Origin: a virus
UHGV virus genome: UHGV-0098755
Strand: one strand, 5' to 3'
DNA: 64,000 bases
Notes under the pieces: generated by a model
Databases searched by the model: none
What the model was told of the DNA's origin: nothing
What the model saw: the letters and a program-made list of their open reading frames with translations, nothing else
In this document: one piece after another, positions 1 to 64,000 of the stretch
Numbering within the stretch: the stretch's first letter is position 1
Layout of the letters: each line of letters opens with the position of its first letter
Position numbers and translations under genes: made by a program

Positions 1-246
1 TTTTAATTTAGCAATTGAACCTTTAGCAGTTAATGTAAAAGGAACAATATGCATCATTTTATCGCCCATCTTTAAATCACGGTTAGTATCACCTCCAGAT
101 GTATAGGTACATAAACGAAAACCTGGTTGTTCAATTGCGTCATCAACATGAACTGAAAAAATTTGCGGTATTTTCTTCTTTGGATTTAAGTTTGTAATCG
201 GAAGAGTAGTATCTTCGTCAAATAATTCTGTAATAAGTTCCATCAT
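1..246 (-). CDS. hypothetical protein, partial (3' end beyond window start)
   Basis: Minus-strand frame opening at ATGATG (241-246), translating MMELITELFDEDTT..., runs off the window edge; absent from ORF track because truncated. Confidence 0.5.
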   Translation of the reverse strand, partial: MMELITELFDEDTTLPITNLNPKKKIPQIFSVHVDDAIEQPGFRLCTYTSGGDTNRDLKMGDKMMHIVPFTLTAKGSIAKLK

Positions 247-280
247 AGCCTCTCTAGTGTTTATTCTATTTATAAAATTA

Positions 281-296
281 AAGGCCCGAAGGCCTT
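281..296 (-). terminator. RNA stem-loop with UUCG tetraloop (AAGGCC-UUCG-GGCCUU on the minus transcript); stabiliser or weak terminator
   Basis: Inverted repeat aaggcc/cgaa/ggcctt abutting the stop codon at 296-298. Confidence 0.35.
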
Positions 297-484
297 TAAT
301 AATCTATAGGTAAGAGAGTACGATATATTTCAAACTTTGGACCTTTTTCATAAGCATCAAATGTTTCTGTAAATTTATTATAAGCGTATGCATCTACAAA
401 TTCGAGAATGACTTGTGATACAGAAGTAGAAACATCTCCACCTTCTTTTTGAGCCACGACAATTGTTTCTAAGTAAGCTTTCAT
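296..484 (-). CDS. hypothetical small early protein (62 aa)
   Basis: ORF track; start overlaps ligase stop (ATGA); in T4-like early gene block. Confidence 0.6.
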   Translation of the reverse strand: MKAYLETIVVAQKEGGDVSTSVSQVILEFVDAYAYNKFTETFDAYEKGPKFEIYRTLLPIDY

Positions 485-1941
485 AGACCAGTTACCTCAT
501 GAAAATCGCCAAATACATCTTCGAACGTATTAGCTTTAGTTTTATCTTCACGTAAACGAATCGCAATCGGAAGAAATAATTTAACGTAATCAGTGCGGCC
601 ATCAGATTTTAACCAACCATTGCATTCGCACTCTAGAATTTTTCCAATATAATAATTTTGGTTTTCCATAATGCGAGTACGGTCAAGTTCATGCGATTTT
701 ACACCGGCTTTATCTTTTAAGCCTGAACCAGCATTTACTTTAATTTTTCCACACTCTGATTCAAGAATAAATCCACCTGCTTTAGTAGGGTCTTTACGGT
801 GAGGATAAATTCCTACAATTTTTAAATCAACATCAATTACTTCTTTAAATTTATAGAGATTTTTTGAACGAGCATTTTCCCATAATCCATCGATATTTTT
901 GAGAATAATACCTTCAAGACCTTGGTCAATATACTTTTTATAAATTACCTTAGCTTCATCTAGGTTATTTACTACCTGGTTTTCAATTAAAATTACTTTA
1001 TCATATCCTGATGTCATTTGTTCTAGTTTAGAAAAACGCACATCATATTTTAAACGAAACGCCGGAAGACCATATATTTCTACCAATGGGACATAATCCC
1101 AGACCTGAAACTTCATGCATTGAGCTTCTTTTTCTGAAATAGTTCCCTTTAAAGATTTATTAGCGATTCCATTAGAAGTAGTACGTGATTCAGCTACTTC
1201 GGCGAATTCTTTGGCTTTACTGATTTCAGGAGCACCAAAAAGAAAATCTAAGCCTTCTGGTTCCTTTTTAACTTGCTCATGGTATACCAATTCGCCATCA
1301 ATTAACACACCTTCTGGATGAATCTGGCGAGCTTCAGCAGTCATTTTGATTAATTCTTCCTTAAGAAGATCTAATCCTAGATATTCATTACCAGCTCGTG
1401 ATAAAAGACGAACATCATCTAATTCATCACCTCTAACTTCAGCAAAACACCGAGCTCCATCTGCTTTTAACTGCGCAAAGGCTGGAAACTTGATATTCTT
1501 ATTAATGCCTTTTTCATCATAAGAACTTGCCAGCATTTGAGGTTGTTCAGGAATTAAACCTGGCCAAACTTTATTTGCAATAGATACTGAAGCACCGCAT
1601 TCAAGGTCTCGCATCATAACTCGACGCAAAACTTCAACATCATCCTTTTTACCATCGGTGATATATCCAATTAATTCCTCAATTGCCGCATTTCCAGTCA
1701 ATTTCCGAGTAGCTAACGTGAATTCAATGAAGTCAAGCATATCGGTAAGAGTCAACATTCCAAAACTCTGGGTAGCAATACCAGGTTTAGGCCATTTCTT
1801 GATATAATACTGTAACCCACGAGAATAAGTCAGACGATATACCCGTTTAAGCAATTCATTATCTTTATTCTTTTCAAGAATTGCTTGCTTCTGCTTAGTT
1901 GATCCAATAGATGCTATTTCATTCAGAATTTTAAGAATCAT
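481..1941 (-). CDS. 30: ATP-dependent DNA ligase (gp30)
   Basis: 486-aa ORF; N-terminus MILKILNEIASIGSTKQKQAILEKNK and KADG adenylation motif (AQLKADGARC) match my recollection of T4 DNA ligase. Confidence 0.97.
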   Translation of the reverse strand: MILKILNEIASIGSTKQKQAILEKNKDNELLKRVYRLTYSRGLQYYIKKWPKPGIATQSFGMLTLTDMLDFIEFTLATRKLTGNAAIEELIGYITDGKKDDVEVLRRVMMRDLECGASVSIANKVWPGLIPEQPQMLASSYDEKGINKNIKFPAFAQLKADGARCFAEVRGDELDDVRLLSRAGNEYLGLDLLKEELIKMTAEARQIHPEGVLIDGELVYHEQVKKEPEGLDFLFGAPEISKAKEFAEVAESRTTSNGIANKSLKGTISEKEAQCMKFQVWDYVPLVEIYGLPAFRLKYDVRFSKLEQMTSGYDKVILIENQVVNNLDEAKVIYKKYIDQGLEGIILKNIDGLWENARSKNLYKFKEVIDVDLKIVGIYPHRKDPTKAGGFILESECGKIKVNAGSGLKDKAGVKSHELDRTRIMENQNYYIGKILECECNGWLKSDGRTDYVKLFLPIAIRLREDKTKANTFEDVFGDFHEVTGL

Positions 1942-2207
1942 TGCTCATCCTTCAAGGTTTGGTTTACAGCTCTATTATAAATCAATTCATCATTAAGCTC
2001 AGGCAAAGACTTATGATATGTGGTTCTAACTTTATTTCCTTGCATCCAGTGCTTGATATAAATGAAACCTTGCTCTACACATTTTTTAAAAATTCGTTCG
2101 TCTTTTTGAGCTCGGAATTCTGGATTGCATCTAAAAAATTGATTTACGTGACCGTAATCACGTGTAGTATTACCTTCATTTTCATAAATAGTGTGAACAA
2201 CAAACAT
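1938..2207 (-). CDS. hypothetical protein (89 aa), 30.x family
   Basis: ORF track; translationally coupled to neighbours. Confidence 0.6.
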   Translation of the reverse strand: MFVVHTIYENEGNTTRDYGHVNQFFRCNPEFRAQKDERIFKKCVEQGFIYIKHWMQGNKVRTTYHKSLPELNDELIYNRAVNQTLKDEQ

Positions 2208-3046
2208 TAGAATGCTCCTTGGAAAATATTATCACCACAAGTAGGTCTATTATACAAATACTCTATACCGCCGGGTTTAATATAGTTCCATGTCTGAAAC
2301 GGATGCGTCTGATATGGATGATATAGATGATTATAAGGATTAAATCCAGGAGTTCTCCAGGTAGTGTTCCAAGGAAAAGAATCGTTTTTAATCATCTTTT
2401 CAATTACATCTTTTATAGCTTTTTCACTATCAAAACTTTCTTTATTTTCCTTTGGTGAAAAAAGCTTATTCTCTACATCGTTCCATGTATAAACTCGCTG
2501 AGCAGTTTTTGGAATACTGTCACGTTCCCCTCGAGCCATCCAATAAACAGGAACACTTAATATTTCACTCGCGTGATCGCAGTGGTGAGCGAGATCGTCA
2601 ATATAACAAATTACGTTATATTTCTCTTTTGCCTTTTTGAACAACTCTTCTTTTGAAGAATCATGGCCACACATCAGTACTTCTGAGAAGGCACCAGGAA
2701 AAAGAGCATTCAAATTAAATTGACGATTCAGCAGAGCGTCAATAGAATCACCCAGTGCTGTAACAGCTACAAAATTATAATCTTCTTTTAATTTGTTAAT
2801 TACACACAGAGCATCTTTATATGGAGACAAGTAACGAATAAAATCCGAACGATTGTATTTTTCAATTAACTTGACGCCAAGTTCTTCATCACAATTAAAA
2901 AGTTTACCAGGAGAAATAAATTTTTCATCTTGGATCATTTTTAAAATATGTTCCAACGGAAGATTATATTTCTGAGCAAAATAAGGAAGGCCTGATTGCC
3001 AGCTTAAGCATACTCCATCAATATCAGTTAAAATAGTAGGCTTCAT
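2207..3046 (-). CDS. HAD-superfamily phosphatase/nucleotidase-like protein (279 aa)
   Basis: N-terminal DxDG motif (LTDIDGVCL) typical of HAD hydrolases. Confidence 0.6.
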   Translation of the reverse strand: MKPTILTDIDGVCLSWQSGLPYFAQKYNLPLEHILKMIQDEKFISPGKLFNCDEELGVKLIEKYNRSDFIRYLSPYKDALCVINKLKEDYNFVAVTALGDSIDALLNRQFNLNALFPGAFSEVLMCGHDSSKEELFKKAKEKYNVICYIDDLAHHCDHASEILSVPVYWMARGERDSIPKTAQRVYTWNDVENKLFSPKENKESFDSEKAIKDVIEKMIKNDSFPWNTTWRTPGFNPYNHLYHPYQTHPFQTWNYIKPGGIEYLYNRPTCGDNIFQGAF

Positions 3047-3507
3047 AGAGAGTCTCTTAATAGGTTTAACACATCAATAAATTCAGCTTCGGTTAGTATT
3101 GTATCATCTTTTGTTAGACCACTAGCCATGCTGTGCTTCAAAACTTTTCCTTTCGAGGCTTGTAATGCATCACGAAAACCCTTGTTTTGAATCGCTGCTT
3201 CAAAATATGCATTTGTGTATAATTCTTTCCACGCCGGAGAGTATCTTGAAAACGGAACTCCAAGCCAGAAGAGGGTCCCACGGTCCTGAGCTCTAGCATA
3301 AGACCTTCCAGCTTGTTGAGCGGCAAGCCCGGATAACCCAAATATACGACGTTGTTGTTCAACATTTTTCACCTTGCATCCTTGGAGGAATCCTTCAAGA
3401 CCTCCAAATTGAATACCATCCATAACGAAAGGCCATTGGGCGAAATTGCTTAATGCACATGATGGCCATCTAAAATTGCTTCTTATCTCTAGCTCAGACA
3501 TTTTCAA
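3043..3507 (-). CDS. NADAR/YbiA-like (DUF1768) protein (154 aa)
   Basis: Motif ALSNFAQWPFVMDGIQFGGLEGFLQGCK resembles the conserved LSNF...PF..DG...E..FQ..K core of YbiA-type proteins. Confidence 0.55.
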   Translation of the reverse strand: MKMSELEIRSNFRWPSCALSNFAQWPFVMDGIQFGGLEGFLQGCKVKNVEQQRRIFGLSGLAAQQAGRSYARAQDRGTLFWLGVPFSRYSPAWKELYTNAYFEAAIQNKGFRDALQASKGKVLKHSMASGLTKDDTILTEAEFIDVLNLLRDSL

Positions 3508-3700
3508 TACTTATAATTTCAACATCAGCCCAATGACCATAGCAAGGAAGACGAAATTCAACTGGCCAGTTAGGGTCCTTTTCTAATATAATAGACTTAA
3601 CTTGCGGTTCTTCGTGTTCATCAGTATACGGACCTTTATACGTTACTTTATATGTGACCTTAATGTACTGAATTCCAAAAATCTTATTAATTATATTCAT
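3494..3700 (-). CDS. hypothetical protein (68 aa)
   Basis: ORF track; compact minus-strand gene array. Confidence 0.5.
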   Translation of the reverse strand: MNIINKIFGIQYIKVTYKVTYKGPYTDEHEEPQVKSIILEKDPNWPVEFRLPCYGHWADVEIISIENV

Positions 3701-3894
3701 ACTAATTCCTTTAATCCATAGATAGGAGATAATTCATCACCCATACGAAGGTCTTCATTTCCATCTACCCAAGAAACAATATAAGCCTCTTTTATTTGAA
3801 TACCACTCCATTTAAATGGAGGTAGAACCTTAGAAATTAATCCAGGTATACCAACTCCCTTTAATTCAACAGTTTGACCTAAAAAGAATTTCAT
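3697..3894 (-). CDS. hypothetical protein (65 aa)
   Basis: ORF track; stop/start overlap with neighbours. Confidence 0.5.
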   Translation of the reverse strand: MKFFLGQTVELKGVGIPGLISKVLPPFKWSGIQIKEAYIVSWVDGNEDLRMGDELSPIYGLKELV

Positions 3895-4181
3895 TAAAAC
3901 CTCATCTGAAACCCGTGTGATTTAACATTACCGCCGCCAATATCAGAAATGTTAATTTCACGCGCAATTGAAGGGTCAATATCAATTTCACGATTGAGTT
4001 TAGTGATAGCTAGGGTATCACGGCCATTTACAGTACGGAACTCTAAAGGGCAGACTACATTAACGTAGTTTTTAATCGATTCACTGGTAGGCTGCAAATG
4101 AGCAGGAAGGTCTTTAGGTGCCTTTGAGAAAACCACTTCACAGAAATTTTTGCGGGTATCAAAATAAGTAGTCATAAACAT
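3894..4181 (-). CDS. hypothetical protein (95 aa)
   Basis: ORF track; ATG at 4179-4181 preceded by GAGGAAAA Shine-Dalgarno. Confidence 0.55.
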   Translation of the reverse strand: MFMTTYFDTRKNFCEVVFSKAPKDLPAHLQPTSESIKNYVNVVCPLEFRTVNGRDTLAITKLNREIDIDPSIAREINISDIGGGNVKSHGFQMRF

Positions 4182-4197
4182 AATATTTTCCTCAATA

Positions 4198-4213
4198 GGG
4201 GGCCGAAGCCCCT
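4198..4213 (-). terminator. UUCG-tetraloop stem-loop (GGGGC-UUCG-GCCCC) between genes
   Basis: Perfect 5-bp GC stem with UUCG loop on minus transcript, between stop at 4223 and the SD of the next gene. Confidence 0.4.
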
Positions 4214-4222
4214 CATTTTATT

Positions 4223-4600
4223 TTAAATATCAAATTCGTTAAGAACTACATCAAAGATTGCTTCAAGATGCTCAGGTTTAGCTCTATTACTCAGAATATG
4301 ACGAATCCAAGTTTTAACCAGAAGCTTACGATTAACGCCATTCCAGCAAGGATGAGTCCCTAAATCGCGTTGACGAAAATCATCATCTAATGCGATTTTA
4401 AAAGAAGAACCTTCTTTCGTGATTGAAACCGTGATGCCATTTTCAAATCGCATATAAACGTAGTTAGGAGTCATATACTGTTCAATTTCGCATACTGATC
4501 CATTTTGATGTTTCCAAAGGCAGATAGTATCAATAGAACCTGCAATACCATTAGAAACATATTTACGTTCAAAGTTGATGTAGTTCATTTTATTCTCCAA
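4223..4600 (-). CDS. hypothetical protein (125 aa)
   Basis: ORF track. Confidence 0.6.
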   Translation of the reverse strand: MENKMNYINFERKYVSNGIAGSIDTICLWKHQNGSVCEIEQYMTPNYVYMRFENGITVSITKEGSSFKIALDDDFRQRDLGTHPCWNGVNRKLLVKTWIRHILSNRAKPEHLEAIFDVVLNEFDI

Positions 4601-4655
4601 GGTGTTTAATTGCGGTACAGGTATATAATATCATATCCTGTACCAAAGTAAACAA

Positions 4656-4988
4656 TTATTTTACTACTTTCCAATGCTGCATGTCAAGTTTACCAACTTT
4701 TTTCATCTTCTCAATTAAGCGTTCGGCACGTTGGCGAGCTGTAACATAATGCCATTCGCCTAATTCATTTTGTTCAATTTTTCCAACGATTACTGTATTC
4801 AATTCATAAATCCAACCAGTAAAGAAATTATGAACTTGGATTGCAAAGGTGAAATCTGTTCCCATACCTTCTGTTGTTTCTACTTCAATAATATCACCTT
4901 CAACTGCCATTAAGAACCACATAGTTTCATCATATTTACCATTGAAGCATTTAGTTTTAACTGTAGCGTTCAGATTAATCGTTTTCAT
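4656..4988 (-). CDS. hypothetical protein (110 aa)
   Basis: ORF track. Confidence 0.6.
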   Translation of the reverse strand: MKTINLNATVKTKCFNGKYDETMWFLMAVEGDIIEVETTEGMGTDFTFAIQVHNFFTGWIYELNTVIVGKIEQNELGEWHYVTARQRAERLIEKMKKVGKLDMQHWKVVK

Positions 4989-5063
4989 TTTATTCTCCTT
5001 TGTTGGTGTAAGATAATACTATCACAAAGGAACCATACTGTAAACAACTTTATGCAATCTTTG

Positions 5064-5092
5064 GAAAATAAAAAAGGACTCCCGAAGGAGTC
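5064..5092 (-). terminator. intrinsic terminator (GGACUCC-UUCG-GGAGUCC followed by a U-tract)
   Basis: 7-bp stem with UUCG loop at 5075-5092 and a run of A on the plus strand at 5064-5074, immediately after stop at 5099. Confidence 0.6.
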
Positions 5093-5098
5093 CTCAAC

Positions 5099-5317
5099 TT
5101 ATGCTTTCTGCTTACCAAAACGAGAAGCATCATCTCGAAGAACCGCACGTGCTCGGCGCATGATCTTCTCAACAGTTTGATTGATACGAGAGTTCGACCC
5201 ACGCTTGTAGCCAGCGCGTTTAGAATCACCAACTTTCTTTTCAACTGCTTTCTTTGCTTTAGCTTGTTTTGCCATTATAAATTCTCTTTTAAATGAAAAT
5301 GCAGGACTTATTGGCAT
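5099..5317 (-). CDS. small basic protein (72 aa; possibly starting at the internal ATG at 5275, MAKQAKAKK...)
   Basis: ORF track; lysine/arginine-rich; followed by intrinsic terminator. Confidence 0.5.
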   Translation of the reverse strand: MPISPAFSFKREFIMAKQAKAKKAVEKKVGDSKRAGYKRGSNSRINQTVEKIMRRARAVLRDDASRFGKQKA

Positions 5318-5394
5318 TGCCTGCGCAAGCCCTCAAGGGGAACATAGGTTTTGAATATTTACCGACAGGATAACCATAAACCTCGTCAACATAA

Positions 5395-5643
5395 TTACTT
5401 CAGTGTTACCACAAAGTGACGAACTGCTTTTCGTGCAGCAGAAGCCAGAGGCTTAGCATATTTAAGTTCATCTTTTTCCTGAAGCTCAGCAGCTAATGCA
5501 GTTTGAGCAGGATTCAGATGTTTGAAATAACGCAGGATTTCAAGAGCTTCGGCTTCAACATCAATAGATGCGCCATAGTTTTCGTGCCCATTATTCCATG
5601 CGTTTCGTTGCAGTTCAAGAGCGTGTTGTAATTGTTTAATCAT
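5395..5643 (-). CDS. rIII: rIII lysis-inhibition accessory protein
   Basis: 82 aa (MIKQLQHALELQRNAWNNGHENYG...), position between 30.x block and gene 31 as in T4. Confidence 0.85.
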   Translation of the reverse strand: MIKQLQHALELQRNAWNNGHENYGASIDVEAEALEILRYFKHLNPAQTALAAELQEKDELKYAKPLASAARKAVRHFVVTLK

Positions 5644-5790
5644 TTAAAAATTCTCGTTAGAGATTAAAACTCGGTAGTCACGTTCTTCTGAATTTCATCT
5701 TCTTTCGACAGATCTCTCAGTTGTAGACTACCACATAGAATTGTTCGGTTAACTTATTATTCCGACACCCAATTCATATTATTATTTATA

Positions 5791-6126
5791 TCACTTATAA
5801 AGACACGGAATAGCTTTATAGTGACAGGTAACAAATTTTTGTTTAATTTCTTTTGGCTGCTTAAGACCCAGAGCTACAAAAGGATGTGGAACGTTTCGAA
5901 TTTGACCAACTGGAAGAGAAGTCAAATCACCAACTTCGCAGAAACCTTCAGGAACATCAGGACCAACAGAGTGAATTACACACAGTTCAGGAACTTCACC
6001 TTGAACACGTTTACCGATAATAAGTCCTGATTCTGTAACTTCTTCATCACCGGCTTGTGCAGGTTCAGAAACTAAAATAACATATTCACCGACAGCACGA
6101 ATTGGTAGCTGTTGTACTTCAGACAT
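5791..6126 (-). CDS. 31: co-chaperonin gp31 (GroES analogue)
   Basis: 111 aa, [22 protein letters not shown] matches my recollection of T4 gp31. Confidence 0.95.
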
Positions 6127-6183
6127 CGTTTTTCCTTTTTTGTTAACAGATAAATTAATAATAACAAATAATTCTTAAAGCAT

Positions 6184-6492
6184 TTATTTACCAATAAATT
6201 GGAGCAAATGCTTAACTTTCATACCATTAACAGAAATCAATTTGTCAATAGAAAAACCTCGCCAAGCGCCAAGTTCAACATCAAATACTGGAATCATATC
6301 CGTAGATTCTTTCCGAGTAGATTCAGTCAATTTACCAGTTTGCATGGTTGGCATAAAGTCTGCATCACGAGTACCTTTCATAGTACGAATAGTACCATCA
6401 GACTTTTCAAAAACTACGTTTGAAACACCCATGGACAATTTAGTTTTCAAAATTTCACGAATTGCTACTTTCTGTTCAGTTGTCAATTTCAT
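6184..6492 (-). CDS. hypothetical protein (102 aa), 31.1-like
   Basis: ORF track; synteny. Confidence 0.6.
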   Translation of the reverse strand: MKLTTEQKVAIREILKTKLSMGVSNVVFEKSDGTIRTMKGTRDADFMPTMQTGKLTESTRKESTDMIPVFDVELGAWRGFSIDKLISVNGMKVKHLLQFIGK

Positions 6493-6729
6493 TTATTTAC
6501 CTATTACAGTTTTAATATGGGTTGTTCCACGTTCTTTAAGAGTGGAAAGCAATTTTTGGCATTTTTCTAAATCAGATTTCCAACTATACGGTCTATCAAT
6601 ACAAACCCATTCTGACTTATAATACTGCTTCCATTTAGAGAAAAAATATTTCTTATACTCTACAGCAAATGAAATGTTCTCGTTAGAATAAGAACTAATT
6701 GCTGTGAGTTGTACCAAACGAAATTTCAT
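6493..6729 (-). CDS. hypothetical protein (78 aa), 31.2-like
   Basis: ORF track; synteny. Confidence 0.55.
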   Translation of the reverse strand: MKFRLVQLTAISSYSNENISFAVEYKKYFFSKWKQYYKSEWVCIDRPYSWKSDLEKCQKLLSTLKERGTTHIKTVIGK

Positions 6730-7310
6730 TATTCACCACAGAATTCGTTGATATTTTCCCAGTTTAACTTATTCAAGTTTTTCTTAGGAACATTAAACAC
6801 TTCAATACCTGCATTTCGCAGAATATCATCCCAGCCAGGTTTATTTTTATCGTATGTTTCGCAATAAACTAGCTTTTTAATACCAGATTGAGCTATCGCT
6901 TTTGCGCAATCCGGACATGGAGAAAGTGTTACATACATAGTAGCACCTTCAATTGAAGAACCGTTTCGTGCAGCAAACAAAATTGCATTTAGTTCAGCAT
7001 GAATTTCATTTTTAGACGACCATTCAGAGTGAGCGCTACGATGTTCTTTCGCCAAGACAAAACGATCAGTTGAACCAAATGATACGCATTCAGGCTTATG
7101 ACCTTGAATGATAGTATGTTTAGGCTTATTCAACAACCAACCTTGCTCAGCAGCATAATCACAACAGTTCACACCCCCTGCGGGTGAACCATTATATCCG
7201 GTAGAAATAATACGTCCATTCTTTTCAATTACTGCTCCTACCTTCCAGGAGCAACATTTTGATTCCTGCGATACTAAATATGCAATTTGAAGTACTGTAC
7301 TCGCTTTCAT
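6729..7310 (-). CDS. cd: dCMP deaminase
   Basis: 193 aa; zinc-binding motifs HAELNAI and SPCPDCAKAI. Confidence 0.95.
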   Translation of the reverse strand: MKASTVLQIAYLVSQESKCCSWKVGAVIEKNGRIISTGYNGSPAGGVNCCDYAAEQGWLLNKPKHTIIQGHKPECVSFGSTDRFVLAKEHRSAHSEWSSKNEIHAELNAILFAARNGSSIEGATMYVTLSPCPDCAKAIAQSGIKKLVYCETYDKNKPGWDDILRNAGIEVFNVPKKNLNKLNWENINEFCGE

Positions 7311-7645
7311 TTCATAATCACCAGATAAGCAGATTTAGTAGTTTCAACACGATAAATTTCGTGACGAAGTTTAGTTATACTTTTAATAACAGAACTAATT
7401 ATATTCTGCCCATCTTTAAAGCGGTTTTTCTTATCAATAAAAACTGCGCCAGTCATCTTTTTGTGAAGCTCAACTGGATACTTCGTCACAATAATAGCAT
7501 CATACACAGAAGGATGAATACTATTCACCAGAGTGTCATTCATTAAAGTTATTCTAATGAACTGTGCTGTTTCAGAGTCAAGCGCTCTATGATCGCCAGT
7601 ATCATTTTCAAGACAATTATCAATTATATCAGTTAAATTCATCAT
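7307..7645 (-). CDS. hypothetical protein (112 aa), cd.x
   Basis: ORF track. Confidence 0.6.
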   Translation of the reverse strand: MMNLTDIIDNCLENDTGDHRALDSETAQFIRITLMNDTLVNSIHPSVYDAIIVTKYPVELHKKMTGAVFIDKKNRFKDGQNIISSVIKSITKLRHEIYRVETTKSAYLVIMK

Positions 7646-7878
7646 AGTACGCCATACACCCTTTGTGCTTCAACTAATCCATCAAAATCCAATTTGAGAT
7701 GTGTTATTTGATCACCATCATCTGGATTCACAATTACTAATACTGAACGAGGAGTTTCGGTAATAACACGAACCGATGTTTCAGGAAATCGTTCAGAAAC
7801 CTTATTTACCAATTCCTGTGCAAATAGTTTAACTTTTTCTTGGAATTCTTTAACAGTAATCGGTTTTTCACTTAGCAT
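7642..7878 (-). CDS. hypothetical protein (78 aa), cd.x
   Basis: ORF track. Confidence 0.55.
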   Translation of the reverse strand: MLSEKPITVKEFQEKVKLFAQELVNKVSERFPETSVRVITETPRSVLVIVNPDDGDQITHLKLDFDGLVEAQRVYGVL

Positions 7879-8399
7879 GTTGATCCCAGCTCCTTACTTT
7901 CAACGTTTTTAACTAATTTGACAGAAACTAATTCAGCATCTTGAGTAATCATTACCGGACCTTCTTCATACTCTTCAAGATATTCTAGAGCTTTCTTTTT
8001 AGCTTCTTCCTTCGTATCAGTTTGAGCATAGATATAAAACATACAACCAGTAATACCTACTACTTTCCACTTAATTTCTTTATCAGTTTTAATTTCAAAT
8101 TTACTTACAGAATCATCTTTTTGAACTTCTTCGAAAAAAGAATATTCTAGCATATAAGCAATTGAAAACAACGGGCTAACTTTATAGGATTCACCCATTA
8201 CATCAACAGCTTTATACCAACAATCATCAATTTCGCGTTTAATGCTAATAACATTTTTCGCAGGATCTATTTTTACTTTAAATGAATTTTCCCCAATAAA
8301 CTGGGCAATTCGTTTATTAGCCCCGCAAGTTTCATTAAAAATATCTTTATATCCAGCTTTAAAGCGATAAACCTTATCTTCTTCAAACCATTCGCTCAT
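7872..8399 (-). CDS. hypothetical protein (175 aa), cd.x
   Basis: ORF track; downstream of an early promoter. Confidence 0.6.
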   Translation of the reverse strand: MSEWFEEDKVYRFKAGYKDIFNETCGANKRIAQFIGENSFKVKIDPAKNVISIKREIDDCWYKAVDVMGESYKVSPLFSIAYMLEYSFFEEVQKDDSVSKFEIKTDKEIKWKVVGITGCMFYIYAQTDTKEEAKKKALEYLEEYEEGPVMITQDAELVSVKLVKNVESKELGSTC

Positions 8400-8429
8400 T
8401 TCAATTTCCTCATTTGTTTTGGTAGAGCT

Positions 8430-8459
8430 ATAATATCACAACTCTACCGTAAAGTAAAC
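8430..8459 (-). promoter_or_regulatory. putative sigma70-type early promoter (-35 GTTTAC, 18-nt spacer, -10 TATTAT)
   Basis: gtaaac at 8454-8459 and ataata at 8430-8435 on the plus strand; -10 flanked by inverted repeat GGTAGAG/CTCTACC. Confidence 0.45.
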
Positions 8460-8461
8460 TG

Positions 8462-8737
8462 TTAAATTGCTTTGAATTCTGATGTCTGCGATTCAAAACG
8501 AATATCGCCTTTGATAACTAACTCAGCATCAAGACCGAATACGACAATGATATGCGCAGAACTTGGATACAGCGTAATGGCAATAGAATCCACCTGGTCT
8601 GGAAGCAAAGTGTTCAATACATGAGTCACTTGAGCATGAATTCGAAGCTCAGCTGCGTTATCAAGTTTTTCAAACATATTATTAGCGATAATTTGGCTAA
8701 ACACTACTTCTACGATTTTAGAGTAAGTCGGAAACAT
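8462..8737 (-). CDS. hypothetical protein (91 aa)
   Basis: ORF track. Confidence 0.55.
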   Translation of the reverse strand: MFPTYSKIVEVVFSQIIANNMFEKLDNAAELRIHAQVTHVLNTLLPDQVDSIAITLYPSSAHIIVVFGLDAELVIKGDIRFESQTSEFKAI

Positions 8738-8801
8738 ATTTACCTCACATAATTTTCTTCAAACCAATTAATAATATCCCAAGTTTCATGATGCCAAGCC
8801 A

Positions 8802-9707
<906 letters not shown>

Positions 9708-9935
9708 TTATTTTTTCTCAACTAATGATTGAATATAATCATGTAGGTCTTTAGATGCTTTACCCCACTTATTTTGATATTCATTTTTGAGATTAGCACG
9801 TGATTGAGCTAATAAAACATCATTAGTTGGAGGTAAAGATTCTAACCGCTGAATCTGGCGTCCATAAATCATTGCAGCCATCTCGGATTCATAAATCAAT
9901 CCTTTGAGATGTTCAAATTGATGCCATGAAATCAT
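9708..9935 (-). CDS. hypothetical protein (75 aa), pseT.1-like
   Basis: ORF track. Confidence 0.55.
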   Translation of the reverse strand: MISWHQFEHLKGLIYESEMAAMIYGRQIQRLESLPPTNDVLLAQSRANLKNEYQNKWGKASKDLHDYIQSLVEKK

Positions 9936-10231
9936 TTACATTTATCCTCTTTTAGCTCTTGACGATAATAACATATCATAGTTTTCTGGTCATGTACATA
10001 TCGTTTTACATCATTAAGCCAAATACGAAATTCCTGGGAATCTTCAAATGGCATACCGACCCAAGCTTTACCATCGATAACTTTAACTTGCCAAGATAGT
10101 TTAGCTTCGTCATATGACTTTATTTGTACAGGCCAATTAGGATGAACTGTTTCTTTCTTTACTTCTAGAGGCTTTGTCGAACAACCAACTAGAAGACCAA
10201 TAGATAATATTACTGCTGATAGTTTAATCAT
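9932..10231 (-). CDS. putative lipoprotein (99 aa)
   Basis: Signal peptide with lipobox LVGC (MIKLSAVILSIGLLVGCSTK). Confidence 0.6.
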   Translation of the reverse strand: MIKLSAVILSIGLLVGCSTKPLEVKKETVHPNWPVQIKSYDEAKLSWQVKVIDGKAWVGMPFEDSQEFRIWLNDVKRYVHDQKTMICYYRQELKEDKCK

Positions 10232-10581
10232 TTAGAAAGGTCCTGGATGTCTTCTGCGAACTTGTTGAAGGAGTTGTTGATTTGTTTTTCAACCAATCCT
10301 GGCTTATGAGCCACCACATCCGCCTTCTTTGCGTCTTTGCGCAGTTTTTCATTTTCACGCTCAATAGCAGCAATTGCCTCACGATTTTTATTATTCATCG
10401 CATCAATATAATTATACTGAATTCGCAAATTATTTAATGCTAAGGCGTTTTCATTGGCCGTTTTTGTAATTTCTACAACAGACGTTTCTAATCTTTCAAT
10501 TTTATTTTTTAAAATTAAAGAAGTTCCGCCTAATGCAATTACAATTAATAGCAAACCTGTTGTCGTATTACTTAATTGCAT
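10228..10581 (-). CDS. putative membrane-anchored coiled-coil protein (117 aa)
   Basis: N-terminal hydrophobic helix GLLLIVIALGGTSLIL followed by charged heptad-like sequence. Confidence 0.6.
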   Translation of the reverse strand: MQLSNTTTGLLLIVIALGGTSLILKNKIERLETSVVEITKTANENALALNNLRIQYNYIDAMNNKNREAIAAIERENEKLRKDAKKADVVAHKPGLVEKQINNSFNKFAEDIQDLSK

Positions 10582-11078
10582 AAAGTTTTAATAACCTCTA
10601 TAATATCGTCTTGAGAAAGACCGTTAATTAAAATATGATGTTCCGCCGGAGATTTAGAAATTTTAAAGCATGCCGCAACATCTTCTGCCATATCCGATGC
10701 ACTACGATTTGGATTACTAATTCCAAGGCGGTGTTTTCCCGTCAAAGGATTAACGATGATATAGCATTTGCAGCTATTGATATGAACATTAGGTTGAGTC
10801 TGATTAATGAACACTTCACAATCATACTTAGCGAGTTGATTTTCTAAAAAGACTTTCATCTCTTCAACCGCATCAGGAAGCATATCACGGGCTTGCTCAA
10901 GACGACGATTTCGATATTCTTTAATGGTCGTTTTCCGCTTGACTTGCTTAGCTAAATCTTTCTTAAGATCGGTGATATATCCAACTCGACGATTTCCTTT
11001 GAATACAGAAATCCCATCTGTAGTATCACCGTATGCTTCAACGACCATTTCAGTAGTAATAAGTTGTAAATCCATCAT
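10572..11078 (-). CDS. alc: Alc-like host transcription terminator protein (168 aa)
   Basis: Size and position between the pseT.x block and rnlA as in T4. Confidence 0.75.
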   Translation of the reverse strand: MMDLQLITTEMVVEAYGDTTDGISVFKGNRRVGYITDLKKDLAKQVKRKTTIKEYRNRRLEQARDMLPDAVEEMKVFLENQLAKYDCEVFINQTQPNVHINSCKCYIIVNPLTGKHRLGISNPNRSASDMAEDVAACFKISKSPAEHHILINGLSQDDIIEVIKTLCN

Positions 11079-11139
11079 AAAGTCCTCATGTTATGTCAGT
11101 AAGACTACTATAACACAACACGAGGGACTTGTAAACAGC

Positions 11140-12727
<1,588 letters not shown>

Positions 12728-12734
12728 AATAAAA

Positions 12735-12750
12735 TGGGCCTTGCGGCCCA
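12735..12750 (-). terminator. stem-loop (UGGGCC-GCAA-GGCCCA) between nrdB and denA, followed by UUUUAUU
   Basis: Inverted repeat tgggcc/ttgc/ggccca between nrdB stop (12755) and denA ATG (12727). Confidence 0.45.
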
Positions 12751-12754
12751 CTCC

Positions 12755-13924
12755 TTAAAAGTATTTTTTAAAACTCATCATAACTTTATCATCAACATCA
12801 TTATCAATCTGTGCAACAAGGTAAGATGACAGTTCTACTTCTTGTGGCGCGGATTGAACATTATCAGAATTAAGATATTCACGAATCCAAGGATATGGGT
12901 GTTTAACCGGAGCATCGGTAATTGGGCATGGAAGACCACACTGTTTCATACGAGATACAGTTAAGTAATCAATAAAGCTCCACATGCTATTTGTATTTAA
13001 TCCAGGAACATCGCCATCTTTAAATAAATGAACTGCCCAGTCTTTTTCTTGACGGTTAACTTCCATGAAAATATCAACTGCTTCTTGTTCACACTCTTGA
13101 GCAATTTTAACCCATTCATCACCATCAGTACCGGATTGAAGTTGACGAATAATATATTGAGTGCCTTTAAGGTGAAGCTGTTCATCACGAGCAATGAACT
13201 TCATAATCTTGGCATTACCTTCCATGATTTCCATGTTCTTATGGAAGTTAAAGGTACATGCGAAAGATACATAAAAACGAATAGCTTCCAATGCGTTGAT
13301 TACATGAAGGCAAAGATAAAGAGATTTCATTAATGCTCGTTTAGTACATTCAACAACTTTGCCTAACTCTTCTTTACGAAATCCTTCTGATAAAATTCCT
13401 TCATAATCTTCAACCGCATTCTGATATTCACGAGTCTTAACTAGAACATCATCATAATAACGACCAATAGATTCAGCACGTTTCATGATAGCTTTATCTA
13501 ATACAATCTCATCAAATACCTTTGACGGATCAGTATAAAGATTTCGCATGATATGAGTATATGAACGACTGTGAATAGTTTCACTAAAAGTCCATGTAGC
13601 AACCCATGTATCAAGACTTGGGTCTGAAATTAATGACATAAGTACAGCAGAAGGCGCACGACCCTGAATGCTATCCAAAAGTGATTGATACTTCAGATTA
13701 TTAGTAAAAATATCCTGCTGATATTGAGGAAGCTTATTAAATTGTGCAGCATCCATCATCAAGTTTACTTCTTCAGGACGCCAGAAAAATGACAACTGCT
13801 TTTCGGTTAAATCTTCAAAAACTTTATGACGTTGAATATCATAACGCGCAATACCAAGACCTGAACCAAAAAACATAGGTTCTTTTAAAACATCAACTGG
13901 ATTTGTATTAAAAACTGTAGACAT
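12755..13924 (-). CDS. nrdB: ribonucleotide reductase small subunit, uninterrupted (no intron)
   Basis: Continuous 389-codon ORF, MSTVFNTNPVDVLKEP..., ferritin-like RNR beta subunit. Confidence 0.95.
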   Translation of the reverse strand: MSTVFNTNPVDVLKEPMFFGSGLGIARYDIQRHKVFEDLTEKQLSFFWRPEEVNLMMDAAQFNKLPQYQQDIFTNNLKYQSLLDSIQGRAPSAVLMSLISDPSLDTWVATWTFSETIHSRSYTHIMRNLYTDPSKVFDEIVLDKAIMKRAESIGRYYDDVLVKTREYQNAVEDYEGILSEGFRKEELGKVVECTKRALMKSLYLCLHVINALEAIRFYVSFACTFNFHKNMEIMEGNAKIMKFIARDEQLHLKGTQYIIRQLQSGTDGDEWVKIAQECEQEAVDIFMEVNRQEKDWAVHLFKDGDVPGLNTNSMWSFIDYLTVSRMKQCGLPCPITDAPVKHPYPWIREYLNSDNVQSAPQEVELSSYLVAQIDNDVDDKVMMSFKKYF

Positions 13925-13958
13925 ATTATTCTCGCTTATTATAGGTTTAAATATTTAA

Positions 13959-14762
13959 TCACATATTATGTATAAGCACTTCAGTCTGAAATGATGCACC
14001 TTTCTTTTGCTTCCTATACATGGTTTCAAAATATTCAATTTTGAAATTATTAGAAAGGGCCCAATCTTTTAAAATATAATTATTAATATCGTCTGATAGA
14101 TTATTAGTGATAATAAATTTAGACTTTGACCGTTTAATTTTATCTAATAATTCTAATTCATCCTTTTCTTCCCATCCTGAATATTTAAATTTAGTAGAAA
14201 GATAAGGCGGGTCAATGAATAAATTTTTGTTTTCAAAATCTAAATCTCTGAATGATTTATTACTAAATGTAAATCGGTGTTGTCTATTTTTAAATTCAGA
14301 AAATTTATCCTGCTGAGACTTATTAAAAGAAGTTCTAGAATACTTGGCTCTATTGGCGAAAGCCGCGTTATAGTTCCCATTACTAGAAAATCGGATTAAT
14401 GAACTGAATGAAAATAAATGTAGAACATAAAGATATAGTCCGTTTTTGGTTTTATCGTATTCTTTTGACAGATTATAAAAAGGTGCTGAATCTTTGTCAT
14501 TCAAATTGAAGTCTTCAATAATTTGAACTATATCATTAATTGAAGATGATTTCATCTTTTTATACATGTCTATAAGAGGAGTATTAATATCATTACATAT
14601 AACATTTCTTTGACAATTCATAGAAAATCCAAGACCGCCACAAAAAGCATCCAAAACGGGCTTATCATCAAAGCGGTTTGAAAATTGTCTAATAAATGGC
14701 ATATACTTATGCTTTGCACCTGGATATGTTATGGCAGGTAGGTCTTTCATATTATTTCTCAT
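13959..14762 (-). CDS. Dam-family N6-adenine DNA methyltransferase paralog (267 aa)
   Basis: Motif X YPGAK, motif I LDAFCGGLG, NDI, motif IV DPPY; collinear similarity to the canonical Dam at 60725-61504. Confidence 0.85.
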   Translation of the reverse strand: MRNNMKDLPAITYPGAKHKYMPFIRQFSNRFDDKPVLDAFCGGLGFSMNCQRNVICNDINTPLIDMYKKMKSSSINDIVQIIEDFNLNDKDSAPFYNLSKEYDKTKNGLYLYVLHLFSFSSLIRFSSNGNYNAAFANRAKYSRTSFNKSQQDKFSEFKNRQHRFTFSNKSFRDLDFENKNLFIDPPYLSTKFKYSGWEEKDELELLDKIKRSKSKFIITNNLSDDINNYILKDWALSNNFKIEYFETMYRKQKKGASFQTEVLIHNM

Positions 14763-14769
14763 TTGTTAG

Positions 14770-14787
14770 TGACTCGTCCATGAGTCA
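14770..14787 (-). promoter_or_regulatory. stem-loop (UGACUC-loop-GAGUCA) in the 32-nt leader of the methyltransferase gene
   Basis: 6-bp inverted repeat between nrdA stop (14795-14797) and the methyltransferase ATG (14760-14762); no strong Shine-Dalgarno. Confidence 0.3.
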
Positions 14788-14794
14788 TATTATA

Positions 14795-17059
14795 TCATAA
14801 TTTACAGGATGAACAATCTTCAGCTTTTGGAGTTTCTATTTCATAATCATCAGTACCAGAACCATCACGGGTATTATGATAATAGAAATTTTTTCCGCCA
14901 AAATACCAGAAATACAAAAGGTCATCAATCATTATTGACATTGGAACCTTTCCTTTTGGAAAAATCTGCGGGTCATAGTATGTATTCGCTGAAGCTGATT
15001 GACATACCCATTTCAGCATAATAGCTACCTGCGTAAGATAAGGTTTATTACCTTTCTTAGCTAATTTCCACGTATAATCATAGAGGTCTATGTTATGTTC
15101 AATATTGGGCACGACTTGATTAAAGGAACCCTCTTTTGATTCTTTAACAGAGACTGGTCCACGTGGAGGCTCGATACCGTTTGTACTGTTAGAAACTTGG
15201 GAAGATGACTCACACGGCATAAGTGCTGATAATGTGCTATTACGGATGCCAAAGAGCTTAAGGTCTTCCCGCAGCGCCGACCAGTCACAAACGTATTTTG
15301 GAGCTGCGATTTGGTCAATCTTTTTATTGTACCAGTCGATAGGTAATTCGCCTCGAGACCAACGAGTGTCTGAATAATATTCGCAAGGTCCTTTTTCTTT
15401 GGCGAGCTTAATGGATGCTTTAATGAGTCCATACTGTAATCTCTCAAATAGTTCATGTGTTAAATCGTTAGCATCTTCATAAGAAGCAAAGTTACTTGCC
15501 AGCCAAGCTGCATAGTTGGTAACACCTACACCGAGGTTACGACGCTTTTTAGCTTTTTCTGCTTCAGGAACTGGATATCCTTGGTAATCCAAAAGATTAT
15601 CAAGAGCACGAACTTGAACTTCTGCCAATTCATTAATTTTATCTTGGTCTTGCCAATCGAAGTTATCCAACACAAATGCAGATAACGTACACAATCCAAT
15701 TTCAGCATCAGGGCTATTCACATCATTTGTTGGAATAGCAATTTCACAACACAAGTTACTTTGACGAATAGGTGCCTTTTCACGAATAAACGGAGTATAG
15801 TTATTCGTATTATCAATGAACTGTACATAAATCCTCGCTGTTCCTGAGCGTTCAGTCATGAGCAATTCAAACAGTTCACGGGCTTTAATACGCTTTTTAC
15901 GAATATTAGGGTCTTTTTCTGCGGCTTCGTATAATTCACGGAAACGGTCTTGGTCTTTAAAATAAGAATAATAAAGTTCGCCACCCATTTCATGCGGACT
16001 GAACAAAGTAATGTAGTCGTTCTTTCCAAAACGTTCCATCATCAAATCATTCAGCTGAACGCCATAATCCATATGACGGATACGGTTTTCTTCTACGCCT
16101 TTGTTATTTTTCAAAACGAGAAGATTTTCAACTTCCAAATGCCAAATAGGATAATAAGCAGTAGCAGCGCCGCCACGAATTCCGCCTTGTGAGCATGATT
16201 TAACGGCAGTCTGAAAATGTTTCCAAAAAGGAATAACACCAGTATGGCGTACTTCACCTGTGCCAATCTTAGAACCTTCGGCACGAATCATACCAACGTT
16301 AATGCCGATTCCAGCTCGTTTAGAAATATACTCAACAATTGAAGCGGAAGCCTTATTGATAGACTTCAGCGAATCACCTGCTTCAATAACAACACACGAG
16401 CTAAATTGCCGAGTCGGAGTACGACATCCAGCCATAATAGGAGTTGGCAGTGAAATCTGTCGAGTAGATACTGCTTCATAAAAACGAATAACATGTTTTA
16501 ATCTATCAACAGGTTCATCTTGATGCAATGCCATTCCAATAGTCATAAATGCAAACTGTGGAGTTTCATAAATTTGACCAGTGGTTTTATCTTTAACGAG
16601 ATATTTTTCTTTTAATTGCATCGCCCCGGAATAAGTAAATTCCATATCCCGCTCATGCTTAATTTTTGATTCTAAAAATGTAATTTCTTCTGCTGAATAT
16701 TTTGACAGCAGTTCAGGGTCGTATTTACCTTCATTTACGCAGTAAGAAATATGGTCAATAAATGAACGCGGTTCATACTGTCCGTAAACATGCTTACGAA
16801 GAGCAAACATTAAACAGCGTGCAGCTACGTATTGATAATCAGGCTCTTCAACTGAAATAGAATTCGCAGCAGCCTTAATGACAATAGTCTGAATGTCATC
16901 AGTTGTCATTCCATCACGGAGATATGATTTAATATTTTCATATAATTCATAAGGATCTACAGATGTTCCTTCGGCTGCCCAAGATAAAACTTTAATAATT
17001 TTTTGCGGGTCAAAGCTCTGAGAAACACCACTACTTTTGATAACATTAATTAATTGCAT
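14795..17059 (-). CDS. nrdA: ribonucleotide reductase large subunit
   Basis: 754 aa; [24 protein letters not shown]-cone N-terminus; C-terminal CSSC. Confidence 0.97.
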   Translation of the reverse strand: MQLINVIKSSGVSQSFDPQKIIKVLSWAAEGTSVDPYELYENIKSYLRDGMTTDDIQTIVIKAAANSISVEEPDYQYVAARCLMFALRKHVYGQYEPRSFIDHISYCVNEGKYDPELLSKYSAEEITFLESKIKHERDMEFTYSGAMQLKEKYLVKDKTTGQIYETPQFAFMTIGMALHQDEPVDRLKHVIRFYEAVSTRQISLPTPIMAGCRTPTRQFSSCVVIEAGDSLKSINKASASIVEYISKRAGIGINVGMIRAEGSKIGTGEVRHTGVIPFWKHFQTAVKSCSQGGIRGGAATAYYPIWHLEVENLLVLKNNKGVEENRIRHMDYGVQLNDLMMERFGKNDYITLFSPHEMGGELYYSYFKDQDRFRELYEAAEKDPNIRKKRIKARELFELLMTERSGTARIYVQFIDNTNNYTPFIREKAPIRQSNLCCEIAIPTNDVNSPDAEIGLCTLSAFVLDNFDWQDQDKINELAEVQVRALDNLLDYQGYPVPEAEKAKKRRNLGVGVTNYAAWLASNFASYEDANDLTHELFERLQYGLIKASIKLAKEKGPCEYYSDTRWSRGELPIDWYNKKIDQIAAPKYVCDWSALREDLKLFGIRNSTLSALMPCESSSQVSNSTNGIEPPRGPVSVKESKEGSFNQVVPNIEHNIDLYDYTWKLAKKGNKPYLTQVAIMLKWVCQSASANTYYDPQIFPKGKVPMSIMIDDLLYFWYFGGKNFYYHNTRDGSGTDDYEIETPKAEDCSSCKL

Positions 17060-17376
17060 AAGTCCTCAACTTGAAAATCGTCTTTAAACAATCGGTTAAC
17101 TATATGAGCTATTATATCACCATGACACGGCTTTGGTTTACATGTGCATCCTAGCCTCATTCCACGTAAAGGCTCTAAATGTGCTTTAGTTATTTCTCCG
17201 GATTTAATTCGACGTATAAAATCTTTTTTGAATAATTCAATGGCAGCCTCCCGGCTGCCAGCATCTTTACCGACGTAATTTCCCCAAAATGTACCGCGGT
17301 GAATATTAACATCAAAGTCGGATTTGTATTTATTCACTACCCGGCATAGACGGCCCACGCTGGAATAATTCGTCAT
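17050..17376 (-). CDS. hypothetical protein (108 aa) with CxC...PCHGD motif
   Basis: ORF track; [14 protein letters not shown] cysteine/histidine cluster. Confidence 0.55.
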
Positions 17377-17593
17377 ATTGTTTTTCCGTTAAAACAGTAA
17401 TATCGTAGTAACAGTCAGAAGAAGTTTTAACTGTGGAAATTTTATTATCAAAATACTCACGAGTCATTTTATGAGTATAGTATTTTTTACCATAAATGGT
17501 AATAGGCTGTTCTGGTCCTGGAACTTCTAACTCGCTTGGGTTAGGAAGTGTAAAAAGAACAACGCCAGAAGTATCTTTAAATCGTAAAATCAT
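17330..17593 (-). CDS. hypothetical protein (87 aa)
   Basis: ORF track; overlaps the preceding ORF by 47 nt, so one start may be mis-set. Confidence 0.5.
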
Positions 17594-17901
17594 ATTGCCA
17601 TTTTCCCTTTAATTGCTGGATGCGATTCATAATTTTCAAGGATAAAATCTTTCGGTTTCATGTATTCAGTTAACCAGTAAAGCTGTGTTTCGGTGTCACA
17701 ATTTCCAAACTCTATAGGCCAATCAATTTTAAGTTCACATAGTTCTTTAGGCTCACGACGTAAAATTTCTTTACATTGCTCAGTATGATTCATATAGATG
17801 TGAGTATTACCACCAGAAAATATCAAATCTCCTGGGATAAGATTACACATCTTAGCTACAATATGAACTAACGAAGCATATGATGCAATATTAAATGGAA
17901 G
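17590..17901 (-). CDS. td: thymidylate synthase, exon 2
   Basis: Encodes [21 protein letters not shown]...KGKMAI; the first codon follows the intron's terminal G at 17902. Confidence 0.9.
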
Positions 17902-18917
17902 CATTATGTTCAGATAAGGTCGTTAATCTTATCCCGGAATTATATCCAGCTGCATGTCACCATGCAGAGCAGACTATATCTCCAACTTGCTAAAGCAAGT
18001 TGTCTATCGTTTCGAGTCACTTGACCCTACTCCCTAAAGGGATAGTCGTTAGGCATTTATGTAGAACCAATTCCACTTATCAGATTTTACACGGTAAGTA
18101 ACTAATCCGGATGAAATTTCAAAATATCTAGCTGCATCAGCTGCACATTCAAAAATAATCCCATCACATGAAATCTTTTTAATATTATTAGGCTTTTTAC
18201 CTTTCATCTTTTCTGATATTTTAGATTTAGTTTTGTCTGAATGCTTATGATTAAAGAATGAATTATTTTCACCTGAACGATTTCTGCATTTACTACAAGT
18301 ATAAGCAGAAGCTTGTATGCGAACACCGCATTCACAAAACTTATGGGTTTCTGGATTCCAACGCCCGTTTTTACTTCCGGGTTTACCGTAAAGAGCTTTC
18401 CGACCATCAGCGCCAAGCTTAAGCATCTTAGCTTTAACAGTTTCAGAACGTTTCTTAATAATTTCTTCTTTTAATGGATGCACAGAATATGTATCACCAA
18501 ACGTTGCATCAGCAATATTGTATCCATTAATTTTAGAATTAAGCTCTTTAATCCAAAAATTTTCTCGTTCAATAATCAAATCTTTCTCATATGGAATTTC
18601 TTCCAAAATAGAGCATTCAAACACATTACCGTGTTTGTTAAAAGACCTTTGAAGTTTTATAGAAGAATGGCATCCTTTTTCTAAGTCTTTAAAATGCCTC
18701 TTCCATCTCTTTTCAAAATCTTTAGCACTTCCTACATATACTTTATTGTTTAAAGTATTTTTAATCTGATAAATTCCACTTTTCATAAATACCTCTTTAA
18801 ATATAGAAGTATTTATTAAAGGGCAGTCCTACAATTTAGCACGGGATTGTCTACTAGAGAGGTTCCCCGTTTAGATAGATTACAAGTATAAGTCACCTTA
18901 TACTCAGGCCTCAATTA
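17902..18917 (-). mobile_element. group I self-splicing intron of td (1016 nt) carrying the I-TevI gene
   Basis: Starts UAAUUGAGGCCUGAGUAUAAGGUGACUUAUACUUG... after exon-1 GGU; ends ...AUG before exon 2; the length matches my recollection of the T4 td intron. Confidence 0.9.
18049..18786 (-). CDS. I-TevI GIY-YIG homing endonuclease
   Basis: 245 aa, MKSGIYQIKNTLNNKVYVGSAKDFEKRWKRHF... GIY-YIG N-terminus, zinc finger and C-terminal DNA-binding region. Confidence 0.95.
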   Translation of the reverse strand: MKSGIYQIKNTLNNKVYVGSAKDFEKRWKRHFKDLEKGCHSSIKLQRSFNKHGNVFECSILEEIPYEKDLIIERENFWIKELNSKINGYNIADATFGDTYSVHPLKEEIIKKRSETVKAKMLKLGADGRKALYGKPGSKNGRWNPETHKFCECGVRIQASAYTCSKCRNRSGENNSFFNHKHSDKTKSKISEKMKGKKPNNIKKISCDGIIFECAADAARYFEISSGLVTYRVKSDKWNWFYINA

Positions 18918-19466
18918 ACCCAAGAAAACATCTACTGATCGTTGATACCATTGTAAATCAAGATAACCATTACGCACATTAAACTGATAGAACATATGAC
19001 AGGGCGGTAATGCCATTTGATTGATTTCAGCTGGATTCCATGCTGAAACGATTTGACGTCGATCAGTTGGTAATTTTTTAATACGATCAATAGTTTCAAC
19101 TAATTGATCCACACCACCGAAATCACGCCATTGTTTACCGTATATAGGACCAAGTTCACCACTATGATATCCTAGGTCTTTAGCCTGGTTTTCATAGTTA
19201 TCGTCCCAAATAGTTTTACCTTGAATAAGACTACCATGAGTGCGAAGACGTAAATCATTAACATTGGTAGAACCGGAAATAAACCATAGAAGCTCAGCAA
19301 TGCAAGCTTTCCAGGCGAGCTTTTTGGTTGTTACCGCAGGAAAACCTTTGGTTAAATCCCAACGCAATTTAGTACCGAACAAAGCAATTGTTCCTGTGCC
19401 TGTTCGGTCATCGGTTTCGTAGCCATTTTCAAAAATGTCTTTAATTAAATCTTGGTATTGTTTCAT
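18918..19466 (-). CDS. td: thymidylate synthase, exon 1
   Basis: 183 codons MKQYQDLIKDIFENGYE...QRSVDVFLG; the frame is closed by the intron's first UAA. Confidence 0.9.
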
Positions 19467-19510
19467 TTAGTACCTTATATAAATTATAATACATTTTATG
19501 AAGCTAATAA

Positions 19511-19858
19511 TTAATACGGTTTAGCATCAAATTTTCTCTCAATTTCAGGCGCGAAATATAATTCTTTACCGCGTTTGGAAAAACGACCAATAATATGATA
19601 ATTATTCTCATCAAACGTGATATTACCAATATCCATAGCTTTCAACCAAATATCGATATTTCTATCCAGCTTTATGTCAAAATTCCAATACGGAGAACTA
19701 TTACCGAAAATACTGCAAGCGGATTCAGTGAAACAACTGCTATAAATCTTGTCTTTAGGAACTACTAATTGATAGACGCCTTTAATAAACTGAGGACCCT
19801 GCCACTTTGGCTGTTTTGCGTCTTCTTCTAATAGAATAGGGTAATAATTAAAATTCAT
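19511..19858 (-). CDS. uncharacterised protein (115 aa from ATG at 19858; track lists 119 aa from GTG at 19870) between frd and td
   Basis: ORF track; no recognisable motif; separate SD/promoter-like sequence before td. Confidence 0.6.
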   Translation of the reverse strand: MNFNYYPILLEEDAKQPKWQGPQFIKGVYQLVVPKDKIYSSCFTESACSIFGNSSPYWNFDIKLDRNIDIWLKAMDIGNITFDENNYHIIGRFSKRGKELYFAPEIERKFDAKPY

Positions 19859-19877
19859 ATTTTCCGCCACGCGTTAT

Positions 19878-20704
<827 letters not shown>

Positions 20705-20715
20705 ATTATCTCCTA

Positions 20716-21048
20716 TTAAAAAGGATCAGGAACATATCCACTAGCTTTAATCATTTTGATTAACGTTAGCAGTCCTTTATTAACTGCTTGTGAGATTTCA
20801 TTAAAAACTTCATCACTAAAAAGTTCTAACACACCCTTCTGAACTTTTAATTTACACCCAACAATTTCGTCATCACCTATAGTAAATTCGTTTCCGCCAA
20901 TTCCACCGAAAAACTTAATTACACCAGTTAACTGTTTTCCACGAGAATATGGGTCATGTGATAAAGTAATATGAGTCACCCCAGGTACAGTTTTAAATTG
21001 GCAGCGGATGTTTACTTGGGCAATTCCAGTTACATGAATGTCAGACAT
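20716..21048 (-). CDS. hypothetical protein (110 aa), frd.2-like
   Basis: ORF track. Confidence 0.6.
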   Translation of the reverse strand: MSDIHVTGIAQVNIRCQFKTVPGVTHITLSHDPYSRGKQLTGVIKFFGGIGGNEFTIGDDEIVGCKLKVQKGVLELFSDEVFNEISQAVNKGLLTLIKMIKASGYVPDPF

Positions 21049-21058
21049 AATATTTTCC

Positions 21059-21301
21059 TCAAACAGACTTTTTCACAATTTTCCAATCGGCTTTAAACTG
21101 CTCGACGTCAGAATGATAAATCCAGAATCCTGCGCTTTCTCCATCCTCATAAAGAGGGCATCCATCGCATTCATCTTCCCATCCCATATCACGTAAAAGA
21201 TGTTCAGCTTTTTCAACGAGTTCAGAATCTTTACCAATGATATTAAAATACCATTTACCTCTAACTTCTGAATCTTTGATGCTCTGGCGTTGTAATCTCA
21301 T
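21059..21301 (-). CDS. hypothetical protein (80 aa), frd.3-like
   Basis: ORF track. Confidence 0.6.
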   Translation of the reverse strand: MRLQRQSIKDSEVRGKWYFNIIGKDSELVEKAEHLLRDMGWEDECDGCPLYEDGESAGFWIYHSDVEQFKADWKIVKKSV

Positions 21302-21355
21302 TTTATTCTCCTTAATTGATAGGGTAATAGTATCACACTACTACCCTTCTGTAAA

Positions 21356-21736
21356 CTACTTTTTGAAAGTTTTTCGCAAAAGTTCAATGATTTCATCTAC
21401 ATTGTTTTCGTCAACAATGCAGTGAATTTTTGTTACGCCAGAAATCTTGTCTTCGACTTCATCTTCTTCAGAAGTCGGTTCTTTATACTCACGAAAACAA
21501 TGAAATTCATCTTCACAAATTTCTAAAAGTCTATCTTTGAGGTAAAAATGTTTTCCATTTGCGCATTCAATGTGTTTTACTGCTTTATATCCATTAGCGA
21601 CGGAAACTTCTTTAACTTCAAACCATCCGCCATTATCTCGAATAGCTTTAACTATTGATGAATTAGAACGTGGGCTATAATTAATAAATGTATCAATAAG
21701 TCTTGGAACAAGTTCATACTTTCTACCAGTATACAT
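21356..21736 (-). CDS. hypothetical protein (126 aa)
   Basis: ORF track; GAGGAAAA Shine-Dalgarno. Confidence 0.6.
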   Translation of the reverse strand: MYTGRKYELVPRLIDTFINYSPRSNSSIVKAIRDNGGWFEVKEVSVANGYKAVKHIECANGKHFYLKDRLLEICEDEFHCFREYKEPTSEEDEVEDKISGVTKIHCIVDENNVDEIIELLRKTFKK

Positions 21737-21756
21737 TGTGTTTTCCTCATTTTAAC

Positions 21757-21773
21757 GGGGCTGTAATAGCCCC
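21757..21773 (-). terminator. stem-loop (GGGGCU-loop-AGCCCC) between two small genes
   Basis: Inverted repeat ggggct/gtaat/agcccc between stop at 21781 and ATG at 21736. Confidence 0.4.
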
Positions 21774-21780
21774 TTGATAA

Positions 21781-22011
21781 TTATTGTTCAATCAGTCCCA
21801 TATAAAATTCTGCATCTTCAGAATCCATGCCATCACAATATTCATTAGCCATAAAGCGGGTGAGGTCTTCAAGAGGACCTTCAATGACAATAGAAAAATT
21901 GCAATAATTGGGATCATCATGAATACTTGTGATACTGAGTTCAGGATAACGATTACGAATAATTTCTTCAATATATTCAAAATCAACGATGTCAATATCA
22001 ACTTTAGCCAT
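21781..22011 (-). CDS. acidic hypothetical protein (76 aa)
   Basis: ORF track; first gene after the promoter downstream of gene 32. Confidence 0.6.
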
Positions 22012-22054
22012 ATTGTTTTCCTCTTTAATCGTCAGCAGTATTGCCGATAGTTGT

Positions 22055-22084
22055 ATAGTACCATAAAGCTTTATGCTTGTAAAC
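22055..22084 (-). promoter_or_regulatory. putative early promoter (-35 GTTTAC, 18-nt spacer, -10 TACTAT) with conserved leader
   Basis: gtaaac at 22079-22084, atagta at 22055-22060; near-identical module at 38802-38831 and 42664-42693. Confidence 0.45.
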
Positions 22085-22107
22085 CGTTTTGTGAAAAAAT
22101 TTTTGAA

Positions 22108-22134
22108 ATAAAAAAGGGGACCTCTAGGGTCCCC
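22108..22134 (-). terminator. intrinsic terminator after gene 32 (GGGGACC-loop-GGUCCCC plus U-tract)
   Basis: Hairpin at 22116-22134, A-run 22108-22115 on the plus strand. Confidence 0.6.
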
Positions 22135-22156
22135 AATTAATTAGTAATATAATCTA

Positions 22157-23065
22157 TTAAAGGTCATTCAAAAGGTCATCCAGGTCCGTGTCATCAGCAC
22201 TAGATGAACTGCCAGAGCTTGAGCTCATAAAATCATCTTCAGTTTTTGTTTTGAAGTCATCAACATTGAATGCATCCAAATCATCAGCAACTTTATCAGC
22301 TTTCTTAGCGGCAGTTGCTGCGGCACCACCCATAGCAGCAGTTCCCATAACTTGACTGAACTTAGTGCTCAGTTCTTCAAACGATTTGAATTTATCTTTA
22401 GAAGTCATTTCAGAAAGGTCAACCATTTGTTCGAACAGTTCTTTCTGGAAAGATTCATCATCAATGTTTGGAATCGCAGATTGATTCAGGAATTTAGATT
22501 CGTCGTAGTTACTAAAACCAGAAACTTGTTTAACTTTCAGTACAAAGTTAGCACCTTCCCACGGACAAGTTACATCAACCGGAGTTTCGCCCATTTCAAC
22601 ATCAACTGCAATCATTGCATTGATTTTATCCCAGATTTTCTTACCGAAACGGTATTTAAATACTTTACCTTCATTTTCTGGAGCAGCTGGGTCTTTTACT
22701 ACAAGAATGTTAGCCCAGTAAGAAGTTTTACGTTTAACAAGACCGTACTCTTTATTGTCAGTGTTATACAAATCATTTTTACTGATGTACTGACATACTG
22801 GGCAAGAATCGTAATCACCGTGGGTAGATGAACAGTTTTCAATATACCATTTACCATTTTTCTTAAAACCGTGATTTACAAGAATTGCGAATGGTGCTTG
22901 TTCATCATTTTTAGACGGAAGAAAACGAATTACTGCTTGACCGTTACCCGCATTGTCGAGTTTCAGTTTCCACTCGCCTTTATCTTCAGAAGAAAAACCA
23001 CCTTTATTTCCAGCCAGTTTAGCCATTTGTGCAGCGAGTTCAGCAGTAGATTTACGTTTAAACAT
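22157..23065 (-). CDS. 32: single-stranded DNA-binding protein gp32
   Basis: 302 aa, [24 protein letters not shown]...; acidic C-terminal tail [13 protein letters not shown]. Confidence 0.97.
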
Positions 23066-23164
23066 TTTTATTTCCTTTTTAATTTAATTAACAGTTGGTG
23101 CTATGACGATGTATGACCTCATAGCTGGTCAGTGAGATAATTATAATCTATTTATAATAAGCAA

Positions 23165-23818
23165 TTAATACTTACAAGATTTCACAGTTTCAATGAAAAC
23201 ATTTTTAGCTTTCTGTGAATCAATATTTAAAATTTTTCTATAAGCCTTTAACTTTATAGAATAATTATTCCAGACTAAATTATCAGTCTGTTCATCATGT
23301 TTATCAATTATATTTAAAAACGAATCAAGCAAGATAAACGTCTCAAACGAAATTATATTCGATTGTAGAAGTTTAAAAATATAACTTGATTGAACTTTTG
23401 GATTATATTCAAAGATTTCTTTAAAAGCAGAAACTTCAACTTTTTTACTAAAATAATAAATGTTGCGAATATCTTCTTCAAACTTAAATTTAATTTGCTT
23501 TAAGCGTCCGATATATTCACGATAAAACACAAGTGCATCAGCGTCAGAGATGTCACCAATCCAAGCATCTTGGTTAGCAACAAGATTGCTTATAAAGATT
23601 AAAGCAAGTTCCTTTAATTTATATTTTTCTGATAACTTCTGGAAAAAATACTTATCCCTTCGCTTTTGATAAGCGGCATCAGACACCCGCATGCACCAAT
23701 TATACTTAATTACATCATACTTTCCATTCATATGTTGTTTTATCATTAAGTATAATTTATAAACTGATTTACCATCAATGTATCTTTCACCACCAGCAGG
23801 CATGCGGAGTTTAATCAT
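23165..23818 (-). CDS. 59: helicase loader gp59
   Basis: 217 aa, MIKLRMPAGGERYIDGKSVYKLYLMIKQHMNGKYDVIKYNW... Confidence 0.95.
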   Translation of the reverse strand: MIKLRMPAGGERYIDGKSVYKLYLMIKQHMNGKYDVIKYNWCMRVSDAAYQKRRDKYFFQKLSEKYKLKELALIFISNLVANQDAWIGDISDADALVFYREYIGRLKQIKFKFEEDIRNIYYFSKKVEVSAFKEIFEYNPKVQSSYIFKLLQSNIISFETFILLDSFLNIIDKHDEQTDNLVWNNYSIKLKAYRKILNIDSQKAKNVFIETVKSCKY

Positions 23819-24153
23819 AGCAGAAAATCTAATGTATTAGTTTTTTCACAACGAACAACAGAAGGACGTAAAAGATTTTCGTCGATAGCTTCTGACTGAA
23901 TTTTTTCAATTATACCCGAAGGAATAAATTTAGCAAATTGAGTTTCAGGAATAGAATTTTCTTCCAAGAATGCTGTCGTAGCTTCAAGATAACTCATTCC
24001 AAACTCTTCTACCATTTTTTCAATAATAAATCCGTTTTCTTGACGATCAAGAAGCTTTGCAATTTCATCCTTTTCTTTCTTAATTGAAAGTTCTTTTTCT
24101 GAAAGACCGGTCTCATCGACCGGACGAATATCATTTAGAGAAAACTGTGTCAT
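23815..24153 (-). CDS. 33: late transcription co-activator gp33
   Basis: 112 aa from ATG at 24151-24153 (MTQFSLNDIRPVDETG...); the track ORF starts 3 codons upstream at a non-ATG codon. Confidence 0.9.
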   Translation of the reverse strand: MTQFSLNDIRPVDETGLSEKELSIKKEKDEIAKLLDRQENGFIIEKMVEEFGMSYLEATTAFLEENSIPETQFAKFIPSGIIEKIQSEAIDENLLRPSVVRCEKTNTLDFLL

Positions 24154-24400
24154 AAAGTTCAACTACCTCTTCAGTTTCAGCTTCAAACACATCACGGTTA
24201 TCTTTATGATACAAAGCTAATAGACGATTAAACATCTTACCATCAACGCCAAGTTCATCTTTGGCACGAATTCGAATATCTTTAATCAGTTCATTATAAC
24301 CGGAAATTTTCAGTTTATGATCAGATGCTTCTTTAATAAATTTAGCCAAGTCTTCGCCATGGATAGCTTCATCAAATTCAACCATTTCTTTTTTAGCCAT
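24131..24400 (-). CDS. dsbA: double-stranded DNA-binding protein DsbA
   Basis: 89 aa, MAKKEMVEFDEAIHGEDLAKFIKEASDHK... Confidence 0.9.
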   Translation of the reverse strand: MAKKEMVEFDEAIHGEDLAKFIKEASDHKLKISGYNELIKDIRIRAKDELGVDGKMFNRLLALYHKDNRDVFEAETEEVVELYDTVFSK

Positions 24401-24408
24401 TATTCACC

Positions 24409-25326
24409 TCAAAATTCATTAATGCTATTAGTTAATTTAGAAAGACCCGCTTTTACAAAATATGAATAAATTTTGCCACGCGGTGGTAATTTATATGAAT
24501 TATAGTAATTCACAATGTTTGAAGCAATATTATCAGGAATATAATCAAAATCAATTAGAACTAAATTTTCTTTATAACGATTATATTCAGATTCTGTGAG
24601 AAGCACCTTAGCTTGCTCACGGTCATTAGCAATAGCTTCAACGATTGAAGTTTTCATTGAAGGAGTTCGTTCACCTTCAACTTTGGTAAACCAAAAGTCA
24701 GATCGTACTTTAACTGAAGCAACGTTATCCTTTTTGTCGCCTTTAAGGATTTTAGTCATGCAATCAATTTCAGCAGAACCGCTTTTAATTTTAACCCATT
24801 TCTTGTGCATCGGTGACCATTGCTTAACATTTGGATATTTGTGAAGTTGAGTAAAGTCACCATCCGATGAAATGATTAAAATCTTGTGTCCTTCTAAAGA
24901 GAACTTTTTAACAAGAACAGCAATGTGGTCATCTGCTTCATACTTATCAATATCCATAACAATGTATGGCATATAAGCTTTCAATTCATCTATAACTTTA
25001 TGGCTGGATTCAAAATAACCTTCCCAGTCCCAAGTAGATTCTTCTCGTGCTTTTCCACGGTTTTTCTTATAATAATAAGCGAAATCACGACGCCAGTATC
25101 CAGATTTCGCGTTATCAATACACAGTACAATTTTAGTGTATCCAAGCGTTTTTGCTTTTTTGACATTAAACTTAATTGAGTTCAATATCAAATGACGAAC
25201 CATTGATAAATTAATTTTTTCTTTATCTGGGAAGTTTACCAAAGCGGTTGAAAGCGCAATTTGACTAAAGTCAATTAAGCAGATTCCTTCTTTGTAATCT
25301 TCATCCAACATCATTTCTAAATCCAT
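24409..25326 (-). CDS. rnh: RNase H (5'-3' flap exonuclease)
   Basis: 305 aa from ATG at 25326 (MDLEMMLDEDYKEGICLIDFSQ...). Confidence 0.95.
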   Translation of the reverse strand: MDLEMMLDEDYKEGICLIDFSQIALSTALVNFPDKEKINLSMVRHLILNSIKFNVKKAKTLGYTKIVLCIDNAKSGYWRRDFAYYYKKNRGKAREESTWDWEGYFESSHKVIDELKAYMPYIVMDIDKYEADDHIAVLVKKFSLEGHKILIISSDGDFTQLHKYPNVKQWSPMHKKWVKIKSGSAEIDCMTKILKGDKKDNVASVKVRSDFWFTKVEGERTPSMKTSIVEAIANDREQAKVLLTESEYNRYKENLVLIDFDYIPDNIASNIVNYYNSYKLPPRGKIYSYFVKAGLSKLTNSINEF

Positions 25327-25388
25327 ATGAACCTCGTTCAATTAGTGAGATTTCTATTATATACCATCCAAATCTTAAAGTAAACAAG

Positions 25389-25396
25389 TATAAATA
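25389..25396 (+). promoter_or_regulatory. T4 late promoter TATAAATA for gene 34
   Basis: Exact TATAAATA 35 nt upstream of the gene 34 ATG. Confidence 0.7.
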
Positions 25397-25430
25397 CTTA
25401 TTATTGAAAACACAATAGGAGCCCGGGAGA

Positions 25431-28400
25431 ATGGCCGAGATTAAAAGAAAGTTCAGAGCAGAAGATGGTCTGGACGCAGGTGGCGATAAAATAATCAACG
25501 TAGCTTTAGCTGATCGTACCGTAGGAACTGACGGTGTTAACGTTGATTACTTAATTCAAGAAAACACAGTTCAACAATATGATCCAACTCGTGGATATTT
25601 AAAAGATTTTGTAATCATTTATGATAACCGCTTTTGGGCTGCTATAAATGATATTCCAAAACCAGCAGGAGCTTTTAATAGCGGACGCTGGAGAGCATTA
25701 CGTACCGATGCAAACTGGATTACGGTTTCATCTGGTTCATATCAATTAAAATCTGGTGAAGCAATTTCGGTTAACACTGCAGCTGGAAATGACATTACGT
25801 TTACTTTACCGTCTTCTCCAATTGATGGTGATACTATCATTCTCCAAGATATTGGAGGAAAACCTGGAGTTAACCAAGTTTTAATTGTAGCTCCAGTGCA
25901 AAGTATTGTAAACTTTAGAGGTGAACAGGTACGTTCAGTACTAATGACTCATCCAAAGTCACAGCTAGTTTTAATTTTTAGTAATCGTCTGTGGCAAATG
26001 TATGTTGCTGATTATAGTAGAGAAGCTATAGTTGTAACACCAGCGAATACTTATCAAGCGCAATCCAACGATTTTATCGTACGTAGATTTACTTCTGCTG
26101 CACCAATTAATGTTAAACTTCCAAGATTTGCTAATCATGGCGATATTATTAATTTCGTCGATTTAGATAAACTAAATCCGCTTTATCATACAATTGTTAC
26201 TACATACGATGAAACGACTTCAATACAAGAAGTTGGAACTCATTCCATTGAAGGCCGTACAACGATTGACGGTTTCTTGATGTTTGATGATAATGAGAAA
26301 TTGTGGAGATTGTTTGACGGGGATAGTAAAGCGCGTTTACGCATTATAACGACTAATTCTAATATTCGTCCAAATGAAGAAGTTATGGTATTTGGTGCGA
26401 ATAACGGAACAACTCAGACAATTGAACTTCAGCTTCCAACTAATATTTCCGTTGGTGATACTGTTAAAATTTCCATGAATTACATGAGAAAAGGACAAAC
26501 AGTTAAAATCAAAGCTGCAGGTGAAGATAAAATTGCTTCTTCAGTTCAATTGCTGCAATTCCCAAAACGTTCAGAGTATCCGCCTGAAACTAAATGGGTG
26601 ACTGTTCAAGAATTGGTTTTTAACGGCGAAACTAATTATGTTCCAGTTTTACAGCTTGCTTATATAGAAGATTCTGATGGAAAATACTGGGTTGTACAAC
26701 AAAACGTTCCAACTGTAGAAAGAGTTGATTCTTTAAATGATTCTACTAGAGCAAGATTAGGCGTAATTGCTTTAGCTACACAAGCTCAAGCTAATGTCGA
26801 TTTAGAAAATTCTCCACAAAAAGAATTAGCAATTACTCCAGAAACATTAGCTAACCGTACTGCTACAGAAACTCGCAGAGGTATTGCAAGAATAGCAACT
26901 ACTGCTCAAGTGAATCAGAACACCACATTCTCTTTTGCTGATGATATTATCATCACTCCTAAAAAGCTGAATGAAAGAACTGCTACAGAAACTCGTAGAG
27001 GTGTTGCTGAAATTGCTACGCAGCAAGAAACTAATGCAGGTACTGATGATACTACAATCATTACTCCTAAAAAGCTTCAAGCTCGTCAAGGTTCTGAATC
27101 ATTATCTGGTATTGTAACTTTTGTATCTACTGCAGGTGCTACTCCAGCTTCTAGCCGTGAATTAAATGGTACGAATGTTTATAATAAAAACACTAATAAT
27201 TTAGTCGTTTCGCCTAAAGCTTTGGATCAGTATAAAGCTACTCCAACACAGCAAGGTGCAGTAATTTTAGCAGTTGAAAGTGAAGTAATTGCTGGACAAA
27301 GTCAGCAAGGATGGGCAAATGCTGTTGTAACGCCAGAAACGTTACATAAAAAGACATCAACTGATGGAAGAATTGGTTTAATTGAAATTGCTACGCAAAG
27401 TGAAGTTAATACAGGAACTGATTATACTCGTGCAGTCACTCCTAAAACTTTAAATGACCGTAAAGCAACTGAAAGTTTAAGTGGTATAGCTGAAATTGCT
27501 ACGCAAGTTGAATTCGACGCAGGCGTCGACGATACTCGTATCTCTACACCATTAAAAATTAAAACCAGATTTAATAGTACTGATCGTACTTCTGTTGTTG
27601 CTCTATCTGGATTAGTTGAATCAGGAACTCTCTGGGACCATTATACCCTTAATATTCTTGAAGCAAATGAGACACAGCGTGGTACACTTCGTGTAGCTAC
27701 ACAAGTTGAAGCTGCTGCAGGAACATTAGATAATGTTTTAATAACTCCTAAAAAGCTTTTAGGTACTAAATCTACCGAATCGCAGGAAGGTGTTATTAAA
27801 GTTGCAACTCAGTCTGAAACTGTGGCTGGAACGTCAGCAAATACTGCTGTATCTCCAAAAAATTTAAAATGGATTGTGCAGAGTGAACCTACTTGGGCAG
27901 CAACTACTGCGATAAGAGGCTTTGTTAAAACTTCATCTGGTTCAATTACATTCGTTGGTAATGACACAGTTGGTTCTACACAGGACTTAGAGCTATACGA
28001 GAAAAATAGCTATGCAGTATCACCGTATGAATTAAACCGTGTATTAGCAAATTATTTGCCGTTAAAAGCAAAAGCTGCTGATACAAATTTATTGGATGGT
28101 CTAGATTCATCTCAGTTCATTCGTAGGGATATTGCACAGACGGTTAATGGTTCACTAACCTTAACCCAACAAATGAATCTGAGTGCCCCTCTTGTATCAT
28201 CTAGTACTGCTACGTTTGGTGGATCAGTTTCGGCAAATAGTACATTAACTATTTCTAATACTGGAACGGCAACTCGTCTGATTTTTGAGAAAGGACCTCA
28301 GACTGGAACTAACCCAGCGCAGACGATGGCTATCAAAGTTTGGGGAAATCAGTTTGGTGGAGGATCAGATACAGCACGTTCTACTGTATTTGAAGTTGGT

Positions 28401-29300
28401 GATGAAACATCTTATCACTTTTATTCTCAACGTAATAAAGACGGGAATATAGCGTTTAGCATTAATGGTACTGTAATGCCAATAAATATTAATGCTTCCG
28501 GTTTGATGAATGTGAATGGCGTTGCAACATTCGGTCGTTCAGTTACTGCTAATGGCGAATTCACCAGTAAATCAGCAAATGCCTTTAGAGCAATAAATGG
28601 TAATTATGGATTCTTTATCAGGAATGATGGCGGTAGCACATATTTTATGCTCACTGCATCTGGTGATCAGACTGGCGGATTTAATGGATTACGTCCTTTA
28701 GCTATTAACAATGCATCTGGTCAAGTAACGATTGGTGAAGGCTTAATCGTTGCCAAAGGTGTTACTATAAACTCAGGTGGCTTAACTGTTAACTCGAGAA
28801 TTCGTTCTCAGGGTAATAAAACATCTGATTTATATACCCGTGCGCCAACATCTGATACAGTAGGATTCTGGTCAATCGATATTAATGATTCAGCTACTTA
28901 TAACCAATTCCCGGGTTATTTTAAAATGGTTGAAAAAACTAATGAAGTGACTGGGCTTCCATACTTAGAACGTGGCGAAGAAGTTAAATCTCCTGGTACA
29001 CTGACTCAGTTTGGTAACACACTTGATTCGCTTTACCAAGATTGGATTACTTATCCAACAACTCCAGAAGCACGTACAACCCGTTGGACACGTACATGGC
29101 AGAAAACCAAAAACTCTTGGTCGAGTTTTGTTCAGGTATTTGATGGAGGTAACCCTCCTCAACCATCTGATATCGGTGCTTTACCATCTGATAATGCTAC
29201 AATGGGGAATCTTACTATTCGTGATTTCTTACGAATTGGTAATGTTCGCATTGTTCCTGACCCAGTGAATAAATCTGTTAAATTTGAATGGGTTGAATAA
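25431..29300 (+). CDS. 34: long tail fibre proximal subunit gp34
   Basis: 1289 aa; internal ~40-aa repeats (TPKKL..RTATETRRG..IATQ..). Confidence 0.97.
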   Translation: MAEIKRKFRAEDGLDAGGDKIINVALADRTVGTDGVNVDYLIQENTVQQYDPTRGYLKDFVIIYDNRFWAAINDIPKPAGAFNSGRWRALRTDANWITVSSGSYQLKSGEAISVNTAAGNDITFTLPSSPIDGDTIILQDIGGKPGVNQVLIVAPVQSIVNFRGEQVRSVLMTHPKSQLVLIFSNRLWQMYVADYSREAIVVTPANTYQAQSNDFIVRRFTSAAPINVKLPRFANHGDIINFVDLDKLNPLYHTIVTTYDETTSIQEVGTHSIEGRTTIDGFLMFDDNEKLWRLFDGDSKARLRIITTNSNIRPNEEVMVFGANNGTTQTIELQLPTNISVGDTVKISMNYMRKGQTVKIKAAGEDKIASSVQLLQFPKRSEYPPETKWVTVQELVFNGETNYVPVLQLAYIEDSDGKYWVVQQNVPTVERVDSLNDSTRARLGVIALATQAQANVDLENSPQKELAITPETLANRTATETRRGIARIATTAQVNQNTTFSFADDIIITPKKLNERTATETRRGVAEIATQQETNAGTDDTTIITPKKLQARQGSESLSGIVTFVSTAGATPASSRELNGTNVYNKNTNNLVVSPKALDQYKATPTQQGAVILAVESEVIAGQSQQGWANAVVTPETLHKKTSTDGRIGLIEIATQSEVNTGTDYTRAVTPKTLNDRKATESLSGIAEIATQVEFDAGVDDTRISTPLKIKTRFNSTDRTSVVALSGLVESGTLWDHYTLNILEANETQRGTLRVATQVEAAAGTLDNVLITPKKLLGTKSTESQEGVIKVATQSETVAGTSANTAVSPKNLKWIVQSEPTWAATTAIRGFVKTSSGSITFVGNDTVGSTQDLELYEKNSYAVSPYELNRVLANYLPLKAKAADTNLLDGLDSSQFIRRDIAQTVNGSLTLTQQMNLSAPLVSSSTATFGGSVSANSTLTISNTGTATRLIFEKGPQTGTNPAQTMAIKVWGNQFGGGSDTARSTVFEVGDETSYHFYSQRNKDGNIAFSINGTVMPININASGLMNVNGVATFGRSVTANGEFTSKSANAFRAINGNYGFFIRNDGGSTYFMLTASGDQTGGFNGLRPLAINNASGQVTIGEGLIVAKGVTINSGGLTVNSRIRSQGNKTSDLYTRAPTSDTVGFWSIDINDSATYNQFPGYFKMVEKTNEVTGLPYLERGEEVKSPGTLTQFGNTLDSLYQDWITYPTTPEARTTRWTRTWQKTKNSWSSFVQVFDGGNPPQPSDIGALPSDNATMGNLTIRDFLRIGNVRIVPDPVNKSVKFEWVE

Positions 29301-29308
29301 GAGGTATT

Positions 29309-30424
29309 ATGGAAAAATTTATGGCAGAGTTTGGACAAGGATATGTCCAAACGCCATTTTTATCGGAAAGTAATTCAGTAAGATACAAAATAAGTATAGC
29401 GGGTTCTTGCCCGCTTTCTACAGCAGGACCATACGTTAAATTTCAGGATAATCCTGTAGGAAGTCAAACATTTAGCGCAGGCCTTCATTTAAGAGTTTTT
29501 GACCCTTCCACCGGAGCATTAGTTGATAGTAAGTCATATGCTTTTTCGACTTCAAATGATACTACATCTGCCGCTTTTGTTAGCTTCATGAATTCTTTGA
29601 CAAATAATAGAATTGTTGCTATATTAACTAACGGAAAGGTTAATTTTCCTCCTGAAGTAGTATCTTGGTTAAGAACCGCAGGAACGTCTGCTTTTCCATC
29701 TGACTCTATATTGTCAAGATTTGACGTATCATATGCTGCTTTTTATACTTCTTCTAAAAGAGCTATTGCATTAGAGCATGTTAAATTAAGTAATAGAAAA
29801 AGCACAGACGACTATCAAACTATTTTAGATGTTGTATTTGACAGTTTAGAGGACGTTGGAGCCACAGGATTTCCTAAAAGAACATACGAAAGCGTTGAGC
29901 AATTCATGTCGGCGGTTGGCGGAACTAATAACGAAATTGCACGTTTACCAACTTCATCCGCGATAAGTAAACTCTCTGATTATAATTTAGTTCCTGGTGA
30001 TGTTCTTTATCTTAAAGCTCAGTTATATGCTGATGCGGATTTACTTGCGCTTGGAACCACAAATATATCCATCCGTTTTTATAATGCATCTAATGGATAT
30101 ATTTCTTCAACACAAGCTGAGTTCACCGGACAAGCTGGGTCTTGGGAATTAAAGGAAGATTATGTAGTTGTTCCAGAAAACGCTGTCGGATTTACGATAT
30201 ATGCACAAAGAACAGCACAAGCTGGTCAAGGTGGCATGAGAAATTTAAGCTTTTCTGAAGTGTCAAGAAATGGCGGAATTTCAAAACCTGCTGAATTTGG
30301 CGTCAATGGTATTCGAGTTAATTATGTCTGTGAATCTGCTTCACCTCCAGATATAATGGTACTTCCTACACAAGCATCGTCTAAAACTGGTAAAGTGTTT
30401 GGACAAGAATTTAGAGAAGTTTAA
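29309..30424 (+). CDS. 35: long tail fibre hinge protein gp35
   Basis: 371 aa, operon position between 34 and 36. Confidence 0.95.
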   Translation: MEKFMAEFGQGYVQTPFLSESNSVRYKISIAGSCPLSTAGPYVKFQDNPVGSQTFSAGLHLRVFDPSTGALVDSKSYAFSTSNDTTSAAFVSFMNSLTNNRIVAILTNGKVNFPPEVVSWLRTAGTSAFPSDSILSRFDVSYAAFYTSSKRAIALEHVKLSNRKSTDDYQTILDVVFDSLEDVGATGFPKRTYESVEQFMSAVGGTNNEIARLPTSSAISKLSDYNLVPGDVLYLKAQLYADADLLALGTTNISIRFYNASNGYISSTQAEFTGQAGSWELKEDYVVVPENAVGFTIYAQRTAQAGQGGMRNLSFSEVSRNGGISKPAEFGVNGIRVNYVCESASPPDIMVLPTQASSKTGKVFGQEFREV

Positions 30425-30429
30425 ATTGA

Positions 30430-30452
30430 GGGAGCCTTCGGGTTCCCTTTTT
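30430..30452 (+). terminator. intrinsic terminator after gene 35 (GGGAGCC-UUCG-GGUUCCC plus UUUUU)
   Basis: Hairpin 30430-30447 followed by T-run 30448-30452. Confidence 0.6.
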
Positions 30453-30455
30453 CTT

Positions 30456-30463
30456 TATAAATA
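30456..30463 (+). promoter_or_regulatory. T4 late promoter TATAAATA for gene 36
   Basis: Exact TATAAATA 24 nt upstream of the gene 36 ATG. Confidence 0.7.
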
Positions 30464-30486
30464 CTATTAAAATAAAGGGGCATACA

Positions 30487-31149
30487 ATGGCTGATTTAAA
30501 AGTAGGTTCAACAACCGGAGGCTCTGTCATTTGGCATCAAGGAAATTTTCCATTGAATCCAGCCGGTGACGATGTACTCTATAAATCATTTAAAATATAT
30601 TCAGAATACAATAAACCACAAGCTGTTGATAACGATTTTGTTTCTAAAGCTAATGGTGGTACTTACGCCGCGACTGTTCGATTTAATGGAGGCGTACATG
30701 TTCCTACTATAGGTAGTAGTCAACAGTGCGGCGTTTATCCAGGTAATGGTGATAATGCTACTTTTGCTGTAACAAATATCGATATTGTTTCGTGGAATGG
30801 TATTGGTTTTAAATCATCACAAGGTTCAGCAGACCGAACTGTTGTAATTAATGCACGTAATGGTGATATTAGTACAAAAGGCATTGTGATAGCAGTAGGT
30901 CAAGTAAAAAGTAACGCAGCTGCTCCTATAGAAGCTCGTGATCTTACTAGAAAGGACTACGTCGATGGAGCAATAAATACTGTTACGGCAAATGCGAACT
31001 CTAGAGTGTTACGATCTGGCGACACTATGACAGGTAACTTAACTGCGCCAAACTTTTTCTCACAGAATCCCGCATCTCAACCTTCACATGTTCCACGATT
31101 TGACCAAATCGTAATTAAGGATTCTGTTCAAGATTTCGGCTATTATTAA
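30487..31149 (+). CDS. 36: long tail fibre distal connector gp36
   Basis: 220 aa, [29 protein letters not shown]... Confidence 0.95.
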
Positions 31150-31157
31150 GAGGACTT

Positions 31158-34100
31158 ATGGCTACTTTAAAACAAATACAATTTAAAAGAAGCAAAACCG
31201 CAGGTGCACGTCCTGCTGCTTCAGTATTAGCCGAAGGTGAATTGGCTATAAACTTAAAAGATAGAACACTTTTTACTAAAGATGATTCAGGAAATATCAT
31301 TGATTTAAGTATTTCCGCTGGCGGTAATATCAGTGGAAATATCACTCAAACTGGTGATTATTTACAAAATGGAACATATAATCTTAATGGAAACCAGTTT
31401 GTTTATGCTGGTAAATATATTGAATTCCTGCCTAAAACCGCGGGTAATGGTGCTTGGGCAAACCAACATAAAAATAAAGCTCCTATCTTTACCGATTTGA
31501 GTTCAACTACTTCTACTTCAGAATACCATCCGCTAATTAAACAACGCTATAAAGATGGAACTTTTTCTGTTGGTACGTTAGTAAATGAAGGAAGTTTTAA
31601 AATTCAATATATCAATGAATCTGGTGATTCAAAATATTGGACTTTTAATCGAAACGGTAGTTTTATTGTAGATAATGGCAATATTGAAGCTCGTGCTGGT
31701 AATATTTCGGCTTCAGGTAATATTAACTCGGCAACTGGATTTGTTTCTGCTCCACAGATTAATACAAAAACCATAGTTTTTGATACAAAAGCCTTTGGGC
31801 AATACGATTCACAGTCATTAGTTCAATATGTTTATCCTGGAACCGGTGAAACAAACGGAATCAATTACCTTCGTAAAGTTCGAGCTAAATCAGGCGGAAC
31901 CATTTACCATGAAATCGCTTCTGCGCAGACCGGTAAGAATGATGAAATTTCTTGGTGGACCGGAAATACACTTACTACTAAATTAATGGGTCTTCGTAAT
32001 GATGGCGCAATGGTATTACGTCGTTCACTTGCTATTGGCACAATTACCGCCGACGAAAATACTAACAACTACGGTTCTCCTACTCCAATGGGAGAAAGAT
32101 ATATTGCTTTGGGCGATGCTGCCACTGGTTTAAAATACATTAAGCAGGGTGTTTATGATTTAGTAGGTAATTGGAATTCTGTTGCTTCTATTACTCCTGA
32201 CAGTTTCCGTAGTACTCGTAAAGGTATATTTGGTCGTTCCGAGGACCAAGGCGCAACTTGGATAATGCCTGGAACCAACGCCGCGCTTTTATCGGTTCAA
32301 ACACAAGCTGATAATAACAATGCTGGAGACGGACAAACCCATATCGGGTACAATTCTGGCGGTAAAATGAACCACTATTTCCGTGGTACAGGTCAGATGA
32401 ATATCAATACCCAACAAGGTATGGAAATTAACCCGGGTATTTTGAAATTGGTAACTGGCTCTAATAATGTACAGTTTTATGCTGATGGCACTATTTCTTC
32501 TATCCAACCTGTTAAATTAGATAACGAATTATTTTTAAATAATTCTAATAATACCGCAGGCCTTAAATTTGGCGCCCCTAGCAAAGTTGATGGCTCGAGA
32601 ACTATCCAGTGGAACGCCGGGACCCGCCCGGGTCAGAACAAAAACTATGTGACCATGAAAGCATGGGGTAACGCATTCGACTCCACTGCCGGTAATCGTG
32701 AAACCGTATTTGAATTGTATGACGGCCAGGGCTATCATTTTTGTTCTCAACGTTTAGCACCGACGGGTTCTGAAACTGTTGGTGCTCTTCAATTCAGAAT
32801 TTCCGGCGCTTTACGTGTGGGTGGTGGTATTATATCGGCTGGTTCTATTGCTACTGAATCAAGTTTAGTTGCTAATAATGGATTGTCTGTAAACGGACAA
32901 GCCAAATTTGGCGGAACAGCAAATGCATTGAGAATTTGGAACGCCGAATATGGCGCTATTTTCCGTCGTTCAGAAACAGCATTGCACATTATTCCTACTC
33001 TTAAAGACCAAGGAGAAAATGGCGAAATAGGTAATCTTCGTCCATTGAGCATCGCACTTCATAACGGTATGGTACAAATGCGCCATTCTGTCACGTTAGG
33101 CGATGATGGCAGAGGTGGCAATATGATTACCGTGGACAATGACAGCAAACTTGTCGTGGTAACTTCTAATGCCAGATTAAGCCCTAATTTCCGCATGCAA
33201 ATAGGTCAGTCATCTTATATTGATGCTGAATGTACTGATGCTGTTCGCCCGGCAGGCGCGGGTTCATTTGCTTCTCAGAATAATGAAAATGTCCGTGCGC
33301 CGTTCTATATGAATATTAATCGCACAGATACAAGTACTTACGTTCCTATTTTAAAACAACGCTATGTTCAAGGAAATAGCTGTTATTCTTTAGGTACTTT
33401 AATAAATGGCGGTAACTTCAGAGTTCATTATCATGAAGGTGGTGATAATGGTTCAACTGGTCCTTTAATTAAAGACTTTGGATGGGAATTTACTCGTTCC
33501 GGTGATTTTATATCTCCTAAGCGTGTTTCTGCTGGTGGTTCAGTTTATTTAGGTACGGATGGTAATATCACTGGCGGTTCATTACCTAACTTTGCTAACC
33601 TGAACACAACTTTAGAACGTAGAGTTAAGGTCGGAACTTGGTCCGGTAGTTCAACTGCAGGATGGTATAAATTTGCTACTGTAACTATGCCACAATCAGT
33701 TTCTACCGTCCAATTTAAGATTATAGGTGGTAATGGATATAATGCCAATTCACCAGAACAGGCTACAATTACTGAAGTAGTTCTTCGTACCAGTAATAAC
33801 AATCCTAAAGGTATTAACGCCACTTTATGGGGGCGCACGGGTAATGGATTTACTAATATAGCAACAATTAATACCTCCGGTGATGATTATGACGTTTATC
33901 TGTATGCTGGGACTTATGCAGACAAACTTATAGTTGAATATGACGCCACAGAAAATACCCGTTATATTTCGGTAATTGGACTTAATGGTGGATATCAAAC
34001 ACCAGTAACAGAATTACCCGCTGGTCATCTGCGCGGTCAAGTGTATATGATGTACTCTGATGCTCAGATACCTTATCCGGTCGGTGCTCCGATTCCGTGG

Positions 34101-34775
34101 CCGAGTGATTCAGTTCCTGCTGGATTTGCTTTGATGGAAGGTCAGACCTTTGATAAGTCCGCATATCCAAAGTTAGCTGTTGCATATCCTAGCGGTGTTA
34201 TTCCAGATATGCGCGGGCAAACTATCAAGGGTAAACCAAGTGGTCGTGCTGTTTTGAGCGCTGAGGCAGATGGTGTTAAGGCTCATAGCCATAGTGCATC
34301 GGCTTCAAGTACTGACTTAGGTACTAAAACCACATCAAGTTTCGACTATGGTACTAAGACGACAAGTAGTTTCGACTATGGTACTAAGACCAGTAATAAT
34401 ACTGGTGCTCATACGCATAGTTTGAGCGGTTCCACAAACACCGCCGGTGCGCACAGCCACACAAGCGCTCTTTATGCGGGAAGTAACAACTCTCCTGGTA
34501 CTGGTGCTATAAGAGGATCCGCCGGTTCTGGTAATACGCTTGGAACTTCTTCTTCTGGGGCACATTCGCACTCTATATCTGGTACTGCTGCAAGCGCAGG
34601 CGCTCACGCACATACTGTTGGTATTGGTGCTCATACCCATACAGTTGGTATTGGTGCTCACACCCATTCAGTAGCAATTGGTTCACATGGGCATACAATA
34701 ACTGTAAATAGTACAGGTAATACAGAAAACACGGTTAAAAACATTGCTTTTAACTATATCGTTCGTTTAGCATAA
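31158..34775 (+). CDS. 37: long tail fibre distal subunit gp37 (receptor-recognising tip)
   Basis: 1205 aa; [13 protein letters not shown]... N-terminus; C-terminal HxH His-box repeats ending [11 protein letters not shown]. Confidence 0.95.
34320..34391 (+). repeat. imperfect 30-nt tandem repeat inside gene 37 (encodes [10 protein letters not shown] x2 plus a partial copy)
   Basis: ggtactaaaaccacatcaagtttcgactat / ggtactaagacgacaagtagtttcgactat / ggtactaagacc. Confidence 0.7.
34614..34667 (+). repeat. 27-nt tandem duplication inside gene 37 (encodes TVGIGAHTH x2)
   Basis: actgttggtattggtgctcatacccat / acagttggtattggtgctcacacccat. Confidence 0.7.
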
Positions 34776-34778
34776 GGA

Positions 34779-34796
34779 GAGGGGCTTCGGCCCCTT
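34779..34796 (+). promoter_or_regulatory. UUCG-tetraloop stem-loop between genes 37 and 38, overlapping the gene 38 Shine-Dalgarno
   Basis: GGGGC-UUCG-GCCCC at 34781-34794 with flanking pairs; AAGGAGAGGGG precedes it. Confidence 0.4.
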
Positions 34797-34802
34797 CTAA
34801 AT

Positions 34803-35354
34803 ATGAAAATATATCATTATTATTTTGACACTAAAGAATTTTACAAAGAAGAAAATTACAAACCGGTTAAAGGTCTTGGTCTTCCCGCTCATTCAACAAT
34901 TAAAAAACCTTTAGAACCTAAAGAAGGATACGCAGTTGTATTTGATGAACGTATTCAGGATTGGATTTATGAAGAAGACCATCGCGGTAAACGGGCTTGG
35001 ACTTTTAATAAAGAAGAAATCTTAATAACTGACATAGGAAGCCCGGTTGGTATAACTTTTGATGAACCCGGCGAATTTGATATATGGACTGATGATGGTT
35101 GGAAAGAAGACGAAACATATAAACGCGTTTTAATTCGTAATAGAAAAATTGAAGAATTATATAAAGAATTCCAAGTATTGAATAATATGATCGAAGCTTC
35201 AGTTGCAAATAAAAAGGAAAAATTCTATTATCAAAACCTTAAACGGTTCTTTGCTCTTTTAGAAAAGCATGAGCATCTAGGTGGTGAATTTCCTAAATGG
35301 CCTGAAAAAGAACGGAAGCCTTGGTATAAGCGTTTATTCAGGAATTACGTATAA
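34803..35354 (+). CDS. 38: tail fibre assembly chaperone gp38 (T4 type)
   Basis: 183 aa, MKIYHYYFDTKEFYKEENYKPVKGLGLP... Confidence 0.95.
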   Translation: MKIYHYYFDTKEFYKEENYKPVKGLGLPAHSTIKKPLEPKEGYAVVFDERIQDWIYEEDHRGKRAWTFNKEEILITDIGSPVGITFDEPGEFDIWTDDGWKEDETYKRVLIRNRKIEELYKEFQVLNNMIEASVANKKEKFYYQNLKRFFALLEKHEHLGGEFPKWPEKERKPWYKRLFRNYV

Positions 35355-35357
35355 ATA
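35350..35357 (+). promoter_or_regulatory. T4 late promoter TATAAATA for holin gene t (overlaps gene 38 stop)
   Basis: Exact TATAAATA 18 nt upstream of the t ATG; AAGGAGGG Shine-Dalgarno. Confidence 0.7.
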
Positions 35358-35375
35358 TCCTTAAAAGGAGGGTCT

Positions 35376-36032
35376 ATGGCAGCACCTAGAATATCATTTT
35401 CGCCCTCTGATATTCTGTTTGGTGTTCTAGATCGCTTGTTCAAAGATAACGCTACCGGGAAAGTTCTTGCTTCCCGGGTAGCTGTCGTAATTCTTTTGTT
35501 TATAATGGCGATTGTTTGGTATAGGGGAGATAGTTTCTTTGAGTACTATAAGCAATCAAAGTATGAAACATACAGTGAAATTATTGAAAAGGAAAGAACT
35601 GCACGCTTTGAATCTGTCGCCCTGGAACAACTCCAGATAGTTCATATATCATCTGAGGCAGACTTTAGTGCGGTGTATTCTTTCCGCCCTAAAAACTTAA
35701 ACTATTTTGTTGATATTATAGCATACGAAGGAAGATTACCTTCAACAATAACTGAAAAATCACTTGGAGGATATCCTGTTGATAAAACTATGGATGAATA
35801 TACAGTTCATTTAAATGGACGTCACTATTATTCCAATTCAAAATTTGCTTTTTTACCAACTAAAAAGCCTACTCCCGAAATAAATTACATGTATAGTTGT
35901 CCATATTTCAATTTGGATAATATCTATGCTGGAACGATAACCATGTACTGGTATAGAAATGATCATATAAGTAATGACCGCCTTGAATCAATATGTGCTC
36001 AGGCGGCCAGAATATTAGGAAGGGCTAAATAA
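35376..36032 (+). CDS. t: holin T
   Basis: 218 aa, MAAPRISFSPSDILFGVLDRLF... with one transmembrane helix and a large periplasmic domain. Confidence 0.95.
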   Translation: MAAPRISFSPSDILFGVLDRLFKDNATGKVLASRVAVVILLFIMAIVWYRGDSFFEYYKQSKYETYSEIIEKERTARFESVALEQLQIVHISSEADFSAVYSFRPKNLNYFVDIIAYEGRLPSTITEKSLGGYPVDKTMDEYTVHLNGRHYYSNSKFAFLPTKKPTPEINYMYSCPYFNLDNIYAGTITMYWYRNDHISNDRLESICAQAARILGRAK

Positions 36033-36305
36033 TTATTTGTTCGTATACATCTCTAGATATCGATATACACTCTCAAAACCCTCGTTGAATTCGTCGATGA
36101 GGGTTTTCTTATCTTCTTGGGTTAATTCAGAAACAATTTTACGGAATGAATTCTGATTTAACTTTCTACCTTCATGTGTTACTCCAATCTCATTCAGAAA
36201 TGCAATAAAATTAGCACGATTCTCAACAATATCTTCTCTGGAAAATTTAATCAAAATAGATGCAATAGTAATAATTTCACGAACTGTATCAATGTTTTTA
36301 TTCAT
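36033..36305 (-). CDS. asiA: anti-sigma70 factor AsiA
   Basis: 90 aa, MNKNIDTVREIITIASILIKFSREDIVENRANF... Confidence 0.95.
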   Translation of the reverse strand: MNKNIDTVREIITIASILIKFSREDIVENRANFIAFLNEIGVTHEGRKLNQNSFRKIVSELTQEDKKTLIDEFNEGFESVYRYLEMYTNK

Positions 36306-36317
36306 TAACTATACCAC

Positions 36318-36470
36318 TCAATTAGTTGACTTTGTTATAATATCATCAGACACTTGATTTGTAAACTGGTCTGTGTTATTTTCTTCAAAAATTTTTTCTA
36401 CGAATTCCTTGAACGATTCACGTTCCTGAGCTACATTATGCTCGATTACCTTTTCAAGATTATGACTCAT
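36318..36470 (-). CDS. small hypothetical protein (50 aa), below ORF-track cut-off
   Basis: ATG at 36468-36470 overlaps the arn stop (ATGA); MSHNLEKVIEHNVAQERESFKEF... Confidence 0.5.
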   Translation of the reverse strand: MSHNLEKVIEHNVAQERESFKEFVEKIFEENNTDQFTNQVSDDIITKSTN

Positions 36471-36745
36471 TCGAAATAATCTTCAATTTCGTAATCATGG
36501 ACATAAATCATTATAGTTTTTAATACATCATCAATACTTTTTCCTGGAGCTGGAATTACGTAAAAATATCCCGCCTTTGAGTTATCTTTATAAGTTCCAA
36601 CCAAGAAATCATTATTTTCAAGATGTAGTTCTTCAACTAATTCATCGACAATTGAGTGGTATAAATTTGGTAGAAACTTATATAGCTTTTCTAGAATATC
36701 AATTTTGATTGTATATTGAACCACAGATTGAGAATCAATAATCAT
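36467..36745 (-). CDS. arn: Arn-like anti-restriction (McrBC inhibitor) protein
   Basis: 92 aa acidic protein adjacent to asiA, as in T4. Confidence 0.75.
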   Translation of the reverse strand: MIIDSQSVVQYTIKIDILEKLYKFLPNLYHSIVDELVEELHLENNDFLVGTYKDNSKAGYFYVIPAPGKSIDDVLKTIMIYVHDYEIEDYFE

Positions 36746-36828
36746 AGACCTTCCCCTTATGTTTCTGTTTGCGATTAGATTCTTTAAACGCTTTCTTCTT
36801 ATCTTTATGAACAGAAGCTTTATTAAAA

Positions 36829-37047
36829 TTATGTTTTGCGACTAAATTGTTCATAGTGCTGAATCACCTCTCTCAAACATTTGCATGTGAATGAAAACTT
36901 TTTAGCTACACCACATTCAAATATATGTTCTCTTAAATCACGTGTGTCAGTATATCCCATCTCAACAATAAAATGCCGTATTAGATTTTTATCTTTATCA
37001 TTGAGAGAGTTAAAATAATCGGATTTTGAATTAATTTCCCTGGCCAA
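36829..37047 (-). CDS. hypothetical protein (72 aa) with CxxC...CxC cluster
   Basis: ORF track. Confidence 0.55.
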   Translation of the reverse strand: MAREINSKSDYFNSLNDKDKNLIRHFIVEMGYTDTRDLREHIFECGVAKKFSFTCKCLREVIQHYEQFSRKT

Positions 37048-37327
37048 ATTGAATCACCTTCAGTTGACGTTTTAGTTCTTTTATCATCTCTTCGTTCATC
37101 GCAATATAAAGATCGCGTAAAGCAGGTTTTAGCATTCCATTTATTGGGGAACTAAATGGACATACATAATCTTTTCCTACGAGCTTTTTAGCGAATTCCA
37201 TATTACAGAACTGAAATGCCGGTTCATTGGCATAAATTCCCCATTTGGTTGACATCATTTTATTGGCATATTCCAATGCTTGAATTTGATTAGTAATTCC
37301 ATCAATTTGAAACTTTTTAATATTCAT
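37031..37327 (-). CDS. hypothetical protein (98 aa)
   Basis: ORF track. Confidence 0.55.
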   Translation of the reverse strand: MNIKKFQIDGITNQIQALEYANKMMSTKWGIYANEPAFQFCNMEFAKKLVGKDYVCPFSSPINGMLKPALRDLYIAMNEEMIKELKRQLKVIQFGQGN

Positions 37328-37788
37328 TAGTAAAGGTCCTCAGAGTAAAGTTCTTTTTCACTACCGCCGCGTTCAATACGTACTTGTCCAGCGTAAGTTG
37401 CAATAATCATTGCTTCTTCACGTGTCCAATAATTACTATATTGGTCAATAAACCCTTGGTCATCATCACAAACTTGTTGAGTAACTAATTGGGGTTTAAC
37501 TACATCTAAAACTTCGGCCATATCTTTAGAATAATGACGAGCACCCGGAATAATAAGAGTTCGTCCATCTTTTAATTTAAAACGGTTGGCTGCACAAACA
37601 ATTCGTCGTTGATACTTTTGGTTTTCATCCCAGTATGCAGACTGCCAACAGATTTCAGGAACTTCTTTTAGAATATCTTCTTCTGTGCATTTATAACCAT
37701 GTGCTTTAAATTTTTCAACAAGACTTTCTGGAGTTTCACGAGATAAAGGAACATTCAGCATTTTTAAACGATTAATAAATGGATTCAT
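37327..37788 (-). CDS. hypothetical protein (153 aa)
   Basis: ORF track. Confidence 0.6.
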
Positions 37789-38114
37789 TTAAACCATCCT
37801 TTAATACGCTGCCACAAAGTTTTCTGTTGAGCTTTGTTAACACCAATTGAGCGAATAACTGGTTGAGATTCCTGGAATTCTTTATAATCAGCGAGGTAAA
37901 TTTCGTAAGCTGAATCCGTAAAGGAACTTATCGCTGCCATGAAATTGTTGCGAATACCTACTGGAGCATCTTTACTTTCACGAATAATCATGTATTTACC
38001 GGTCTTAATCTTTACGATAGTTCCAAGATAAGCTCCATGGTACCAGATATCCCACCCCTCTTGAGTGGGTTCTGCACAACGACGAAGTTCATTGATAATT
38101 TCTAACTTGTTCAT
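37785..38114 (-). CDS. hypothetical protein (109 aa)
   Basis: ORF track. Confidence 0.6.
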
Positions 38115-38124
38115 TATTTATTCC

Positions 38125-38760
38125 TCACAGTTCAGATGCTACAGTAATTACAGCTTCAATGTTTTCTGCCGAGCGTTTAATGTCAAGATACACATTACCG
38201 TTTTTAGCGATTTTACATGACATTCCGATATCAGTAAATTTCTGAATATGATGTTCCATCATTTTGTATCCAAAAATTCGCATATTTCCATTGTTGTTAA
38301 TTTCAAAATTACGAATTCCGTGAGTGCGTTTTTCTAAAATAGCGAGATAGTTACTGCGATAAGTTTCAACCTTTTTAAGAACAAATCCATTTTCATCTAA
38401 AAGTTTTAACATGAAGTCTTTATCTTCTTCCATATCAGAAGTAATCTCACGAGCTTTACGAGTTGCTCGTTTTTTCAGCAGTTCTGGAGCATTTTCCTGC
38501 GCGTATAAAGTTGCTGCGTTTGAAATAATATCTTGAGCTTCACCTGTAATGATTAATCCATCACCAGATTTCTCCACCAGGCCTTTTTTAATCAATACCC
38601 CAATATTACTATTAACTACTGCATTACCTAAATCTGGATGCACCTCACGAACTTCTGCGGCTGTAATGAAATCTTTCTTAGCAATAGTAATTAAAATCGC
38701 AGCAGTTTTTTCATTCAGAACATCGTTAGAAGCTTTGATGATGTAAGTTACTTTAGACAT
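38125..38760 (-). CDS. motA: middle transcription activator MotA
   Basis: 211 aa, MSKVTYIIKASNDVLNEKTAAILITIAKKDFIT... Confidence 0.95.
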   Translation of the reverse strand: MSKVTYIIKASNDVLNEKTAAILITIAKKDFITAAEVREVHPDLGNAVVNSNIGVLIKKGLVEKSGDGLIITGEAQDIISNAATLYAQENAPELLKKRATRKAREITSDMEEDKDFMLKLLDENGFVLKKVETYRSNYLAILEKRTHGIRNFEINNNGNMRIFGYKMMEHHIQKFTDIGMSCKIAKNGNVYLDIKRSAENIEAVITVASEL

Positions 38761-38801
38761 TTTCTAATCTCCGTAATTCTGTATCAGTAGTTGATAGTTG
38801 T

Positions 38802-38831
38802 ATAGTACCATAGAATGCTTTGGTTGTAAAC
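38802..38831 (-). promoter_or_regulatory. putative early promoter for motA (-35 GTTTAC, 18-nt spacer, -10 TACTAT) with conserved leader
   Basis: gtaaac at 38826-38831, atagta at 38802-38807; leader ACAACUAUCAACUACUGAUACAG shared with other loci. Confidence 0.5.
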
Positions 38832-38856
38832 CGTTTTGTGAAAAAATTTTTGAAAT

Positions 38857-38882
38857 AAAAAAGGGAGAGCCGAGGCTCTCCC
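38857..38882 (-). terminator. intrinsic terminator (GGGAGAGC-loop-GCUCUCCC plus U6)
   Basis: Hairpin 38863-38882, A-run 38857-38862 on the plus strand. Confidence 0.6.
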
Positions 38883-38887
38883 TAAAA

Positions 38888-39037
38888 TTACTGCATGAAT
38901 GTGATAACTATCATGATAACACGTTGAATTCCGAACGCAAGAAGACCTCCTGCTACGGCTGGAACAACGCCTAAACCCGCCAGTAAAATGCTACCAGATA
39001 CTAATGCAGCGCTTGTAATACCTATGAATGGACTCAT
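38888..39037 (-). CDS. small hydrophobic membrane peptide (49 aa), below ORF-track cut-off
   Basis: MSPFIGITSAALVSGSILLAGLGVVPAVAGGLLAFGIQRVIMIVITFMQ; ATG overlaps the gene 52 stop (ATGA). Confidence 0.55.
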   Translation of the reverse strand: MSPFIGITSAALVSGSILLAGLGVVPAVAGGLLAFGIQRVIMIVITFMQ

Positions 39038-40362
39038 TTGATTTCCTCTAAATCTTTGGTGTATTCAGTAACTACATCAGTAGTTTTCCAATATTCGTTT
39101 TCTTCTTTTTTAGCTTTAGCTTCTTCAGCAAGTTTCTTCGCTTCATCGGAAGTCATATGAAAAATATTCATTCCAACTAGTTTATCAACATAAGAAGAAT
39201 ACATATCGATTTTCGAAAGTTCTTCGGTCAGTTCTTTACGAGTTTTACCTTGTACAACAATTTCACCTGAAATTACTTTCTTAATGAAATGTGCCTTGGC
39301 AAAGGCTAAACGAAATGCTGATTCAGTTTCTTTGATTTTGTTATCAATTCGTTTTTGGACATAAGTTTTACGAACTTCAACAAAGTCTTTAATTAAATCA
39401 ACTACGTTATCGTAAACTTGCAGCTTTCCTTTTTCATTAATGACGGTAATATTCTGGGAACGACGCTCAATCAACCCGAAGTCTTTCATGATTTTTGCAT
39501 GGCGTTCTTCTTCGTTATCGCTCAAAGAGTATTCTTTGCGGAATTTAATTTTAAAGCCAAAACCATGCTCACCACAAGCATCATCCCACGTAATGAAGCC
39601 TTTATCTTCAAGCGGGTCTAAGATTTTACTCACATAAGTTTCACGATCATACTTATACGGAATCTCAGTGATGTGCATTTGAGTTCGTGAAGTAAACTTA
39701 TATGTTCCACGAATTTCATATTGTCCATCAATTTCAACGACTTCACCACGAAATTCTGGGAATTCTACCTTCGGTTTAGTTACTTTCTTTCCTTGAAGAG
39801 CTTGCAGTACAGCTTTCTTAACAGAAGAAACGCTATGAGGAAGAATGTAAGTTGCATAACCAGTTGCAATACCGGAAACGCCATTAAGAAGAACAGTAGG
39901 AATAACAGGCAAATAGAAAGCAGGCGGAATGTGTTCTTTATCTTGATGTACCGGAGCATATTCAGTATCTTTATATACGTTATAGAAATTTTTACTTACA
40001 CGAGCAAAAATATAACGACTTGCTGCTGCTTTTTGAACGGTACGAGAACCAAAGTTTCCTTGACCATCTAATAGAGGAAAGTTATTATTCCAAGTATTAG
40101 CCATCAAAGCACCTGCGTCTTGCGCAGAGTTTTCACCATGATGATATCCAAGGTCCGCTACACCACCTGCAATAGAAGCGAGTTTGTGAAACTTATCTTT
40201 ATTTCCTCGTGCCAAATCAAGAGCTCGAGCAATAACAAATCGTTGAACTGGCTTAAATCCATCAATCATATTTGGAATGGCACGATTTTCAACCGTGTAC
40301 ATAGCATAAGCCAATGCTTCATTATCAATGATACTTTTTAAATCGCGATTATTCAGTTGCAT
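39034..40362 (-). CDS. 52: DNA topoisomerase II medium subunit gp52
   Basis: 442 aa, GyrA-like breakage-reunion domain; MQLNNRDLKSIIDNEALAYAMYTVENRAIP. Confidence 0.95.
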   Translation of the reverse strand: MQLNNRDLKSIIDNEALAYAMYTVENRAIPNMIDGFKPVQRFVIARALDLARGNKDKFHKLASIAGGVADLGYHHGENSAQDAGALMANTWNNNFPLLDGQGNFGSRTVQKAAASRYIFARVSKNFYNVYKDTEYAPVHQDKEHIPPAFYLPVIPTVLLNGVSGIATGYATYILPHSVSSVKKAVLQALQGKKVTKPKVEFPEFRGEVVEIDGQYEIRGTYKFTSRTQMHITEIPYKYDRETYVSKILDPLEDKGFITWDDACGEHGFGFKIKFRKEYSLSDNEEERHAKIMKDFGLIERRSQNITVINEKGKLQVYDNVVDLIKDFVEVRKTYVQKRIDNKIKETESAFRLAFAKAHFIKKVISGEIVVQGKTRKELTEELSKIDMYSSYVDKLVGMNIFHMTSDEAKKLAEEAKAKKEENEYWKTTDVVTEYTKDLEEIK

Positions 40363-40366
40363 AAAT

Positions 40367-40507
40367 TTACCATACTAGTGAATGTAGTGCCATAATAACA
40401 TCAGAAATGAAAAGCACGACTTGAATTAATCCGAACATTACTCCATAATATAGTGCTACCAATAAAGCAGCAAGGGCTACTGAGTAGCCCAAGATTTTCT
40501 TAATCAT
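40367..40507 (-). CDS. small hydrophobic membrane peptide (46 aa)
   Basis: MIKKILGYSVALAALLVALYYGVMFGLIQVVLFISDVIMALHSLVW; start overlaps the end of the ac-like ORF. Confidence 0.5.
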   Translation of the reverse strand: MIKKILGYSVALAALLVALYYGVMFGLIQVVLFISDVIMALHSLVW

Positions 40508-40655
40508 TAGATAACAACGCAAATGTTAAATATGCACACATACCCTGAGCTAAAGCTTGCGAAAACACGCTGCTGACATCAATACAGATAGTTAAAACAC
40601 ATGCTACTATCCAACAAATAAATGAAATAACTCCTAATAATTTTGCGATATTCAT
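40500..40655 (-). CDS. ac: Ac-like small membrane protein (51 aa)
   Basis: MNIAKLLGVISFICWIVACVLTICIDVSS...; GAGGAAAA Shine-Dalgarno; position next to stp as in T4. Confidence 0.55.
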   Translation of the reverse strand: MNIAKLLGVISFICWIVACVLTICIDVSSVFSQALAQGMCAYLTFALLSND

Positions 40656-40662
40656 ATTTTCC

Positions 40663-40743
40663 TCACTGGCGTCCGAAGACGCCTTTAGTTTTAAGATTAT
40701 TACGATAGAACTGCATCACGTGTTCGTTATGGAAATTACTCAT
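40663..40743 (-). CDS. stp: Stp peptide (suppressor of three-prime phosphatase; PrrC/EcoprrI modulator)
   Basis: 26-aa [29 protein letters not shown] matching my recollection of T4 Stp; contains GGCGUC-UUCG-GACGCC hairpin. Confidence 0.85.
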
Positions 40744-41201
40744 TAATATGCCTGCAAAACAAATTTAAAGTTATCAGCCAACATACGGTTCATTTCTTCA
40801 AGTGTTTGATACTCAGAATGATGATTACGAGTAAACGCCAAAGCTAACTGACCTTTACCAAATCCCGTCGTCAGAGGTTTCATCTTAGAAGCAGGCAGAT
40901 AAAACACTGTGTATGGAACATTGTTATTTGCAATAGTACGCGCAAGTTGAGACCGGCGTTGACGAATATGACTTAAAACCGCACTGAATCCTTGCTTAGA
41001 ACGCTGATTACCTACATAAAATCGCGCAGATACACACGGACTATCAAATGGACGACCATCTAATTTACTTACTAAAAAGTAAAATCCAGGTTTAGATAAA
41101 ATATCTTTATGTGGAACTCCCAAAAACCATTCACCGTTCTTGATTGTACCAATAACGGTAGCGCCTGCATTGTTCAGATCAGTAACAGTCATATATTTCA
41201 T
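40743..41201 (-). CDS. ndd: nucleoid disruption protein Ndd
   Basis: 152 aa from ATG at 41201 ([25 protein letters not shown]...) with GAGGAAA Shine-Dalgarno; the track ORF starts 16 codons upstream. Confidence 0.85.
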
Positions 41202-41261
41202 ATTAATTTCCTCTAAATTATTTTCTACTCCAAGGCCGCATGAATACACACGGCCATTAAA

Positions 41262-41477
41262 TTAATCATCGCAGTCGACGCTTAATTCCCAGAACTCTTC
41301 TACAGTATAAGTTTCAGTATCATTTTCAATACAGAAACGTTCATTACTATTATTTGCTAAAGTAGCATTAACTGTCGGTTTCTCGCTAGTGCTCTTAAGA
41401 GGTGAAATACGAATTAACTGATCACCGTTATCTAAACAAAAAATTTCACCAACTTTTACATCTTTAAAACTTTTCAT
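41262..41477 (-). CDS. hypothetical protein (71 aa), ndd.x
   Basis: ORF track. Confidence 0.55.
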   Translation of the reverse strand: MKSFKDVKVGEIFCLDNGDQLIRISPLKSTSEKPTVNATLANNSNERFCIENDTETYTVEEFWELSVDCDD

Positions 41478-41592
41478 AATTCACCTCAGGGAGTATAAAA
41501 TCCAAATGCAGTTGTTGACCATCCCATCCAATATGGAAAATTTGCGCCAATGTAAAACATAAGAATATAAAACCAAATGTTTAGTAAATTCA

Positions 41593-41790
41593 TCATTTTA
41601 CACCATTCCAAATTGTTTCAACTACGGATTTTAAACCATTTTGATGAATATCAATTCCGACTACTGTCATCAAATAGATTCCAACCACAACTGAACCCAA
41701 GGCAAAAATCAGCATGAAAATGAATAAAGCTGGAAAAATATTATCGAAAAACCATTCCATAAATGTAAAAGCACTGCGTTTACGCTTCAT
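41593..41790 (-). CDS. small membrane protein (65 aa from ATG at 41790)
   Basis: Hydrophobic core FPALFIFMLIFALGSVVVGIYLMTVVGI; GAGGAAAA Shine-Dalgarno. Confidence 0.5.
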   Translation of the reverse strand: MKRKRSAFTFMEWFFDNIFPALFIFMLIFALGSVVVGIYLMTVVGIDIHQNGLKSVVETIWNGVK

Positions 41791-41797
41791 ATTTTCC

Positions 41798-41911
41798 TCA
41801 CATAAATCCAAAGTAAGCGTTTAATACATCAATCATTAAAACGATTGGGAATATACTCAAAACTACTAGTATTATAACTACATTCCATATAGCTTTAACA
41901 ATCTTTTTCAT
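41798..41911 (-). CDS. small membrane peptide (37 aa from ATG at 41911)
   Basis: MKKIVKAIWNVVIILVVLSIFPIVLMIDVLNAYFGFM; GGAGGAACAGAA Shine-Dalgarno; the track's 69-aa version reads through the promoter. Confidence 0.45.
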   Translation of the reverse strand: MKKIVKAIWNVVIILVVLSIFPIVLMIDVLNAYFGFM

Positions 41912-41938
41912 TTCTGTTCCTCCGTAGTTGATAGGGTA

Positions 41939-41968
41939 ATAATACCACAGAGGAACAGTCTTGTAAAC
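41939..41968 (-). promoter_or_regulatory. putative early promoter (-35 GTTTAC, 18-nt spacer, -10 TATTAT)
   Basis: gtaaac at 41963-41968, ataata at 41939-41944. Confidence 0.45.
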
Positions 41969-42153
41969 AACTTTTTTAAAAATATTCGTAATAAATGTGA
42001 ATACCAACTACTACTGCTGAAACTTGTACAACCCACCATGCACAAGCAATAAGTACAGAATTCAAAATTTTCATAATAACCTCATCACAAAAGTAAATGT
42101 TAAACAAATTACTGGAATACTAATTAACCAAACAAAACACCACCATAATGAAC

Positions 42154-42426
42154 TCATAGTTCAATCTCAGCGATTTTCATTTCATTACTATTAATAGCCG
42201 CTTTAAGACTATCTGAAAGAATTACATTCCAGTGGTCATTCATATGACCATTGACTAAGCGTGTAATTTCTTCGGGAGTTGAAAAATAAGGCGTATCAGA
42301 CTCCCAGTGCGATAGTCCCAAGCGAGTATAAATCATACCTTCATCATCGCTAGAATATTCAACTGACACAAACTCATCAGTTATTTTATGTTTAGCGTAA
42401 TAAAATTTAAATTTCATTTTACTCAA
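42154..42426 (-). CDS. hypothetical protein (90 aa)
   Basis: ORF track. Confidence 0.55.
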   Translation of the reverse strand: MSKMKFKFYYAKHKITDEFVSVEYSSDDEGMIYTRLGLSHWESDTPYFSTPEEITRLVNGHMNDHWNVILSDSLKAAINSNEMKIAEIEL

Positions 42427-42629
42427 TAATCCGCTAAAAGATCGACGATTGCATCACGAAGACACTTATTCGCAATACGTTTAAGAGCAATTTCAGTTTC
42501 TGGGGCATTTTGAATAATCATTGAATTCAATTCAGCCTCAGCAAACTGAAGTTCTTTAACTAATTCAGCTTTATATTTTCCTTGTCCTTTCTTAGCTTTT
42601 GCTCGTTTTAGTTCAGCTGTAGTAAACAT
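42423..42629 (-). CDS. hypothetical protein (68 aa from ATG at 42629)
   Basis: GGAGAATAAA Shine-Dalgarno before MFTTAELKRAKAKKG...; the track's 102-aa version reads through the upstream promoter. Confidence 0.55.
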   Translation of the reverse strand: MFTTAELKRAKAKKGQGKYKAELVKELQFAEAELNSMIIQNAPETEIALKRIANKCLRDAIVDLLADY

Positions 42630-42663
42630 TTTATTCTCCAAATCTGTATCAGTTGATAGTTGT

Positions 42664-42693
42664 ATAGTACCACAGTCCTTGTGGTATGTAAAC
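42664..42693 (-). promoter_or_regulatory. putative early promoter (-35 GTTTAC, 18-nt spacer, -10 TACTAT), spacer palindrome CCACAAGGACUGUGG
   Basis: gtaaac at 42688-42693, atagta at 42664-42669. Confidence 0.5.
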
Positions 42694-42712
42694 CGTTTTG
42701 TGAAAAATTTTT

Positions 42713-43270
42713 TTAAATGGAAAGATACCATCCGTTGTAGTTGCTTTTTCTTACAACCTTACGAAGGTCTTCTCTATCACCGATGAACTTCGGAGTGTAC
42801 TGGATGACACCTGGATAAATTTCTTTAGTGTTGAATATAATTATACAGTCAGCGACTTGATGATTCAGAATGGGCCCTAGATTTATTCCAGAACCGTATG
42901 GATACTCTCCGCTGCATCCTGTTGTTACAGAAATCCAACGTGAGTCAGTTTGGTGTGTCTTAACTTCTACACGAAGCCCGCAGTATCTTGGATGCGCCAA
43001 TACATCCCATGCGTATGTATACGGGTCATTAACATCCTCTTGGCCTTTGTTAACATACCCGCTTAGCCAATCTGCTACAAAAAACTCTGCATACACAGCG
43101 ATACGGCATCTTTCGATGACTTCTGCTTTATCCTGATTTGGATTTTGTTTTAAAGAGTATCTTGCTGTATCAGCAATTTTGACCTTCATTTCACTAGTCA
43201 AGTCATTGTTCGACATGGTAAATGCCGGAATCTGAAACAGTCTCTGTAAACCCGGATTCGTTTTCTGCAT
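42713..43270 (-). CDS. denB: endonuclease IV
   Basis: 185 aa, position between ndd.x genes and rIIB as in T4. Confidence 0.8.
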   Translation of the reverse strand: MQKTNPGLQRLFQIPAFTMSNNDLTSEMKVKIADTARYSLKQNPNQDKAEVIERCRIAVYAEFFVADWLSGYVNKGQEDVNDPYTYAWDVLAHPRYCGLRVEVKTHQTDSRWISVTTGCSGEYPYGSGINLGPILNHQVADCIIIFNTKEIYPGVIQYTPKFIGDREDLRKVVRKSNYNGWYLSI

Positions 43271-43327
43271 TGAACTTTCCTTTTACGTCGGAATCACTGA
43301 TATTCATACAATAAATCATAGTTTCCC

Positions 43328-43352
43328 TTAAAACAAAAGGGCCGAAGCCCTT
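43328..43352 (-). terminator. terminator-like UUCG hairpin (AAGGGC-UUCG-GCCCUU) followed by a U-rich tract
   Basis: Hairpin 43337-43352 immediately after stop at 43356. Confidence 0.5.
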
Positions 43353-43355
43353 ATT

Positions 43356-43550
43356 TTATTTGAATTGCGCAATTCTTTTTTCTAAACAATCTGCGTAAGA
43401 TTTCATTGAGATGAACTGTGAAAGCAGTAATTCTTGTTCAACTTCATTAATCGTTAGAAACTTTGTGCTTTCTAAAAATTTGCTCAGTGCATTAATTTTG
43501 AGCATTAATTGATCGTATTCTTCTTTTACTCGTGCTTGATAACCTAACAT
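43356..43550 (-). CDS. hypothetical protein (64 aa)
   Basis: ORF track. Confidence 0.55.
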   Translation of the reverse strand: MLGYQARVKEEYDQLMLKINALSKFLESTKFLTINEVEQELLLSQFISMKSYADCLEKRIAQFK

Positions 43551-43564
43551 AATTTTCCTTAGTT

Positions 43565-43580
43565 AAGGGCCGAAGCCCTT
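43565..43580 (-). terminator. UUCG hairpin (AAGGGC-UUCG-GCCCUU) overlapping the rIIB stop
   Basis: Same hairpin sequence as at 43337-43352. Confidence 0.4.
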
Positions 43581-44517
43581 ATTTAAATTGTTCAGTAACG
43601 TCTTCAACTACTTCGTATTGGCAGGTACGCATTTTAGCATCGTTGTAATCAATCGGAATTGATACTACATCACGCGGATGCACTTTAACTTTTACAACTC
43701 GACTGGTTGAACTGCCAAAGTGACGAATATAAGATTTAGAACACACATGCAGACCACGAGAACAAGTTTGTGTATCATCGTCATTCACACGAGTACGTGG
43801 CATTTTAACTACTTTACCCGGACTGTTATCAAAGGTGTTTGAGTGACAGTCAAAGTAGTTGTCACGAACTACTTTCCAAGCATAGAAGTAACCATCTTCG
43901 GTGATTTCAATATCGTTTGCTACCAAGAAATCAAAGAGTCGAGATACCGCTTTTTGGCTTGGGTTTTCCAACAGATTTTCCAAGAACGGAAAATAAAATT
44001 CAAAGTTTTCACCTTTTTCCATCGAATCGAGAATACGATCAACTAAACCAGACCGCAATTCAATATTTTGATAGAACAAGCTTCCACCTTCAATTCGAAC
44101 ATCACCAGAAATATATTTTTCAACAGCGCGACGAACATTAATTTTTTGCGCAGCTTCTTCCAACTTATCTGCTACAAGCAGATTAAGAATTTCCTGGAAG
44201 TTTGAATGAGTATTAGGAGTTGCGTTATAAGTTACACCGTCAACAGTAATTGAAATGAATTTTTTAGATGCATTCCAAATAATATCAGATTTAGCAACTG
44301 GAGCAATAACTGCATCGCTATTAACTTTAACTGTAATATCACCGCTAATAGTAACTTTGGAACGCTCAGCTTCTTCAGCATTTTTCAAAACACGACGGAT
44401 GGTGTCAACCGATACACCTTGCCAATCAGCCAATTCCTGCTGAGTATAATTACCACTTGAATACAGTTTAACAATTTCAGCTTGTTCGTTTTTGGTCAGG
44501 CATTTAATATTGTACAT
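43579..44517 (-). CDS. rIIB: rIIB membrane-associated protein
   Basis: 312 aa, MYNIKCLTKNEQAEIVKLYSSGNYTQQELADWQG... Confidence 0.95.
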   Translation of the reverse strand: MYNIKCLTKNEQAEIVKLYSSGNYTQQELADWQGVSVDTIRRVLKNAEEAERSKVTISGDITVKVNSDAVIAPVAKSDIIWNASKKFISITVDGVTYNATPNTHSNFQEILNLLVADKLEEAAQKINVRRAVEKYISGDVRIEGGSLFYQNIELRSGLVDRILDSMEKGENFEFYFPFLENLLENPSQKAVSRLFDFLVANDIEITEDGYFYAWKVVRDNYFDCHSNTFDNSPGKVVKMPRTRVNDDDTQTCSRGLHVCSKSYIRHFGSSTSRVVKVKVHPRDVVSIPIDYNDAKMRTCQYEVVEDVTEQFK

Positions 44518-44528
44518 AATTTTCCTTA

Positions 44529-46706
44529 TTAGGCCGCAAGGGCCTTCATAGTTTTAGCGATTTGAGAAACTTCATCATCACTTAAAGAGTTGCGATAACC
44601 GATGAAGTCGGAAACAATACGGAATTTCTTGGTAAACTCAGCAACCATTTTATCACTGTTTTTTGAAGCATTACGTGATAATTCATCAAAAAGATTAGTT
44701 ACTGTCCAGATGTCATGACCGATGGTACCTTTTCCACCGTTGAAATATATACCCTGCAATGAACTAACCATATTACCAAGGCGAGTATATTCTTCGGAAA
44801 CTTCATCTACACTGAAGTACTTCATCATAAAATCTAGTTCAGGATACTTAATAATTTTATCAATATATCGTTTAGCTGAACTTGAATAACCTACATACTT
44901 ATCATAATCTACATCATCAAAAGCATCTACATATAAATCACGCAAAGTTTCAAAAATACATTGGCACTGACCAAGTTCTTTTACCTTTTTCTGCAAAAGC
45001 GGACGAATAACATAAAATTCATTAATGCCAATAAGATTAGCCATACGAATCAAAATATTCGTAGATGGATGACAAAGCGATGTAGTGCCATCCATAGAGA
45101 AAATATCAGAACGATGCATGTATGCTACATAACCAGTAATTTCATCTGCTTCTGACGTAAGTGTAAACAGTTCCTCTTTTTCCCAGCGCCCGTCTTTAAT
45201 TTCAAACTTAAACGCAGTAGCAGCTTTAGGACGAGGAGCTTTACTTTTAACTGCCTTCGGAATATAACTTTTAACTAAAGCTTCAATTTCTGACAAATAA
45301 TGAATGTTAACTTCATCACTTTCAAACATTGCCATAATATCAGGGAGTAAATCAATCTGCGATTCTACTTCCGGATTAATAAACAGAAGACGCTCATTAT
45401 GATGAATATTCAAAGTGTTATTAAATTCACTATCATCTAACGCATGTGCTAATCCACGGACAATATTAACACGATTTTTAATATTATCAATAACGATATT
45501 AATTTTTGTTGTATTAATGCCAAACAGACGATAACTTGATGCAATGGCTGAAGTTTCATGGCTTTGCTTAATGCGTTTCAGTCGAGGGTCAAGATTTACT
45601 TCATACACAACCCCTGCATTACATAACTTACTGTCAGGTTCAAACATGCTCTGCATCTTCTTATATGACAGATTTTTAGTCGTGAATTTGACTGAATTGC
45701 TAATCATATAATCTCGAGCAGAATATCCCATCTTCATCAATTCACGGTATGTATGACGAGGAGATGTAGATTCTTTAAATCGTTTTACATCTTCATTAAA
45801 TGCTTTCTCACTGAGCTCTTTAACACGCTCAATAATATTTTTACGAGTACGATCATCTAATGAAAGAGCTTCGCGTGATGGAGCAATATCAAGTGAACCC
45901 ATTGGAAACTTAATGTAATTCACTTCATTGCGGATGCTTAACCAGTTACGATCTCTAATAACACCATCAATAGGATAAACAATGCCGCCATAGATAGCAT
46001 ACAATCCACCGCGATCAGGCCAGTATCTTTCTGGATTTACGCCGTAATAGTCATCAAAATCCGGAAAATAATCAATTTCGCGGTCAAGACCATTAATGAT
46101 AGCCAAATCTTTGAACGGTCGCATGATATAAGAAACTTCATAAGCAAAGTTTCTAAAGTCTTTTTCTTCAACTGGAACTACGATTTCAATACCAGTTTTA
46201 TCATCTGGACCCATTTCTTTTACGAATGTAGGTTTAATCTGCGGACCGTCACCATCCATGTAAGCTACATAACCACGAATTTCGCCTTTATGATATGAAG
46301 TAATACTAAATGTATCAGTATAACTAAACGGAGATTTAGAACCTAAACCAAATCCACCAATGAAATCGTTAGATTCAGCCTTGGATGAACTAAAGTATGA
46401 ATTATACAACCCAGGAGAATTATCATCACCCTGAATATCAAAATCGCTCATACCTGGACCAAAATCACGACAAACAAATCGCGGGTCTAATCGTCCGGGA
46501 ACTTGAATGATAAATTTTTCAGGATTTCCATTGAGAGCATGGGCATCAATCATATTAGTAATCAATTCACGGACTACTGCGCGAATCTTGTTTGTATACA
46601 AATCAGATGATAGAATTTTAAATACTTTAGGAGATGCTGTGATGCTAAATGCTTTTGATTTAGAACCATTACCAAGAATTGTTTCTTTTTCAGTGGTGAT
46701 AATCAT
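44529..46706 (-). CDS. rIIA: rIIA protein (GHKL-type ATPase fold)
   Basis: 725 aa, [30 protein letters not shown]... Confidence 0.95.
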
Positions 46707-46716
46707 AATTTCCTCA

Positions 46717-46920
46717 TTAATTCATATTGCGTTTAATAACTTCAGCAACTTCTAGTAGTTCATCTTTAGTTGCAGTGTCGGATTGAATTTTATCTCTAAT
46801 ATCCTTAAAGCGGTTTTTAAACTCTTCGGCTTCTCCCATATCGAAAAAGCGTTGAATGATTCTATATTCTCGATGAACTGCTTTATCAAAAAGTTCTAAA
46901 TTTACTCTATATGATTTCAT
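46717..46920 (-). CDS. hypothetical protein (67 aa), rIIA.1-like
   Basis: ORF track; downstream of a strong early promoter. Confidence 0.6.
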
Positions 46921-46945
46921 TTCAATATCCTCATTTGCCCAATTA

Positions 46946-46975
46946 ATTATACCACATCCTTGTGGTAAAGTAAAC
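46946..46975 (-). promoter_or_regulatory. early promoter (-35 GTTTAC, 18-nt spacer, extended -10 TGGTATAAT)
   Basis: gtaaac at 46970-46975, attata at 46946-46951; spacer palindrome CCACAAGGAUGUGG. Confidence 0.55.
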
Positions 46976-48792
46976 TATTGGCTCATCCATTCTTTACGAA
47001 GGTCAGCATTATCTCCCATGAGCATTTCAAAAAGTTCTTTCCAATTCTCAGGAAGTTTAACAACATCATATACTGGATTTTGAATCATCTCACGATATTC
47101 AGATTTTTCCAAAGAGCCAAGTCCCTTAATATAACGGATGTTATGTTTAGGTAGAGCATCTTTGGCACTCTCATATTCAGCGACTGTATAAAACCATTCT
47201 TGTTTTTTACCGACCTGAGCGATGATTACAGGAGTTTTGACAAAGCGAATTCTTCCTTGTTCAAACAGTTCTGGCCAATTACTGAAAAATCCGAGCAGAG
47301 AAGGATAAATGCTTCCTAGACCATCGTGGTCAGCGTCAGTCATAATAGCAATATTATGATAATTCAAGTTTTCGGCTTTTTCACCAAGAACTAATCCAGT
47401 GATTGCGCAAATATCAAACAGTTCTTTGTTTTTAAGCATATCAGCATATGACATACCCCAACTGTTGAGAACTTTACCACGTAATGGATAACCACCATGA
47501 AGTTCTTTATCACGAACATCAATAAGATATCCAATAGCAGAATCACCCTCAGTCAAGAAAAGAGTAGTATCAGCATCTTTACCACAAAGATTCGCTTTGA
47601 TATGTTTATGAACCTTAGCTTTAGAAGCCTTTTTAGCTGCTTTAGTTTCTGCTGCTTTTTCTGCCGCCAATTTACGAGCTAATGCTGCTTCAATAATCGG
47701 CATCAAAATCGCTTCATTATTCAAAATAGCACGTGAAATCTTTTTAGCATCAAGTTGAATATGACTACGGATTTCACCAAAAGGAGAAGTAAGTCGTTCT
47801 TTAGTTTGAGAATCAAATCGCATGTTTTTCATATCACGAACAAACATAACGATAGTCAAACATTCTTTAACGCGTGCTTTAGTTACATCAATTTTGAACT
47901 TGCGTTTGATTTGTGGAATAAGGTCTTCACAAATATCATCCATAACACAGTCAATGTGATGGCCACCATTCTTAGTATGAATGTTATTGACGTACGTCAA
48001 CTGACGAAAACCATCCGGTGAACGACCAACCGCAATAGAACAGTTTTCTTGTTCTTGAACGATAGCATGTTCATCATATTGGCGTGCATATTTCTTAAAA
48101 TTACCCTGAACCTTTTTACCATTAAAGGTAAATTGAATATCAGGATAAACTACTGCAAGTGTCTGGAGACGATCCAGTGTAATGTCAAGATAAACTTGGG
48201 ACAACTCATTAGTTTCAAATGACATAAAATCAGGAATGAAAGTAACACGAGTTCCTTTCCATTTTCCAGGAATATCTTCCCATGATTTATTTTCCATGCC
48301 ATTTGAACAACGAACTACAATATTATTTTGACCATCACCAGTTTCACCGACAAACATCACAGAAAAAATGTTTGTCAAACTAGAACCAACACCATTCATA
48401 CCGCCAGTGACGCGTTCTTTATCATCACCGAAGTTACCACCTGCTTTTGGAATAGTCCATGCAGCAACAGGACCAGGAATTTCTTCACCGGTAGGTGTTT
48501 TAACCATAGCCTGTGGAATACCGCGACCGTTATCTTCAACTGTTACTTGATTGTTTTTAATAGTAACATTAATTTTATTTGCGAATTTAAACTTAGTACG
48601 AATACCTTCATCTACTGAGTTATCGATAATTTCATCAATAAGCTTAACAAGACCAGGTACATACTGAACACTTTCCCATTTACCAAACAGAAAGCGCTCA
48701 TGCATTTCATTAGCTGAAGAGCCAATGTACATGCCGCTACGCTTTTTGATATGTTCAATATCGCTCAGAATTTTAATTTCATTCTTAATCAT
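46975..48792 (-). CDS. 39: DNA topoisomerase II large subunit gp39, unsplit (ATPase plus C-terminal region in one ORF)
   Basis: 605 aa from ATG at 48792 (MIKNEIKILSDIEHIKKRSGMYIGS...); continuous through the region that is gene 60 in T4. Confidence 0.95.
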   Translation of the reverse strand: MIKNEIKILSDIEHIKKRSGMYIGSSANEMHERFLFGKWESVQYVPGLVKLIDEIIDNSVDEGIRTKFKFANKINVTIKNNQVTVEDNGRGIPQAMVKTPTGEEIPGPVAAWTIPKAGGNFGDDKERVTGGMNGVGSSLTNIFSVMFVGETGDGQNNIVVRCSNGMENKSWEDIPGKWKGTRVTFIPDFMSFETNELSQVYLDITLDRLQTLAVVYPDIQFTFNGKKVQGNFKKYARQYDEHAIVQEQENCSIAVGRSPDGFRQLTYVNNIHTKNGGHHIDCVMDDICEDLIPQIKRKFKIDVTKARVKECLTIVMFVRDMKNMRFDSQTKERLTSPFGEIRSHIQLDAKKISRAILNNEAILMPIIEAALARKLAAEKAAETKAAKKASKAKVHKHIKANLCGKDADTTLFLTEGDSAIGYLIDVRDKELHGGYPLRGKVLNSWGMSYADMLKNKELFDICAITGLVLGEKAENLNYHNIAIMTDADHDGLGSIYPSLLGFFSNWPELFEQGRIRFVKTPVIIAQVGKKQEWFYTVAEYESAKDALPKHNIRYIKGLGSLEKSEYREMIQNPVYDVVKLPENWKELFEMLMGDNADLRKEWMSQ

Positions 48793-48844
48793 CACTTATC
48801 CTCGTTTGGTTTCGGGAATATTATACTCCAATAATCATAAAGCT

Positions 48845-48862
48845 AAAGGCCCGAAGGCCTTT
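48845..48862 (-). terminator. UUCG hairpin (AAAGGCC-UUCG-GGCCUUU) after the lipoprotein gene
   Basis: Inverted repeat abutting stop at 48862. Confidence 0.4.
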
Positions 48863-49131
48863 TATTTAAAACGAATAGTCGAATCCTTGAAGAATAGTCC
48901 AGAACATACTGTTCCTTCTACTTTCTGCCCAGTAGGTCCAATAGCACGAAATCCAGTATGCTGGAAATCATTTTCAGAGCAACCGAACCAATTATATCCA
49001 GTGATTTCAATATTAGTAAAACCACTTGAAGACAAAACTTTGGTTGCATTATCAGCATCAGTACATCCTATTAAAGACACTGCTAATACTAATGCTGCAA
49101 TAGAACGATTAATATATTTCATAATTTTCAC
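48862..49131 (-). CDS. putative lipoprotein (89 aa)
   Basis: Signal peptide with lipobox LIGC (MKIMKYINRSIAALVLAVSLIGCTD). Confidence 0.6.
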   Translation of the reverse strand: MKIMKYINRSIAALVLAVSLIGCTDADNATKVLSSSGFTNIEITGYNWFGCSENDFQHTGFRAIGPTGQKVEGTVCSGLFFKDSTIRFK

Positions 49132-49499
49132 TTAAATTTAATGGCTTGAAGAAGACTAATAACTCTCAAGCGGCTTCTTTCATCTTTAACTGTAAAGGAA
49201 AGAGGGTCACCAGATTTCATAGTGATAGTGCATTCAAAATCAAAATTTTCGGGAACTTCTTCGAAGAAGTCAAATTCTTCAGCATAAATTAGAACATTAC
49301 TCTGAAAACTGTGAAGAATTTTTCCGTCATTTCCAGATGCTGTACTAATCATCGTAACATTATGACCTTTCATATCTTCAACGATAAATTCGCTTGTAGA
49401 TATTACAGCATTAATAGAACCATTCCTATAAATAGCAGACATTAGATATTTCTTTTCTTCGCCTTCGCGAATACGATATTTCTTACCGATTTTAAACAT
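49128..49499 (-). CDS. hypothetical protein (about 123 aa from ATG at 49499)
   Basis: The track ORF starts at GTG 49505; ATG two codons downstream follows an AAGGGTG Shine-Dalgarno. Confidence 0.55.
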   Translation of the reverse strand: MFKIGKKYRIREGEEKKYLMSAIYRNGSINAVISTSEFIVEDMKGHNVTMISTASGNDGKILHSFQSNVLIYAEEFDFFEEVPENFDFECTITMKSGDPLSFTVKDERSRLRVISLLQAIKFK

Positions 49500-49501
49500 A
49501 A

Positions 49502-49678
49502 TCACCCTTTAAGTAAGTCGTAAAATCCACCATTCACATGCTTAGGAGCGGAAACTAACCGAATAGCAATCCGATGACAATCAGGACATACATCAGTATC
49601 CCTTTCAGAAATTTTCTTGATTTTTTCGTATTCTTTTGCGCAGTCTTTGGATTGACATTTATAATCATAAAGAGGCAT
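49502..49678 (-). CDS. zinc-ribbon protein (58 aa), below ORF-track cut-off
   Basis: MPLYDYKCQSKDCAKEYEKIKKISERDTDVCPDCHR... two CxxC pairs; stop overlaps the next start (ATGA). Confidence 0.55.
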   Translation of the reverse strand: MPLYDYKCQSKDCAKEYEKIKKISERDTDVCPDCHRIAIRLVSAPKHVNGGFYDLLKG

Positions 49679-49680
49679 AA

Positions 49681-50100
49681 TTATTCCTTAAAGTGAGCTT
49701 TCAACATCTGATACAATGACCATGCCTGTTCATTATTTTCAATAGTAACTTTCATTACCGGGAATTCTGTGAAATCTTCTATTTGTTCTTGCTCTTCCTG
49801 CTCTTGTTCTTCAGCAGCCTGATATGGATTTTCAACTTCATCAAAGAACCCAGCTTCGTTAGTAGAGAGCCAGATAAAGTTTTCGTCAAGGATATCACCG
49901 CCGGCACAACGTTTGAGTACACCTATGGATGTCATAATTTTAGTAGGACGCCCAAGATAATCAGCATCTAAAATTTTAAAAGGCTCCATACCTAAACGTC
50001 GTGCATAGATTCCGTTATCAGTATGGTCTTTAATAAAATTTTCTTGAGCTTGTTTATTTTTAAATTGATACCATTTATTAACTTCAAATTTAATAGCCAT
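49681..50100 (-). CDS. hypothetical protein (139 aa), possibly goF-like by position
   Basis: ORF track; acidic [10 protein letters not shown] stretch. Confidence 0.6.
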
Positions 50101-50315
50101 TAATAAATTTCCTTCCAGTAAGTTGTGCCGTCTTCAGTAATTTCACGAAATACACCGTAAATTGGCTGTTTATCACCGACTTTCTCATACACATAAACCG
50201 AAGTCAAGTGAGTAAACTTGCTAGTGTGTTCCTTTTGAACTACTACCAAATTTGGATCAAATAATACATCTTCAAATTCGTCATTAGTGCAATTCTGAAC
50301 AATTTTACGTTTCAT
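50100..50315 (-). CDS. hypothetical protein (71 aa)
   Basis: ORF track. Confidence 0.55.
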
Positions 50316-50328
50316 TACAATTTCCTCA

Positions 50329-50607
50329 TTAATTGAACAGTGGAGCGATACGTTTCAGAAGAGTAGCAGCACCTTTGGCGAATTTTACATCATGAAAAAC
50401 AGTTTCTTCTGTAACAACTCGAGCTTTAATATTTTCACAATCCCAATTTTTACGAACAATCTTCAAAAGCTGCAGTAAATCTTTACATTCAGCAATATCG
50501 ATAACACATCCACGAGAATCTTCCATTATCGCACGATAACCGTAAGCCATACCATAATCGTTGAAAGATTGCTCGATGATAATTAAGTTTTCCATTTTAT
50601 TCTCCAA
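50329..50607 (-). CDS. hypothetical protein (92 aa)
   Basis: ORF track; downstream of a palindromic promoter/leader module. Confidence 0.55.
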   Translation of the reverse strand: MENKMENLIIIEQSFNDYGMAYGYRAIMEDSRGCVIDIAECKDLLQLLKIVRKNWDCENIKARVVTEETVFHDVKFAKGAATLLKRIAPLFN

Positions 50608-50692
50608 GTTATTTTCTGTATCAGTAGTTGATATTGATATAGTACCATAATCAACTACTGATGTATATAGTTTTATGAAAAAAATTTAAACT

Positions 50693-51181
50693 TTATGCAT
50701 AGAGAGCATTGCTATAGTGTTTAATCCAACTTTCAGGAATGACTTTGTATGTTCCTAAAAATACCACATTGTACAGCTTAACACCATCTTCTACCCATTG
50801 ATCGGTAATGTATCCACACATAGCACGAGTATAAACAACCCTTCCATCGTCTTTGATAAAGTTAAATTCACAAGGAGCAATGAACTTAATAGCTTGACCG
50901 AGTTTCCACTTAAAGTCTACACCTACATGCGAAGTATCAATCGTTTCAATTCCTTTAGCAGGAACAGCTTTCAAAAACGCAGATTCAAGAAATTTCGCAC
51001 GAACATAGCCAAACTGGGGTTTAGACTTTCCATCTTTAGGAATGATACGCACTTTTACTTCAGAATCTTCATCTTTAACACCGTGTTTAAGCTGAATGCT
51101 TACAATTTCGACCAATTTTCCTGCTGCTTTAGAACGGGATTTATCAGATACACGAGCTAATTCACCAATATTAATAATCAT
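50693..51181 (-). CDS. motB: MotB-like protein (162 aa)
   Basis: Size and position upstream of dexA as in T4; C-terminal GYITDQWVEDGVKLYNVV shared with the next ORF. Confidence 0.6.
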   Translation of the reverse strand: MIINIGELARVSDKSRSKAAGKLVEIVSIQLKHGVKDEDSEVKVRIIPKDGKSKPQFGYVRAKFLESAFLKAVPAKGIETIDTSHVGVDFKWKLGQAIKFIAPCEFNFIKDDGRVVYTRAMCGYITDQWVEDGVKLYNVVFLGTYKVIPESWIKHYSNALYA

Positions 51182-51257
51182 AGTTATCTCTCACTTGTTA
51201 AAAAGATTTTATACTTCACGGGACCATTATACTCTGGTCCCAAGAGTTTGTAAACTA

Positions 51258-51800
51258 TTAATTTAAAATAGCTACCACCGCACTACGAGGTACTACACTA
51301 AAATCACCTGCATGAACAACGTTCAGAAGTTCAACACCATCTTCAATCCATTGGTCTGTTACCCAACCACAGACCGAAATAAATGGAGTCTTGATAGCTA
51401 CTGCATGAGTCAAAAGGTCAGTAGGATCGCATTCTTGAAAGAGGATAAGCTCTGCTTCAAAGACTATAGTTTTAATTACTTCATCATTATCTAAGCGATG
51501 TGCTCGAATCACGTAAGCTTTATTCTTATCATACCAGTTACTTTTTGAAAAGCTTTTAACCACAAACTCGCCTTCACCAAAAGCATTAGTCAATGCTTTA
51601 TAACCCAAATTTAGTTCAGTAGTTTTAATTTCAGTTTCAACCAGTTTGTAGGTTTTGCCAATTTCGATGGTCCGAGCAGTCATAAATGTTTCCTTAATTT
51701 CTAATGGTTTAACAAGAGTGCCGTACATGCTTGCTATATCCATATCAAACGGTTTATCTACAGGATTCGGTGTGTATTCAGGATTATAATTAAATTTCAT
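51258..51800 (-). CDS. MotB paralog (180 aa), motB.1-like
   Basis: C-terminal GWVTDQWIEDGVELLNVV homologous to the preceding ORF. Confidence 0.6.
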   Translation of the reverse strand: MKFNYNPEYTPNPVDKPFDMDIASMYGTLVKPLEIKETFMTARTIEIGKTYKLVETEIKTTELNLGYKALTNAFGEGEFVVKSFSKSNWYDKNKAYVIRAHRLDNDEVIKTIVFEAELILFQECDPTDLLTHAVAIKTPFISVCGWVTDQWIEDGVELLNVVHAGDFSVVPRSAVVAILN

Positions 51801-51802
51801 AA

Positions 51803-52342
51803 TTATCTCATTTCAATAAAATCTACGAGTTCAGCATGCGATTTGCGGAACATTACTTGGTGCCCACCAATGATAACTTCATCTTCAGGAACTTCGTATA
51901 CAGCGAGATAAAATCCTTTAGAAGATAATTCTTCCCGTTCTTCTCGCGTGAACCATCTCATCATATCATATTCGCTAGCGAAAGCAAAATGATAAAGACC
52001 TATAAACCATCCTGGAATATGATATTCTACTCCAACATAATCTTTCTTGAACTTAGTATTAATTACTATATTAGCGTTTTTAACTAATAGTTTATCTTCG
52101 TGTGGTAAAGGAATTCTTTTATTATTATCGCTATGATGCATAAAATTAGGTCTGTCATAACCTACGTGTAATAGCCACTCTTCGCTCCATGAATCTATTA
52201 TACTCCTGTACGGCGTTATTTGAACACAAAGATTTCGACGTATTGTTATAGCATCTTCATAATCAAGAATACTAAACGATGATTCAACACGATAAATTTT
52301 CATTTTATTATCCTCAGTAGCTATGGTGTTATAATACCACAA
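51803..52342 (-). CDS. hypothetical protein (179 aa), motB.2-like
   Basis: ORF track. Confidence 0.6.
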   Translation of the reverse strand: MWYYNTIATEDNKMKIYRVESSFSILDYEDAITIRRNLCVQITPYRSIIDSWSEEWLLHVGYDRPNFMHHSDNNKRIPLPHEDKLLVKNANIVINTKFKKDYVGVEYHIPGWFIGLYHFAFASEYDMMRWFTREEREELSSKGFYLAVYEVPEDEVIIGGHQVMFRKSHAELVDFIEMR

Positions 52343-52366
52343 CTAACCGAGGAAGTAAACAACTTT

Positions 52367-53050
52367 TTATCGTTTTGTTGGAAGAGACAGAGGATCGCAT
52401 TCTTCCTCTGACGGAGCGTCTTCAAGACCCATAGCATATCGCAAAGCATACTTCATCATCAGGATGTCTTTCGCACAGTCATGAATAGAATCATGCGCAA
52501 CGAATCCATCTAAAGTTCCTTTTGGAAGAGGACACGTGGTCATATCACGAACAAGCAGAAGTGCTTCAATTCTGGTACGAATATCACGCTGATTCCAGAA
52601 TTTACATGGTTCTAACTTAAATGTGTCAAGTTCATTCTCGGAAACGCCGTTAAGACGTTGAATATCACGAATGAGATCGACTAAAATTGGAAAATCAAAC
52701 GACATTCCACGGCACCAGCCTTGAGATTTCCAAGGATCGATGTTATGTGCATTGATGTAATCATTAAATTTTGCAATACCATCGATAGTGCTTACATCTT
52801 CATCTGATGGCGCAATATTTTTTCGAGCTTCAGGAGACTGATTTTTCCACCATTCGATAGTGCTTTTAGTAAAAAGACGATGTCCTTTTTGACTTTTTAA
52901 ATCAAATTTGATTTTAATGCCGCGCGAAACTAATTCATCAAATGATTCAACCACTTCTGGGTTAGGGTCAAAGGCAATAACAGCCAAATCAATAACAGCT
53001 GCTTTTTCACCGCTTCCCATTGTTTCAAAATCTATAATAAAATCAAACAT
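52367..53050 (-). CDS. dexA: exonuclease A (DnaQ-like 3'-5' exonuclease)
   Basis: 227 aa, MFDFIIDFETMGSGEKAAVIDLAVIAF... with the DxE exonuclease motif. Confidence 0.9.
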   Translation of the reverse strand: MFDFIIDFETMGSGEKAAVIDLAVIAFDPNPEVVESFDELVSRGIKIKFDLKSQKGHRLFTKSTIEWWKNQSPEARKNIAPSDEDVSTIDGIAKFNDYINAHNIDPWKSQGWCRGMSFDFPILVDLIRDIQRLNGVSENELDTFKLEPCKFWNQRDIRTRIEALLLVRDMTTCPLPKGTLDGFVAHDSIHDCAKDILMMKYALRYAMGLEDAPSEEECDPLSLPTKR

Positions 53051-53292
53051 TAAATTTTCCTTGCTAAATCGCGAATTTGACCTACAGTATAATCTTGGAT
53101 ATAAACTTTATTAATGGGCTCATCAATAAATTTTGCCATAGATTCAATATCTTTTTGTATCTCTTCAAGACTGTATACTATCTTTGAAGCTTTTTCGCGA
53201 ATAGTAACATTATCAGGTCCTGGATTTTCCTCAATGACAGCTTTAACATTTGTCATAAGAGATTTAAACTGATGTAAACTTAATTCAATCAT
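53050..53292 (-). CDS. hypothetical protein (80 aa), dexA.1-like
   Basis: ORF track; paralogous to the next ORF. Confidence 0.55.
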   Translation of the reverse strand: MIELSLHQFKSLMTNVKAVIEENPGPDNVTIREKASKIVYSLEEIQKDIESMAKFIDEPINKVYIQDYTVGQIRDLARKI

Positions 53293-53545
53293 TAATAACC
53301 GCCTTATAAAGATGGCTAATTTCGCCTAAAATATAATCACTGATTGTAACAGTTTTCACTTCACCACAAAAGAATTCTAACGCAATCAAATCTCGTTCAA
53401 TTTCTTCCAATTGAAGCATTAACTTGCCTGATTCAATTTTTACATTTCTGCGATTTTTACTATAAGCTATTTCATATATTTCGCTCACTTTATCTTGAAG
53501 TAGATAAAACTGGTCTTTAGTTATTTCCACGAATAGCTTCCTCAA
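53285..53545 (-). CDS. hypothetical protein (86 aa), dexA.2-like
   Basis: ORF track. Confidence 0.55.
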   Translation of the reverse strand: MRKLFVEITKDQFYLLQDKVSEIYEIAYSKNRRNVKIESGKLMLQLEEIERDLIALEFFCGEVKTVTISDYILGEISHLYKAVIND

Positions 53546-53551
53546 ATTTAA

Positions 53552-54871
53552 TCATACATAAAACACATCATAACGACCGCGTGTTACACCAACATAAAGA
53601 AGCTGTTGAGCCAATTCAGCGTCTGCATAATGAATACAGGGTGTATAGATGAAAGCACGGTCTACAGACATACCCTGTGCTTTATGGAATGTTGACGCAG
53701 GAAGTGCTTTCACTTTACTAAATTGTGATTTAGCATCCCAAAAATCACTCCATGGAGCCTTTCCGCCTTTATTCCAATTTTTGTAAGTTTCTGCCGTTTT
53801 ACCTAAAAATAAGTTAAACTTATACAGCTCTTCATCAGATGAAATTATTTTAATCTTTTCACGATAATATTCATCATCGCCGTAAGTTTCTACTGTTAAA
53901 TCCCAATGACGAATTAGATATTCTCCAGGAACACCACGAGCTTTAACAAATGTTGATGTATACTCTGCTTCTATAATACGAACTAATTGCCCGTTATTAA
54001 AAATAATTTCTGACACAGGCTTTCCATCAATTTTATATGTTTTAATTAATGGTTCCTGCATTACAATAATTTCACCGACAATAAAATCTTTATCAGTTTC
54101 AAAAATCTTTTTACGAATAATGCTATTTAACTTATCAACAGATTTATTCGTAAATGCCATTACACGATTTTCAAACAAATCATCTAGTGATTTGACGATT
54201 GAAAAATAATTTACCATAAAATCGCGTAAAGCGGTATCACCAGTAAATCCACGTACTCCATGCCCGTCAACAATTTTATCATAAATCCACTTACCGTTAC
54301 GAACATCAGTAGCTACATCAATAATAGGAGCATTACTGCGTTTAACTTCAGTGAGTTCACACTGATAAAAGTCTTTGTGTGTAAAGAATGGACTGATATA
54401 AGCAGTGTTTTCTCCTGGGTCAACAGGTCTAATTTGCTTATTATCACCTATTCCAATTATAGTACACCACGATGGAATAGTTGAAAGCAGAATTTTAAAT
54501 AGCTTTCTATCATACATTGACACTTCGTCGCAGATTAATACTCTGCATTTAGCCAAATCTGGTACTTCTTTTTGTTCAAAAAGAACGTTTTCTTCGTATG
54601 TTACTGGGTTAATTTTGAGAATACTGTGAATAGTACTCGCTTCTTTCCCTGATAGTTTTGAAAGAATCTTTTTAGCTGCATGTGTAGGAGCTGCTAAAAT
54701 AATGCCAGTTTCGCCTGTAGATATTAAAGCTTCAATGATGAACTTAGTAAGAGTAGTCTTACCAGTACCGGCAGGTCCATTAATAGTTACATGATGTTTC
54801 TTTTCTTTGATAGCCCTCATAACGATGTTAAAGGCATTTTTCTGGCCTTTTGTCAAATCATCAAATGTCAT
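53552..54871 (-). CDS. dda: Dda DNA helicase (SF1B)
   Basis: 439 aa; Walker A GPAGTGKTT; MTFDDLTKGQKNAFNIVMRAIKEKKHHVTINGPAGTGKT. Confidence 0.95.
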   Translation of the reverse strand: MTFDDLTKGQKNAFNIVMRAIKEKKHHVTINGPAGTGKTTLTKFIIEALISTGETGIILAAPTHAAKKILSKLSGKEASTIHSILKINPVTYEENVLFEQKEVPDLAKCRVLICDEVSMYDRKLFKILLSTIPSWCTIIGIGDNKQIRPVDPGENTAYISPFFTHKDFYQCELTEVKRSNAPIIDVATDVRNGKWIYDKIVDGHGVRGFTGDTALRDFMVNYFSIVKSLDDLFENRVMAFTNKSVDKLNSIIRKKIFETDKDFIVGEIIVMQEPLIKTYKIDGKPVSEIIFNNGQLVRIIEAEYTSTFVKARGVPGEYLIRHWDLTVETYGDDEYYREKIKIISSDEELYKFNLFLGKTAETYKNWNKGGKAPWSDFWDAKSQFSKVKALPASTFHKAQGMSVDRAFIYTPCIHYADAELAQQLLYVGVTRGRYDVFYV

Positions 54872-55179
54872 CGTAAATTCCCTGCAATTGGTATACTAAC
54901 AATACGCCCAGTATCTAAAATTCGCTGATATAATCTTTGTGTGTCTACATCAGGCTTAACATGTTTAACTTCTATTTTATTAAACCAAAACTTGCGTGGA
55001 GTCTCAACTAATCTCGGAATTCCCATACCTAAAGCTAGTTGATACTGCTCTTTAAGAGTAGTAAATACTTTATCAGCAATCTCCCTTTCAAAAAATACAG
55101 CAGGGCGATGTTCATCAAGAGGAACAGGCACCGCAAATCCATCTTTATCTCTATACACTATCGCATATACATAAAACAT
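54868..55179 (-). CDS. hypothetical protein (103 aa), dda.1-like
   Basis: ORF track. Confidence 0.55.
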   Translation of the reverse strand: MFYVYAIVYRDKDGFAVPVPLDEHRPAVFFEREIADKVFTTLKEQYQLALGMGIPRLVETPRKFWFNKIEVKHVKPDVDTQRLYQRILDTGRIVSIPIAGNLR

Positions 55180-55180
55180 A

Positions 55181-55927
55181 TTATCCTCGGATAAGTTTAA
55201 AAATTGAACAATTTAGCGGGTATCCTCTTTTCAGTTTAAGTTTATCAATAAAAGACAAATTTTGATACCGCTCTACACCTTGAATAATTTTATCACACAT
55301 ATCATATTGCATTTCTGCTTCTGACAACTTTTTCACAGTTTTCCAATCCGAGCCTTTAAGAAGAACGTTCAGTTTAACAACTTCAGCGCCTTCTGCTATA
55401 CGAGAACCATCAATACGAGCTTTGAGTGCTATAATCGTTAGCTTAACGTCAGAGGTTTGTTTTGATTTAGAAAGCTGGGAAATGTGCTCAATTCGGTTTT
55501 CGCGTTTTTTCTGTATAGCTTTAATTTGATTATAAGTCTTTTTGATTTTAGCCCATTTCTTTTCATCTAAATTTAGTTTATGAACTTTTTTCGCAGATGA
55601 ACGACCAATTCGCAAAGCAAATAAATCACGCTTTTCAATCAACTCTTCTAAAGTATAATCAGAACGAAACGTATTATACTTTTTCTTTACTGCAATAACA
55701 TTCCCTTTAATGTATCCAACGTTATTATCAAAACGTTCTAATGATAATTTCTCTCCTTCAATACGATTATCAAAAGGTTCTCCCGAGTAAGCACAAACTT
55801 TCTGATCTAAAATGTTCTTAATGTAATTGAAGTCTAAGTTAAAATCTTTAGAACGTCTTTTAGCAGATGCCTGAGTATGCTCTAGACGACGTTTAATTTT
55901 ACGAATTTGATTATTAGTCAGTTTCAT
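55181..55927 (-). CDS. basic lysine-rich protein (248 aa), possibly Srd-like by position
   Basis: ORF track; located between dda.1 and modA as srd is in T4; the name is uncertain. Confidence 0.5.
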   Translation of the reverse strand: MKLTNNQIRKIKRRLEHTQASAKRRSKDFNLDFNYIKNILDQKVCAYSGEPFDNRIEGEKLSLERFDNNVGYIKGNVIAVKKKYNTFRSDYTLEELIEKRDLFALRIGRSSAKKVHKLNLDEKKWAKIKKTYNQIKAIQKKRENRIEHISQLSKSKQTSDVKLTIIALKARIDGSRIAEGAEVVKLNVLLKGSDWKTVKKLSEAEMQYDMCDKIIQGVERYQNLSFIDKLKLKRGYPLNCSIFKLIRG

Positions 55928-55956
55928 ATTTTTCTCACGGACGGTTGACTACTTAT

Positions 55957-55986
55957 ACTATAACATTTTTACTTCAGGTTGTAAAC
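55957..55986 (-). promoter_or_regulatory. putative early promoter (-35 GTTTAC, 18-nt spacer, -10 TATAGT)
   Basis: gtaaac at 55981-55986, actata at 55957-55962. Confidence 0.5.
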
Positions 55987-56043
55987 AACTTTATGTAAAA
56001 ATGCTTTAAAAATTTCATGGTATAATGAATCTAAGTCCTTCCA

Positions 56044-56646
56044 TTATAGATTAAATCCTTCAAAATCAAGAGTATAGATAGTGTATGTTGAATACTTTTT
56101 GTACTCATATCTATCTGCAATTCTAAATACACTTCCAGCTGGTATCATTACTTCTTGTTCATCTGAAACTAATTCCATATTACGATAGCGATGGCTATCC
56201 GGAAACTTAAAACTTGGACTATATTCTTTACAACGTAGAGCTTTTATAGCATACTCCTGGAAATTAAATACCATAGGAGCTTTGAATTCAAAAATAACTT
56301 GTGTATTGTATTCTAATCCAGAAGCAAAATGTAGAGCTATATTTTTATCATATGAAGCTGATACTACTTTATCAAATGTAATAATATCAATTCCTTGATT
56401 TAACACCTGCTTAGTTTCAACTGGAACACCTCTCCAAAGAGGTTTATCGTTTGGAACCAAACGAGATTTGATTATTTCATTTAACCAAGAATGATCGTCT
56501 GGCTTATTAGTAATACAATGAATTAAAAGTTCAATTTCGGATAAATTAAACCCTTCAGAAAGTAATTCTTCACGAATAGAAGCACGCACCGATGCATCCA
56601 TTGATTTTATTTTAAAATCTTTTAGTTGCATTACTGAGTATTTCAT
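56044..56646 (-). CDS. modA: ADP-ribosyltransferase ModA
   Basis: 200 aa; ART-type EQE motif (SDEQEVMIPAGS); tandem with a 207-aa paralog. Confidence 0.8.
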   Translation of the reverse strand: MKYSVMQLKDFKIKSMDASVRASIREELLSEGFNLSEIELLIHCITNKPDDHSWLNEIIKSRLVPNDKPLWRGVPVETKQVLNQGIDIITFDKVVSASYDKNIALHFASGLEYNTQVIFEFKAPMVFNFQEYAIKALRCKEYSPSFKFPDSHRYRNMELVSDEQEVMIPAGSVFRIADRYEYKKYSTYTIYTLDFEGFNL

Positions 56647-57266
56647 TCAACTACCTCAATATCATAAACTTTAAATGTTCCAAATGAATCGTGTAATTTT
56701 TCTTTTGAAATAGAAGTTATTCTATACTTTCCAATTGGAATCATCCATTCTTGTTCACGCACAATCATCATTAAGTTATCAGTACGCTCTGAATCTAGCC
56801 CATCAGTATCTTCATACGTGTACTTGAACTCAGTATTAGGAGAAGAAAGTATAATATCGCTGATATGGTCAGAATAATTAAAAGCTTTATCAGTTTTTAA
56901 GCGGAATATTATTTTAGTAAAATATTCAGCATAAGAAAAAGAACATGCTGTGAGTAAACTAGTAGTAAATGAATCTACCCTGTTCGTTGAAAACACTTCT
57001 CCAACTTGTAAATCTTTAATAAGTTCTTTTGTCGATTTTGATATACCACGATATAACTGATAAGGCGATTTAGTTAAATGCTTTTTAATGATTTTATTCA
57101 ACTGCCGATGAAGAGCTTCATTCTTTTTGGCTTCCATACATTGCCAAAGAACAGACTGCTCAAAGTCAGTAAATTTTTCACAGACCTTTTTATACATATC
57201 ATATTGAAAATCAACGCTTTCAGCTTTTATAGATAACTGTTCAACATCTGCAAGATTAATAATCAT
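56643..57266 (-). CDS. modB: ADP-ribosyltransferase ModB
   Basis: 207 aa; EQE motif (VREQEWMIPIGK); paralog of the preceding ORF. Confidence 0.8.
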   Translation of the reverse strand: MIINLADVEQLSIKAESVDFQYDMYKKVCEKFTDFEQSVLWQCMEAKKNEALHRQLNKIIKKHLTKSPYQLYRGISKSTKELIKDLQVGEVFSTNRVDSFTTSLLTACSFSYAEYFTKIIFRLKTDKAFNYSDHISDIILSSPNTEFKYTYEDTDGLDSERTDNLMMIVREQEWMIPIGKYRITSISKEKLHDSFGTFKVYDIEVVE

Positions 57267-57333
57267 GATAGCCTCCGTATACTTCAGAAGCTATCATATC
57301 ATCGTTAGAAAGGAAAGTAAACAACTTTTTGAA

Positions 57334-57516
57334 TTATTTTGCCCAGGGAGCCCAGGGCGGAGGGTCAAGATGGTATGAAGCTAGTTCTTCTAGAAGAGCA
57401 TCTGGGGCTTCAATTCCATAATTCTGTAATACTATACGGTACTCTTTCTTATAATCACTGGAATCATTCTGGATATTCGTAGAATGATTATCTTCTAACA
57501 TCTCAAATAAATCCAT
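57334..57516 (-). CDS. hypothetical protein (60 aa)
   Basis: ORF track. Confidence 0.45.
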   Translation of the reverse strand: MDLFEMLEDNHSTNIQNDSSDYKKEYRIVLQNYGIEAPDALLEELASYHLDPPPWAPWAK

Positions 57517-57524
57517 ATTAATTC

Positions 57525-57995
57525 CTAGCGATAAAAACCAAAATGACGATTAGCTTCAGCAATCTTTCTTTCTTCTTCGGACATTCTCCAGCGTAGTCCA
57601 ACATCAAAATGAGCCCAGACCATCCTAACAAATGCATTTATATCTTTAATATCTTCAATAATGAATGTTTTACTTTTAGAAGGTTGACTCGCTAATTTAA
57701 CTTTATCGTCTTCAAACAGGTCAAAAAGACCATATTCATGAGCTCTTTTATAGCCTTTAATAGTTAAAGCTTCAGAAGAAGAAAACGGTGAATCAGTATT
57801 CTGCAAAATATCTTCAGTATGCTTTATAATTAGAATAACATTTTCTGGATATTTTCTTTCTTTTATATCTTTAATTAAAATATCCGGATTTTCTGCTAAA
57901 GGAATAATTAATGAGCACTCTTTATCAAGTGTATTTACCGATTTACCTTCTTTAGACATAAATTCTATTGAATAATGTTTTGCTACTTCAATCAT
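57525..57995 (-). CDS. hypothetical protein (156 aa)
   Basis: ORF track. Confidence 0.6.
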
Positions 57996-58152
57996 GTGAT
58001 TTCCTCTTGCCTACTAATGGGCCGTCAGGAATTTTGTTTTCCTGGATATATTTCTCATTTTCTTCCATCATTTTACTGCCAATTTTAAGAAGCAAATCCA
58101 TTGCTTCATTTGCTTTAGCCTTGGCCTCTTCTAACGTCATGTTCTTGTTCAT
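57988..58152 (-). CDS. small hypothetical protein (54 aa), below ORF-track cut-off
   Basis: [34 protein letters not shown]...; start and stop both overlap neighbours (ATGA). Confidence 0.45.
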
Positions 58153-58352
58153 GATTTATCACCGTAAATATCTCTCATCAATTTAAGCGCTGAGCGTTCT
58201 AATTTCTTTTCTTTCTCGGCACTAATCATTGATTTCATCCATTCTTCTGATTCGTTCTGCATTTCTTTATTTGCCTGTTCAACCCAACCATCATCAATAT
58301 ACATTGAGTTTGGTCTATTGAACCATTCAAGCATCTTCTTCAGAACTTTCAT
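58149..58352 (-). CDS. hypothetical protein (67 aa), possibly srh-like
   Basis: ORF track; position. Confidence 0.5.
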
Positions 58353-58824
58353 TTATTTTACCTAAAACAATAGTAGGAGCATAGTCAAATTTATGAATTT
58401 TTAGCAAATTTGGGTTTAAATTATTCCATAAAGAGGTAATAAAATATGATAACGCATTTTCTTCTGTAATTATAAATTTATTTCCCTTATCTATTTTCCA
58501 GTCATATATTGAATCATATGAATATAATGGCAACGGTTTATTGTTATAATATGCTTCGGCAACATCAATATAGTTAGATTTAGTAAATGCTTGAATTGAC
58601 ATAAATGGAGAATTTCGTACAGTTTCAATAATACCAATCTTTTTAAGTTTTATTTCAACATCTTCTGGAACTGGCATTGAAATAAAATCTTCTACTAGAT
58701 ACATGTTATTATCATATCTTTTATCAATCATTACTGCTACTGTAATTGGAATATCTTTAGCAAACGCCATGCTATCACTGCTAATATACATTTCAAACAA
58801 AATCGCTTCCATAATTTTCCTCAA
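58327..58824 (-). CDS. hypothetical protein (165 aa), possibly mrh-like
   Basis: ORF track; position. Confidence 0.55.
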
Positions 58825-59162
58825 TCACAAGATGTAGATGAACAACCAGAATCACAAGAACTTCCACATGAATCGCCCGTCCATACATGAACAGGAACAT
58901 TAGTATCATATAAATCAGAACTAGACTGTGTATTCTGCGTATTAGATGATGTAGTAGGTGTTGACCAGCGCCAAGGATTTTTATAATATTCTTGGGCTTC
59001 TTCATAAGTCATAGTAACTGCTTCTACTGTTCCATCTCCCATATAAACATATTCAACTACAGTTAAAGGAAGGTAGTCATTTGAAATAGGAACTACACCT
59101 TCCCCAGGAACTGTAGAGAAAAAATCCGTAAAGAAACTTTTAAACCAATTAAAGATAAACAT
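58821..59162 (-). CDS. hypothetical protein (113 aa) with Cys/Ser-rich C-terminal tail
   Basis: C-terminus [20 protein letters not shown]. Confidence 0.6.
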
Positions 59163-59368
59163 TACAAAAAGCCTCTTTTGAATTCGACTTGCTTTTCACC
59201 ATAATCATATCGAATCTCTGCATTAAATTCGACAGAACCATCTGCGTACATCATAAATGAATGCACAACAACTTCTGTAGACCATGGTTGCAATTCATAT
59301 TTCTTCATTACATGCCGTGAAATGATAATATCTAAATCTTCATTTGGTTTAATCCAGCGATTTAACAT
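59162..59368 (-). CDS. hypothetical protein (68 aa)
   Basis: ORF track; first gene after the promoter at 59395-59424. Confidence 0.55.
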   Translation of the reverse strand: MLNRWIKPNEDLDIIISRHVMKKYELQPWSTEVVVHSFMMYADGSVEFNAEIRYDYGEKQVEFKRGFL

Positions 59369-59394
59369 AGTGCTCTCCTCTATAAGATAATTCT

Positions 59395-59424
59395 ATTATA
59401 CCACACTCATTTTGATATGTAAAC
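59395..59424 (-). promoter_or_regulatory. early promoter (-35 GTTTAC, 18-nt spacer, extended -10 TGGTATAAT)
   Basis: gtaaac at 59419-59424, attata at 59395-59400 preceded by cc (TGG on the minus strand). Confidence 0.6.
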
Positions 59425-59434
59425 TGCAAAAACG

Positions 59435-59459
59435 AAAAAAGGAACCCCGAAGGATTCCT
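59435..59459 (-). terminator. intrinsic terminator after soc (AGGAAUCC-UUCG-GGGUUCCU plus U-tract)
   Basis: Hairpin 59440-59459, A-run 59435-59440 on the plus strand. Confidence 0.55.
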
Positions 59460-59467
59460 TAAATTAT

Positions 59468-59725
59468 TTAACCACCAATACCTGGAGTTGGCGTAACAGT
59501 CCAAAGACCTTCATTTGCAGTAATCCAATCAGCACGCTGATTTTCTTCATATACTGTTGAATATGCTGCTTTTTCTGAAGGAAATGTCTGATAATGAGCC
59601 CCAGAAATTTTGTGAACATCAGAATAAAGAGGGAAAGCTACAGAAATTTCTTTACCCTGAATTTTACCACCGTTAACTGCTTGGTCAAATGTTTTAATAT
59701 TAACATAACCGCGAGTACTAGCCAT
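59468..59725 (-). CDS. soc: small outer capsid protein Soc
   Basis: 85 aa, MASTRGYVNIKTFDQ...KEISVAFPLYSDVHKISGAHYQTFPSEKAAYSTVYEENQR. Confidence 0.85.
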   Translation of the reverse strand: MASTRGYVNIKTFDQAVNGGKIQGKEISVAFPLYSDVHKISGAHYQTFPSEKAAYSTVYEENQRADWITANEGLWTVTPTPGIGG

Positions 59726-59741
59726 GTAATTCTCCTTTTAT

Positions 59742-59951
59742 TTAAATTACATGACTATTTATAATAAATTCTCGCGGAACGTTAAAATATCCAATTTTAG
59801 TTAATATAACAACATCACCATTAATAATTACCGGAGAATAATCTTCTGGAGCATTAAATTTCCAATGGGCTCTAATATTATATCCATCAGAACCAAATGC
59901 TCGACTAGCCGGTCTCCCGGCTTTTTGCCATGCGTAGAAATCAAATTTCAT
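59742..59951 (-). CDS. hypothetical protein (69 aa)
   Basis: ORF track; occupies the soc-56 interval. Confidence 0.55.
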   Translation of the reverse strand: MKFDFYAWQKAGRPASRAFGSDGYNIRAHWKFNAPEDYSPVIINGDVVILTKIGYFNVPREFIINSHVI

Positions 59952-60142
59952 TTTGAATGCTCTATAATTAATTTTAAAGCTTCTTCACTGACAAAAATTT
60001 CGTCAGGACCTTCTATAACTTCAACCATATGAAGTTGATTAGTTAAGAGCTCACACACGAGCTCTTTGTTATAATCTTTAAATAGCTGGTCAATACGTTT
60101 CTTATGGGCTTTCTTAAGCTGACGTTTATTTAAACGAGCCAT
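59948..60142 (-). CDS. hypothetical protein (64 aa)
   Basis: ORF track. Confidence 0.55.
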   Translation of the reverse strand: MARLNKRQLKKAHKKRIDQLFKDYNKELVCELLTNQLHMVEVIEGPDEIFVSEEALKLIIEHSK

Positions 60143-60660
60143 TAATAGCCTCGGTCTTGACGAGCGAAATTTTCAGCATTTTTCAGATAATAAAGTTTAA
60201 AGATTTCTTCAGCTGACATTCCAAGAGCAATGAATTTATTCATGAAAAAGTGAAATTGGTCAATTAGTTCAAATTTAATTTCAAGTTGATCTTCAGGAGA
60301 TAAATCTTGAATTTTCTTGGATTGCATTTCAGAATAACGTTTCTTCCAAGGTTTCCATACAGCAGAAGCTTCTTTTTCGCCATTGCTCATACCACCAAGA
60401 GAAGTATATAGCTCGCGAGTTTCGTCTGCGATATAATCGTCTTGGTTTCGCAGCCAAGCAAGAACTTCTCCCGCAGTTTCAAGTGAATCGGGATGACGAT
60501 TTGTTTCTGGTTTATCGTTAGCCAAACGAATCTGTAAATGCCGCTGCATGTCAAGCATAACCTGCAATGGGTCAATACTGTGCATAATATACTCAGCATA
60601 TGCACGATTTGCTTTATCAACACCTTCGATCAAATGAGCACATTCATTAAAGTAAGCCAT
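60142..60660 (-). CDS. 56: dCTP pyrophosphatase gp56 (MazG-like)
   Basis: 172 aa from ATG at 60660 (MAYFNECAHLIEGVDKA...); the track ORF starts 5 codons upstream. Confidence 0.9.
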   Translation of the reverse strand: MAYFNECAHLIEGVDKANRAYAEYIMHSIDPLQVMLDMQRHLQIRLANDKPETNRHPDSLETAGEVLAWLRNQDDYIADETRELYTSLGGMSNGEKEASAVWKPWKKRYSEMQSKKIQDLSPEDQLEIKFELIDQFHFFMNKFIALGMSAEEIFKLYYLKNAENFARQDRGY

Positions 60661-60724
60661 TATTTTTCCTTTCAATTCATCAATAAGTTAAATAATTATA
60701 TCATTTGAATATGTAAGCAATTAA

Positions 60725-61513
<789 letters not shown>

Positions 61514-61540
61514 TCATTTATTGCAGCAAAAACGAATTGT

Positions 61541-61548
61541 GATAAATA
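61541..61548 (+). promoter_or_regulatory. late-promoter-like element GATAAATA (7/8 match to TATAAATA) upstream of the plus-strand small ORF
   Basis: Located 22 nt upstream of the ATG at 61571; AAGGAGG Shine-Dalgarno at 61557-61563. Confidence 0.35.
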
Positions 61549-61570
61549 TTATTTTTAAGGAGGACAGCGC

Positions 61571-61771
61571 ATGGTACAAAAATTAATGGCACTTGTTAAT
61601 GCCATCAAAGGTAATAAAAAACGTATAGCTTTTACTATTTCTGCTATGATAGGAATTTTACTTTGGAATTTTGTTTTATCGCCAGTTGCTATTGCTCATG
61701 GCGTTAGTATTCCAGTAGTTACTCTTGATACATTCGTAGATTTAGCATTTGCTTTAGTTGGGTTAATTTAA
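61571..61771 (+). CDS. small two-helix membrane protein (66 aa) on the plus strand between dam and 61
   Basis: Perfect AAGGAGG Shine-Dalgarno 7 nt before ATG; two hydrophobic segments; no competing minus-strand ORF in the gap; stop overlaps the gene 61 stop. Confidence 0.5.
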   Translation: MVQKLMALVNAIKGNKKRIAFTISAMIGILLWNFVLSPVAIAHGVSIPVVTLDTFVDLAFALVGLI

Positions 61772-62796
61772 ATCTTAGCATATTTAGATAACCGCATTTT
61801 AGCCATTAACCCCTGGGCAATATTATTTTTCATATATTCCATAATTTGTTCAGGGGTTGCACCTTCCTTTCTAATCATATCATTAACATCTTTTGATTTC
61901 CAGGGAGATTTATCCCAAAACATAACCCTTTCTCCTGCATCAACTAATTTAGTCATTCGTTTAATAGTGTCAGGGTGACGAGGTTCATTATCTAAGACCC
62001 ACACTCGTCTATCTTTAAATGGAACAACTTCTAGGTCTAATTGACCACCCGTAATAGCTATACCATTTTCAATAAAAAGTGAATCTATAGGTCCTTCTAG
62101 AACATATACATCACCATCTTTAACCCGTTCGACTCCATAGATTTTTGTTGCCTCAGGATAAGCTTTGATGGTGATATATTTTTGAGGAGCATCTTTCTTT
62201 AATGCACGTCCTTGAAAAGACTCAGCTTTTCCATTAGCATTATAAATTGGAATAACAAGACGAGGCTCAGAAATTTCCTTTTTATATGTTCCCGGTGCTA
62301 TGCTATTAACTAATTTAGGCCATTCGGTTGTAAACCAAAGATATTTCCATTTATCCTTTGGAATACAACGAGCTTTTACATATTTTATAACTGGATGGTC
62401 TTCCACCAGTTTATCTAATCTAACGCATGACGGAAGAGATTTAATTATTTTCTTCTCAGGTTGTTTAGGAAGTTCTTTAGGTTTTTCTACTGGACGACTT
62501 TTACCTTTTTCTTTTCTTATTTCAAAGATATACTCACGATATAAATCAGGTTCAAACTCCTTTAAATATATTCCGATTGGTGCATGATAGTTACAGTTAT
62601 AGCAATGAATATTTCCTTCATTATTATCGCCATAATACCATCCACGGGCTTTATTTTGATCGGTTTTTGAATCTCCACAAACAGGGCATCTAAACCGTAA
62701 TTTAAAAGTTGAACTATTATTTACTTGTGTGAATTTAGGTAAATGAGCTAGCGCACGATATGCAAACTCATTATCAATCCAAGGTATTGATGACAT
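61768..62796 (-). CDS. 61: DNA primase gp61
   Basis: 342 aa; zinc-ribbon CPVCGDSK...CYNC and TOPRIM region. Confidence 0.95.
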   Translation of the reverse strand: MSSIPWIDNEFAYRALAHLPKFTQVNNSSTFKLRFRCPVCGDSKTDQNKARGWYYGDNNEGNIHCYNCNYHAPIGIYLKEFEPDLYREYIFEIRKEKGKSRPVEKPKELPKQPEKKIIKSLPSCVRLDKLVEDHPVIKYVKARCIPKDKWKYLWFTTEWPKLVNSIAPGTYKKEISEPRLVIPIYNANGKAESFQGRALKKDAPQKYITIKAYPEATKIYGVERVKDGDVYVLEGPIDSLFIENGIAITGGQLDLEVVPFKDRRVWVLDNEPRHPDTIKRMTKLVDAGERVMFWDKSPWKSKDVNDMIRKEGATPEQIMEYMKNNIAQGLMAKMRLSKYAKI

Positions 62797-62799
62797 TTT

Positions 62800-62964
62800 T
62801 TACTCTTCTTTTTCTTTAGATTCCTCTTTTTTCTTTTTAGGAATCTGTTCAGGACCTTTATTTACTACAGCGCCTGACGTTGTTCCAGTAGAGATATTTT
62901 CAGGATTACCACCTGAATCTCCAGCGACCATATCTTCTTTGATAAATTCTTTAAACGTTTTCAT
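62800..62964 (-). CDS. small hypothetical protein (54 aa), 61.1-like, below ORF-track cut-off
   Basis: MKTFKEFIKEDMVAGDSGGNPENISTGTTSGAVVNKGPEQIPKKKKEESKEKEE. Confidence 0.5.
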   Translation of the reverse strand: MKTFKEFIKEDMVAGDSGGNPENISTGTTSGAVVNKGPEQIPKKKKEESKEKEE

Positions 62965-62976
62965 ATTAGCCTCTAA

Positions 62977-63270
62977 TTATTCACCTACCACTTCAGCGAT
63001 GATATTTTTATTATTGAAGTTTTTATCACAATACAGAACGTAATTATACTGCATTACACCACCAGACTTAAGCTGTTTTTGTACTTCAGCTTTCATTTCA
63101 GGGTGATCACGCTCAACAATATTCATAATATCTGCTTCAATCTGAGTTTCAACCTCAGTCTGATCTGCAGTCATAGACCATTCGCACAAATCTTTATCAT
63201 AACCTGCCATAGCAGGCTGAGCAGCACAAGAAGCCAAAGCAAAAATTGCAGCAAAAACAAATTTTTTCAT
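62977..63270 (-). CDS. sp: Spackle periplasmic protein (superinfection exclusion/lysozyme inhibitor)
   Basis: 97 aa with N-terminal signal peptide MKKFVFAAIFALASCAAQPAMAG. Confidence 0.8.
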   Translation of the reverse strand: MKKFVFAAIFALASCAAQPAMAGYDKDLCEWSMTADQTEVETQIEADIMNIVERDHPEMKAEVQKQLKSGGVMQYNYVLYCDKNFNNKNIIAEVVGE

Positions 63271-63330
63271 GATAATCTCCTCAGTAGTTTATGTTTATAT
63301 AGTATCTCAATTTCCAACAAAAGTAAACAG

Positions 63331-63630
63331 TTATTTTAAAACTTCTGCGTAATCACATGTTACAAACTGTTTCTCTAGCTTAACGATCTTACGAAAATAC
63401 CTTTTACACTGACGAATCTGTCGCTTCGTAGGACGTACAGCAAACTTAATAAATTCCACTCGACCAAATGGAGGACTTTCTTCTGCTGGAATATCTAACA
63501 CCAATTCCCACGTATCTGCAATAAGTGCTTTAAATTGTGTATTTTTCCTGACGTTATACGGAGTAGGTTTAAATAAAACAATATGCATATTATCCTCGGC
63601 AATCCACTTCACATACTTTCTTGTCATCAA
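63331..63630 (-). CDS. hypothetical protein (99 aa)
   Basis: ORF track. Confidence 0.55.
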   Translation of the reverse strand: MMTRKYVKWIAEDNMHIVLFKPTPYNVRKNTQFKALIADTWELVLDIPAEESPPFGRVEFIKFAVRPTKRQIRQCKRYFRKIVKLEKQFVTCDYAEVLK

Positions 63631-63772
63631 TGAAAGCTTTAACTAATGCTTTATTAACTTCAGCATACTGAGTAGTAGCCCATTGAACGTCATCTTTCAT
63701 CATTGTGGTTTCTTTAGTAAACATGCTTTCGTTCTTAAACCACCCCATAAAAACTACCTTTACCAATTCCAT
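63590..63772 (-). CDS. dmd: Dmd antitoxin (discriminator of mRNA degradation)
   Basis: 60 aa, MELVKVVFMGWFKNESMFTKETTMMKDDVQWATTQYAEVNK... Confidence 0.8.
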   Translation of the reverse strand: MELVKVVFMGWFKNESMFTKETTMMKDDVQWATTQYAEVNKALVKAFIDDKKVCEVDCRG

Positions 63773-63801
63773 AACAATCTCCTCATTTAACCAACAAGAC
63801 T

Positions 63802-63831
63802 ACTATACCATAGTCTCGTCAGCTTGTAAAC
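63802..63831 (-). promoter_or_regulatory. putative early promoter (-35 GTTTAC, 18-nt spacer, -10 TATAGT)
   Basis: gtaaac at 63826-63831, actata at 63802-63807; -10 flanked by inverted repeat AGACUA/UAGUCU. Confidence 0.5.
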
Positions 63832-64000
63832 TAAAATTTTAATTCATTCGCCAAAGCATCTAACTGAGCTCGAGTGGATTCATTTCTTTGATAGCGGTTC
63901 TGTTCAGCCTGAATTTGTTGTGAACCTGCTACTTCACTCACTTCAGTTGGAGTAGAATCTTGTTCAATTTCTACCCATTTCTGATTTCCTTTTTGAACAC
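63831..64000 (-). CDS. partial CDS (C-terminal end; 5' part beyond window), possibly gene 41 helicase by position
   Basis: Open minus-strand frame ending ...QNRYQRNESTRAQLDALANELKF with stop TAG at 63831-63833. Confidence 0.4.
   Translation of the reverse strand, partial: VQKGNQKWVEIEQDSTPTEVSEVAGSQQIQAEQNRYQRNESTRAQLDALANELKF

Follow-up and report, generated by a model that had tools for sequence, protein, structure and literature searches.

T4-like phages are well known to take over the host RNA polymerase through strong early promoters. The immediate-early promoters of bacteriophage T4 (the Pe class) have been described as an array of UP, -35, TGn and -10 elements with additional consensus regions (Hinton 2010 review, PMC2988021), in which the T4 convention places GTTTAC at -36..-31 (Nolan et al. 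2006, PMC1524935). T4-type phages also carry PeSL (promoter-early stem-loop) cassettes (Arbiol et al. 2010, PMC2839356; Comeau et al. 2014, PMC4122927), which in T4 and PST follow the arrangement TTTACW-N17-TAYWAT (Comeau et al. 2014, PMC4122927); both the Pe class and its role as a recombination cassette are already published. At the RNA level, sequestration of the RBS in a hairpin that contains the promoter is established for the T4 genes e, soc, 49 and I-TevI (Uzan & Miller 2010, PMC3014915). In addition, the RegB/S1 cleavage consensus has been defined as GG*AGRAYARAA (Durand et al. 2006, PMC1702504), the motA, motB and motB.2 RNAs being documented RegB substrates and the SD GGAG of T4 motA RNA a known target (PMC1702504).

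The window analysed here, the whole 64,000-nucleotide stretch of virus genome UHGV-0098755, is mosaic Tequatrovirus DNA, 95-97% identical to Tequatroviruses, and has matches in ~750 Tevenvirinae genomes. It contains 19 matches to GTTTAC-N18-TANNNT, all on the minus strand and none on the plus strand, where shuffled sequences gave an expectation of 0.93; at spacings of 14-17 and 19-22 nt between GTTTAC and TANNNT, the number of matches on either strand was 0-2. A preliminary description of this DNA had listed nine such promoters, and all nine coordinates are exact minus-strand matches, the count itself having been too low. Its 18-nt spacer holds if the -35 element is written as GTTTAC, following the T4 convention, and equals an ordinary 17-nt sigma-70 spacer if the element is written as TTTACW, which is how a generic sigma-70 scan reads the motif (TTTACW/17). 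As this generic scan showed no enrichment in the window (76 promoters found, 80.7 expected), only the T4-specific signature is informative.

Aligned column by column, the sites follow the profile UP / GTTTACa / TgTGnTAttAT / tatcaa. The extended -10 (TGn) shows a G at -14 in 17/19 sites and a T at -15 in 15/19, and the A/T-rich UP-like tract has an A at -40 in 16 sites and at -44 in 16 as well, together with further phased A/T positions. Starts were placed 7 nt after the -10, a rule for which Pe133295 and the mapped rnh start (150,727) served as checks, and an SD-ATG, its SD often GGAG, was found 19-38 nt from the predicted start in 19 of 20 sites. Sense orientation directly 5' of an early gene with an SD-ATG was found for 18 of the 19 pattern sites and for an additional copy at 50621, site 25884 being the one that fails.

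For every site, T4 has a counterpart at the corresponding gene junction. The modB and srd sites coincide with -35/-10 features of GenBank X98695.1, the site at 8430 with Pe133295, named in a note of the T4 record, and the rnh site with a T4 promoter that has a primer-extension start at T4 150,727 (PMC6024815). For the sites beyond these four, the support is positional orthology; apart from one note, the T4 records NC_000866 and AF158101 hold no promoter features. Six of the sites are the following:

25356 to 25385, minus strand: rnh early promoter, T4 start mapped at 150,727 (PMC6024815)
36337 to 36366, minus strand: asiA early promoter, by pattern match and T4 orthology
55957 to 55986, minus strand: srd early promoter, TTTACA-17-TATAGT, curated in X98695.1
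59395 to 59424, minus strand: early promoter upstream of mrh.2, with a terminator hairpin and T-run upstream
63299 to 63328, minus strand: early promoter upstream of sp (spackle), by pattern match and T4 orthology
25884 to 25913, minus strand: doubtful pattern match, antisense in tail-fibre gene 34, without TG, A/T tract or SD-ATG

The last site runs antisense in gene 34, and its T4 counterpart at 151262 falls within the coding sequence of that gene; as it has neither the TG, the A/T tract nor any SD-ATG, it probably does not function as a member of the set. With each site orthologous to a T4 early-promoter position, and four of them being curated or mapped T4 promoters, the early-promoter reading of the preliminary description proved correct: we consider, at a probability of about 0.93, that the repeats are immediate-early promoters (Pe) of a T4-like phage of the genus Tequatrovirus. 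The sequence architecture, the enrichment, the orthology to mapped T4 promoters and the recombination footprints reported below come from the present analysis; polymerase contacts, timing, Alt stimulation and RegB cleavage in this phage would follow the T4 literature by analogy, and so would the starts and strengths of the promoters. Under this reading, unmodified host sigma-70 RNA polymerase would recognise each promoter through four stacked elements: the A/T-rich UP tract, which the C-terminal domains of alpha would contact; the -35 GTTTAC(W), specific to the phage; a spacer of 17 nt with the extended -10 (TGn) at its end; and the TAnnnT -10. The transcript would begin 7 nt past the -10, in most cases with the A of the conserved tATCAA, giving a leader of 19-38 nt that ends in the SD.

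MotA/AsiA-dependent middle promoters were rejected, as every site has GTTTAC at -36..-31, where the MotA box (a/t)(a/t)(a/t)TGCTTtA, centred at -30, replaces the -35 element (PMC1524935). TGCTT-like strings in the motA spacers of some relatives were also discarded as MotA boxes, for they lie 7 nt from the -10 and not 11-13 nt. No Rfam family reached its gathering score anywhere in the window.

The promoter at motA was dissected into four adjoining features:

38862 to 38883, minus strand: intrinsic terminator hairpin at the end of motA.1, AGGGAGAGCC-TCGG-CTCTCCCT followed by a T-run
38832 to 38861, minus strand: A/T-rich UP-like tract TTTTTTATTTCAAAAATTTTTTCACAAAACG, with the conserved A at -40 and -44
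38802 to 38831, minus strand: motA early promoter core, GTTTAC (-36..-31), 18 nt including TATGG (extended -10), and TACTAT (-10)
38761 to 38801, minus strand: motA discriminator and leader, with predicted start A 38795, SD GGAG 38772-38769 and ATG 38760

The terminator has 9 pairs, 6 of them G-C, followed by T6, and its stem-loop, which shows a loop variant in one T4-type relative, is part of the cassette. The promoter core, orthologous to positions 163644-163673 of T4, would drive motA from directly behind this terminator, and an early-type promoter is kept at motA in relatives whose MotA identity ranges from 52 to 100%. The TTTTTTATTTCAAAAATTTTTTCACAAAACG tract is repeated identically at 22079-22104 and with one mismatch at 42688-42713, at two of the three promoters that were grouped with this one:

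42664 to 42693, minus strand: early promoter of the motA sub-family (in T4, upstream of ndd.6), spacer palindrome TACCACA-aggac-TGTGGTA
22055 to 22084, minus strand: early promoter upstream of frd.3 and behind the gene 32 terminator, spacer with the 14-bp palindrome CATAAAGCTTTATG
50622 to 50668, minus strand: fourth sub-family copy, before cef, with -35 ATATAC, intact TATGGTACTAT and 11-bp arms on either side of the -10 (z=-4.63)

A near-identical leader had been proposed for 22055, 38802 and 42664. It is exact at 38802 and present at 42664 with a 3-nt deletion, where it ends in GGAGAATAAAATG (42639-42627), but it does not extend to 22055, which has only the first 9 nt after the -10 in common with it and then diverges; what 22055 and 38802 have in common is a stretch of ~35 nt upstream of the -35, 97% identical. 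The further copy described at 50621-50680 carries the shared leader with 3 mismatches in 23 nt, and the 11-bp inverted repeat ascribed to it is present (CAGTAGTTGAT, 50660-50650, and ATCAACTACTG, 50632-50622), although its -35 is degenerate (ATATAC and not GTTTAC), the degenerate promoter lying at 50639-50668. The ORF downstream of it, just before cef, exists in T4 only as a frameshifted relic. Together with the copy that precedes cef, the promoters at motA, frd.3 and the ndd.6 region form a paralogous sub-family of four members. They fit the PeSL elements of the literature, to which they are equivalent as terminator/UP/promoter/leader cassettes of 60-100 bp. Across the 19 sites, an upstream terminator is clear at 38802, was recognised by inspection at 22055, 59395 and 5016, and is absent or not clear at the remaining 15. 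A duplicate of the alc promoter occurs in T4 at alt.-3.

That these repeats could be recombination substrates, as the preliminary description suggested, is supported both by the PeSL literature (PMC2839356, PMC4122927) and by footprints detected in this analysis. In relative L005, a 23-bp leader duplication flanks an ORF inserted next to motA, the upstream cassette being degraded, and behind the 42664 cassette there are three gene-content states with one common SD-ATG junction. The T4 promoter at 27051 is chimeric, with an ndd.4-type spacer and a motA-type leader, whereas the frd.3 promoter has had its spacer swapped in relative L027, in which the 22055 palindrome is replaced. At 21327, an 86-bp indel is flanked by SD-ATG direct repeats. 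Indels that start at the SD-ATG are among these footprints, and SD-ATG microhomology, not the promoter proper, was used at 3 of 4 junctions. When cassette-end indels were compared with random gene boundaries, the excess was not significant (P~0.18, an estimate based on 4/11 non-endonuclease indels at a cassette, with ~21% of gene starts carrying one). Because they are repeated, the cassettes would serve as short homologies for the insertion, deletion or swapping of ORF-sized modules.

The same leaders carry putative RegB sites. Five exact copies of GGAGAATAAAATG match the RegB consensus, four leaders end in a perfect match to it (GGAGAATAAAA), and the motA leader GGAGATTAGAA matches it at 10/11 positions. 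This site belongs to the leader RNA and not to the promoter, and its cleavage in this phage would be expected by analogy with T4.

The palindromes quoted in the preliminary description are all present (CCACAAGGACTGTGG at 42664, CCACAAGGATGTGG at 46946 and AGACTA...TAGTCT at 63802), and palindromes exceed chance in three geometries. For inverted repeats of any geometry, the mean best arm over the 19 sites was 6.16 bp against 5.14, with arms of at least 6 bp at 13/19 sites where 30% were expected (P~2e-4 against random windows, 0.001-0.005 against spacer/leader chimeras). Arms bracketing the -10 were found at 5/19 window sites (P.007-.016) and, among diverged loci, at 6/29 (P.0015-.014); for spacer palindromes, the figures were 4/19 (P=.011) for the window and 6/14 (P=1e-4) for Mosigvirus moha. 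Most promoters, the focal motA included, have no significant inverted repeat. The promoters concerned are listed below, where values in kcal/mol are predicted increases in the cost of opening the TIR in read-through RNA, ranks are those against 18 chimeras and z is the folding z-score of that RNA:

57293 to 57322, minus strand: modB early promoter, annotated in X98695.1, +13.4 kcal/mol, rank 0/18, z=-4.75
52331 to 52360, minus strand: motB.2 early promoter, anti-SD TTCCTC directly 3' of GTTTAC, +9.9, rank 0/18, z=-5.59
41939 to 41968, minus strand: ndd.4 early promoter, +18.3, rank 0/18, z=-3.92
11107 to 11136, minus strand: alc early promoter, spacer predicted to pair with the SD region in a 22-bp helix, +9.8, z=-4.27
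5016 to 5045, minus strand: 30.8 early promoter, terminator GGACTCC-TTCG-GGAGTCC upstream, +10.5, z=-2.50
63802 to 63831, minus strand: dmd early promoter, predicted 15-bp helix bracketing the -10 with core AGACTA/TAGTCT, z=-3.18, TIR free
51226 to 51255, minus strand: motB early promoter, GGGACCA/TGGTCCC bracketing the -10, z=-2.82
8430 to 8459, minus strand: early promoter corresponding to T4 Pe133295 (cd.2), GGTAGAG/CTCTACC bracketing the -10, z=-2.97; an extra 520 bp separates it from cd.2 in the window
46946 to 46975, minus strand: early promoter upstream of rIIA.1, spacer palindrome TACCACA-agga-TGTGGTA
21327 to 21356, minus strand: early promoter upstream of frd.1, AGGGTA/TACCCT bracketing the -10, leader ending in GGAGAATAAAATG

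A binding site for a regulator, the second role that had been suggested for these repeats, was not supported. In that case, the palindromes would be DNA sites for a dimeric protein, for instance a candidate factor shutting off the early promoters, which fall silent a few minutes after infection by a mechanism acknowledged as not fully understood (PMC2988021, PMC3014915), and a similar core CCACA-AGGA-TGTGG does recur in several spacer palindromes, the second genus included. However, the arms are unrelated between promoters (AGACTA, GGGACCA, GGTAGAG, AGGGTA, CAGTAGTTGAT, CTGTTCCTC) and co-vary between paralogous ones (CCACA/TGTGG, CACCA/TGGTG, AACCA/TGGTT, ACACA/TGTGT), substitutions giving G.U are tolerated even though G.U is a mismatch in duplex DNA, and most promoters, motA among them, lack a significant inverted repeat. 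Arms that differ and tolerate G.U point to RNA structure rather than to a common DNA-binding protein, and the DNA-site explanation, already disfavoured, is in our view very improbable. As for CCACA-N5-TGTGG as a CRP-like site, it was dismissed by reasoning alone, the order of its half-sites being reversed.

The alternative that we regard as having nearly an even chance is that the inverted repeats act as RNA, a reading which adds to that of the promoters rather than replacing it. With left arms at -30..-8, the repeats begin ahead of the predicted +1, so that the hairpin could form only in read-through transcripts coming from an upstream promoter. At modB, motB.2, ndd.4, alc and 30.8, the predicted hairpin would bury the SD and/or the AUG, and by analogy with T4 both translation of the gene and cleavage by RegB would be restricted to transcripts that its own early promoter makes. 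In the modB read-through RNA, the -10 region and adjacent bases are predicted to pair with the SD, the AUG and codons 2-3; at motB.2, a predicted 17-bp helix covers GAGGA; at ndd.4, the spacer CTGTTCCTCTGTGGT would pair with ACTACGGAGGAACAG, SD included, in a helix with three wobble-compatible substitutions among relatives; and at 30.8 the spacer TCCTTTGT would pair with ACAAAGGA of the SD. The motB.2 helix was obtained by folding as UCCUCGGU.AGUUGUGGU/ACCAUAGCUACUGAGGA, with the T4 change falling in its loop, and a pairing of TATTAT with ATAATA, broken in T4, was rejected on that basis. In dmd, motB, cd.2, frd.1 and the copy upstream of cef, the prediction is instead a self-contained hairpin that encloses the -10 and leaves the TIR free.

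In addition to the enrichment of arm length, -10 bracketing and spacer palindromes, several results argue for such RNA structures. The predicted cost of opening the TIR is higher by 10-18 kcal/mol in the read-through RNA of the five occluding promoters, each of which exceeds all 18 chimeras (set-level P=0.0008, with the same result in T4), and nine read-through RNAs have folding z-scores of -2.5 to -5.6, that of motA being -0.42. IMG/VR and metagenome scans yielded no more than 5-13 close relatives per region. Among close relatives, substitutions were 13 compatible to 2 breaking in the structured set against 15 to 25 in the unstructured one (Fisher P=0.0012). This tally is stratified by folding significance; the pooled version, over all default folds, was uninformative, with 28 compatible and 27 breaking changes, and included swapped segments that are not orthologous. 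At one pair of the dmd helix, the states G-C, G.U and A-U all occur among relatives. In four Mosigviruses, strongly occluding helices are likewise predicted for the orthologues of modB and motB.2 (+14.6 and +16.0 kcal/mol, with z of -4.5 and -6.8). Their sequences are different ones, that of the motB.2 helix being UUCUCCUCUGGUU/AACCAGAGGAGAA; moha also keeps the cd.2 helix and shows a double compensatory change in a motB-type cassette, GGGAGCA/TGCTCCT. Moreover, modB RNA has been noted to behave like RNA made RegB-resistant in vitro by stable structure (PMC1702504).

Against this, the RNA structures are predictions throughout, and formal covariation is negligible: the RNAalifold term was -0.08 for modB, motB.2 gave no usable consensus, and across genera there was no usable covariation because the helices use different registers. 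The substitution test fell to P=0.034 against strictly orthologous controls and to 0.06 in a strict binomial from Watson-Crick pairs. Occlusion of the TIR as a general property of early promoters was rejected, with P=0.06 in diverged motA-region loci and P=0.14 in moha, where the alc pairing is lost (+0.3 at the moha alc promoter) and that of 30.8 is weak. The 22055 palindrome was replaced outright in L027, and the 30.8 promoter sits behind a strong terminator, so read-through would be limited there; cleavage or translation of the nascent RNA could also pre-empt folding (PMC1702504).

Some of these observations would equally suit inverted repeats with no function, left as by-products of mutation or recombination, either through quasi-palindrome-templated repair in unconstrained intergenic DNA or through slippage between cassettes. 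Mutation templated by quasi-palindromes has its classical model in T4. The repeats vary in geometry and are confined to a minority of promoters, the 22055 palindrome and the alc occlusion are lost in a close relative and in moha, respectively, and covariation is weak, as stated above. Nevertheless, we consider this origin rather unlikely, since the modB and motB.2 occluding helices recur across two genera despite extensive intergenic divergence and the relocation of motB.2, substitutions in the arms favour changes that preserve pairing when compared with unstructured control regions, and all five occluding pairings exceed every chimera.

Returning to the RNA reading, we propose tentatively, at somewhat less than even odds, that a subset of the early promoters acts as a cis-acting translational gate, with the -10 hairpin of a second subset shielding the downstream TIR from the transcribed promoter. 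In the gate, the promoter DNA from -30 to -8 would encode an anti-TIR arm transcribed only on read-through RNA, so that toxic early genes such as motB.2 and modB (with the overlapping modA), the over-expressed product ModB being lethal to the cell, would be translated and exposed to RegB only from their own early-promoter transcripts and would fall silent once that promoter is shut off. In the second subset, the self-contained hairpin would prevent the promoter sequence, once transcribed, from disturbing the TIR that follows it.

Taken as promoters, the sites are of interest for annotation only, as markers of 19 immediate-early transcription units and of an early regulatory layout that is that of T4. 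The footprints, in turn, are concrete examples of the published idea that promoter/leader modules act as seams for the shuffling of small accessory genes, as in the leader duplication around the ORF inserted next to motA and the relic mini-ORFs of T4 itself. The potentially useful new point is that of promoter-embedded anti-RBS arms; if true, toxic early enzymes such as ModB would be confined to a short early-promoter burst despite continuing read-through, and a simple design rule would emerge, that of a promoter masking its own gene on foreign transcripts.

Compared with the T4 Pe class, the sites have in common the GTTTAC at -36..-31, the A-rich tract at -40..-44, the GT-rich extended -10 and the TAnnnT, as well as the position 5' of early genes and one-to-one positional orthology; nothing essential differs, beyond point changes in spacers and leaders and other ORFs behind some promoters. 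With the PeSL elements, they have in common the terminator stem-loop, the A/T tract, the TTTACW-N17-TAYWAT promoter and the SD-ATG, and also the crossovers between the -10 and the ATG and the indels or replaced ORFs alongside, the ndd.4-ndd.6 region, a published PeSL example, being a region of indels and ORF replacement here too. In contrast, only 4/19 promoters have an upstream stem-loop here, so that the strict PeSL architecture applies to a minority, and several junctions use the SD-ATG module (GGAGAATAAAATG) and not the promoter. No mention of inverted repeats spanning the -10 or reaching the TIR was found in the PeSL description, and the predicted occluding pairing at modB and motB.2 that recurs in Mosigviruses may be new. 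Finally, the arrangement resembles that of T4 e, soc, 49 and I-TevI in that an internal start follows the 5' arm, only the read-through RNA would fold, and the SD and/or AUG is found in the helix, here by prediction. In those genes, however, the internal promoters are late (or middle) and separate early from late expression, whereas here the internal promoter is itself early, and the switch would thus separate the origin of the transcript and not the period of infection.

The 64-kb window contains 19 matches to GTTTAC-N18-TANNNT, all of them on the minus strand, against 0.93 expected from dinucleotide-preserving shuffles; other spacings (14–17 and 19–22 nt) gave 0–2 matches per strand. The nine promoters listed in the preliminary description all fall within this set, which includes ten overlooked sites as well (5016, 11107, 21327, 25356, 25884, 36337, 51226, 52331, 57293, and 63299, named by the lowest coordinate of the match). 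The 18-nt spacer reported there follows the T4 numbering convention and equals the canonical 17 nt once the hexamer is set as TTTACW against TTGACA, as a generic scanner does on these promoters (TTTACW hexamer, 17-nt spacer) and as the pattern is written in Comeau 2014 (TTTACW-N17-TAYWAT; PMC4122927). The generic sigma-70 consensus was not enriched in this A/T-rich window (76 found vs. 80.7 expected), so only the phage-specific signature is informative.

Judged from its sequence, the window is a mosaic Tequatrovirus, 95–97% identical to many T4-like coliphages, identical to none, and collinear with T4 from ~125.3 kb across the map origin to ~20.8 kb. Running the same pattern on T4, read against its annotation, revealed a counterpart at the same gene junction for every window site. 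The genes behind the sites are 30.8, cd.2, alc, frd.1, frd.3, rnh, asiA, motA, ndd.4, ndd.6, rIIA.1, motB, motB.2, srd, modB, mrh.2, sp, and dmd. The surroundings of the focal promoter are as follows:

38802-38831, minus: focal early promoter, driving motA
38125-38760, minus: motA ORF, with the focal site 42 nt upstream
38883-38862, minus: strong terminator hairpin, with the focal site directly downstream

Along the 19 sites, GTTTAC is invariant and followed by A or T, TgTGn lies ahead of a TAttAT -10 element, a weaker tATCAA surrounds the start, and the upstream A/T positions are phased, with A at -40 and at -44 in 16/19 sites each. This profile equals the published architecture of the T4 early promoters, described as "Über" UP/-35/TGn/-10 promoters with additional consensus regions (Hinton 2010, PMC2988021), with GTTTAC at -36 to -31 and an A-rich tract at -40 to -44 (Nolan 2006, PMC1524935). 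In the T4 modA/modB record (GenBank X98695.1), the GTTTACT/TATGAT annotated before modB is exactly window site 57293, and the TTTACA/TATAGT before srd exactly site 55957. Moreover, "Pe133295", named in the T4 record, lies 7 nt below the -10 of the site 8430 orthologue, and the rnh early start detected by primer extension at T4 150,727 (PMC6024815) lies 7 nt below that of the site 25356 orthologue. Placing the start 7 nt after the -10, a Shine–Dalgarno (SD) sequence and ATG were found 19–38 nt past the predicted start in 19 of 20 sites, including the 50621 copy, a cassette upstream of cef with a degenerate -35 (ATATAC). The exception was 25884, antisense in gene 34 and lacking the TG, the A/T tract, and the SD-ATG. 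Its match (25884-25913, minus, GTTTAC-N18-TACAAT), within this tail-fibre gene, is kept in T4 at 151262-151291; it is probably not an origin primer promoter, because the annotated oriG is 1.7 kb away.

The early-promoter call thus holds on all sequence-level features and by orthology to mapped promoters, and the reported module is the textbook, already known T4 early class. As in T4, these promoters would fire immediately with unmodified host polymerase, Alt would stimulate some of them, and AsiA would leave them largely unaffected; within a few minutes they would be silenced, in a way that is only partly understood. The binding assay with AsiA/MotA proposed earlier would give no information, neither factor being required at early promoters.

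The motA promoter was characterised by Uzan, Brody and Favre in 1990, as cited in PMC3014915. RegB is documented to cleave motA RNA (PMC1702504), the leader of which carries a GGAG at 38772-38769 in the window. The 13-mer GGAGAATAAAATG agrees perfectly with the strong RegB/S1 consensus GG*AGRAYARAA. Its five exact copies in the window (0.00 expected) are all minus-strand, and four form the leader end (5016, 21327, 42664, and the 50621 copy). The fifth, at 4586-4598 (minus), carries the consensus plus ATG at a gene junction without an early promoter, ~400 bp downstream of the 30.8 promoter.

The near-identical leader attributed to 22055, 38802, and 42664 was found at 38802, at 42664 with a 3-nt deletion, and, differing at 3 of 23 nt, in the 50621 copy, but not at 22055; past the -10 this last site agrees with 38802 for no more than 9 nt, and upstream it has in common with 38802 an A/T tract 97% identical over 35 nt. 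Common to these four sites are the tract AAAAATTTTTTCACAAAACG, the -10 region TATGGTACTAT, and the leader beginning; two of them also have the terminator and T-run. This repeated module is the promoter-early stem-loop (PeSL) cassette already published by Arbiol 2010 and Comeau 2014, the strict architecture of which is present in 4 of the 19 window sites.

The suggestion that such repeats are recombination substrates was correct and also already known, and footprints in relatives support it qualitatively. Two regions of the window are involved in the first cases:

42154-42629, minus, between the 42664 promoter and ndd.6: two small ORFs, of 68 aa (MFTTAELKRAKAKK...) and 90 aa (...NSNEMKIAEIEL, then stop)
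50390-50595, minus, between motB and cef, behind the degenerate -35 copy: intact ORF (MENLIIIEQSFNDYGMAYGYRAIME...)

Behind the 42664 promoter, gene content takes three forms, all with one common upstream junction: the window has two ORFs, IMGVR_UViG_2974787500_000001 only the second (90 aa), and T4 none, the promoter SD-ATG being joined there to the final 8 codons of the missing ORF as an unannotated relic (MKIAEIEL and stop, 167017-166997). Near cef, T4 (~6482-6560) has a 198-bp deletion from 7 nt past the ATG of the intact ORF, with junction GAAAA/TAAAA, leaving a frameshifted 11-codon relic in an annotated intergenic stretch. In the same IMG/VR locus (4100-4500), the MotA of which is 100% identical, an inserted 75-codon ORF (MKFKIENEIVKAKNALTANK...) separates motA.1 from motA, with 23 bp of leader sequence directly repeated on its two sides; 41 bp of the upstream cassette (T-run, UP tract, -35) are gone, and in the new motA promoter the spacer is shorter by 1 nt.

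Exchanges within the cassette were detected too. The T4 promoter at 27051-27080 is a chimera of an ndd.4-type spacer and a motA/ndd.6-type leader, the spacer of the frd.3 promoter is swapped in locus L027, and the beginning of the ndd.4 leader in locus L008. The alc promoter is duplicated in T4 upstream of alt.-3 over ~50 bp through the SD, with one difference (123064-123093 vs. 136307-136336). At 21327, an 86-bp T4-specific segment with an SD-ATG module on either side holds an unannotated 22-codon hydrophobic ORF (MFAPYIMAAVMLVCLYLLIKAC, then stop; T4 146015-146083), located between the frd.1 early promoter and frd.1 and absent from the window (site 21314-21316). At 8430, a 520-bp window-specific segment (7878-8396), absent from T4, starts right after the SD and before cd.2; its first ORF begins MSEWFEEDKV.... 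Upstream of modB in phage ATK47, the -35 is tandemly duplicated (GTTTACAAAAGTAGTTTACATTCCC...), which looks like slippage within the cassette. The terminator upstream of mrh.2 (59425-59460, minus) reads GGAATCC-TTCG-GGGTTCC in the window and GGACTCC-TTCG-GGAGTCC in most relatives, a difference of one compensatory pair change and a wobble; since the hairpin ahead of the 30.8 promoter (5046-5080, minus) has exactly the sequence of these relatives, the stem-loop itself is a dispersed repeat. The window and T4 differ by 11 non-endonuclease indels, 4 of which adjoin a cassette, and around a fifth of gene starts carry one, so by our estimate the association is statistically not beyond random placement at gene boundaries.

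Apart from the cassettes, T4 features missing from the window are the nrdB intron with I-TevIII, segG, the 60.1/mobA segment by which gene 39/60 is split in T4, segF, and 61.2 (window positions 13257-13260, 23128-23164, 47310-47375, 59763-60142, and 62975-62976), and the nrdB.1/mobE region of the window is replaced (13919-14799). Positions 14799-19469 are collinear at full length with T4 140420-145115, which holds the td group I intron; no Rfam family reached the gathering score anywhere in the window, this stretch included.

The quoted palindromes and the 11-bp inverted repeat (50660-50650 / 50632-50622) were all found exactly as described. From -30 to +25, the best perfect inverted repeat averages 6.16 bp in the 19 sites and 5.14 bp in random windows, and arms of at least 6 bp occur in 13/19 sites (30% expected, P~2e-4), an enrichment kept against spacer/leader chimeras of different promoters (P 0.001–0.005). 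Three geometries were distinguished:

(i) Spacer-internal, the GT-rich extended -10 being the 3' arm: for example TACCACA...TGTGGTA at 42664 and 46946, CATAAAG/CTTTATG at 22055
(ii) Arms bracketing the -10: 63802, 51226, 8430, 21327, 25356, and the 50621 copy
(iii) Complementarity between the spacer or -10 region and the SD and/or AUG that follow: 41939, 57293, 52331, 11107, and 5016

Geometry (i) occurs in 4/19 window sites (P=0.011) and 6/14 of Mosigvirus moha (P=1e-4), where the spacer palindromes co-vary (CACCA/TGGTG, AACCA/TGGTT, ACACA/TGTGT); geometry (ii), with unrelated arm sequences, in 5/19 window sites (P.007–.016) and 6/29 of diverged loci (P.0015–.014). A common DNA-binding regulator, also proposed in the preliminary description, is very improbable, given that the arms co-vary and show no sequence relationship to one another from promoter to promoter.

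In all three geometries, the transcript of the promoter itself starts downstream of the 5' arm; therefore, an RNA hairpin is possible solely in read-through transcripts. For class (iii), opening the SD-AUG is predicted to cost 10–18 kcal/mol more in the read-through RNA than in the own transcript, each case above all 18 chimeric controls (set-level P=0.0008), with the same result in T4. Nine read-through RNAs folded with z-scores of -2.5 to -5.6; that of the focal motA promoter had no significant fold (z=-0.42).

Comparison with close relatives, comprising T4 and loci from IMG/VR and metagenomes, gave 13 pair-compatible and 2 breaking substitutions in the helices with significant folds, vs. 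15 and 25 in the default folds of unstructured promoters (Fisher P=0.0012; P=0.034 against strictly orthologous controls, 0.06 in a strict binomial from Watson–Crick pairs). One dmd helix pair is G-C, G.U, or A-U in different phages, and since G.U is accepted there, RNA is the more plausible acting form than DNA. In a second genus, represented by four Mosigviruses, modB is again predicted to be strongly occluded (+14.6 kcal/mol, z=-4.5), its distal helix made of other spacer bases and other codons 2–3, and motB.2, relocated beside cef, keeps the anti-SD directly after GTTTAC (UUCUCCUCUGGUU/AACCAGAGGAGAA; predicted +16.0 kcal/mol, z=-6.8). In moha, the cd.2 helix is retained and the arms of a motB-type cassette differ by a double compensatory change (GGGACCA/TGGTCCC vs. 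GGGAGCA/TGCTCCT); the alc occlusion is gone and that of 30.8 weak. Occlusion was not class-wide (P=0.06 in diverged loci, P=0.14 in moha), one close relative has another sequence in place of the 22055 palindrome, and alignment-based covariation across the two genera was negligible because their registers differ. That the set as a whole is functionless, a product of templated mutation or recombination, seems unlikely to us.

The best-supported reading, to which we give a probability of roughly 0.4–0.45, is that the palindromes act as RNA, masking hairpins operating at least in modB and motB.2, the ribosome-binding sites of which would be hidden on long transcripts and free when transcription starts at their own early promoter. 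Three observations fit masking: ModB over-expression kills the cell, modA overlaps the modB end (ORFs 56044-56646 and 56643-57266), and Durand et al. (PMC1702504) likened modB RNA to RNA made RegB-resistant in vitro by stable structure. The putative promoter-embedded complements of the translation initiation region and the -10-bracketing hairpins, supported by prediction, chimera controls, and cross-genus recurrence, may go beyond the literature searched. Masking at modB and motB.2 would follow the logic of T4 e, soc, 49, and I-TevI, whose ribosome-binding sites are masked on long transcripts and free on those from internal promoters (PMC3014915), with the difference that the internal promoter here is an early one.

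Follow-up and report, generated by a model that had tools for sequence, protein, structure and literature searches.

Small T4-type early genes clustered around gene 52 and ndd in a Tequatrovirus genome

The window analysed here, a 64,000-nucleotide stretch of the virus genome UHGV-0098755, belongs to a Tequatrovirus (T4-like phage), and no record in the phage collection searched matches it exactly. Around gene 52 and ndd, the window carries nine small minus-strand ORFs, namely motA.1, 52.1, ac, stp, ndd.2, ndd.2a, ndd.4, ndd.5, and ndd.6, which are arranged with gene 52 and the predicted transcription signals as follows.

38862..38883, minus strand: intrinsic terminator (predicted), 5 nt after the motA.1 stop, closing the early transcription unit
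38888..39037, minus strand: motA.1, 49 aa, Gly/Ala-rich hydrophobic micro-protein; its ATG overlaps the gene 52 stop (ATGA)
39034..40362, minus strand: gene 52, topoisomerase II medium subunit; no Shine-Dalgarno (SD) sequence; ATG 4 nt past the 52.1 stop
40367..40507, minus strand: 52.1, 46-aa membrane micro-protein, directly upstream of gene 52
40500..40655, minus strand: ac, 51 aa; has two hydrophobic segments and a GAGG SD of its own; starts 7 nt after stp
40663..40743, minus strand: stp, 26 aa, hydrophilic; start overlaps the ndd stop (TAATG)
40668..40683, minus strand: UUCG-tetraloop hairpin GGCGUCUUCGGACGCC within the 3′ end of stp, immediately 5′ of the ac SD
41486..41596, minus strand: ndd.2, 36 aa, or 35 aa if counted from the second ATG; rich in aromatic residues; start and ndd.2a stop overlap (ATGA)
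41593..41790, minus strand: ndd.2a, 65 aa; KRKR N-terminus, one transmembrane segment, amphipathic C-terminal tail of ~20 aa
41798..41911, minus strand: ndd.4, 37 aa; KK..K N-terminus, one transmembrane segment; GGAGG SD
41939..41967, minus strand: early promoter, T4-type (predicted); TTTACA, 17-nt spacer, TATTAT, extended -10 TG; upstream of ndd.4
41976..42074, minus strand: ndd.5, 32 aa with one transmembrane segment; preceded by a GAGG SD; start and ndd.6 stop overlap (ATGA)
42071..42157, minus strand: ndd.6, 28 aa with one transmembrane segment; start overlaps the stop of an upstream 87-aa ORF (ATGA)
42664..42692, minus strand: second early promoter, T4-type (predicted), driving a 68-aa and the 87-aa ORF, then ndd.6 and ndd.5

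The first-pass annotation had described a cluster of eight very small hydrophobic peptide genes. All eight lie on the minus strand where it had placed them, with ATG starts, and the names it gave to ac and Stp are correct, but it overlooked ndd.2 (41486-41596). The SD sequences and start-stop coupling that it had reported are likewise borne out, each ORF having at least one of the two: the start overlaps the preceding stop at motA.1, ndd.2, ndd.5, and ndd.6 (ATGA) and at stp (TAATG), the start of 52.1 overlaps ac by 8 nt, and a GAGG or GGAGG SD precedes motA.1, ac, ndd.2a, ndd.4, and ndd.5. Its label "hydrophobic" fits seven of the eight ORFs, for which GRAVY lies between 0.81 and 1.80 and the best Kyte-Doolittle window of 19 residues between 2.26 and 3.05, but is inapplicable to Stp because of a GRAVY of -1.03. 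Together with ndd.2, eight of the nine ORFs are thus hydrophobic and Stp is hydrophilic; the best 19-residue window of ndd.2 (1.29) is under the classical transmembrane threshold. The N-termini of 52.1, ndd.2a, and ndd.4 are basic.

Judged by their sequences, the nine small ORFs are orthologues of annotated T4 genes. Gene order, strand, and coupling junctions are shared with T4 (NC_000866, T4p263-T4p275), amino-acid identity to the T4 counterparts is 91-100%, and the annotations of T4 and RB14 list identical genes in identical order. Each ORF matches a PHROG family (E-values 1e-17 to 1e-31); for motA.1, Ndd.2, Ndd.4, Ndd.5, and Ndd.6, the profile matches run end to end (E 1e-17 to 1e-30) at positions corresponding to those in T4. 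Three ORFs also match Pfam families, namely PF08133 (stp), DUF7396 (52.1), and DUF7248 (ndd.2a). The small ORFs around gene 52 and ndd are therefore real, conserved T4-type early genes, and since they are already annotated as T4 motA.1, 52.1, ac, stp, and ndd.2 to ndd.6, their recognition here is a rediscovery of a known cluster in which all nine carry T4 gene annotations. One difference from T4 is the presence between ndd.6 and denB of the 87- and 68-aa ORFs, which have no counterpart in T4 and match RB32ORF266c and RB14ncORF269c of RB14, where they occupy the same place.

Pooling 13 Tequatrovirus sequences gives a dN/dS of 0.15 for the annotated frame; the two shifted frames give 1.05 and 1.44. 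As the in-frame value is far below those of the shifted frames, the ORFs are protein-coding genes under purifying selection. Of the 12 other Tequatrovirus sequences compared, almost all keep the frames intact; the exceptions are a frameshift in motA.1 of phage FJ1 and different starts of ac and ndd.2 in SP21535, which indicate that individual genes are dispensable. The ndd.2-ndd.6 block matches 575 phage records, 492 of which cover at least 80% of the query, and for 52.1, ndd.2a, ndd.4, and ndd.6, homologous proteins occur in other genera (31-93% identity). The reading of these ORFs as genuine small peptide genes agrees with the T4/RB14 annotation, family matches, purifying selection, and junction sequences. 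No solved structure was found for any of the small ORFs or for a relative.

The nine ORFs fall into two predicted sigma-70 early transcription units, both ending at one strong predicted terminator after motA.1, the stem of which comprises 9 pairs (6 G-C) followed by TTTTTTATTT. Three mutually similar early promoters were located in the region. In T4, the RNA of all these genes is classed as early (Table S2, PMC9697503). In the published T4 proteome, which covers 85% of T4 proteins, all nine are listed as "NA" for protein; this absence is weak evidence against translation, because proteins so small and hydrophobic would be expected to go undetected by tryptic LC-MS. A literature search for T4 ribosome-profiling data found none. 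The arrangement resembles the promoter-early stem-loop (PeSL) cassettes of T4-like hyperplastic regions (PMC4122927) in that a terminator stem-loop is followed by a conserved early promoter, here upstream of motA, and similar promoter repeats at 41939-41967 and 42664-42692 flank variable gene content. However, such cassettes concern the reshuffling of the cluster rather than the roles of the peptides, and recombination at these sites is putative here.

The best understood member of the cluster is stp, which directly follows ndd and precedes ac. All 26 residues are identical to those of T4 Stp (family phrog_6763; dN/dS 0.02), and the Pfam PF08133 score is 75.3 bits (cut-off 25). No difference from T4 Stp, a member of this anticodon nuclease activator family, was detected in either the 26-residue sequence or the site after ndd. 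PMC1484252 describes Stp as the T4 product that inhibits EcoprrI and activates PrrC. Given the sequence identity, the soluble 26-residue peptide encoded here would be expected to inhibit the type Ic restriction enzyme EcoprrI and thereby release the PrrC anticodon nuclease.

The ac product is 96% identical to T4 Ac (49/51 residues; phrog_2501, E 4e-24), from which it differs by A27V and V46A. G38, the residue at which a G38R substitution in Ac confers acriflavine resistance (bioRxiv 10.1101/2025.06.30.662393), is conserved here. In the same study, E. coli expressing Ac became sensitive to both acriflavine and ampicillin, and deletion of ac made T4 acriflavine-resistant. By extension from T4 Ac, the allele found here would sensitise cells to acriflavine, raising intracellular acridine most likely through a block of AcrAB-TolC efflux, as proposed in the literature. 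In size (~50 aa) and helical transmembrane character, Ac is similar to AcrZ, a small bacterial inner-membrane regulator that binds AcrB. Unlike AcrZ, Ac is encoded by a phage early gene, and its action on AcrAB-TolC, including binding to AcrB, is a literature proposal. BLASTP of Ac against a manually entered AcrZ sequence gave no local alignment at E <= 100. With regard to the suggestion in the first-pass annotation that such peptides include superinfection, efflux, and defence modulators, Stp is documented as defence-related, whereas the efflux role of Ac is a proposal.

The remaining ndd-proximal genes are less well characterised. The product of ndd.2 is 91% identical to T4 Ndd.2 (phrog_4135, E 3e-23; dN/dS 0.19). 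The product of ndd.2a matches DUF7248 over residues 5-63 (69.7 bits, cut-off 27) and phrog_2401 (dN/dS 0.07). The gene is unbroken in 11 of the 12 other Tequatrovirus sequences, the exception being the T4 reference, in which the 65-aa gene found intact here is split into "ndd.3" and a 40-aa "ndd.2a". The split results from a single G missing in the T4 reference sequence, and the resequenced T4 strain 147 is intact; T4 "ndd.3" is thus a single-base artefact of the reference sequence, a point that goes beyond the current annotation. Among the genes driven by the second early promoter, ndd.5 (97% identity to T4 Ndd.5; phrog_5011, E 2e-25; dN/dS 0.09) is preceded by ndd.6 (100% identity to T4 Ndd.6; phrog_8851, E 2e-17; dN/dS 0.11), a 29-aa homologue of which is encoded by Dhakavirus JS10. 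For ndd.4 (phrog_3098, E 3e-21), homologues are present in Dhaka-, Gapriver-, and Karamvirus (39-64% identity), and dN/dS alone cannot support the gene, because only non-synonymous variation was seen. The N-terminal extension MEEQK annotated for T4 ndd.4 is unavailable here, the codon being ACG rather than ATG. In addition, ndd.4 has the lowest nucleotide diversity in the region and is unusually conserved at the nucleotide level.

Functions are known for Stp and in part for Ac, and for the remaining seven none is known (PMC6071114). The same source reports that the T4 deletion saDelta9, which extends from 52.1 to denB, is viable with a 50% yield and abolishes the stimulation of phospholipid synthesis. 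Taken as a whole, the cluster probably represents the non-essential early region that lies between denB and motA in T4-type phages, composed of membrane micro-proteins and Stp. We take this region to be the one classically named the "D region." In the first minutes of infection, the eight hydrophobic peptides would enter the inner membrane of the host as micro-proteins of one or two helices, where each would act by binding a host membrane component. The stimulation of phosphatidylglycerol synthesis lost in T4 saDelta9 may depend on at least one of 52.1 and ndd.2 to ndd.6.

Other readings of the hydrophobic peptides appear less convincing. They might serve as counter-defence or exclusion factors directed against membrane abortive-infection systems or superinfecting phages, comparable to T4 Imm, Sp, and rII: the cluster adjoins rIIB and rIIA and includes the defence-related Stp, its genes are non-essential in laboratory strains, its content differs between genera, as is the case with accessory host-range genes, and it is flanked by repeated early-promoter cassettes of a kind implicated in modular shuffling. 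Nevertheless, the literature reports no such phenotype for any of the hydrophobic peptides and none of the matched PHROG families carries an annotation of this kind, making this explanation unlikely.

A separate set of questions is raised by the two micro-ORFs that bracket gene 52. Upstream, 52.1 is 98% identical to T4 gp52.1 (DUF7396, 79.8 bits, cut-off 27, residues 1-46; phrog_3595) and matches 813 phage records from several genera. Downstream, motA.1 is 96% identical to T4 MotA.1 (phrog_3487, E 1e-30; dN/dS 0.21), has its GAGG SD within the 3′ end of gene 52, and matches 493 phage records, all from close T4 relatives (80-100% identity). A transmembrane micro-ORF that begins on the gene 52 stop codon is present in six of seven Tevenvirinae genera (chance probability ~2e-9), in which position, coupling, and transmembrane character are kept but sequence is not, the peptides belonging to several unrelated families. 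This stop-coupled micro-ORF is absent from CC31, and among the phages examined from Krisch-, Tulane-, and Schizotequatrovirus, none had either of the flanking micro-ORFs. Its occurrence across genera, mostly unannotated, extends the current annotation. In the window, 52.1 and motA.1 may form a translational-coupling chain running from 52.1 through gene 52 to motA.1.

Conceivably, 52.1, motA.1, and their positional equivalents act mainly in cis, the peptides having little function in trans: translation of a transmembrane micro-ORF directly ahead of and directly behind gene 52 would hand ribosomes to the SD-less gene 52 by termination-reinitiation and might tether the polycistronic mRNA to the membrane. 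Consistent with this possibility, gene 52 in seven Tevenvirinae genera has no SD of its own and begins 4-6 nt past the stop codon of 52.1, a canonical SD (GAGGAA) precedes gene 52 in an Acinetobacter phage that has no neighbouring 52.1, and the downstream micro-ORF retains its position, coupling, and transmembrane character rather than its sequence. Yet 52.1 is 93% identical between Tequatro- and Dhakavirus, compared with 81% for gp52, and has a dN/dS of 0.21, a level of conservation exceeding what hydrophobicity alone requires; furthermore, an ORF downstream of gene 52 cannot aid initiation of gene 52. We consider a predominantly cis-acting role quite improbable.

A broader, speculative version, to which we assign a similarly low probability, holds that the coupled transmembrane micro-proteins bracketing gene 52 in Tevenvirinae anchor or localise, in fixed stoichiometry, the T4 topoisomerase or its mRNA at the membrane, while Ac and Ndd.2-Ndd.6 are single-helix silencers of host membrane machines. 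The upstream element would be the conserved 52.1, with a stop codon feeding the SD-less gene 52, and the downstream one the fast-evolving, mostly unannotated micro-ORF on the gene 52 stop (motA.1 in T4). If this were true, the replication-initiation machinery would be tied to the inner membrane and each remaining peptide would silence a different host machine, for example, efflux or phospholipid synthesis.

It seems very unlikely that 52.1, the gene 52 stop-coupled peptide, or both serve the T4 topoisomerase (gp39/gp52/gp60) as membrane anchors or partners in fixed stoichiometry. Translational coupling both before and after gene 52 is a conserved feature of Tevenvirinae, and coupling is typical of subunits produced in fixed ratios, and T4 DNA-delay proteins are reportedly membrane-associated. 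However, the downstream peptide belongs to unrelated families and is lacking in CC31, neither micro-ORF was found in the phages examined from the three further genera mentioned above, the saDelta9 deletion, which removes 52.1, is viable, and motA.1 is frameshifted in FJ1.

Finally, the notion that the small ORFs are untranslated chance frames in AT-rich, T-rich sequence, or annotation artefacts, could draw on their absence from T4 proteomics, on the many deposited genomes that leave them unannotated, and on the lack of synonymous variation to test in ndd.4, but it is extremely improbable, being effectively refuted by the conservation data (the contrast between frames, the unbroken ORFs, and the homologues across genera), with an SD or stop-start coupling at every ORF and genetics on record for ac and stp.

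The preferred reading, a non-essential early region of membrane micro-proteins and Stp, concerns a part of the T4 genome that is well catalogued and poorly understood: it encodes eight hydrophobic micro-proteins that are conserved in ~500 to 800 sequenced phages and transcribed within minutes of infection, and none of them has been seen at the protein level. The functional leads are the acriflavine sensitivity, and possibly efflux, linked to Ac and the loss of phospholipid-synthesis stimulation in saDelta9. Small membrane proteins are a recognised blind spot for both annotation and proteomics. Most annotations outside Tequatrovirus lack the gene 52 stop-coupled micro-ORF, and the ORFs of the cluster are often left unannotated or are mis-named via their gene symbols, as in the case of ndd.4, labelled "naphthalene 1,2-dioxygenase," and motA.1, labelled "transcriptional regulator."

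Judged from sequence comparison, the window phage is T4-like and a typical Tequatrovirus. A 4-kb query, extending from motA to the ORFs beyond ndd.6, matched 888 phage records (best identity, 96.8%), and the record closest to a 24-kb query was only ~94% identical; the window phage is therefore absent from the phage collection. The gene order is that annotated in T4 and RB14.

Features of the motA-denB region of the window
38125-38760, minus strand: motA
38862-38883, minus strand: terminator, 5 nt past the motA.1 stop; the sole strong terminator
38888-39037, minus strand: motA.1
39034-40362, minus strand: gene 52 (topoisomerase II medium subunit)
40367-40507, minus strand: 52.1
40500-40655, minus strand: ac
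40663-40743, minus strand: stp
40743-41201, minus strand: ndd
41262-41477, minus strand: ndd.1
41486-41596, minus strand: ndd.2
41593-41790, minus strand: ndd.2a
41798-41911, minus strand: ndd.4
41939-41967, minus strand: early promoter upstream of ndd.4
41976-42074, minus strand: ndd.5
42071-42157, minus strand: ndd.6
42154-42417, minus strand: 87-aa ORF
42423-42629, minus strand: 68-aa ORF
42664-42692, minus strand: second early promoter, upstream of the 68-aa ORF
42713-43270, minus strand: denB

Gene content of the denB-ndd.6 interval varies among close relatives: neither the 87-aa nor the 68-aa ORF (42154-42629) is present in T4, and most of the compared relatives carry only one of the two.

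The first-pass annotation had listed eight of the small ORFs as hydrophobic peptide genes clustered around gene 52 and ndd. All eight are real, each opening with ATG at the position assigned to it, and a ninth, ndd.2, had been overlooked. The hydrophobic character holds for seven of the listed peptides (best 19-residue Kyte-Doolittle window, 2.26-3.05) but not for Stp, which is hydrophilic (GRAVY -1.03); Ndd.2, rich in aromatic residues, reaches only moderate hydrophobicity. Junction sequences bear out the Shine-Dalgarno (SD) elements and start-stop coupling that had been described: GAGG or GGAGG precedes motA.1, ac, ndd.2a, ndd.4, and ndd.5, ATGA overlaps occur at motA.1, ndd.2, ndd.5, and ndd.6, stp starts at a TAATG overlap, and 52.1 overlaps ac by 8 nt. 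The final stp codons contain a stable hairpin with a UUCG tetraloop, GGCGUCUUCGGACGCC (40668-40683, minus strand), directly 5′ of the ac SD, and one 15-nt junction sequence, GTGAGGAAAATATGAA, recurs ahead of ac and of ndd.2a.

Each of the nine ORFs belongs to a named T4 gene family, membership having been found wherever it was assessed. We compared them with 12 other Tequatrovirus sequences (T4, RB14, FL12, KRT47, PP01, SP21535, FJ1, and five IMG/VR contigs), most of which are GenBank phage records because an IMG/VR scan with Ndd yielded only five loci. The frames are intact in nearly all 12. Pooled dN/dS (Nei-Gojobori) across the nine ORFs is 0.15 in the annotated frame, with per-gene values from 0.02 (stp) up to 0.21 (motA.1 and 52.1), and 1.05 and 1.44 in the two shifted frames. 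Each ORF has an end-to-end PHROG family match (E-values 1e-17 to 1e-31), and three exceed curated Pfam cut-offs (stp, PF08133; 52.1, DUF7396; ndd.2a, DUF7248). The ndd.2-ndd.6 block matched 575 phage records, 492 of them with at least 80% query coverage; 52.1 matched 813 records from several genera, and motA.1 matched 493, only close T4 relatives (80-100% identity). Protein homologs outside Tequatrovirus were found for 52.1 (Mosig-, Dhaka-, Gapriver-, Jiaoda-, Winkler-, and Karamvirus), ndd.4 (Dhaka-, Gapriver-, and Karamvirus), ndd.2a (Winkler- and Jiaodavirus), ac (Mosig- and Jiaodavirus), and ndd.6 (Dhakavirus); Karamvirus has a 68-aa ORF in the ndd.2a position that was missed by BLAST. Taken with the intact frames, the frame-specific dN/dS and the family matches, this distribution rules out chance ORFs. 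A 1-nt indel frameshifts motA.1 in FJ1, and SP21535 has versions of ac and ndd.2 whose 5′ ends are divergent and lack the usual start codon, changes attributable either to sequencing errors or to natural loss of single micro-genes. A PDB sequence search with Ac, 52.1, MotA.1, and Ndd.2a gave no significant match, and an Rfam scan of 37500-43500 returned a single sub-threshold chance match.

Two of the genes differ from their T4 reference annotation (NC_000866, locus L002). In codons 2-3 of ndd.2a, the reference (L002 5933-6129) is one G short, ATGAA-CGT vs ATGAAGCGT, so that a conserved gene of 65 aa is annotated there as two pieces, a wrong-frame "ndd.3" of 26 aa and an "ndd.2a" of 40 aa. The intact 65-aa gene is found in the window, in RB14, in the resequenced T4 strain 147, and in ten other Tequatrovirus sequences; T4 "ndd.3" is most probably an artefact, arising either from an error in the reference sequencing or from a strain-specific deletion. 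The T4 ndd.4 (L002 6137-6265) is annotated from five codons further upstream (MEEQK), its ATG lying within the GGAGG SD. At the corresponding position of the window (41912-41926) this ATG is ACG, and hence what is conserved is the 37-aa product, as annotated in RB14. Nucleotide conservation of ndd.4 is unusually high: diversity is 0.015, compared with 0.024-0.072 for its neighbors, and the four variable sites across 13 sequences are all non-synonymous. Of 536 matching phage records (~495 being Tequatrovirus-level matches), 223 are at least 99% identical to ndd.4, as opposed to only three for an equal-length ndd.5 control. RNA structure as the cause is unsupported (fold z = -1.16; 23 of 200 shuffles fold as well).

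Three similar T4-type early promoters, located on the minus strand upstream of motA (38802-38830), ndd.4, and the 68-aa ORF, each combine GTTTACA, an extended -10 element, and an upstream A/T tract, their similarity extending over ~60 nt. The motA promoter comes after the terminator stem-loop, an arrangement similar to that of the promoter-early stem-loop (PeSL) cassettes implicated in modular shuffling of T4-like genomes (PMC4122927). In T4, motA.1, 52.1, ac, stp, and ndd.2 to ndd.6 are assigned to the early RNA class and to protein class "NA" (Wolfram-Schauerte et al., Table S2, PMC9697503); the same study detected 85% of T4 proteins, including Ndd and Ndd.1 as early proteins. Peptides this short (26-65 residues), with few tryptic sites or none, are expected to go undetected, but the lack of detection still constitutes the main gap in the evidence; our literature search found no ribosome-profiling study of T4-infected cells.

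With respect to function, the best-supported reading is that the hydrophobic peptides would be early inner-membrane micro-proteins, each modulating a host membrane component; the modulator step is one that we infer, since only the Ac and saDelta9 phenotypes indicate specific targets. The T4 deletion saDelta9 removes 52.1, ac, stp, ndd, ndd.1 to ndd.6, and denB, retains 50% of the wild-type yield, and abolishes the post-infection stimulation of phospholipid synthesis, above all that of phosphatidylglycerol (PMC6071114); the 52.1-denB region is accordingly dispensable. Acriflavine sensitivity requires Ac, ac-deleted T4 being resistant, and Ac expressed in Escherichia coli lowers survival in acriflavine and in ampicillin; a block of AcrAB-TolC efflux was proposed by the authors without direct evidence (bioRxiv 10.1101/2025.06.30.662393) and is restated as an assumption elsewhere (PMC13250531). 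Lipobox-like motifs in Ac (IVAC) and Ndd.5 (LIAC) might point to lipoprotein-type processing. BLASTP gave no alignment between Ac and the AcrB-binding peptide AcrZ, so any likeness would concern mode of action only. T4 Stp, to which the hydrophilic Stp of the window is identical, is described as inhibiting EcoprrI, a type Ic restriction enzyme, and thereby unleashing the PrrC anticodon nuclease (PMC1484252). A full-text literature search on the gene names turned up the Kutter 2018 review alone.

The surroundings of gene 52 go beyond existing annotation. In all seven Tevenvirinae genera examined (window junction 40355-40385; equivalents in loci L003-L009), gene 52 lacks an SD and its ATG lies 4-6 nt past the 52.1 stop, the only G-rich element at the junction being the conserved C-terminal Trp codon of 52.1 plus stop (TGG TAA/TGA/TAG). 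Because the SD-less gene 52 adjoins the 52.1 stop, yet a canonical GAGGAA SD precedes it in an Acinetobacter phage without an adjacent 52.1, the junction suggests termination-reinitiation coupling from 52.1 to gene 52. At the other end, a hydrophobic micro-ORF of 23-49 aa opens on the gene 52 stop (ATGA, TTGA, or TAATG) in six of the seven genera (Tequatro-, Mosig-, Dhaka-, Winkler-, Gapriver-, and Jiaodavirus, but not Karamvirus CC31), with a GGAGG or GAGG SD inside the final codons of gene 52 (starts: window 39034-39037; L004 4755-, L005 5653-, L006 4809-, L007 6329-6427, L009 6320-). At least four unrelated groups can be distinguished among the sequences, and only the T4-type motA.1 and the P479 ORF are annotated. 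ORFs of 23 aa or more that reach a similar hydropathy peak begin at 2.6% of the start codons in these loci, which gives the six-of-seven occurrence a chance probability of ~2e-9, although homology between the Dhaka- and Gaprivervirus peptides means that there are effectively fewer independent cases. None of the Krisch-, Tulane-, Schizotequatro-, and Hadassahvirus phages examined has the arrangement. Thus, motA.1 is more aptly regarded as a variant of a conserved "post-52" transmembrane micro-ORF, which invites the hypotheses that the flanking micro-ORFs act in cis, through coupling or mRNA localization, or are topoisomerase partners; we regard both as minority possibilities.

In public records, names carried over from gene symbols include "naphthalene 1,2-dioxygenase" for ndd.4, "transcriptional regulator" for motA.1, and "flagellar motor protein" for MotA, and many genomes carry 52.1 and stp without any annotation.

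Follow-up and report, generated by a model that had tools for sequence, protein, structure and literature searches.

An unsplit topoisomerase gene 39, without gene 60 or a bypass element, in a Tequatrovirus genome

In bacteriophage T4 the large subunit of the type II DNA topoisomerase is divided between gene 39 and gene 60, with a cassette that carries the HNH homing endonuclease gene mobA between them (Huang et al. 1988; Bonocora et al. 2011). The T4 record (NC_000866) gives gene 39 at 3778..5328, followed by mobA, 60.1 and a gene 60 joined from 2458..2802 and 2853..2990, and annotates a 50-nt "non-coding translational bypass region" at 2803..2852. This agrees with the original prediction for the locus described here, which gave the T4 gene as split by a mobA-type insert, with a 50-nt bypass in gene 60. 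The same prediction gave an unsplit form for T2 and T6, and each of these records (AP018813 and AP018814, respectively) indeed carries a single CDS of 1,818 nt at 2447..4264. RB32 annotates its gene as "60plus39", and the literature agrees that unsplit gene 39 is the majority state (PMC3014915). The 5' end of the MobA element has been placed at nt 1399-1419 (aa 466-473) of the gene and its 3' end, in the T4 clade, just after D490/G491 plus 9 nt, with the element replacing 55-75 nt of parental sequence (bioRxiv 10.1101/2022.08.31.505936). According to Bonocora et al. 2011, as cited in 10.1101/2022.08.31.505936, MobA nicking and homing have been demonstrated in T2, the 64-nt parental segment contains the nick region, and the bypass insert protects invaded genomes and disrupts the sequence ~20 nt downstream. 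Cryo-EM structures exist for both the unsplit T6 enzyme (PDB 8YLU, 8YO5 and 8YOD) and the split T4 enzyme. The T2 and T6 enzymes consist of two subunit types, and ATP-dependent DNA relaxation by T6 Topo II has been shown experimentally (PMC11461880).

The window analysed here is a 64,000-nt stretch of the virus genome UHGV-0098755, collinear with T4 125,260..168,903 and continuing into 1..20,781. Gene 39 lies on the minus strand as one ORF free of stops and frameshifts. Counted from GTG, the ORF spans 46975..48795 and is 606 aa long; the ATG at 48792 gives 605 aa with the N-terminus MIKNEIKILS, and this start matches those annotated in T4, T2, T6 and RB32. The single 605-aa ORF originally predicted was right in position and length, although its strand, minus, had been left unstated. 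The gene order is 39 - rIIA.1 - rIIA, with only a 54-nt spacer between 39 and rIIA.1, and is identical in RB32, T2 and T6. A scan for promoter and terminator consensus sequences around gene 39 gave 9 matches, against 10.2 ± 3.4 in shuffled controls, so no expression signals are claimed for the gene. Upstream, 39.1 is 86-89 aa in the window versus 65 aa in T4. Between 39.1 and 39.2 is a 125-aa ORF (49128..49505, minus) that T4 lacks and that has no Pfam match; its slot holds a 123-aa ORF in RB32 (ORF005c, "similar to RB69ORF005c") and in T6, a correspondence of position. A 92-aa ORF without a Pfam match (50329..50607, minus) lies between cef and motB.

Table 1. Positions of gene 39, its MobA site and related features in the 64,000-nt window
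Feature	Position	Strand	Remarks
td intron with I-TevI	td 17590..19466; I-TevI ORF 18049..18786	minus	group I intron; intact 245-aa ORF, 233/245 identical to T4
gp38, T4-type	34803..35354		183 aa, 94% nt identity to T4
gene 52, GyrA-like medium subunit	39034..40362	minus	intact 442-aa ORF, 439/442 identical to T4 gp52
rIIA.1 (67 aa)	46717..46920	minus	Pfam T4_RIIA1, E=2e-33; directly downstream of gene 39
gene 39, unsplit ("60plus39")	46975..48792	minus	605-aa GyrB-like large subunit of phage type IIA topoisomerase
empty MobA insertion site	47311..47374	minus	gene nt 1419-1482, 64-nt "parental" segment; in T4-type genomes the MobA element takes its place
Gly491 codon GGT	47320..47322	minus	from base-level alignment; single codon matching the duplicated GGA take-off and landing codons of T4

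The gene 39 product carries the Pfam domains HATPase_c (aa 47-149, E=2e-9), DNA_gyraseB (the transducer; aa 250-384, E=1.4e-13) and TOPRIM_C (E=3.7e-7). The GHKL ATPase motifs are intact, with the N-box at E54 (EIIDNSVD at 54), DNGRG at 87 and GMNGVG at 131, as are the transducer QTK loop at 329 and the Toprim E...DxD metal site, made up of EGDSA at 415 (E415) and DADHD at 486-490 (D486/D488). The structure paper on T6 Topo II gives the Toprim metal residues as E415, D486 and D488, which is also the numbering in the window protein (PMC11461880). One ORF encodes the entire GyrB-like large subunit: ATPase, transducer and Toprim. The domain order GHKL ATPase - transducer - Toprim is also that of cellular type IIA B modules (the N-terminal half of eukaryotic Topo II, ParE and GyrB), and full-length sequence matches were obtained with human Topo IIα/β and yeast Topo II (E about 1e-56 to 1e-59), ParE and GyrB. 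However, the similarity to the cellular enzymes is distant, and the phage subunit is a separate, small protein that pairs with gp52. The T4 enzyme is known to relax DNA but not to supercoil it.

The closest relatives are the unsplit 605-aa proteins of RB32 (604/605 identical), T2 (603/605) and T6 (602/605), to which the protein aligns without gaps, with the same start and stop and within the same neighbourhood 39.1 - 39 - rIIA.1 - rIIA. It differs from them by 1-3 substitutions: N551 is S in all three, and T2 or T6 also departs from it at F70, D173 and Q526. Residues 1-605 align to 1-605 of the T6 Topo II chain 8ylu_C (1384 bits), and the product also matches the engineered T4 gp39-gp60 fusion 8yo3_C. 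At the nucleotide level the gene is ~3.1-3.5% divergent from T2, T6 and RB32, nearly all of it synonymous. Codon differences from T2 number 60 synonymous and 2 nonsynonymous, and thus gene 39 is under strong purifying selection. That the continuity is only apparent, the ORF being a product of misassembly or an inactive pseudogene, is effectively refuted by the identity to RB32, T2 and T6 and by the 60:2 codon ratio. The sequence yielded no support for it, the reading frame is unbroken with all catalytic motifs intact, and the protein is 604/605 identical to that of an independently sequenced phage. The product names in the T2 and T6 records look unreliable and are thus unfit for annotation transfer: rIIA.1 is called "transaldolase", a 2,265-nt CDS in the nrdA slot, of the same length as T4 and window nrdA, bears the name "single stranded DNA-binding protein", and in AP018813 gene 39 of T2 is a "hypothetical protein".

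In BLASTP comparisons with T4, aa 1-473 align to gp39 1-473 (98.5% identity) and aa 472-605 to gp60 27-160 (94.8% identity, E=5e-95), both without gaps. The alignment proposed with the original prediction, against T4 genes 39 and 60 and T2 gene 39, therefore identifies the C-terminal part as related to gp60. That part had been put at ~90 residues and measures 134. T4 gp39 474-516 and gp60 1-26, the insert-derived C-terminal and N-terminal extensions, have no counterpart in the window protein by BLASTP. At the DNA level, window 49124..47375 corresponds to T4 5661..3911 and window 47310..46417 to T4 2793..1900. The enzyme is orthologous and the flanking genes are alike, but T4 has in addition an insert of 1,011 nt (3910..2900; the gp39 C-terminal extension, mobA, 60.1 and the gp60 N-terminal extension), for which blastn and tblastn find no match either here or in the rest of the window. 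The T4 50-nt gap (2803..2852) likewise has no counterpart at the gene 39 locus in the DNA alignment, and none of its 15-mers occurs anywhere in the 64-kb window. When the whole window was searched with the 1,108-nt T4-specific segment (low-stringency blastn and tblastn), the only hit was window 47366..47321, whose 46 nt are 80% identical to T4 2899..2854, the insert-borne homR; tblastn with all insert-encoded peptides returned only the 20-aa homR counterpart. There is no second gene-39-like or gene-60-like copy in the window. The absence of gene 60 and of a bypass element, as first proposed, is borne out.

The window sequence around the bypass position is GAC CAC GAT GGT CTA GGA AGC (D-H-D-G491-L-G-S), and T4 reads GAT CAC GAT GGA [TAG CCTTCGGGC...50 nt...GGA] TTA GGT TCT. 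The T4 gap falls just after G491 of the window gene. The T4 take-off and landing pair of GGA codons is missing from the window, where the Gly491 GGT runs straight on into CTA GGA (Leu-Gly); the in-gap stop codon, the hairpin and the gap itself are missing too. In T4 the insertion point of the MobA cassette is between E415 and the DxD motif. Thus, the metal site is divided between gp39 and gp60 in T4, whereas in the window it lies on a single chain.

Identity to T4 gene 39 extends to gene nt 1418 (window 47375) and starts again at 47310. These breakpoints (nt 1418/1419, and after G491) fit the published geometry of MobA insertion. Unlike T4, the window keeps the 64-nt parental segment between them, which is 61/64 identical to both T2 and RB32 and is contiguous with the downstream sequence. 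The cassette was either never inserted here or has left no trace, and translational bypass is therefore not needed. A cassette once present could have been deleted precisely, or exchanged for an uninvaded allele by recombination, so that the gene became continuous again. Progressive decay and loss of MobA elements, with secondary re-fusion in one clade, has been reported (Manning & Atkins, 10.1101/2022.08.31.505936). In the same direction, two of the three synonymous differences of the segment from T2, T6 and RB32 match T4 homR (GAC at D486 and CAC at H489). However, such a secondary loss ("hit and run") is improbable. The C- and N-terminal extensions, which persist after loss of the endonuclease or the bypass (10.1101/2022.08.31.505936), have left no trace in the window, and the segment is of the parental T2/RB32 type, its 46-nt overlap with T4 homR being far less similar (80%). 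Moreover, an identical 90-nt site haplotype is found in four other unsplit phages (ECO07P2, NBEco003, vB_EcoM_P8 and BMB16), and thus the two homR-matching third-position transitions are ordinary polymorphism. It is highly doubtful that the haplotype is the footprint of a past MobA gene conversion or was selected because MobA cleaves it less. Conversion was rejected as the origin of the sites shared with homR on account of the haplotype's occurrence in other unsplit phages and the missing extensions; a reduced-cleavage variant, if real, would make the locus a natural "resistant empty site".

The uninvaded gene is the common form among phage records. The 2.9-kb locus is covered in one place to at least 80% in 494 records. 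The uninterrupted 90-nt site is present in 425 records and the T4 MobA cassette in 43, a complete list that includes many T4 laboratory isolates and duplicate RefSeq/GenBank entries. Unsplit gene 39 is the majority and default state of T-even phages, and the T4 split with ribosome bypass is a rare exception. Sequence and collinearity, the domains present, the missing cassette, purifying selection and the frequency of the unsplit form in the phage population together point to an uninvaded, ancestral-type allele of T-even gene 39 in which one ORF specifies the entire large subunit, a reading to which we give a probability of roughly 93% and which nothing in the sequence contradicts. The feature is real, probably functional and ordinary, and as the unsplit form is both common and described in the literature, it is already known. 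Its import is little beyond correct annotation: the name should be gene 39 (DNA topoisomerase II large subunit, unsplit), with no gene 60 or recoding event to annotate at gene 39. The locus is a further example of the uninvaded state at a well-studied homing site. Since the parental segment resembles that of T2, a nicked substrate, this "empty site" is presumably susceptible to MobA and a potential homing recipient in mixed infection. Experiments on MobA homing could use it as a natural recipient allele.

The window also encodes the partner subunit, gp52 (Table 1). As gp39 is unsplit, the holoenzyme is predicted to contain two subunit types (gp39 and gp52) and not three, in the manner of the T2 and T6 enzymes. 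Judged by near-identity to the characterised T6 enzyme (99.5%), the two subunits probably assemble into an active heterotetramer. This T2/T6-like enzyme would cut both strands of one DNA duplex in an ATP-dependent manner and pass a second duplex through the break.

The original prediction combined the unsplit gene 39 with a T4-type td intron and gp38 to call the genome a mosaic between T4-like and T2-like states. Both markers are present as claimed (Table 1) and T2 lacks them, its 861-nt td being intronless and its gp38 a 262-aa protein of the adhesin type. An Rfam scan of the whole window at gathering thresholds reported no family, group I intron included; taking this as absence of the td intron was rejected, as both the intron and its I-TevI ORF are seen when the window is aligned with T4. 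Perhaps the Rfam model fails because of the large ORF that the intron contains.

The marker facts stand, but the mosaic drawn from them is weak. Unsplit gene 39 is the default state and not a T2 trait. The td intron with I-TevI is found in ~199 phage records, among them T6, which already joins it to an unsplit gene 39. T4-type gp38 occurs at an identity of at least 90% in ~80 Tequatrovirus records, and several gp38-positive phages (ECO07P2, W143, ESh18, teqhad, SHBML-50-1 and PhiZZ30) are absent from the 43-record MobA list. A literal recent recombinant, with gene 39 from a T2-like parent and td and gp38 from a T4-like one, would explain the combination of an unsplit gene 39 with the two T4-type markers. 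It would also accommodate a 119-aa ORF between td and frd (19511..19870, minus; no Pfam family) that T4 lacks and that is 98% identical to T2 EcT2_00240. However, this origin is very improbable, and it was rejected on the even divergence from all references. Gene 39 DNA is 96.9% identical to RB32, 96.5% to T2, 96.5% to T6 and 95.6% to the collinear part of T4 gene 39. The divergence is about even (3.1-4.4%), with the mismatches evenly spread and no near-identical block, and thus no block from a recent T2 or T4 donor is seen. Over 24 kb (36000..60000), the best whole-region matches in the INPHARED collection of August 2025 (ADUt, SYGD1, EcNP1 and ESh17) reach only ~95% identity, which places the source Tequatrovirus at or near the species boundary relative to all of that collection. 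The genome is not T4-like in its mobile elements either, as only one of the six T4 endonuclease elements of the covered region, I-TevI, is present; MobA, the nrdB intron with I-TevIII, MobE, SegG and SegF are absent from the window in the alignment to T4. To speak of a mosaic over-interprets markers that are independently mobile or hypervariable modules. In T-even phages selfish and hypervariable modules ordinarily assort independently; the pattern here is of that kind and not a specific T4/T2 hybrid, and it confirms such assortment for MobA, I-TevI, I-TevIII, MobE, SegF and SegG.

The slots of the absent elements were located individually. The window nrdB is continuous (12755..13924, minus; 389 aa), with its junction at 13257/13260 where T4 has the I-TevIII intron (T4 138458..139057). 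The segG gene, which in T4 lies between 32 and 59, is absent at window 23128..23164. The segF slot between soc and 56 (59763..60142, ~380 nt) holds two small ORFs, 59742..59951 and 59948..60142. Between nrdA and nrdB, in the exact slot of T4 mobE, lies a gene for a D12-class N6-adenine DNA methyltransferase (13959..14762, minus; 267 aa; PF02086, E=8e-24) that is 34% identical to T4 Dam. As the window carries the canonical dam as well, at 60725..61504, the phage has two Dam-like genes. A methyltransferase occupies the nrdA/nrdB slot in 8 of 388 flank-matching phage records, for example ECO07P2, 236Ecol005PP, T4_ev240 and vB_Eco_NR1.

Further differences from T4 are scattered through the window. 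Nothing in the window corresponds to T4 gene 61.2 (T4 19142..19756); the junction is at 62975/62976. Insertions relative to T4, all on the minus strand, are a 175-aa ORF between cd.2 and cd.3 (7872..8399; no Pfam match), 90-aa and 102-aa ORFs between ndd.6 and denB (42154..42731; no Pfam match), and a stretch of ~510 nt between frd and frd.1 (20459..21048) that carries an 81-aa ORF and a 110-aa DUF7247 ORF (Pfam E=3e-44). The distal long tail fibre protein gp37 (31158..34775, plus) is 1,205 aa long versus 1,026 aa in T4; its alignable central and C-terminal parts are ~75-81% identical to T4 gp37 and the other parts do not align. This divergent gp37 is followed by the T4-type chaperone gp38, which is 99.8% identical to the gp38 of ECO07P2.

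Follow-up and report, generated by a model that had tools for sequence, protein, structure and literature searches.

A conserved, probably late, small membrane-protein gene converging on the primase gene of T-even-type phages

Late promoters of phage T4 consist of an 8-bp box alone and have no -35 element; early and middle transcripts of this phage all run counterclockwise, and late transcripts occur in either polarity (Geiduschek and Kassavetis, PMC2988020). Among 50 T4 late-promoter sites, 32 are perfect, nine carry an A at -13 and the rest deviate in other ways, including one TA-to-AT change (PMC2988020). Variation falls chiefly on position -13 (PMC2988020, PMC1524935), and T(-13) is poorly conserved among T4 relatives (Nolan et al., PMC1524935). 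The genome of T4 serves as reference for a very large family of phages, and its annotation underlies many omics and screening studies. Several of its relatives carry a small ORF next to the primase gene which has been named RB69ORF029w in RB69 and RB32ORF030w in RB14 and RB51, and which corresponds to PHROG 2024, a profile annotated as of unknown function.

Here, a member of this family is described in a stretch of 64,000 nt (UHGV-0098755, hereafter the window) which is a T4-type (Tequatrovirus) genome. It is interpreted as an accessory late gene of the T-even-type phages (Tevenvirinae) that would encode a single-pass inner-membrane protein of 63-69 aa, a reading to which we give a probability of roughly three in four.

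A plus-strand gene between dam and the primase gene

The gap between dam and gene 61 covers 263 bp (61505-61767) and no minus-strand ORF of at least 25 aa starts in it, the longest Met-initiated minus-strand peptide being 16 aa, in agreement with the initial annotation, which had described this interval as devoid of minus-strand ORFs. The plus-strand ORF of 66 aa that it had reported there is present and is preceded, at the distances it had given, by a Shine-Dalgarno sequence and a late-promoter-like box (Table 1). The genes dam, 61, 56 and sp are all encoded on the other strand. The TAA stop of the ORF (61769-61771) overlaps that of gene 61 (61768-61770, minus strand), so that the two genes converge as had been proposed, and this arrangement is conserved in relatives.

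Table 1. Features of the dam-61 region in the window
Feature	Coordinates	Strand	Remarks
gp56 gene	60142..60675	minus	
dam	60725..61504	minus	
Late-promoter-like box GATAAATA	61541..61548	plus	22 nt upstream of ATG
Shine-Dalgarno AAGGAGG	61557..61563	plus	7 nt upstream of ATG
66-aa coding sequence MVQKLMALVNAIKGNKKRIAFTISAMIGILLWNFVLSPVAIAHGVSIPVVTLDTFVDLAFALVGLI	61571..61771	plus	PHROG 2024 match, dN/dS, phage-record matches
Terminator-like hairpin and T-run	61582..61608	minus	11 pairs, -12.2 kcal/mol; inside ORF codons 4-13
Predicted single transmembrane helix, codons 19-42 IAFTISAMIGILLWNFVLSPVAIA	61625..61696	plus	Hessa-scale scan, AlphaFold2, TMHMM on RB69 orthologue
Most conserved block, codons 32-48	61664..61714	plus	Alignment A1
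TTAA common to both converging stops	61768..61771	unstranded	ORF TAA (plus) and gene 61 TAA (minus)
Primase gene 61	61768..62796	minus	
61.1	62800..62964	minus	
sp	62977..63270	minus	ca. 1.2 kb from the 66-aa ORF

Comparative analyses indicate that this 66-codon frame is a real, conserved protein-coding gene because it combines purifying selection, synteny across genera and a conserved ribosome-binding site. At the base composition of the window, the chance of an open frame of 66 codons is ca. 0.011, and the +1 frame of the ORF is the sole frame free of stops in 10 out of 10 lineages. Its dN/dS ranges from 0.05 to 0.23 over all informative pairs (Nei-Gojobori). Between the window and T4, the ORF displays 9 synonymous and 4 non-synonymous changes (P = 6e-4), and a comparison of two Mosigviruses yields 11 and 6, respectively (P = 6e-4). 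Alternatively, the region could be kept for minus-strand functions, such as a gene 61 terminator, a dam promoter or oriA-related elements, with the open frame being accidental. Two observations fit such a situation, namely the position of the minus-strand terminator-like hairpin within the first codons of the ORF and the lack of a gene at this site in both the T4 reference and the HIDEN-SEQ T4D annotation. The comparative sequence data nevertheless already contradict it and make it scarcely tenable: the frame and the protein motif are retained at 48-57% nucleotide identity and in phages that have no dam, synonymous changes are in excess, +1 is the only frame open in every lineage tested, and the hairpin is restricted to Tequatroviruses.

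The hairpin itself occurs ca. 160 nt downstream of the gene 61 stop, a position at which it could terminate transcription of gene 61. T6 has an identical hairpin, in T4 one arm is modified by a G-to-A change, and a hairpin scan did not find the structure in T4 or in other genera. Because of this confinement to Tequatroviruses, a minus-strand terminator was rejected as the reason for the conservation of the ORF. Across the ORF, the minus-strand frame in phase with gene 61 was also observed to be nearly stop-free, which is explained by the fact that the sense frame uses no Tyr, His or Gln codons. Read-through beyond the end of gene 61 was rejected since stops are present in the window and in five other lineages.

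When the 66-aa protein was used in a translated search of 50,697 phage records, 699 gave a match, which extended over at least 80% of the protein in 691. Matches with at least 80% identity (503 records) correspond to Tequatrovirus and those below 60% (196 records) to Mosigvirus, Gaprivervirus and others. Searches starting from two divergent members added further subfamilies, in Dhakavirus, Karamvirus and Jiaodavirus as well as in other phages of Klebsiella, Enterobacter, Pectobacterium, Edwardsiella and Kosakonia. Residues 2-66 of the window protein match positions 1-65 of the 65 in the PHROG 2024 profile (E 8.1e-31), and the other subfamilies match it with E values of 1.7e-15 to 2.8e-28. A profile search of 1.84 billion representatives returned seven proteins, all phage relatives or fragments except for one of 1,255 aa whose weak match (E 4e-4) was taken as spurious; the family therefore appears confined to these phages. 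A locus search with alignment A2 likewise gave close relatives only.

Conservation in T4-like genomes, on which the initial annotation had made its reading depend, was found across nine or more genera of the Tevenvirinae, in phages that have dam and in phages that lack it. In Tequatro-, Mosig-, Gapriver-, Dhaka-, Mosuguk-, Karam-, Jiaoda-, Kanagawa- and Moonvirus, the plus strand carries the ORF, which converges on gene 61, and this placement at the 3' end of gene 61 was located in T4, T6, RB69, WFK, VR26, JS10, PM2, CkP1, KMI13, Kosakonia 305, Merlin and Bas37. The neighbour on the other side varies with the phage and is dam, 56, a MazG-like gene or a homing endonuclease. The 4-nt overlap of the stops recurs in T4, T6, Mosigvirus, Gaprivervirus, Dhakavirus, Karamvirus, Kanagawavirus, Moonvirus and Bas37; in PM2 the ORF and gene 61 overlap by 21 nt, in KMI13 they are separated by 18 nt, and VR26 carries two tandem paralogous copies of the ORF. 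Outside the Tevenvirinae, the ORF is absent from the Krischvirus, Pseudotevenvirus and Slopekvirus phages and from the one Acinetobacter and one Aeromonas phage that were inspected, and in all of these gene 61 lies at most 15 nt from the next gene, leaving no space for it.

The gene is thus already known as an uncharacterised ORF family in relatives of T4 and is missing from the T4 reference annotation. The exact window protein has been deposited repeatedly as "hypothetical protein" (for instance in vB_EcoM_F1), and hundreds of entries with this name represent the family in relatives. In T6, the RefSeq record calls the ORF "head morphogenesis protein", which was rejected as an unreliable automatic transfer because the same record matches Soc to a terminase small subunit and gp56 to ferredoxin. 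Literature searches found nothing on "RB32ORF030w", on T4 ribosome profiling or on unannotated T4 ORFs, and the ORF is not mentioned in the T4 post-transcription and T4 replication reviews. In T4 itself the same ORF, with 4 conservative substitutions, occupies positions 17738..17938 of NC_000866.4 (plus strand), where there is no annotation and where adding the gene would be a useful correction: since neither NC_000866 nor the T4D annotation that served for Tn-seq contains it, the gene is invisible in data sets that rely on them.

Predicted late expression and overlap with gene 61

The box upstream of the ORF differs from the T4 late consensus TATAAATA at a single one of its 8 positions, -13, where it has a G; this variant is not specifically documented and is not among the commonest ones of T4 late promoters. 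Transcription is predicted to start ca. 6 nt downstream of the box, near 61554. An equivalent box was found in all lineages examined, at 13-24 nt from the ATG: it reads GATAAATA in the window, T4, BP32-type Tequatroviruses and PM2, AATAAATA in T6, Mosigvirus/RB69 and JS10, CATAAATA in VR26 and KMI13, ATTAAATA in CkP1 and Merlin, and it has the canonical form in kv_tblp2 and Kosakonia 305. The ATAAATA core is kept in 11 lineages and TAAATA in 13 out of 13, the latter being the core in Karam- and Moonvirus. The intergenic sequence further upstream is unalignable between genera, and Tequatroviruses diverge from one another from ca. 3-5 nt before the box. A ribosome-binding site of the GGAG/GGAGG type occurs at equal spacing in all genera examined.

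In the window, ATAAATA is depleted, with 17 copies against 38 +/- 6.6 expected from shuffles, and the plus strand of the 64 kb contains only three units composed of NATAAATA, a Shine-Dalgarno sequence and an ATG, the other two belonging to late genes 34 and t. The list of RB69 late promoters predicted by HMM has no plus-strand site before RB69ORF029w (Nolan et al., PMC1524935). Late expression of the 66-aa ORF, as the initial annotation had read it, nonetheless appears well supported, because the box core and the ribosome-binding site have been kept amid unalignable flanks and because early and middle transcription runs in the opposite direction, so that a clockwise gene in this block can only be late. 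RNA polymerase bearing gp55 would start a few bases past the box late in infection, and a leader of ca. 15 nt carrying AAGGAGG would then direct the synthesis of the 66-aa protein, as suggested by the conserved signals and by purifying selection.

Owing to the overlap of the stops, any late transcripts of the ORF must enter gene 61 in antisense, and no convincing plus-strand terminator was detected within 500 nt after the ORF stop in Tequatroviruses. This situation raises the question of whether the RNA rather than the protein is the product that matters, with the late promoter generating an antisense transcript across the 3' end or the whole of gene 61 that shuts off primase late and with the ORF being secondary. 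The constant convergence on gene 61, mostly with overlapping stops between which a terminator is impossible, and the missing downstream terminator would fit this scheme, and in T4 several sites are known to be transcribed on both strands, at different times (PMC2988020). Antisense RNA, however, would require neither the purifying selection on amino acids, nor a strong Shine-Dalgarno sequence at fixed spacing, nor motif residues that are invariant between divergent subfamilies (see below), nor the paralogous copies of VR26, and a primarily regulatory RNA is considered quite unlikely. Under the protein-coding interpretation, the late transcript would still continue in antisense orientation into the 3' end of primase, and any antisense effect may be a by-product.

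Predicted topology and a conserved block

The 18 N-terminal residues of the protein include five Lys/Arg and no acidic residue (charge count of +5). Scanning with the Hessa scale identified residues ca. 19-42 as the sole segment long enough to span a membrane; this segment contains many Ala, Gly, Ser and Thr residues and has an apparent insertion energy of ca. 0-3 kcal/mol across the family, so that the helix is only marginally hydrophobic and its stable insertion is an assumption. The 24 C-terminal residues contain no Lys/Arg and two Asp and end in AFALVGLI, and the hydrophobic run that follows the two Asp (ca. 12 residues) is too short to cross the bilayer. An AlphaFold2 model of moderate confidence (pLDDT 73; 10-sequence alignment) has helices at residues 2-13 and 16-42 and a short one at 52-63, and in RB69ORF029w a single TMHMM helix was reported at 21-41 (Nolan et al. 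2006, PMC1524935 Additional file 2). These data support the claim of the initial annotation that the product is a membrane protein and correct its count of two predicted transmembrane helices to one. Altogether, a single-pass topology with the N-terminus inside and the C-terminus outside is likely: the Lys/Arg-rich N-terminus would remain in the cytoplasm, one marginal helix would cross the inner membrane and the acidic, hydrophobic tail of 24 residues would be periplasmic.

Following the basic N-terminus, the family shares a block of the form W-N-[FYL]-x3-P-x5-G-x3-P which spans the predicted periplasmic end of the helix and the juxtamembrane turn. W32, N33, P38, G44 and P48 are invariant in three subfamilies that have 23-55% identity to the window protein (alignment A1), and the W-N block is also found in Merlin and RB69. 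Given this conservation, the block probably represents a functional site at the outer end of the helix. An Asn buried in the membrane and a Pro kink are features typical of specific contacts between helices, and their occurrence here suggests contacts of this kind; the protein would most likely bind itself or a partner membrane protein in the envelope late in infection, conservation being what points to it.

A different fate can be envisaged for the product, in which residues 1-42 act as a long signal peptide and cleavage by signal peptidase I frees an active peptide of 24 residues (HGVSIPVVTLDTFVDLAFALVGLI) into the periplasm or onto the membrane surface. The basic n-region, the hydrophobic core, a Pro at -5 and A-x-A at -3/-1 are compatible with a precursor, and in most subfamilies the hydrophobic segment ends in P-x-A-x-[A/S/T] followed by [H/Q/N]-G, which resembles the -3/-1 rule. 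Some members, however, have L at -3 or T at -1, the hydrophobic segment of ca. 19-24 residues is long for a cleaved signal, and no signal was predicted by SignalP 3.0 in the RB69 orthologue (PMC1524935 Additional file 2). Moreover, the invariant W32-N33 lies within the segment, which would be unusual in a disposable leader and therefore indicates a functional helix. Cleavage is thus regarded as unlikely, and the uncleaved single-pass protein is retained as the preferred form.

Candidate roles and comparison with known systems

Whether the gene is needed was addressed with published transposon data. The T4D annotation used in HIDEN-SEQ has no gene between dam and 61 (bioRxiv 10.1101/2025.11.20.689424), and the targets of CRISPRi-ART were limited to annotated CDSs. 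In Bas37, which is taken to be the phage of record MZ501089 because the coordinates coincide with a family match there, the orthologue bas37_0144 (91945..92145, plus strand) overlaps the primase gene bas37_0145 (92142..93170, minus strand). It carried insertions at 20 of 24 TA sites and was classed "Non-essential" on E. coli K-12, and log2 fold changes in three conditional comparisons were 0.33, 0.20 and -0.28 (adjusted P = 1; bioRxiv 10.1101/2025.11.20.689424). In addition, the T6 RefSeq sequence has ATT where the ATG start codon of the ORF is expected. Taken together, the Bas37 classification and the T6 start codon indicate that the gene is dispensable in the laboratory. The same is true of most T4 accessory genes.

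This dispensability is in line with a host- or condition-specific accessory factor, and the type of element is an ordinary one: a small accessory phage membrane protein, already deposited and non-essential in one screen. It is the sole clockwise, probably late, gene in a long early/middle block and stays beside the primase gene throughout the Tevenvirinae. This orientation, the probable late expression, the site beside primase and a predicted membrane-protein product whose intramembrane Asn/Pro motif is invariant make it reasonable to regard the gene as a candidate for a host-specific function in the envelope or in anti-defence. The envelope process that it might modulate could be the timing of lysis, the exclusion of superinfecting phages late in infection or a protection against host defences that act on membranes; none of these is favoured, and the analyses supported none of the roles in immunity, exclusion or lysis timing that the initial annotation had proposed. 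A more precise proposal, to which we give a low probability, is that of a previously unrecognised, late-acting T-even envelope factor that would, as a membrane-embedded partner, tune holin or antiholin behaviour or that would block a host membrane-targeting abortive-infection effector, in a host- or condition-specific manner. Its small size, its dispensability in laboratory strains and its omission from the reference annotation would then explain why 70 years of work on T4 genetics have overlooked it.

Sequence and structure comparisons were carried out with known families. Searches of Pfam, NCBIfam and PDB sequences gave no meaningful match to the 66-aa protein, PADLOC models had no match at E <= 1 for three family members, and Foldseek against viral models recovered the family's own members and otherwise non-significant helical matches. 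Aligning profiles with hhalign showed no similarity to holin T (probability of 0.1%) or to Sp (0.5%).

A lysis function of the holin or pinholin type, in which the protein would form small membrane lesions or modulate holin T, deserves consideration since the product is small, membrane-bound and probably late, and since its Ala/Gly/Ser/Thr-rich, marginally hydrophobic helix is like signal-anchor-release segments. The homologue of vB_EcoM_OE5505 is even called "Holin" in UniProt, a name which was found to be unsupported as both a charged C-terminal tail and a lysis-cassette context are absent. Indeed, in place of a charged cytoplasmic tail, the protein ends in a hydrophobic tail with no Lys/Arg that is predicted to be periplasmic. 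No endolysin or lysis cassette is adjacent, the neighbours being primase and dam or 56, and holin t is located 26 kb away (35376..36032). Profile similarity to T was not found, PHROGs gives an unknown function, and all sources other than UniProt say hypothetical. Decades of hunting for T4 rapid-lysis mutants are not known to have mapped a gene at this locus, and a holin-like role is judged very unlikely.

With holins and pinholins, the ORF product shares the properties of a small membrane protein that is predicted to be late, but it has one helix instead of two or three and no similarity to T4 holin T. It resembles Imm, Sp and RI in that these are small, non-essential envelope proteins of T-even phages, and RI also has a marginally hydrophobic N-terminal membrane segment. 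Imm, which lies outside the window, and Sp are, however, made from the counterclockwise early strand whereas the ORF could only be late, and RI and Sp have a folded domain, for which the predicted periplasmic part of the ORF product, with its 24 residues, is too small.

In its expression signals, the ORF is closest to the T4 late genes t and 34, with which it shares a clockwise orientation, a NATAAATA box, a short AT-rich leader, a strong Shine-Dalgarno sequence and an ATG within ca. 20-40 nt. It differs from them by a G instead of a T at -13 and by standing alone in a long counterclockwise early/middle block, head-on into gene 61. Finally, RB69ORF029w, RB32ORF030w and PHROG 2024 correspond to the same plus-strand site converging on primase, with the same conserved block and single predicted helix, and show no material difference from the gene described here; the family is composed of three subfamilies, among which the window protein represents the Tequatrovirus/Mosigvirus type.

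Gene content and indels around the small ORF

Many Tequatroviruses carry, between dam and the small plus-strand ORF, an additional gene of 186 aa which is absent from the window, and an insertion of 550-600 bp is found at the site of this gene in many megablast matches. In Escherichia phage BP32 (OR906198.1), comparison of its product with Pfam gave two sub-threshold matches: RE_BanI, and the restriction endonuclease DpnII with an E-value of 0.002 and a score of 17.8 bits, for a cutoff of 23. This gene, which adjoins that encoding the GATC methyltransferase, could correspond to a GATC-specific endonuclease or to a remnant of one.

The interval separating dam from the promoter box, the late-promoter-like sequence upstream of the small ORF, is a hot spot of insertion and deletion, with indels that always end a few bases short of the box. 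In T4, ca. 46 additional bases occur immediately 5' of the box (2627..2709 of the T4 locus versus 61505..61540 in the window), and it is at this site that a further small ORF, bas37_0143, is annotated in phage Bas37, where it is classed as non-essential. On the other side of gene 61, gene 61.2 (208 aa in T4) is missing from the window (62800..63270 versus 3967..5052 of the T4 locus), in which 12 nt separate gene 61.1 from sp; the same 61.1-sp order, likewise with no 61.2 in between, is found in BP32.

Features around the small ORF and gene 61 in the window and in related phages (positions in relatives are those of each comparison locus)
Feature	Genome	Position	Strand	Remark
186-aa gene	BP32	1605..2165	minus	
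bas37_0143	Bas37		minus	186 nt
Small-ORF paralogue, first	VR26	1495..1692		
Small-ORF paralogue, second	VR26	1701..1901		
Terminator-like hairpin and T-run	window	61582..61608	minus	within 5' end of small ORF
Hairpin and T-rich run (TTTCTT)	CkP1	1722..1756	plus	-18.3 kcal/mol

Putative transcription signals

The minus-strand hairpin of the window is a possible terminator of the gene 61 transcript; it lies inside the plus-strand ORF, and therefore identical bases are coding on one strand and may act as a terminator on the other. In CkP1, a strong plus-strand hairpin is located 45 nt past the stop of the small ORF, antisense within the primase gene 61, and possibly serves to terminate the late transcript in Karamvirus; no counterpart of it was found in Tequatroviruses.

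Across the 64-kb window, the ATAAATA heptamer is depleted about two-fold, with 17 copies versus 38 +/- 6.6 expected from dinucleotide-preserving shuffles of the window, every one of which contained at least 17. Such scarcity would fit a situation in which stray late promoters are selected against.

Variants of the small ORF in relatives

In the T6 RefSeq record (NC_054907.1), the small ORF has ATT, and not ATG, as its start codon (position 1501 of the T6 locus), and the annotated CDS begins at Met6; either expression has been lost, naturally or in the laboratory, or a rare ATT start is used. Finally, the Gaprivervirus VR26 possesses two paralogous members of the family arranged in tandem and separated by 8 nt, of which one belongs to the T4/RB69 type and the other to the JS10 type; because an ATAAATA box precedes the first paralogue only, the pair looks like a two-gene late operon.
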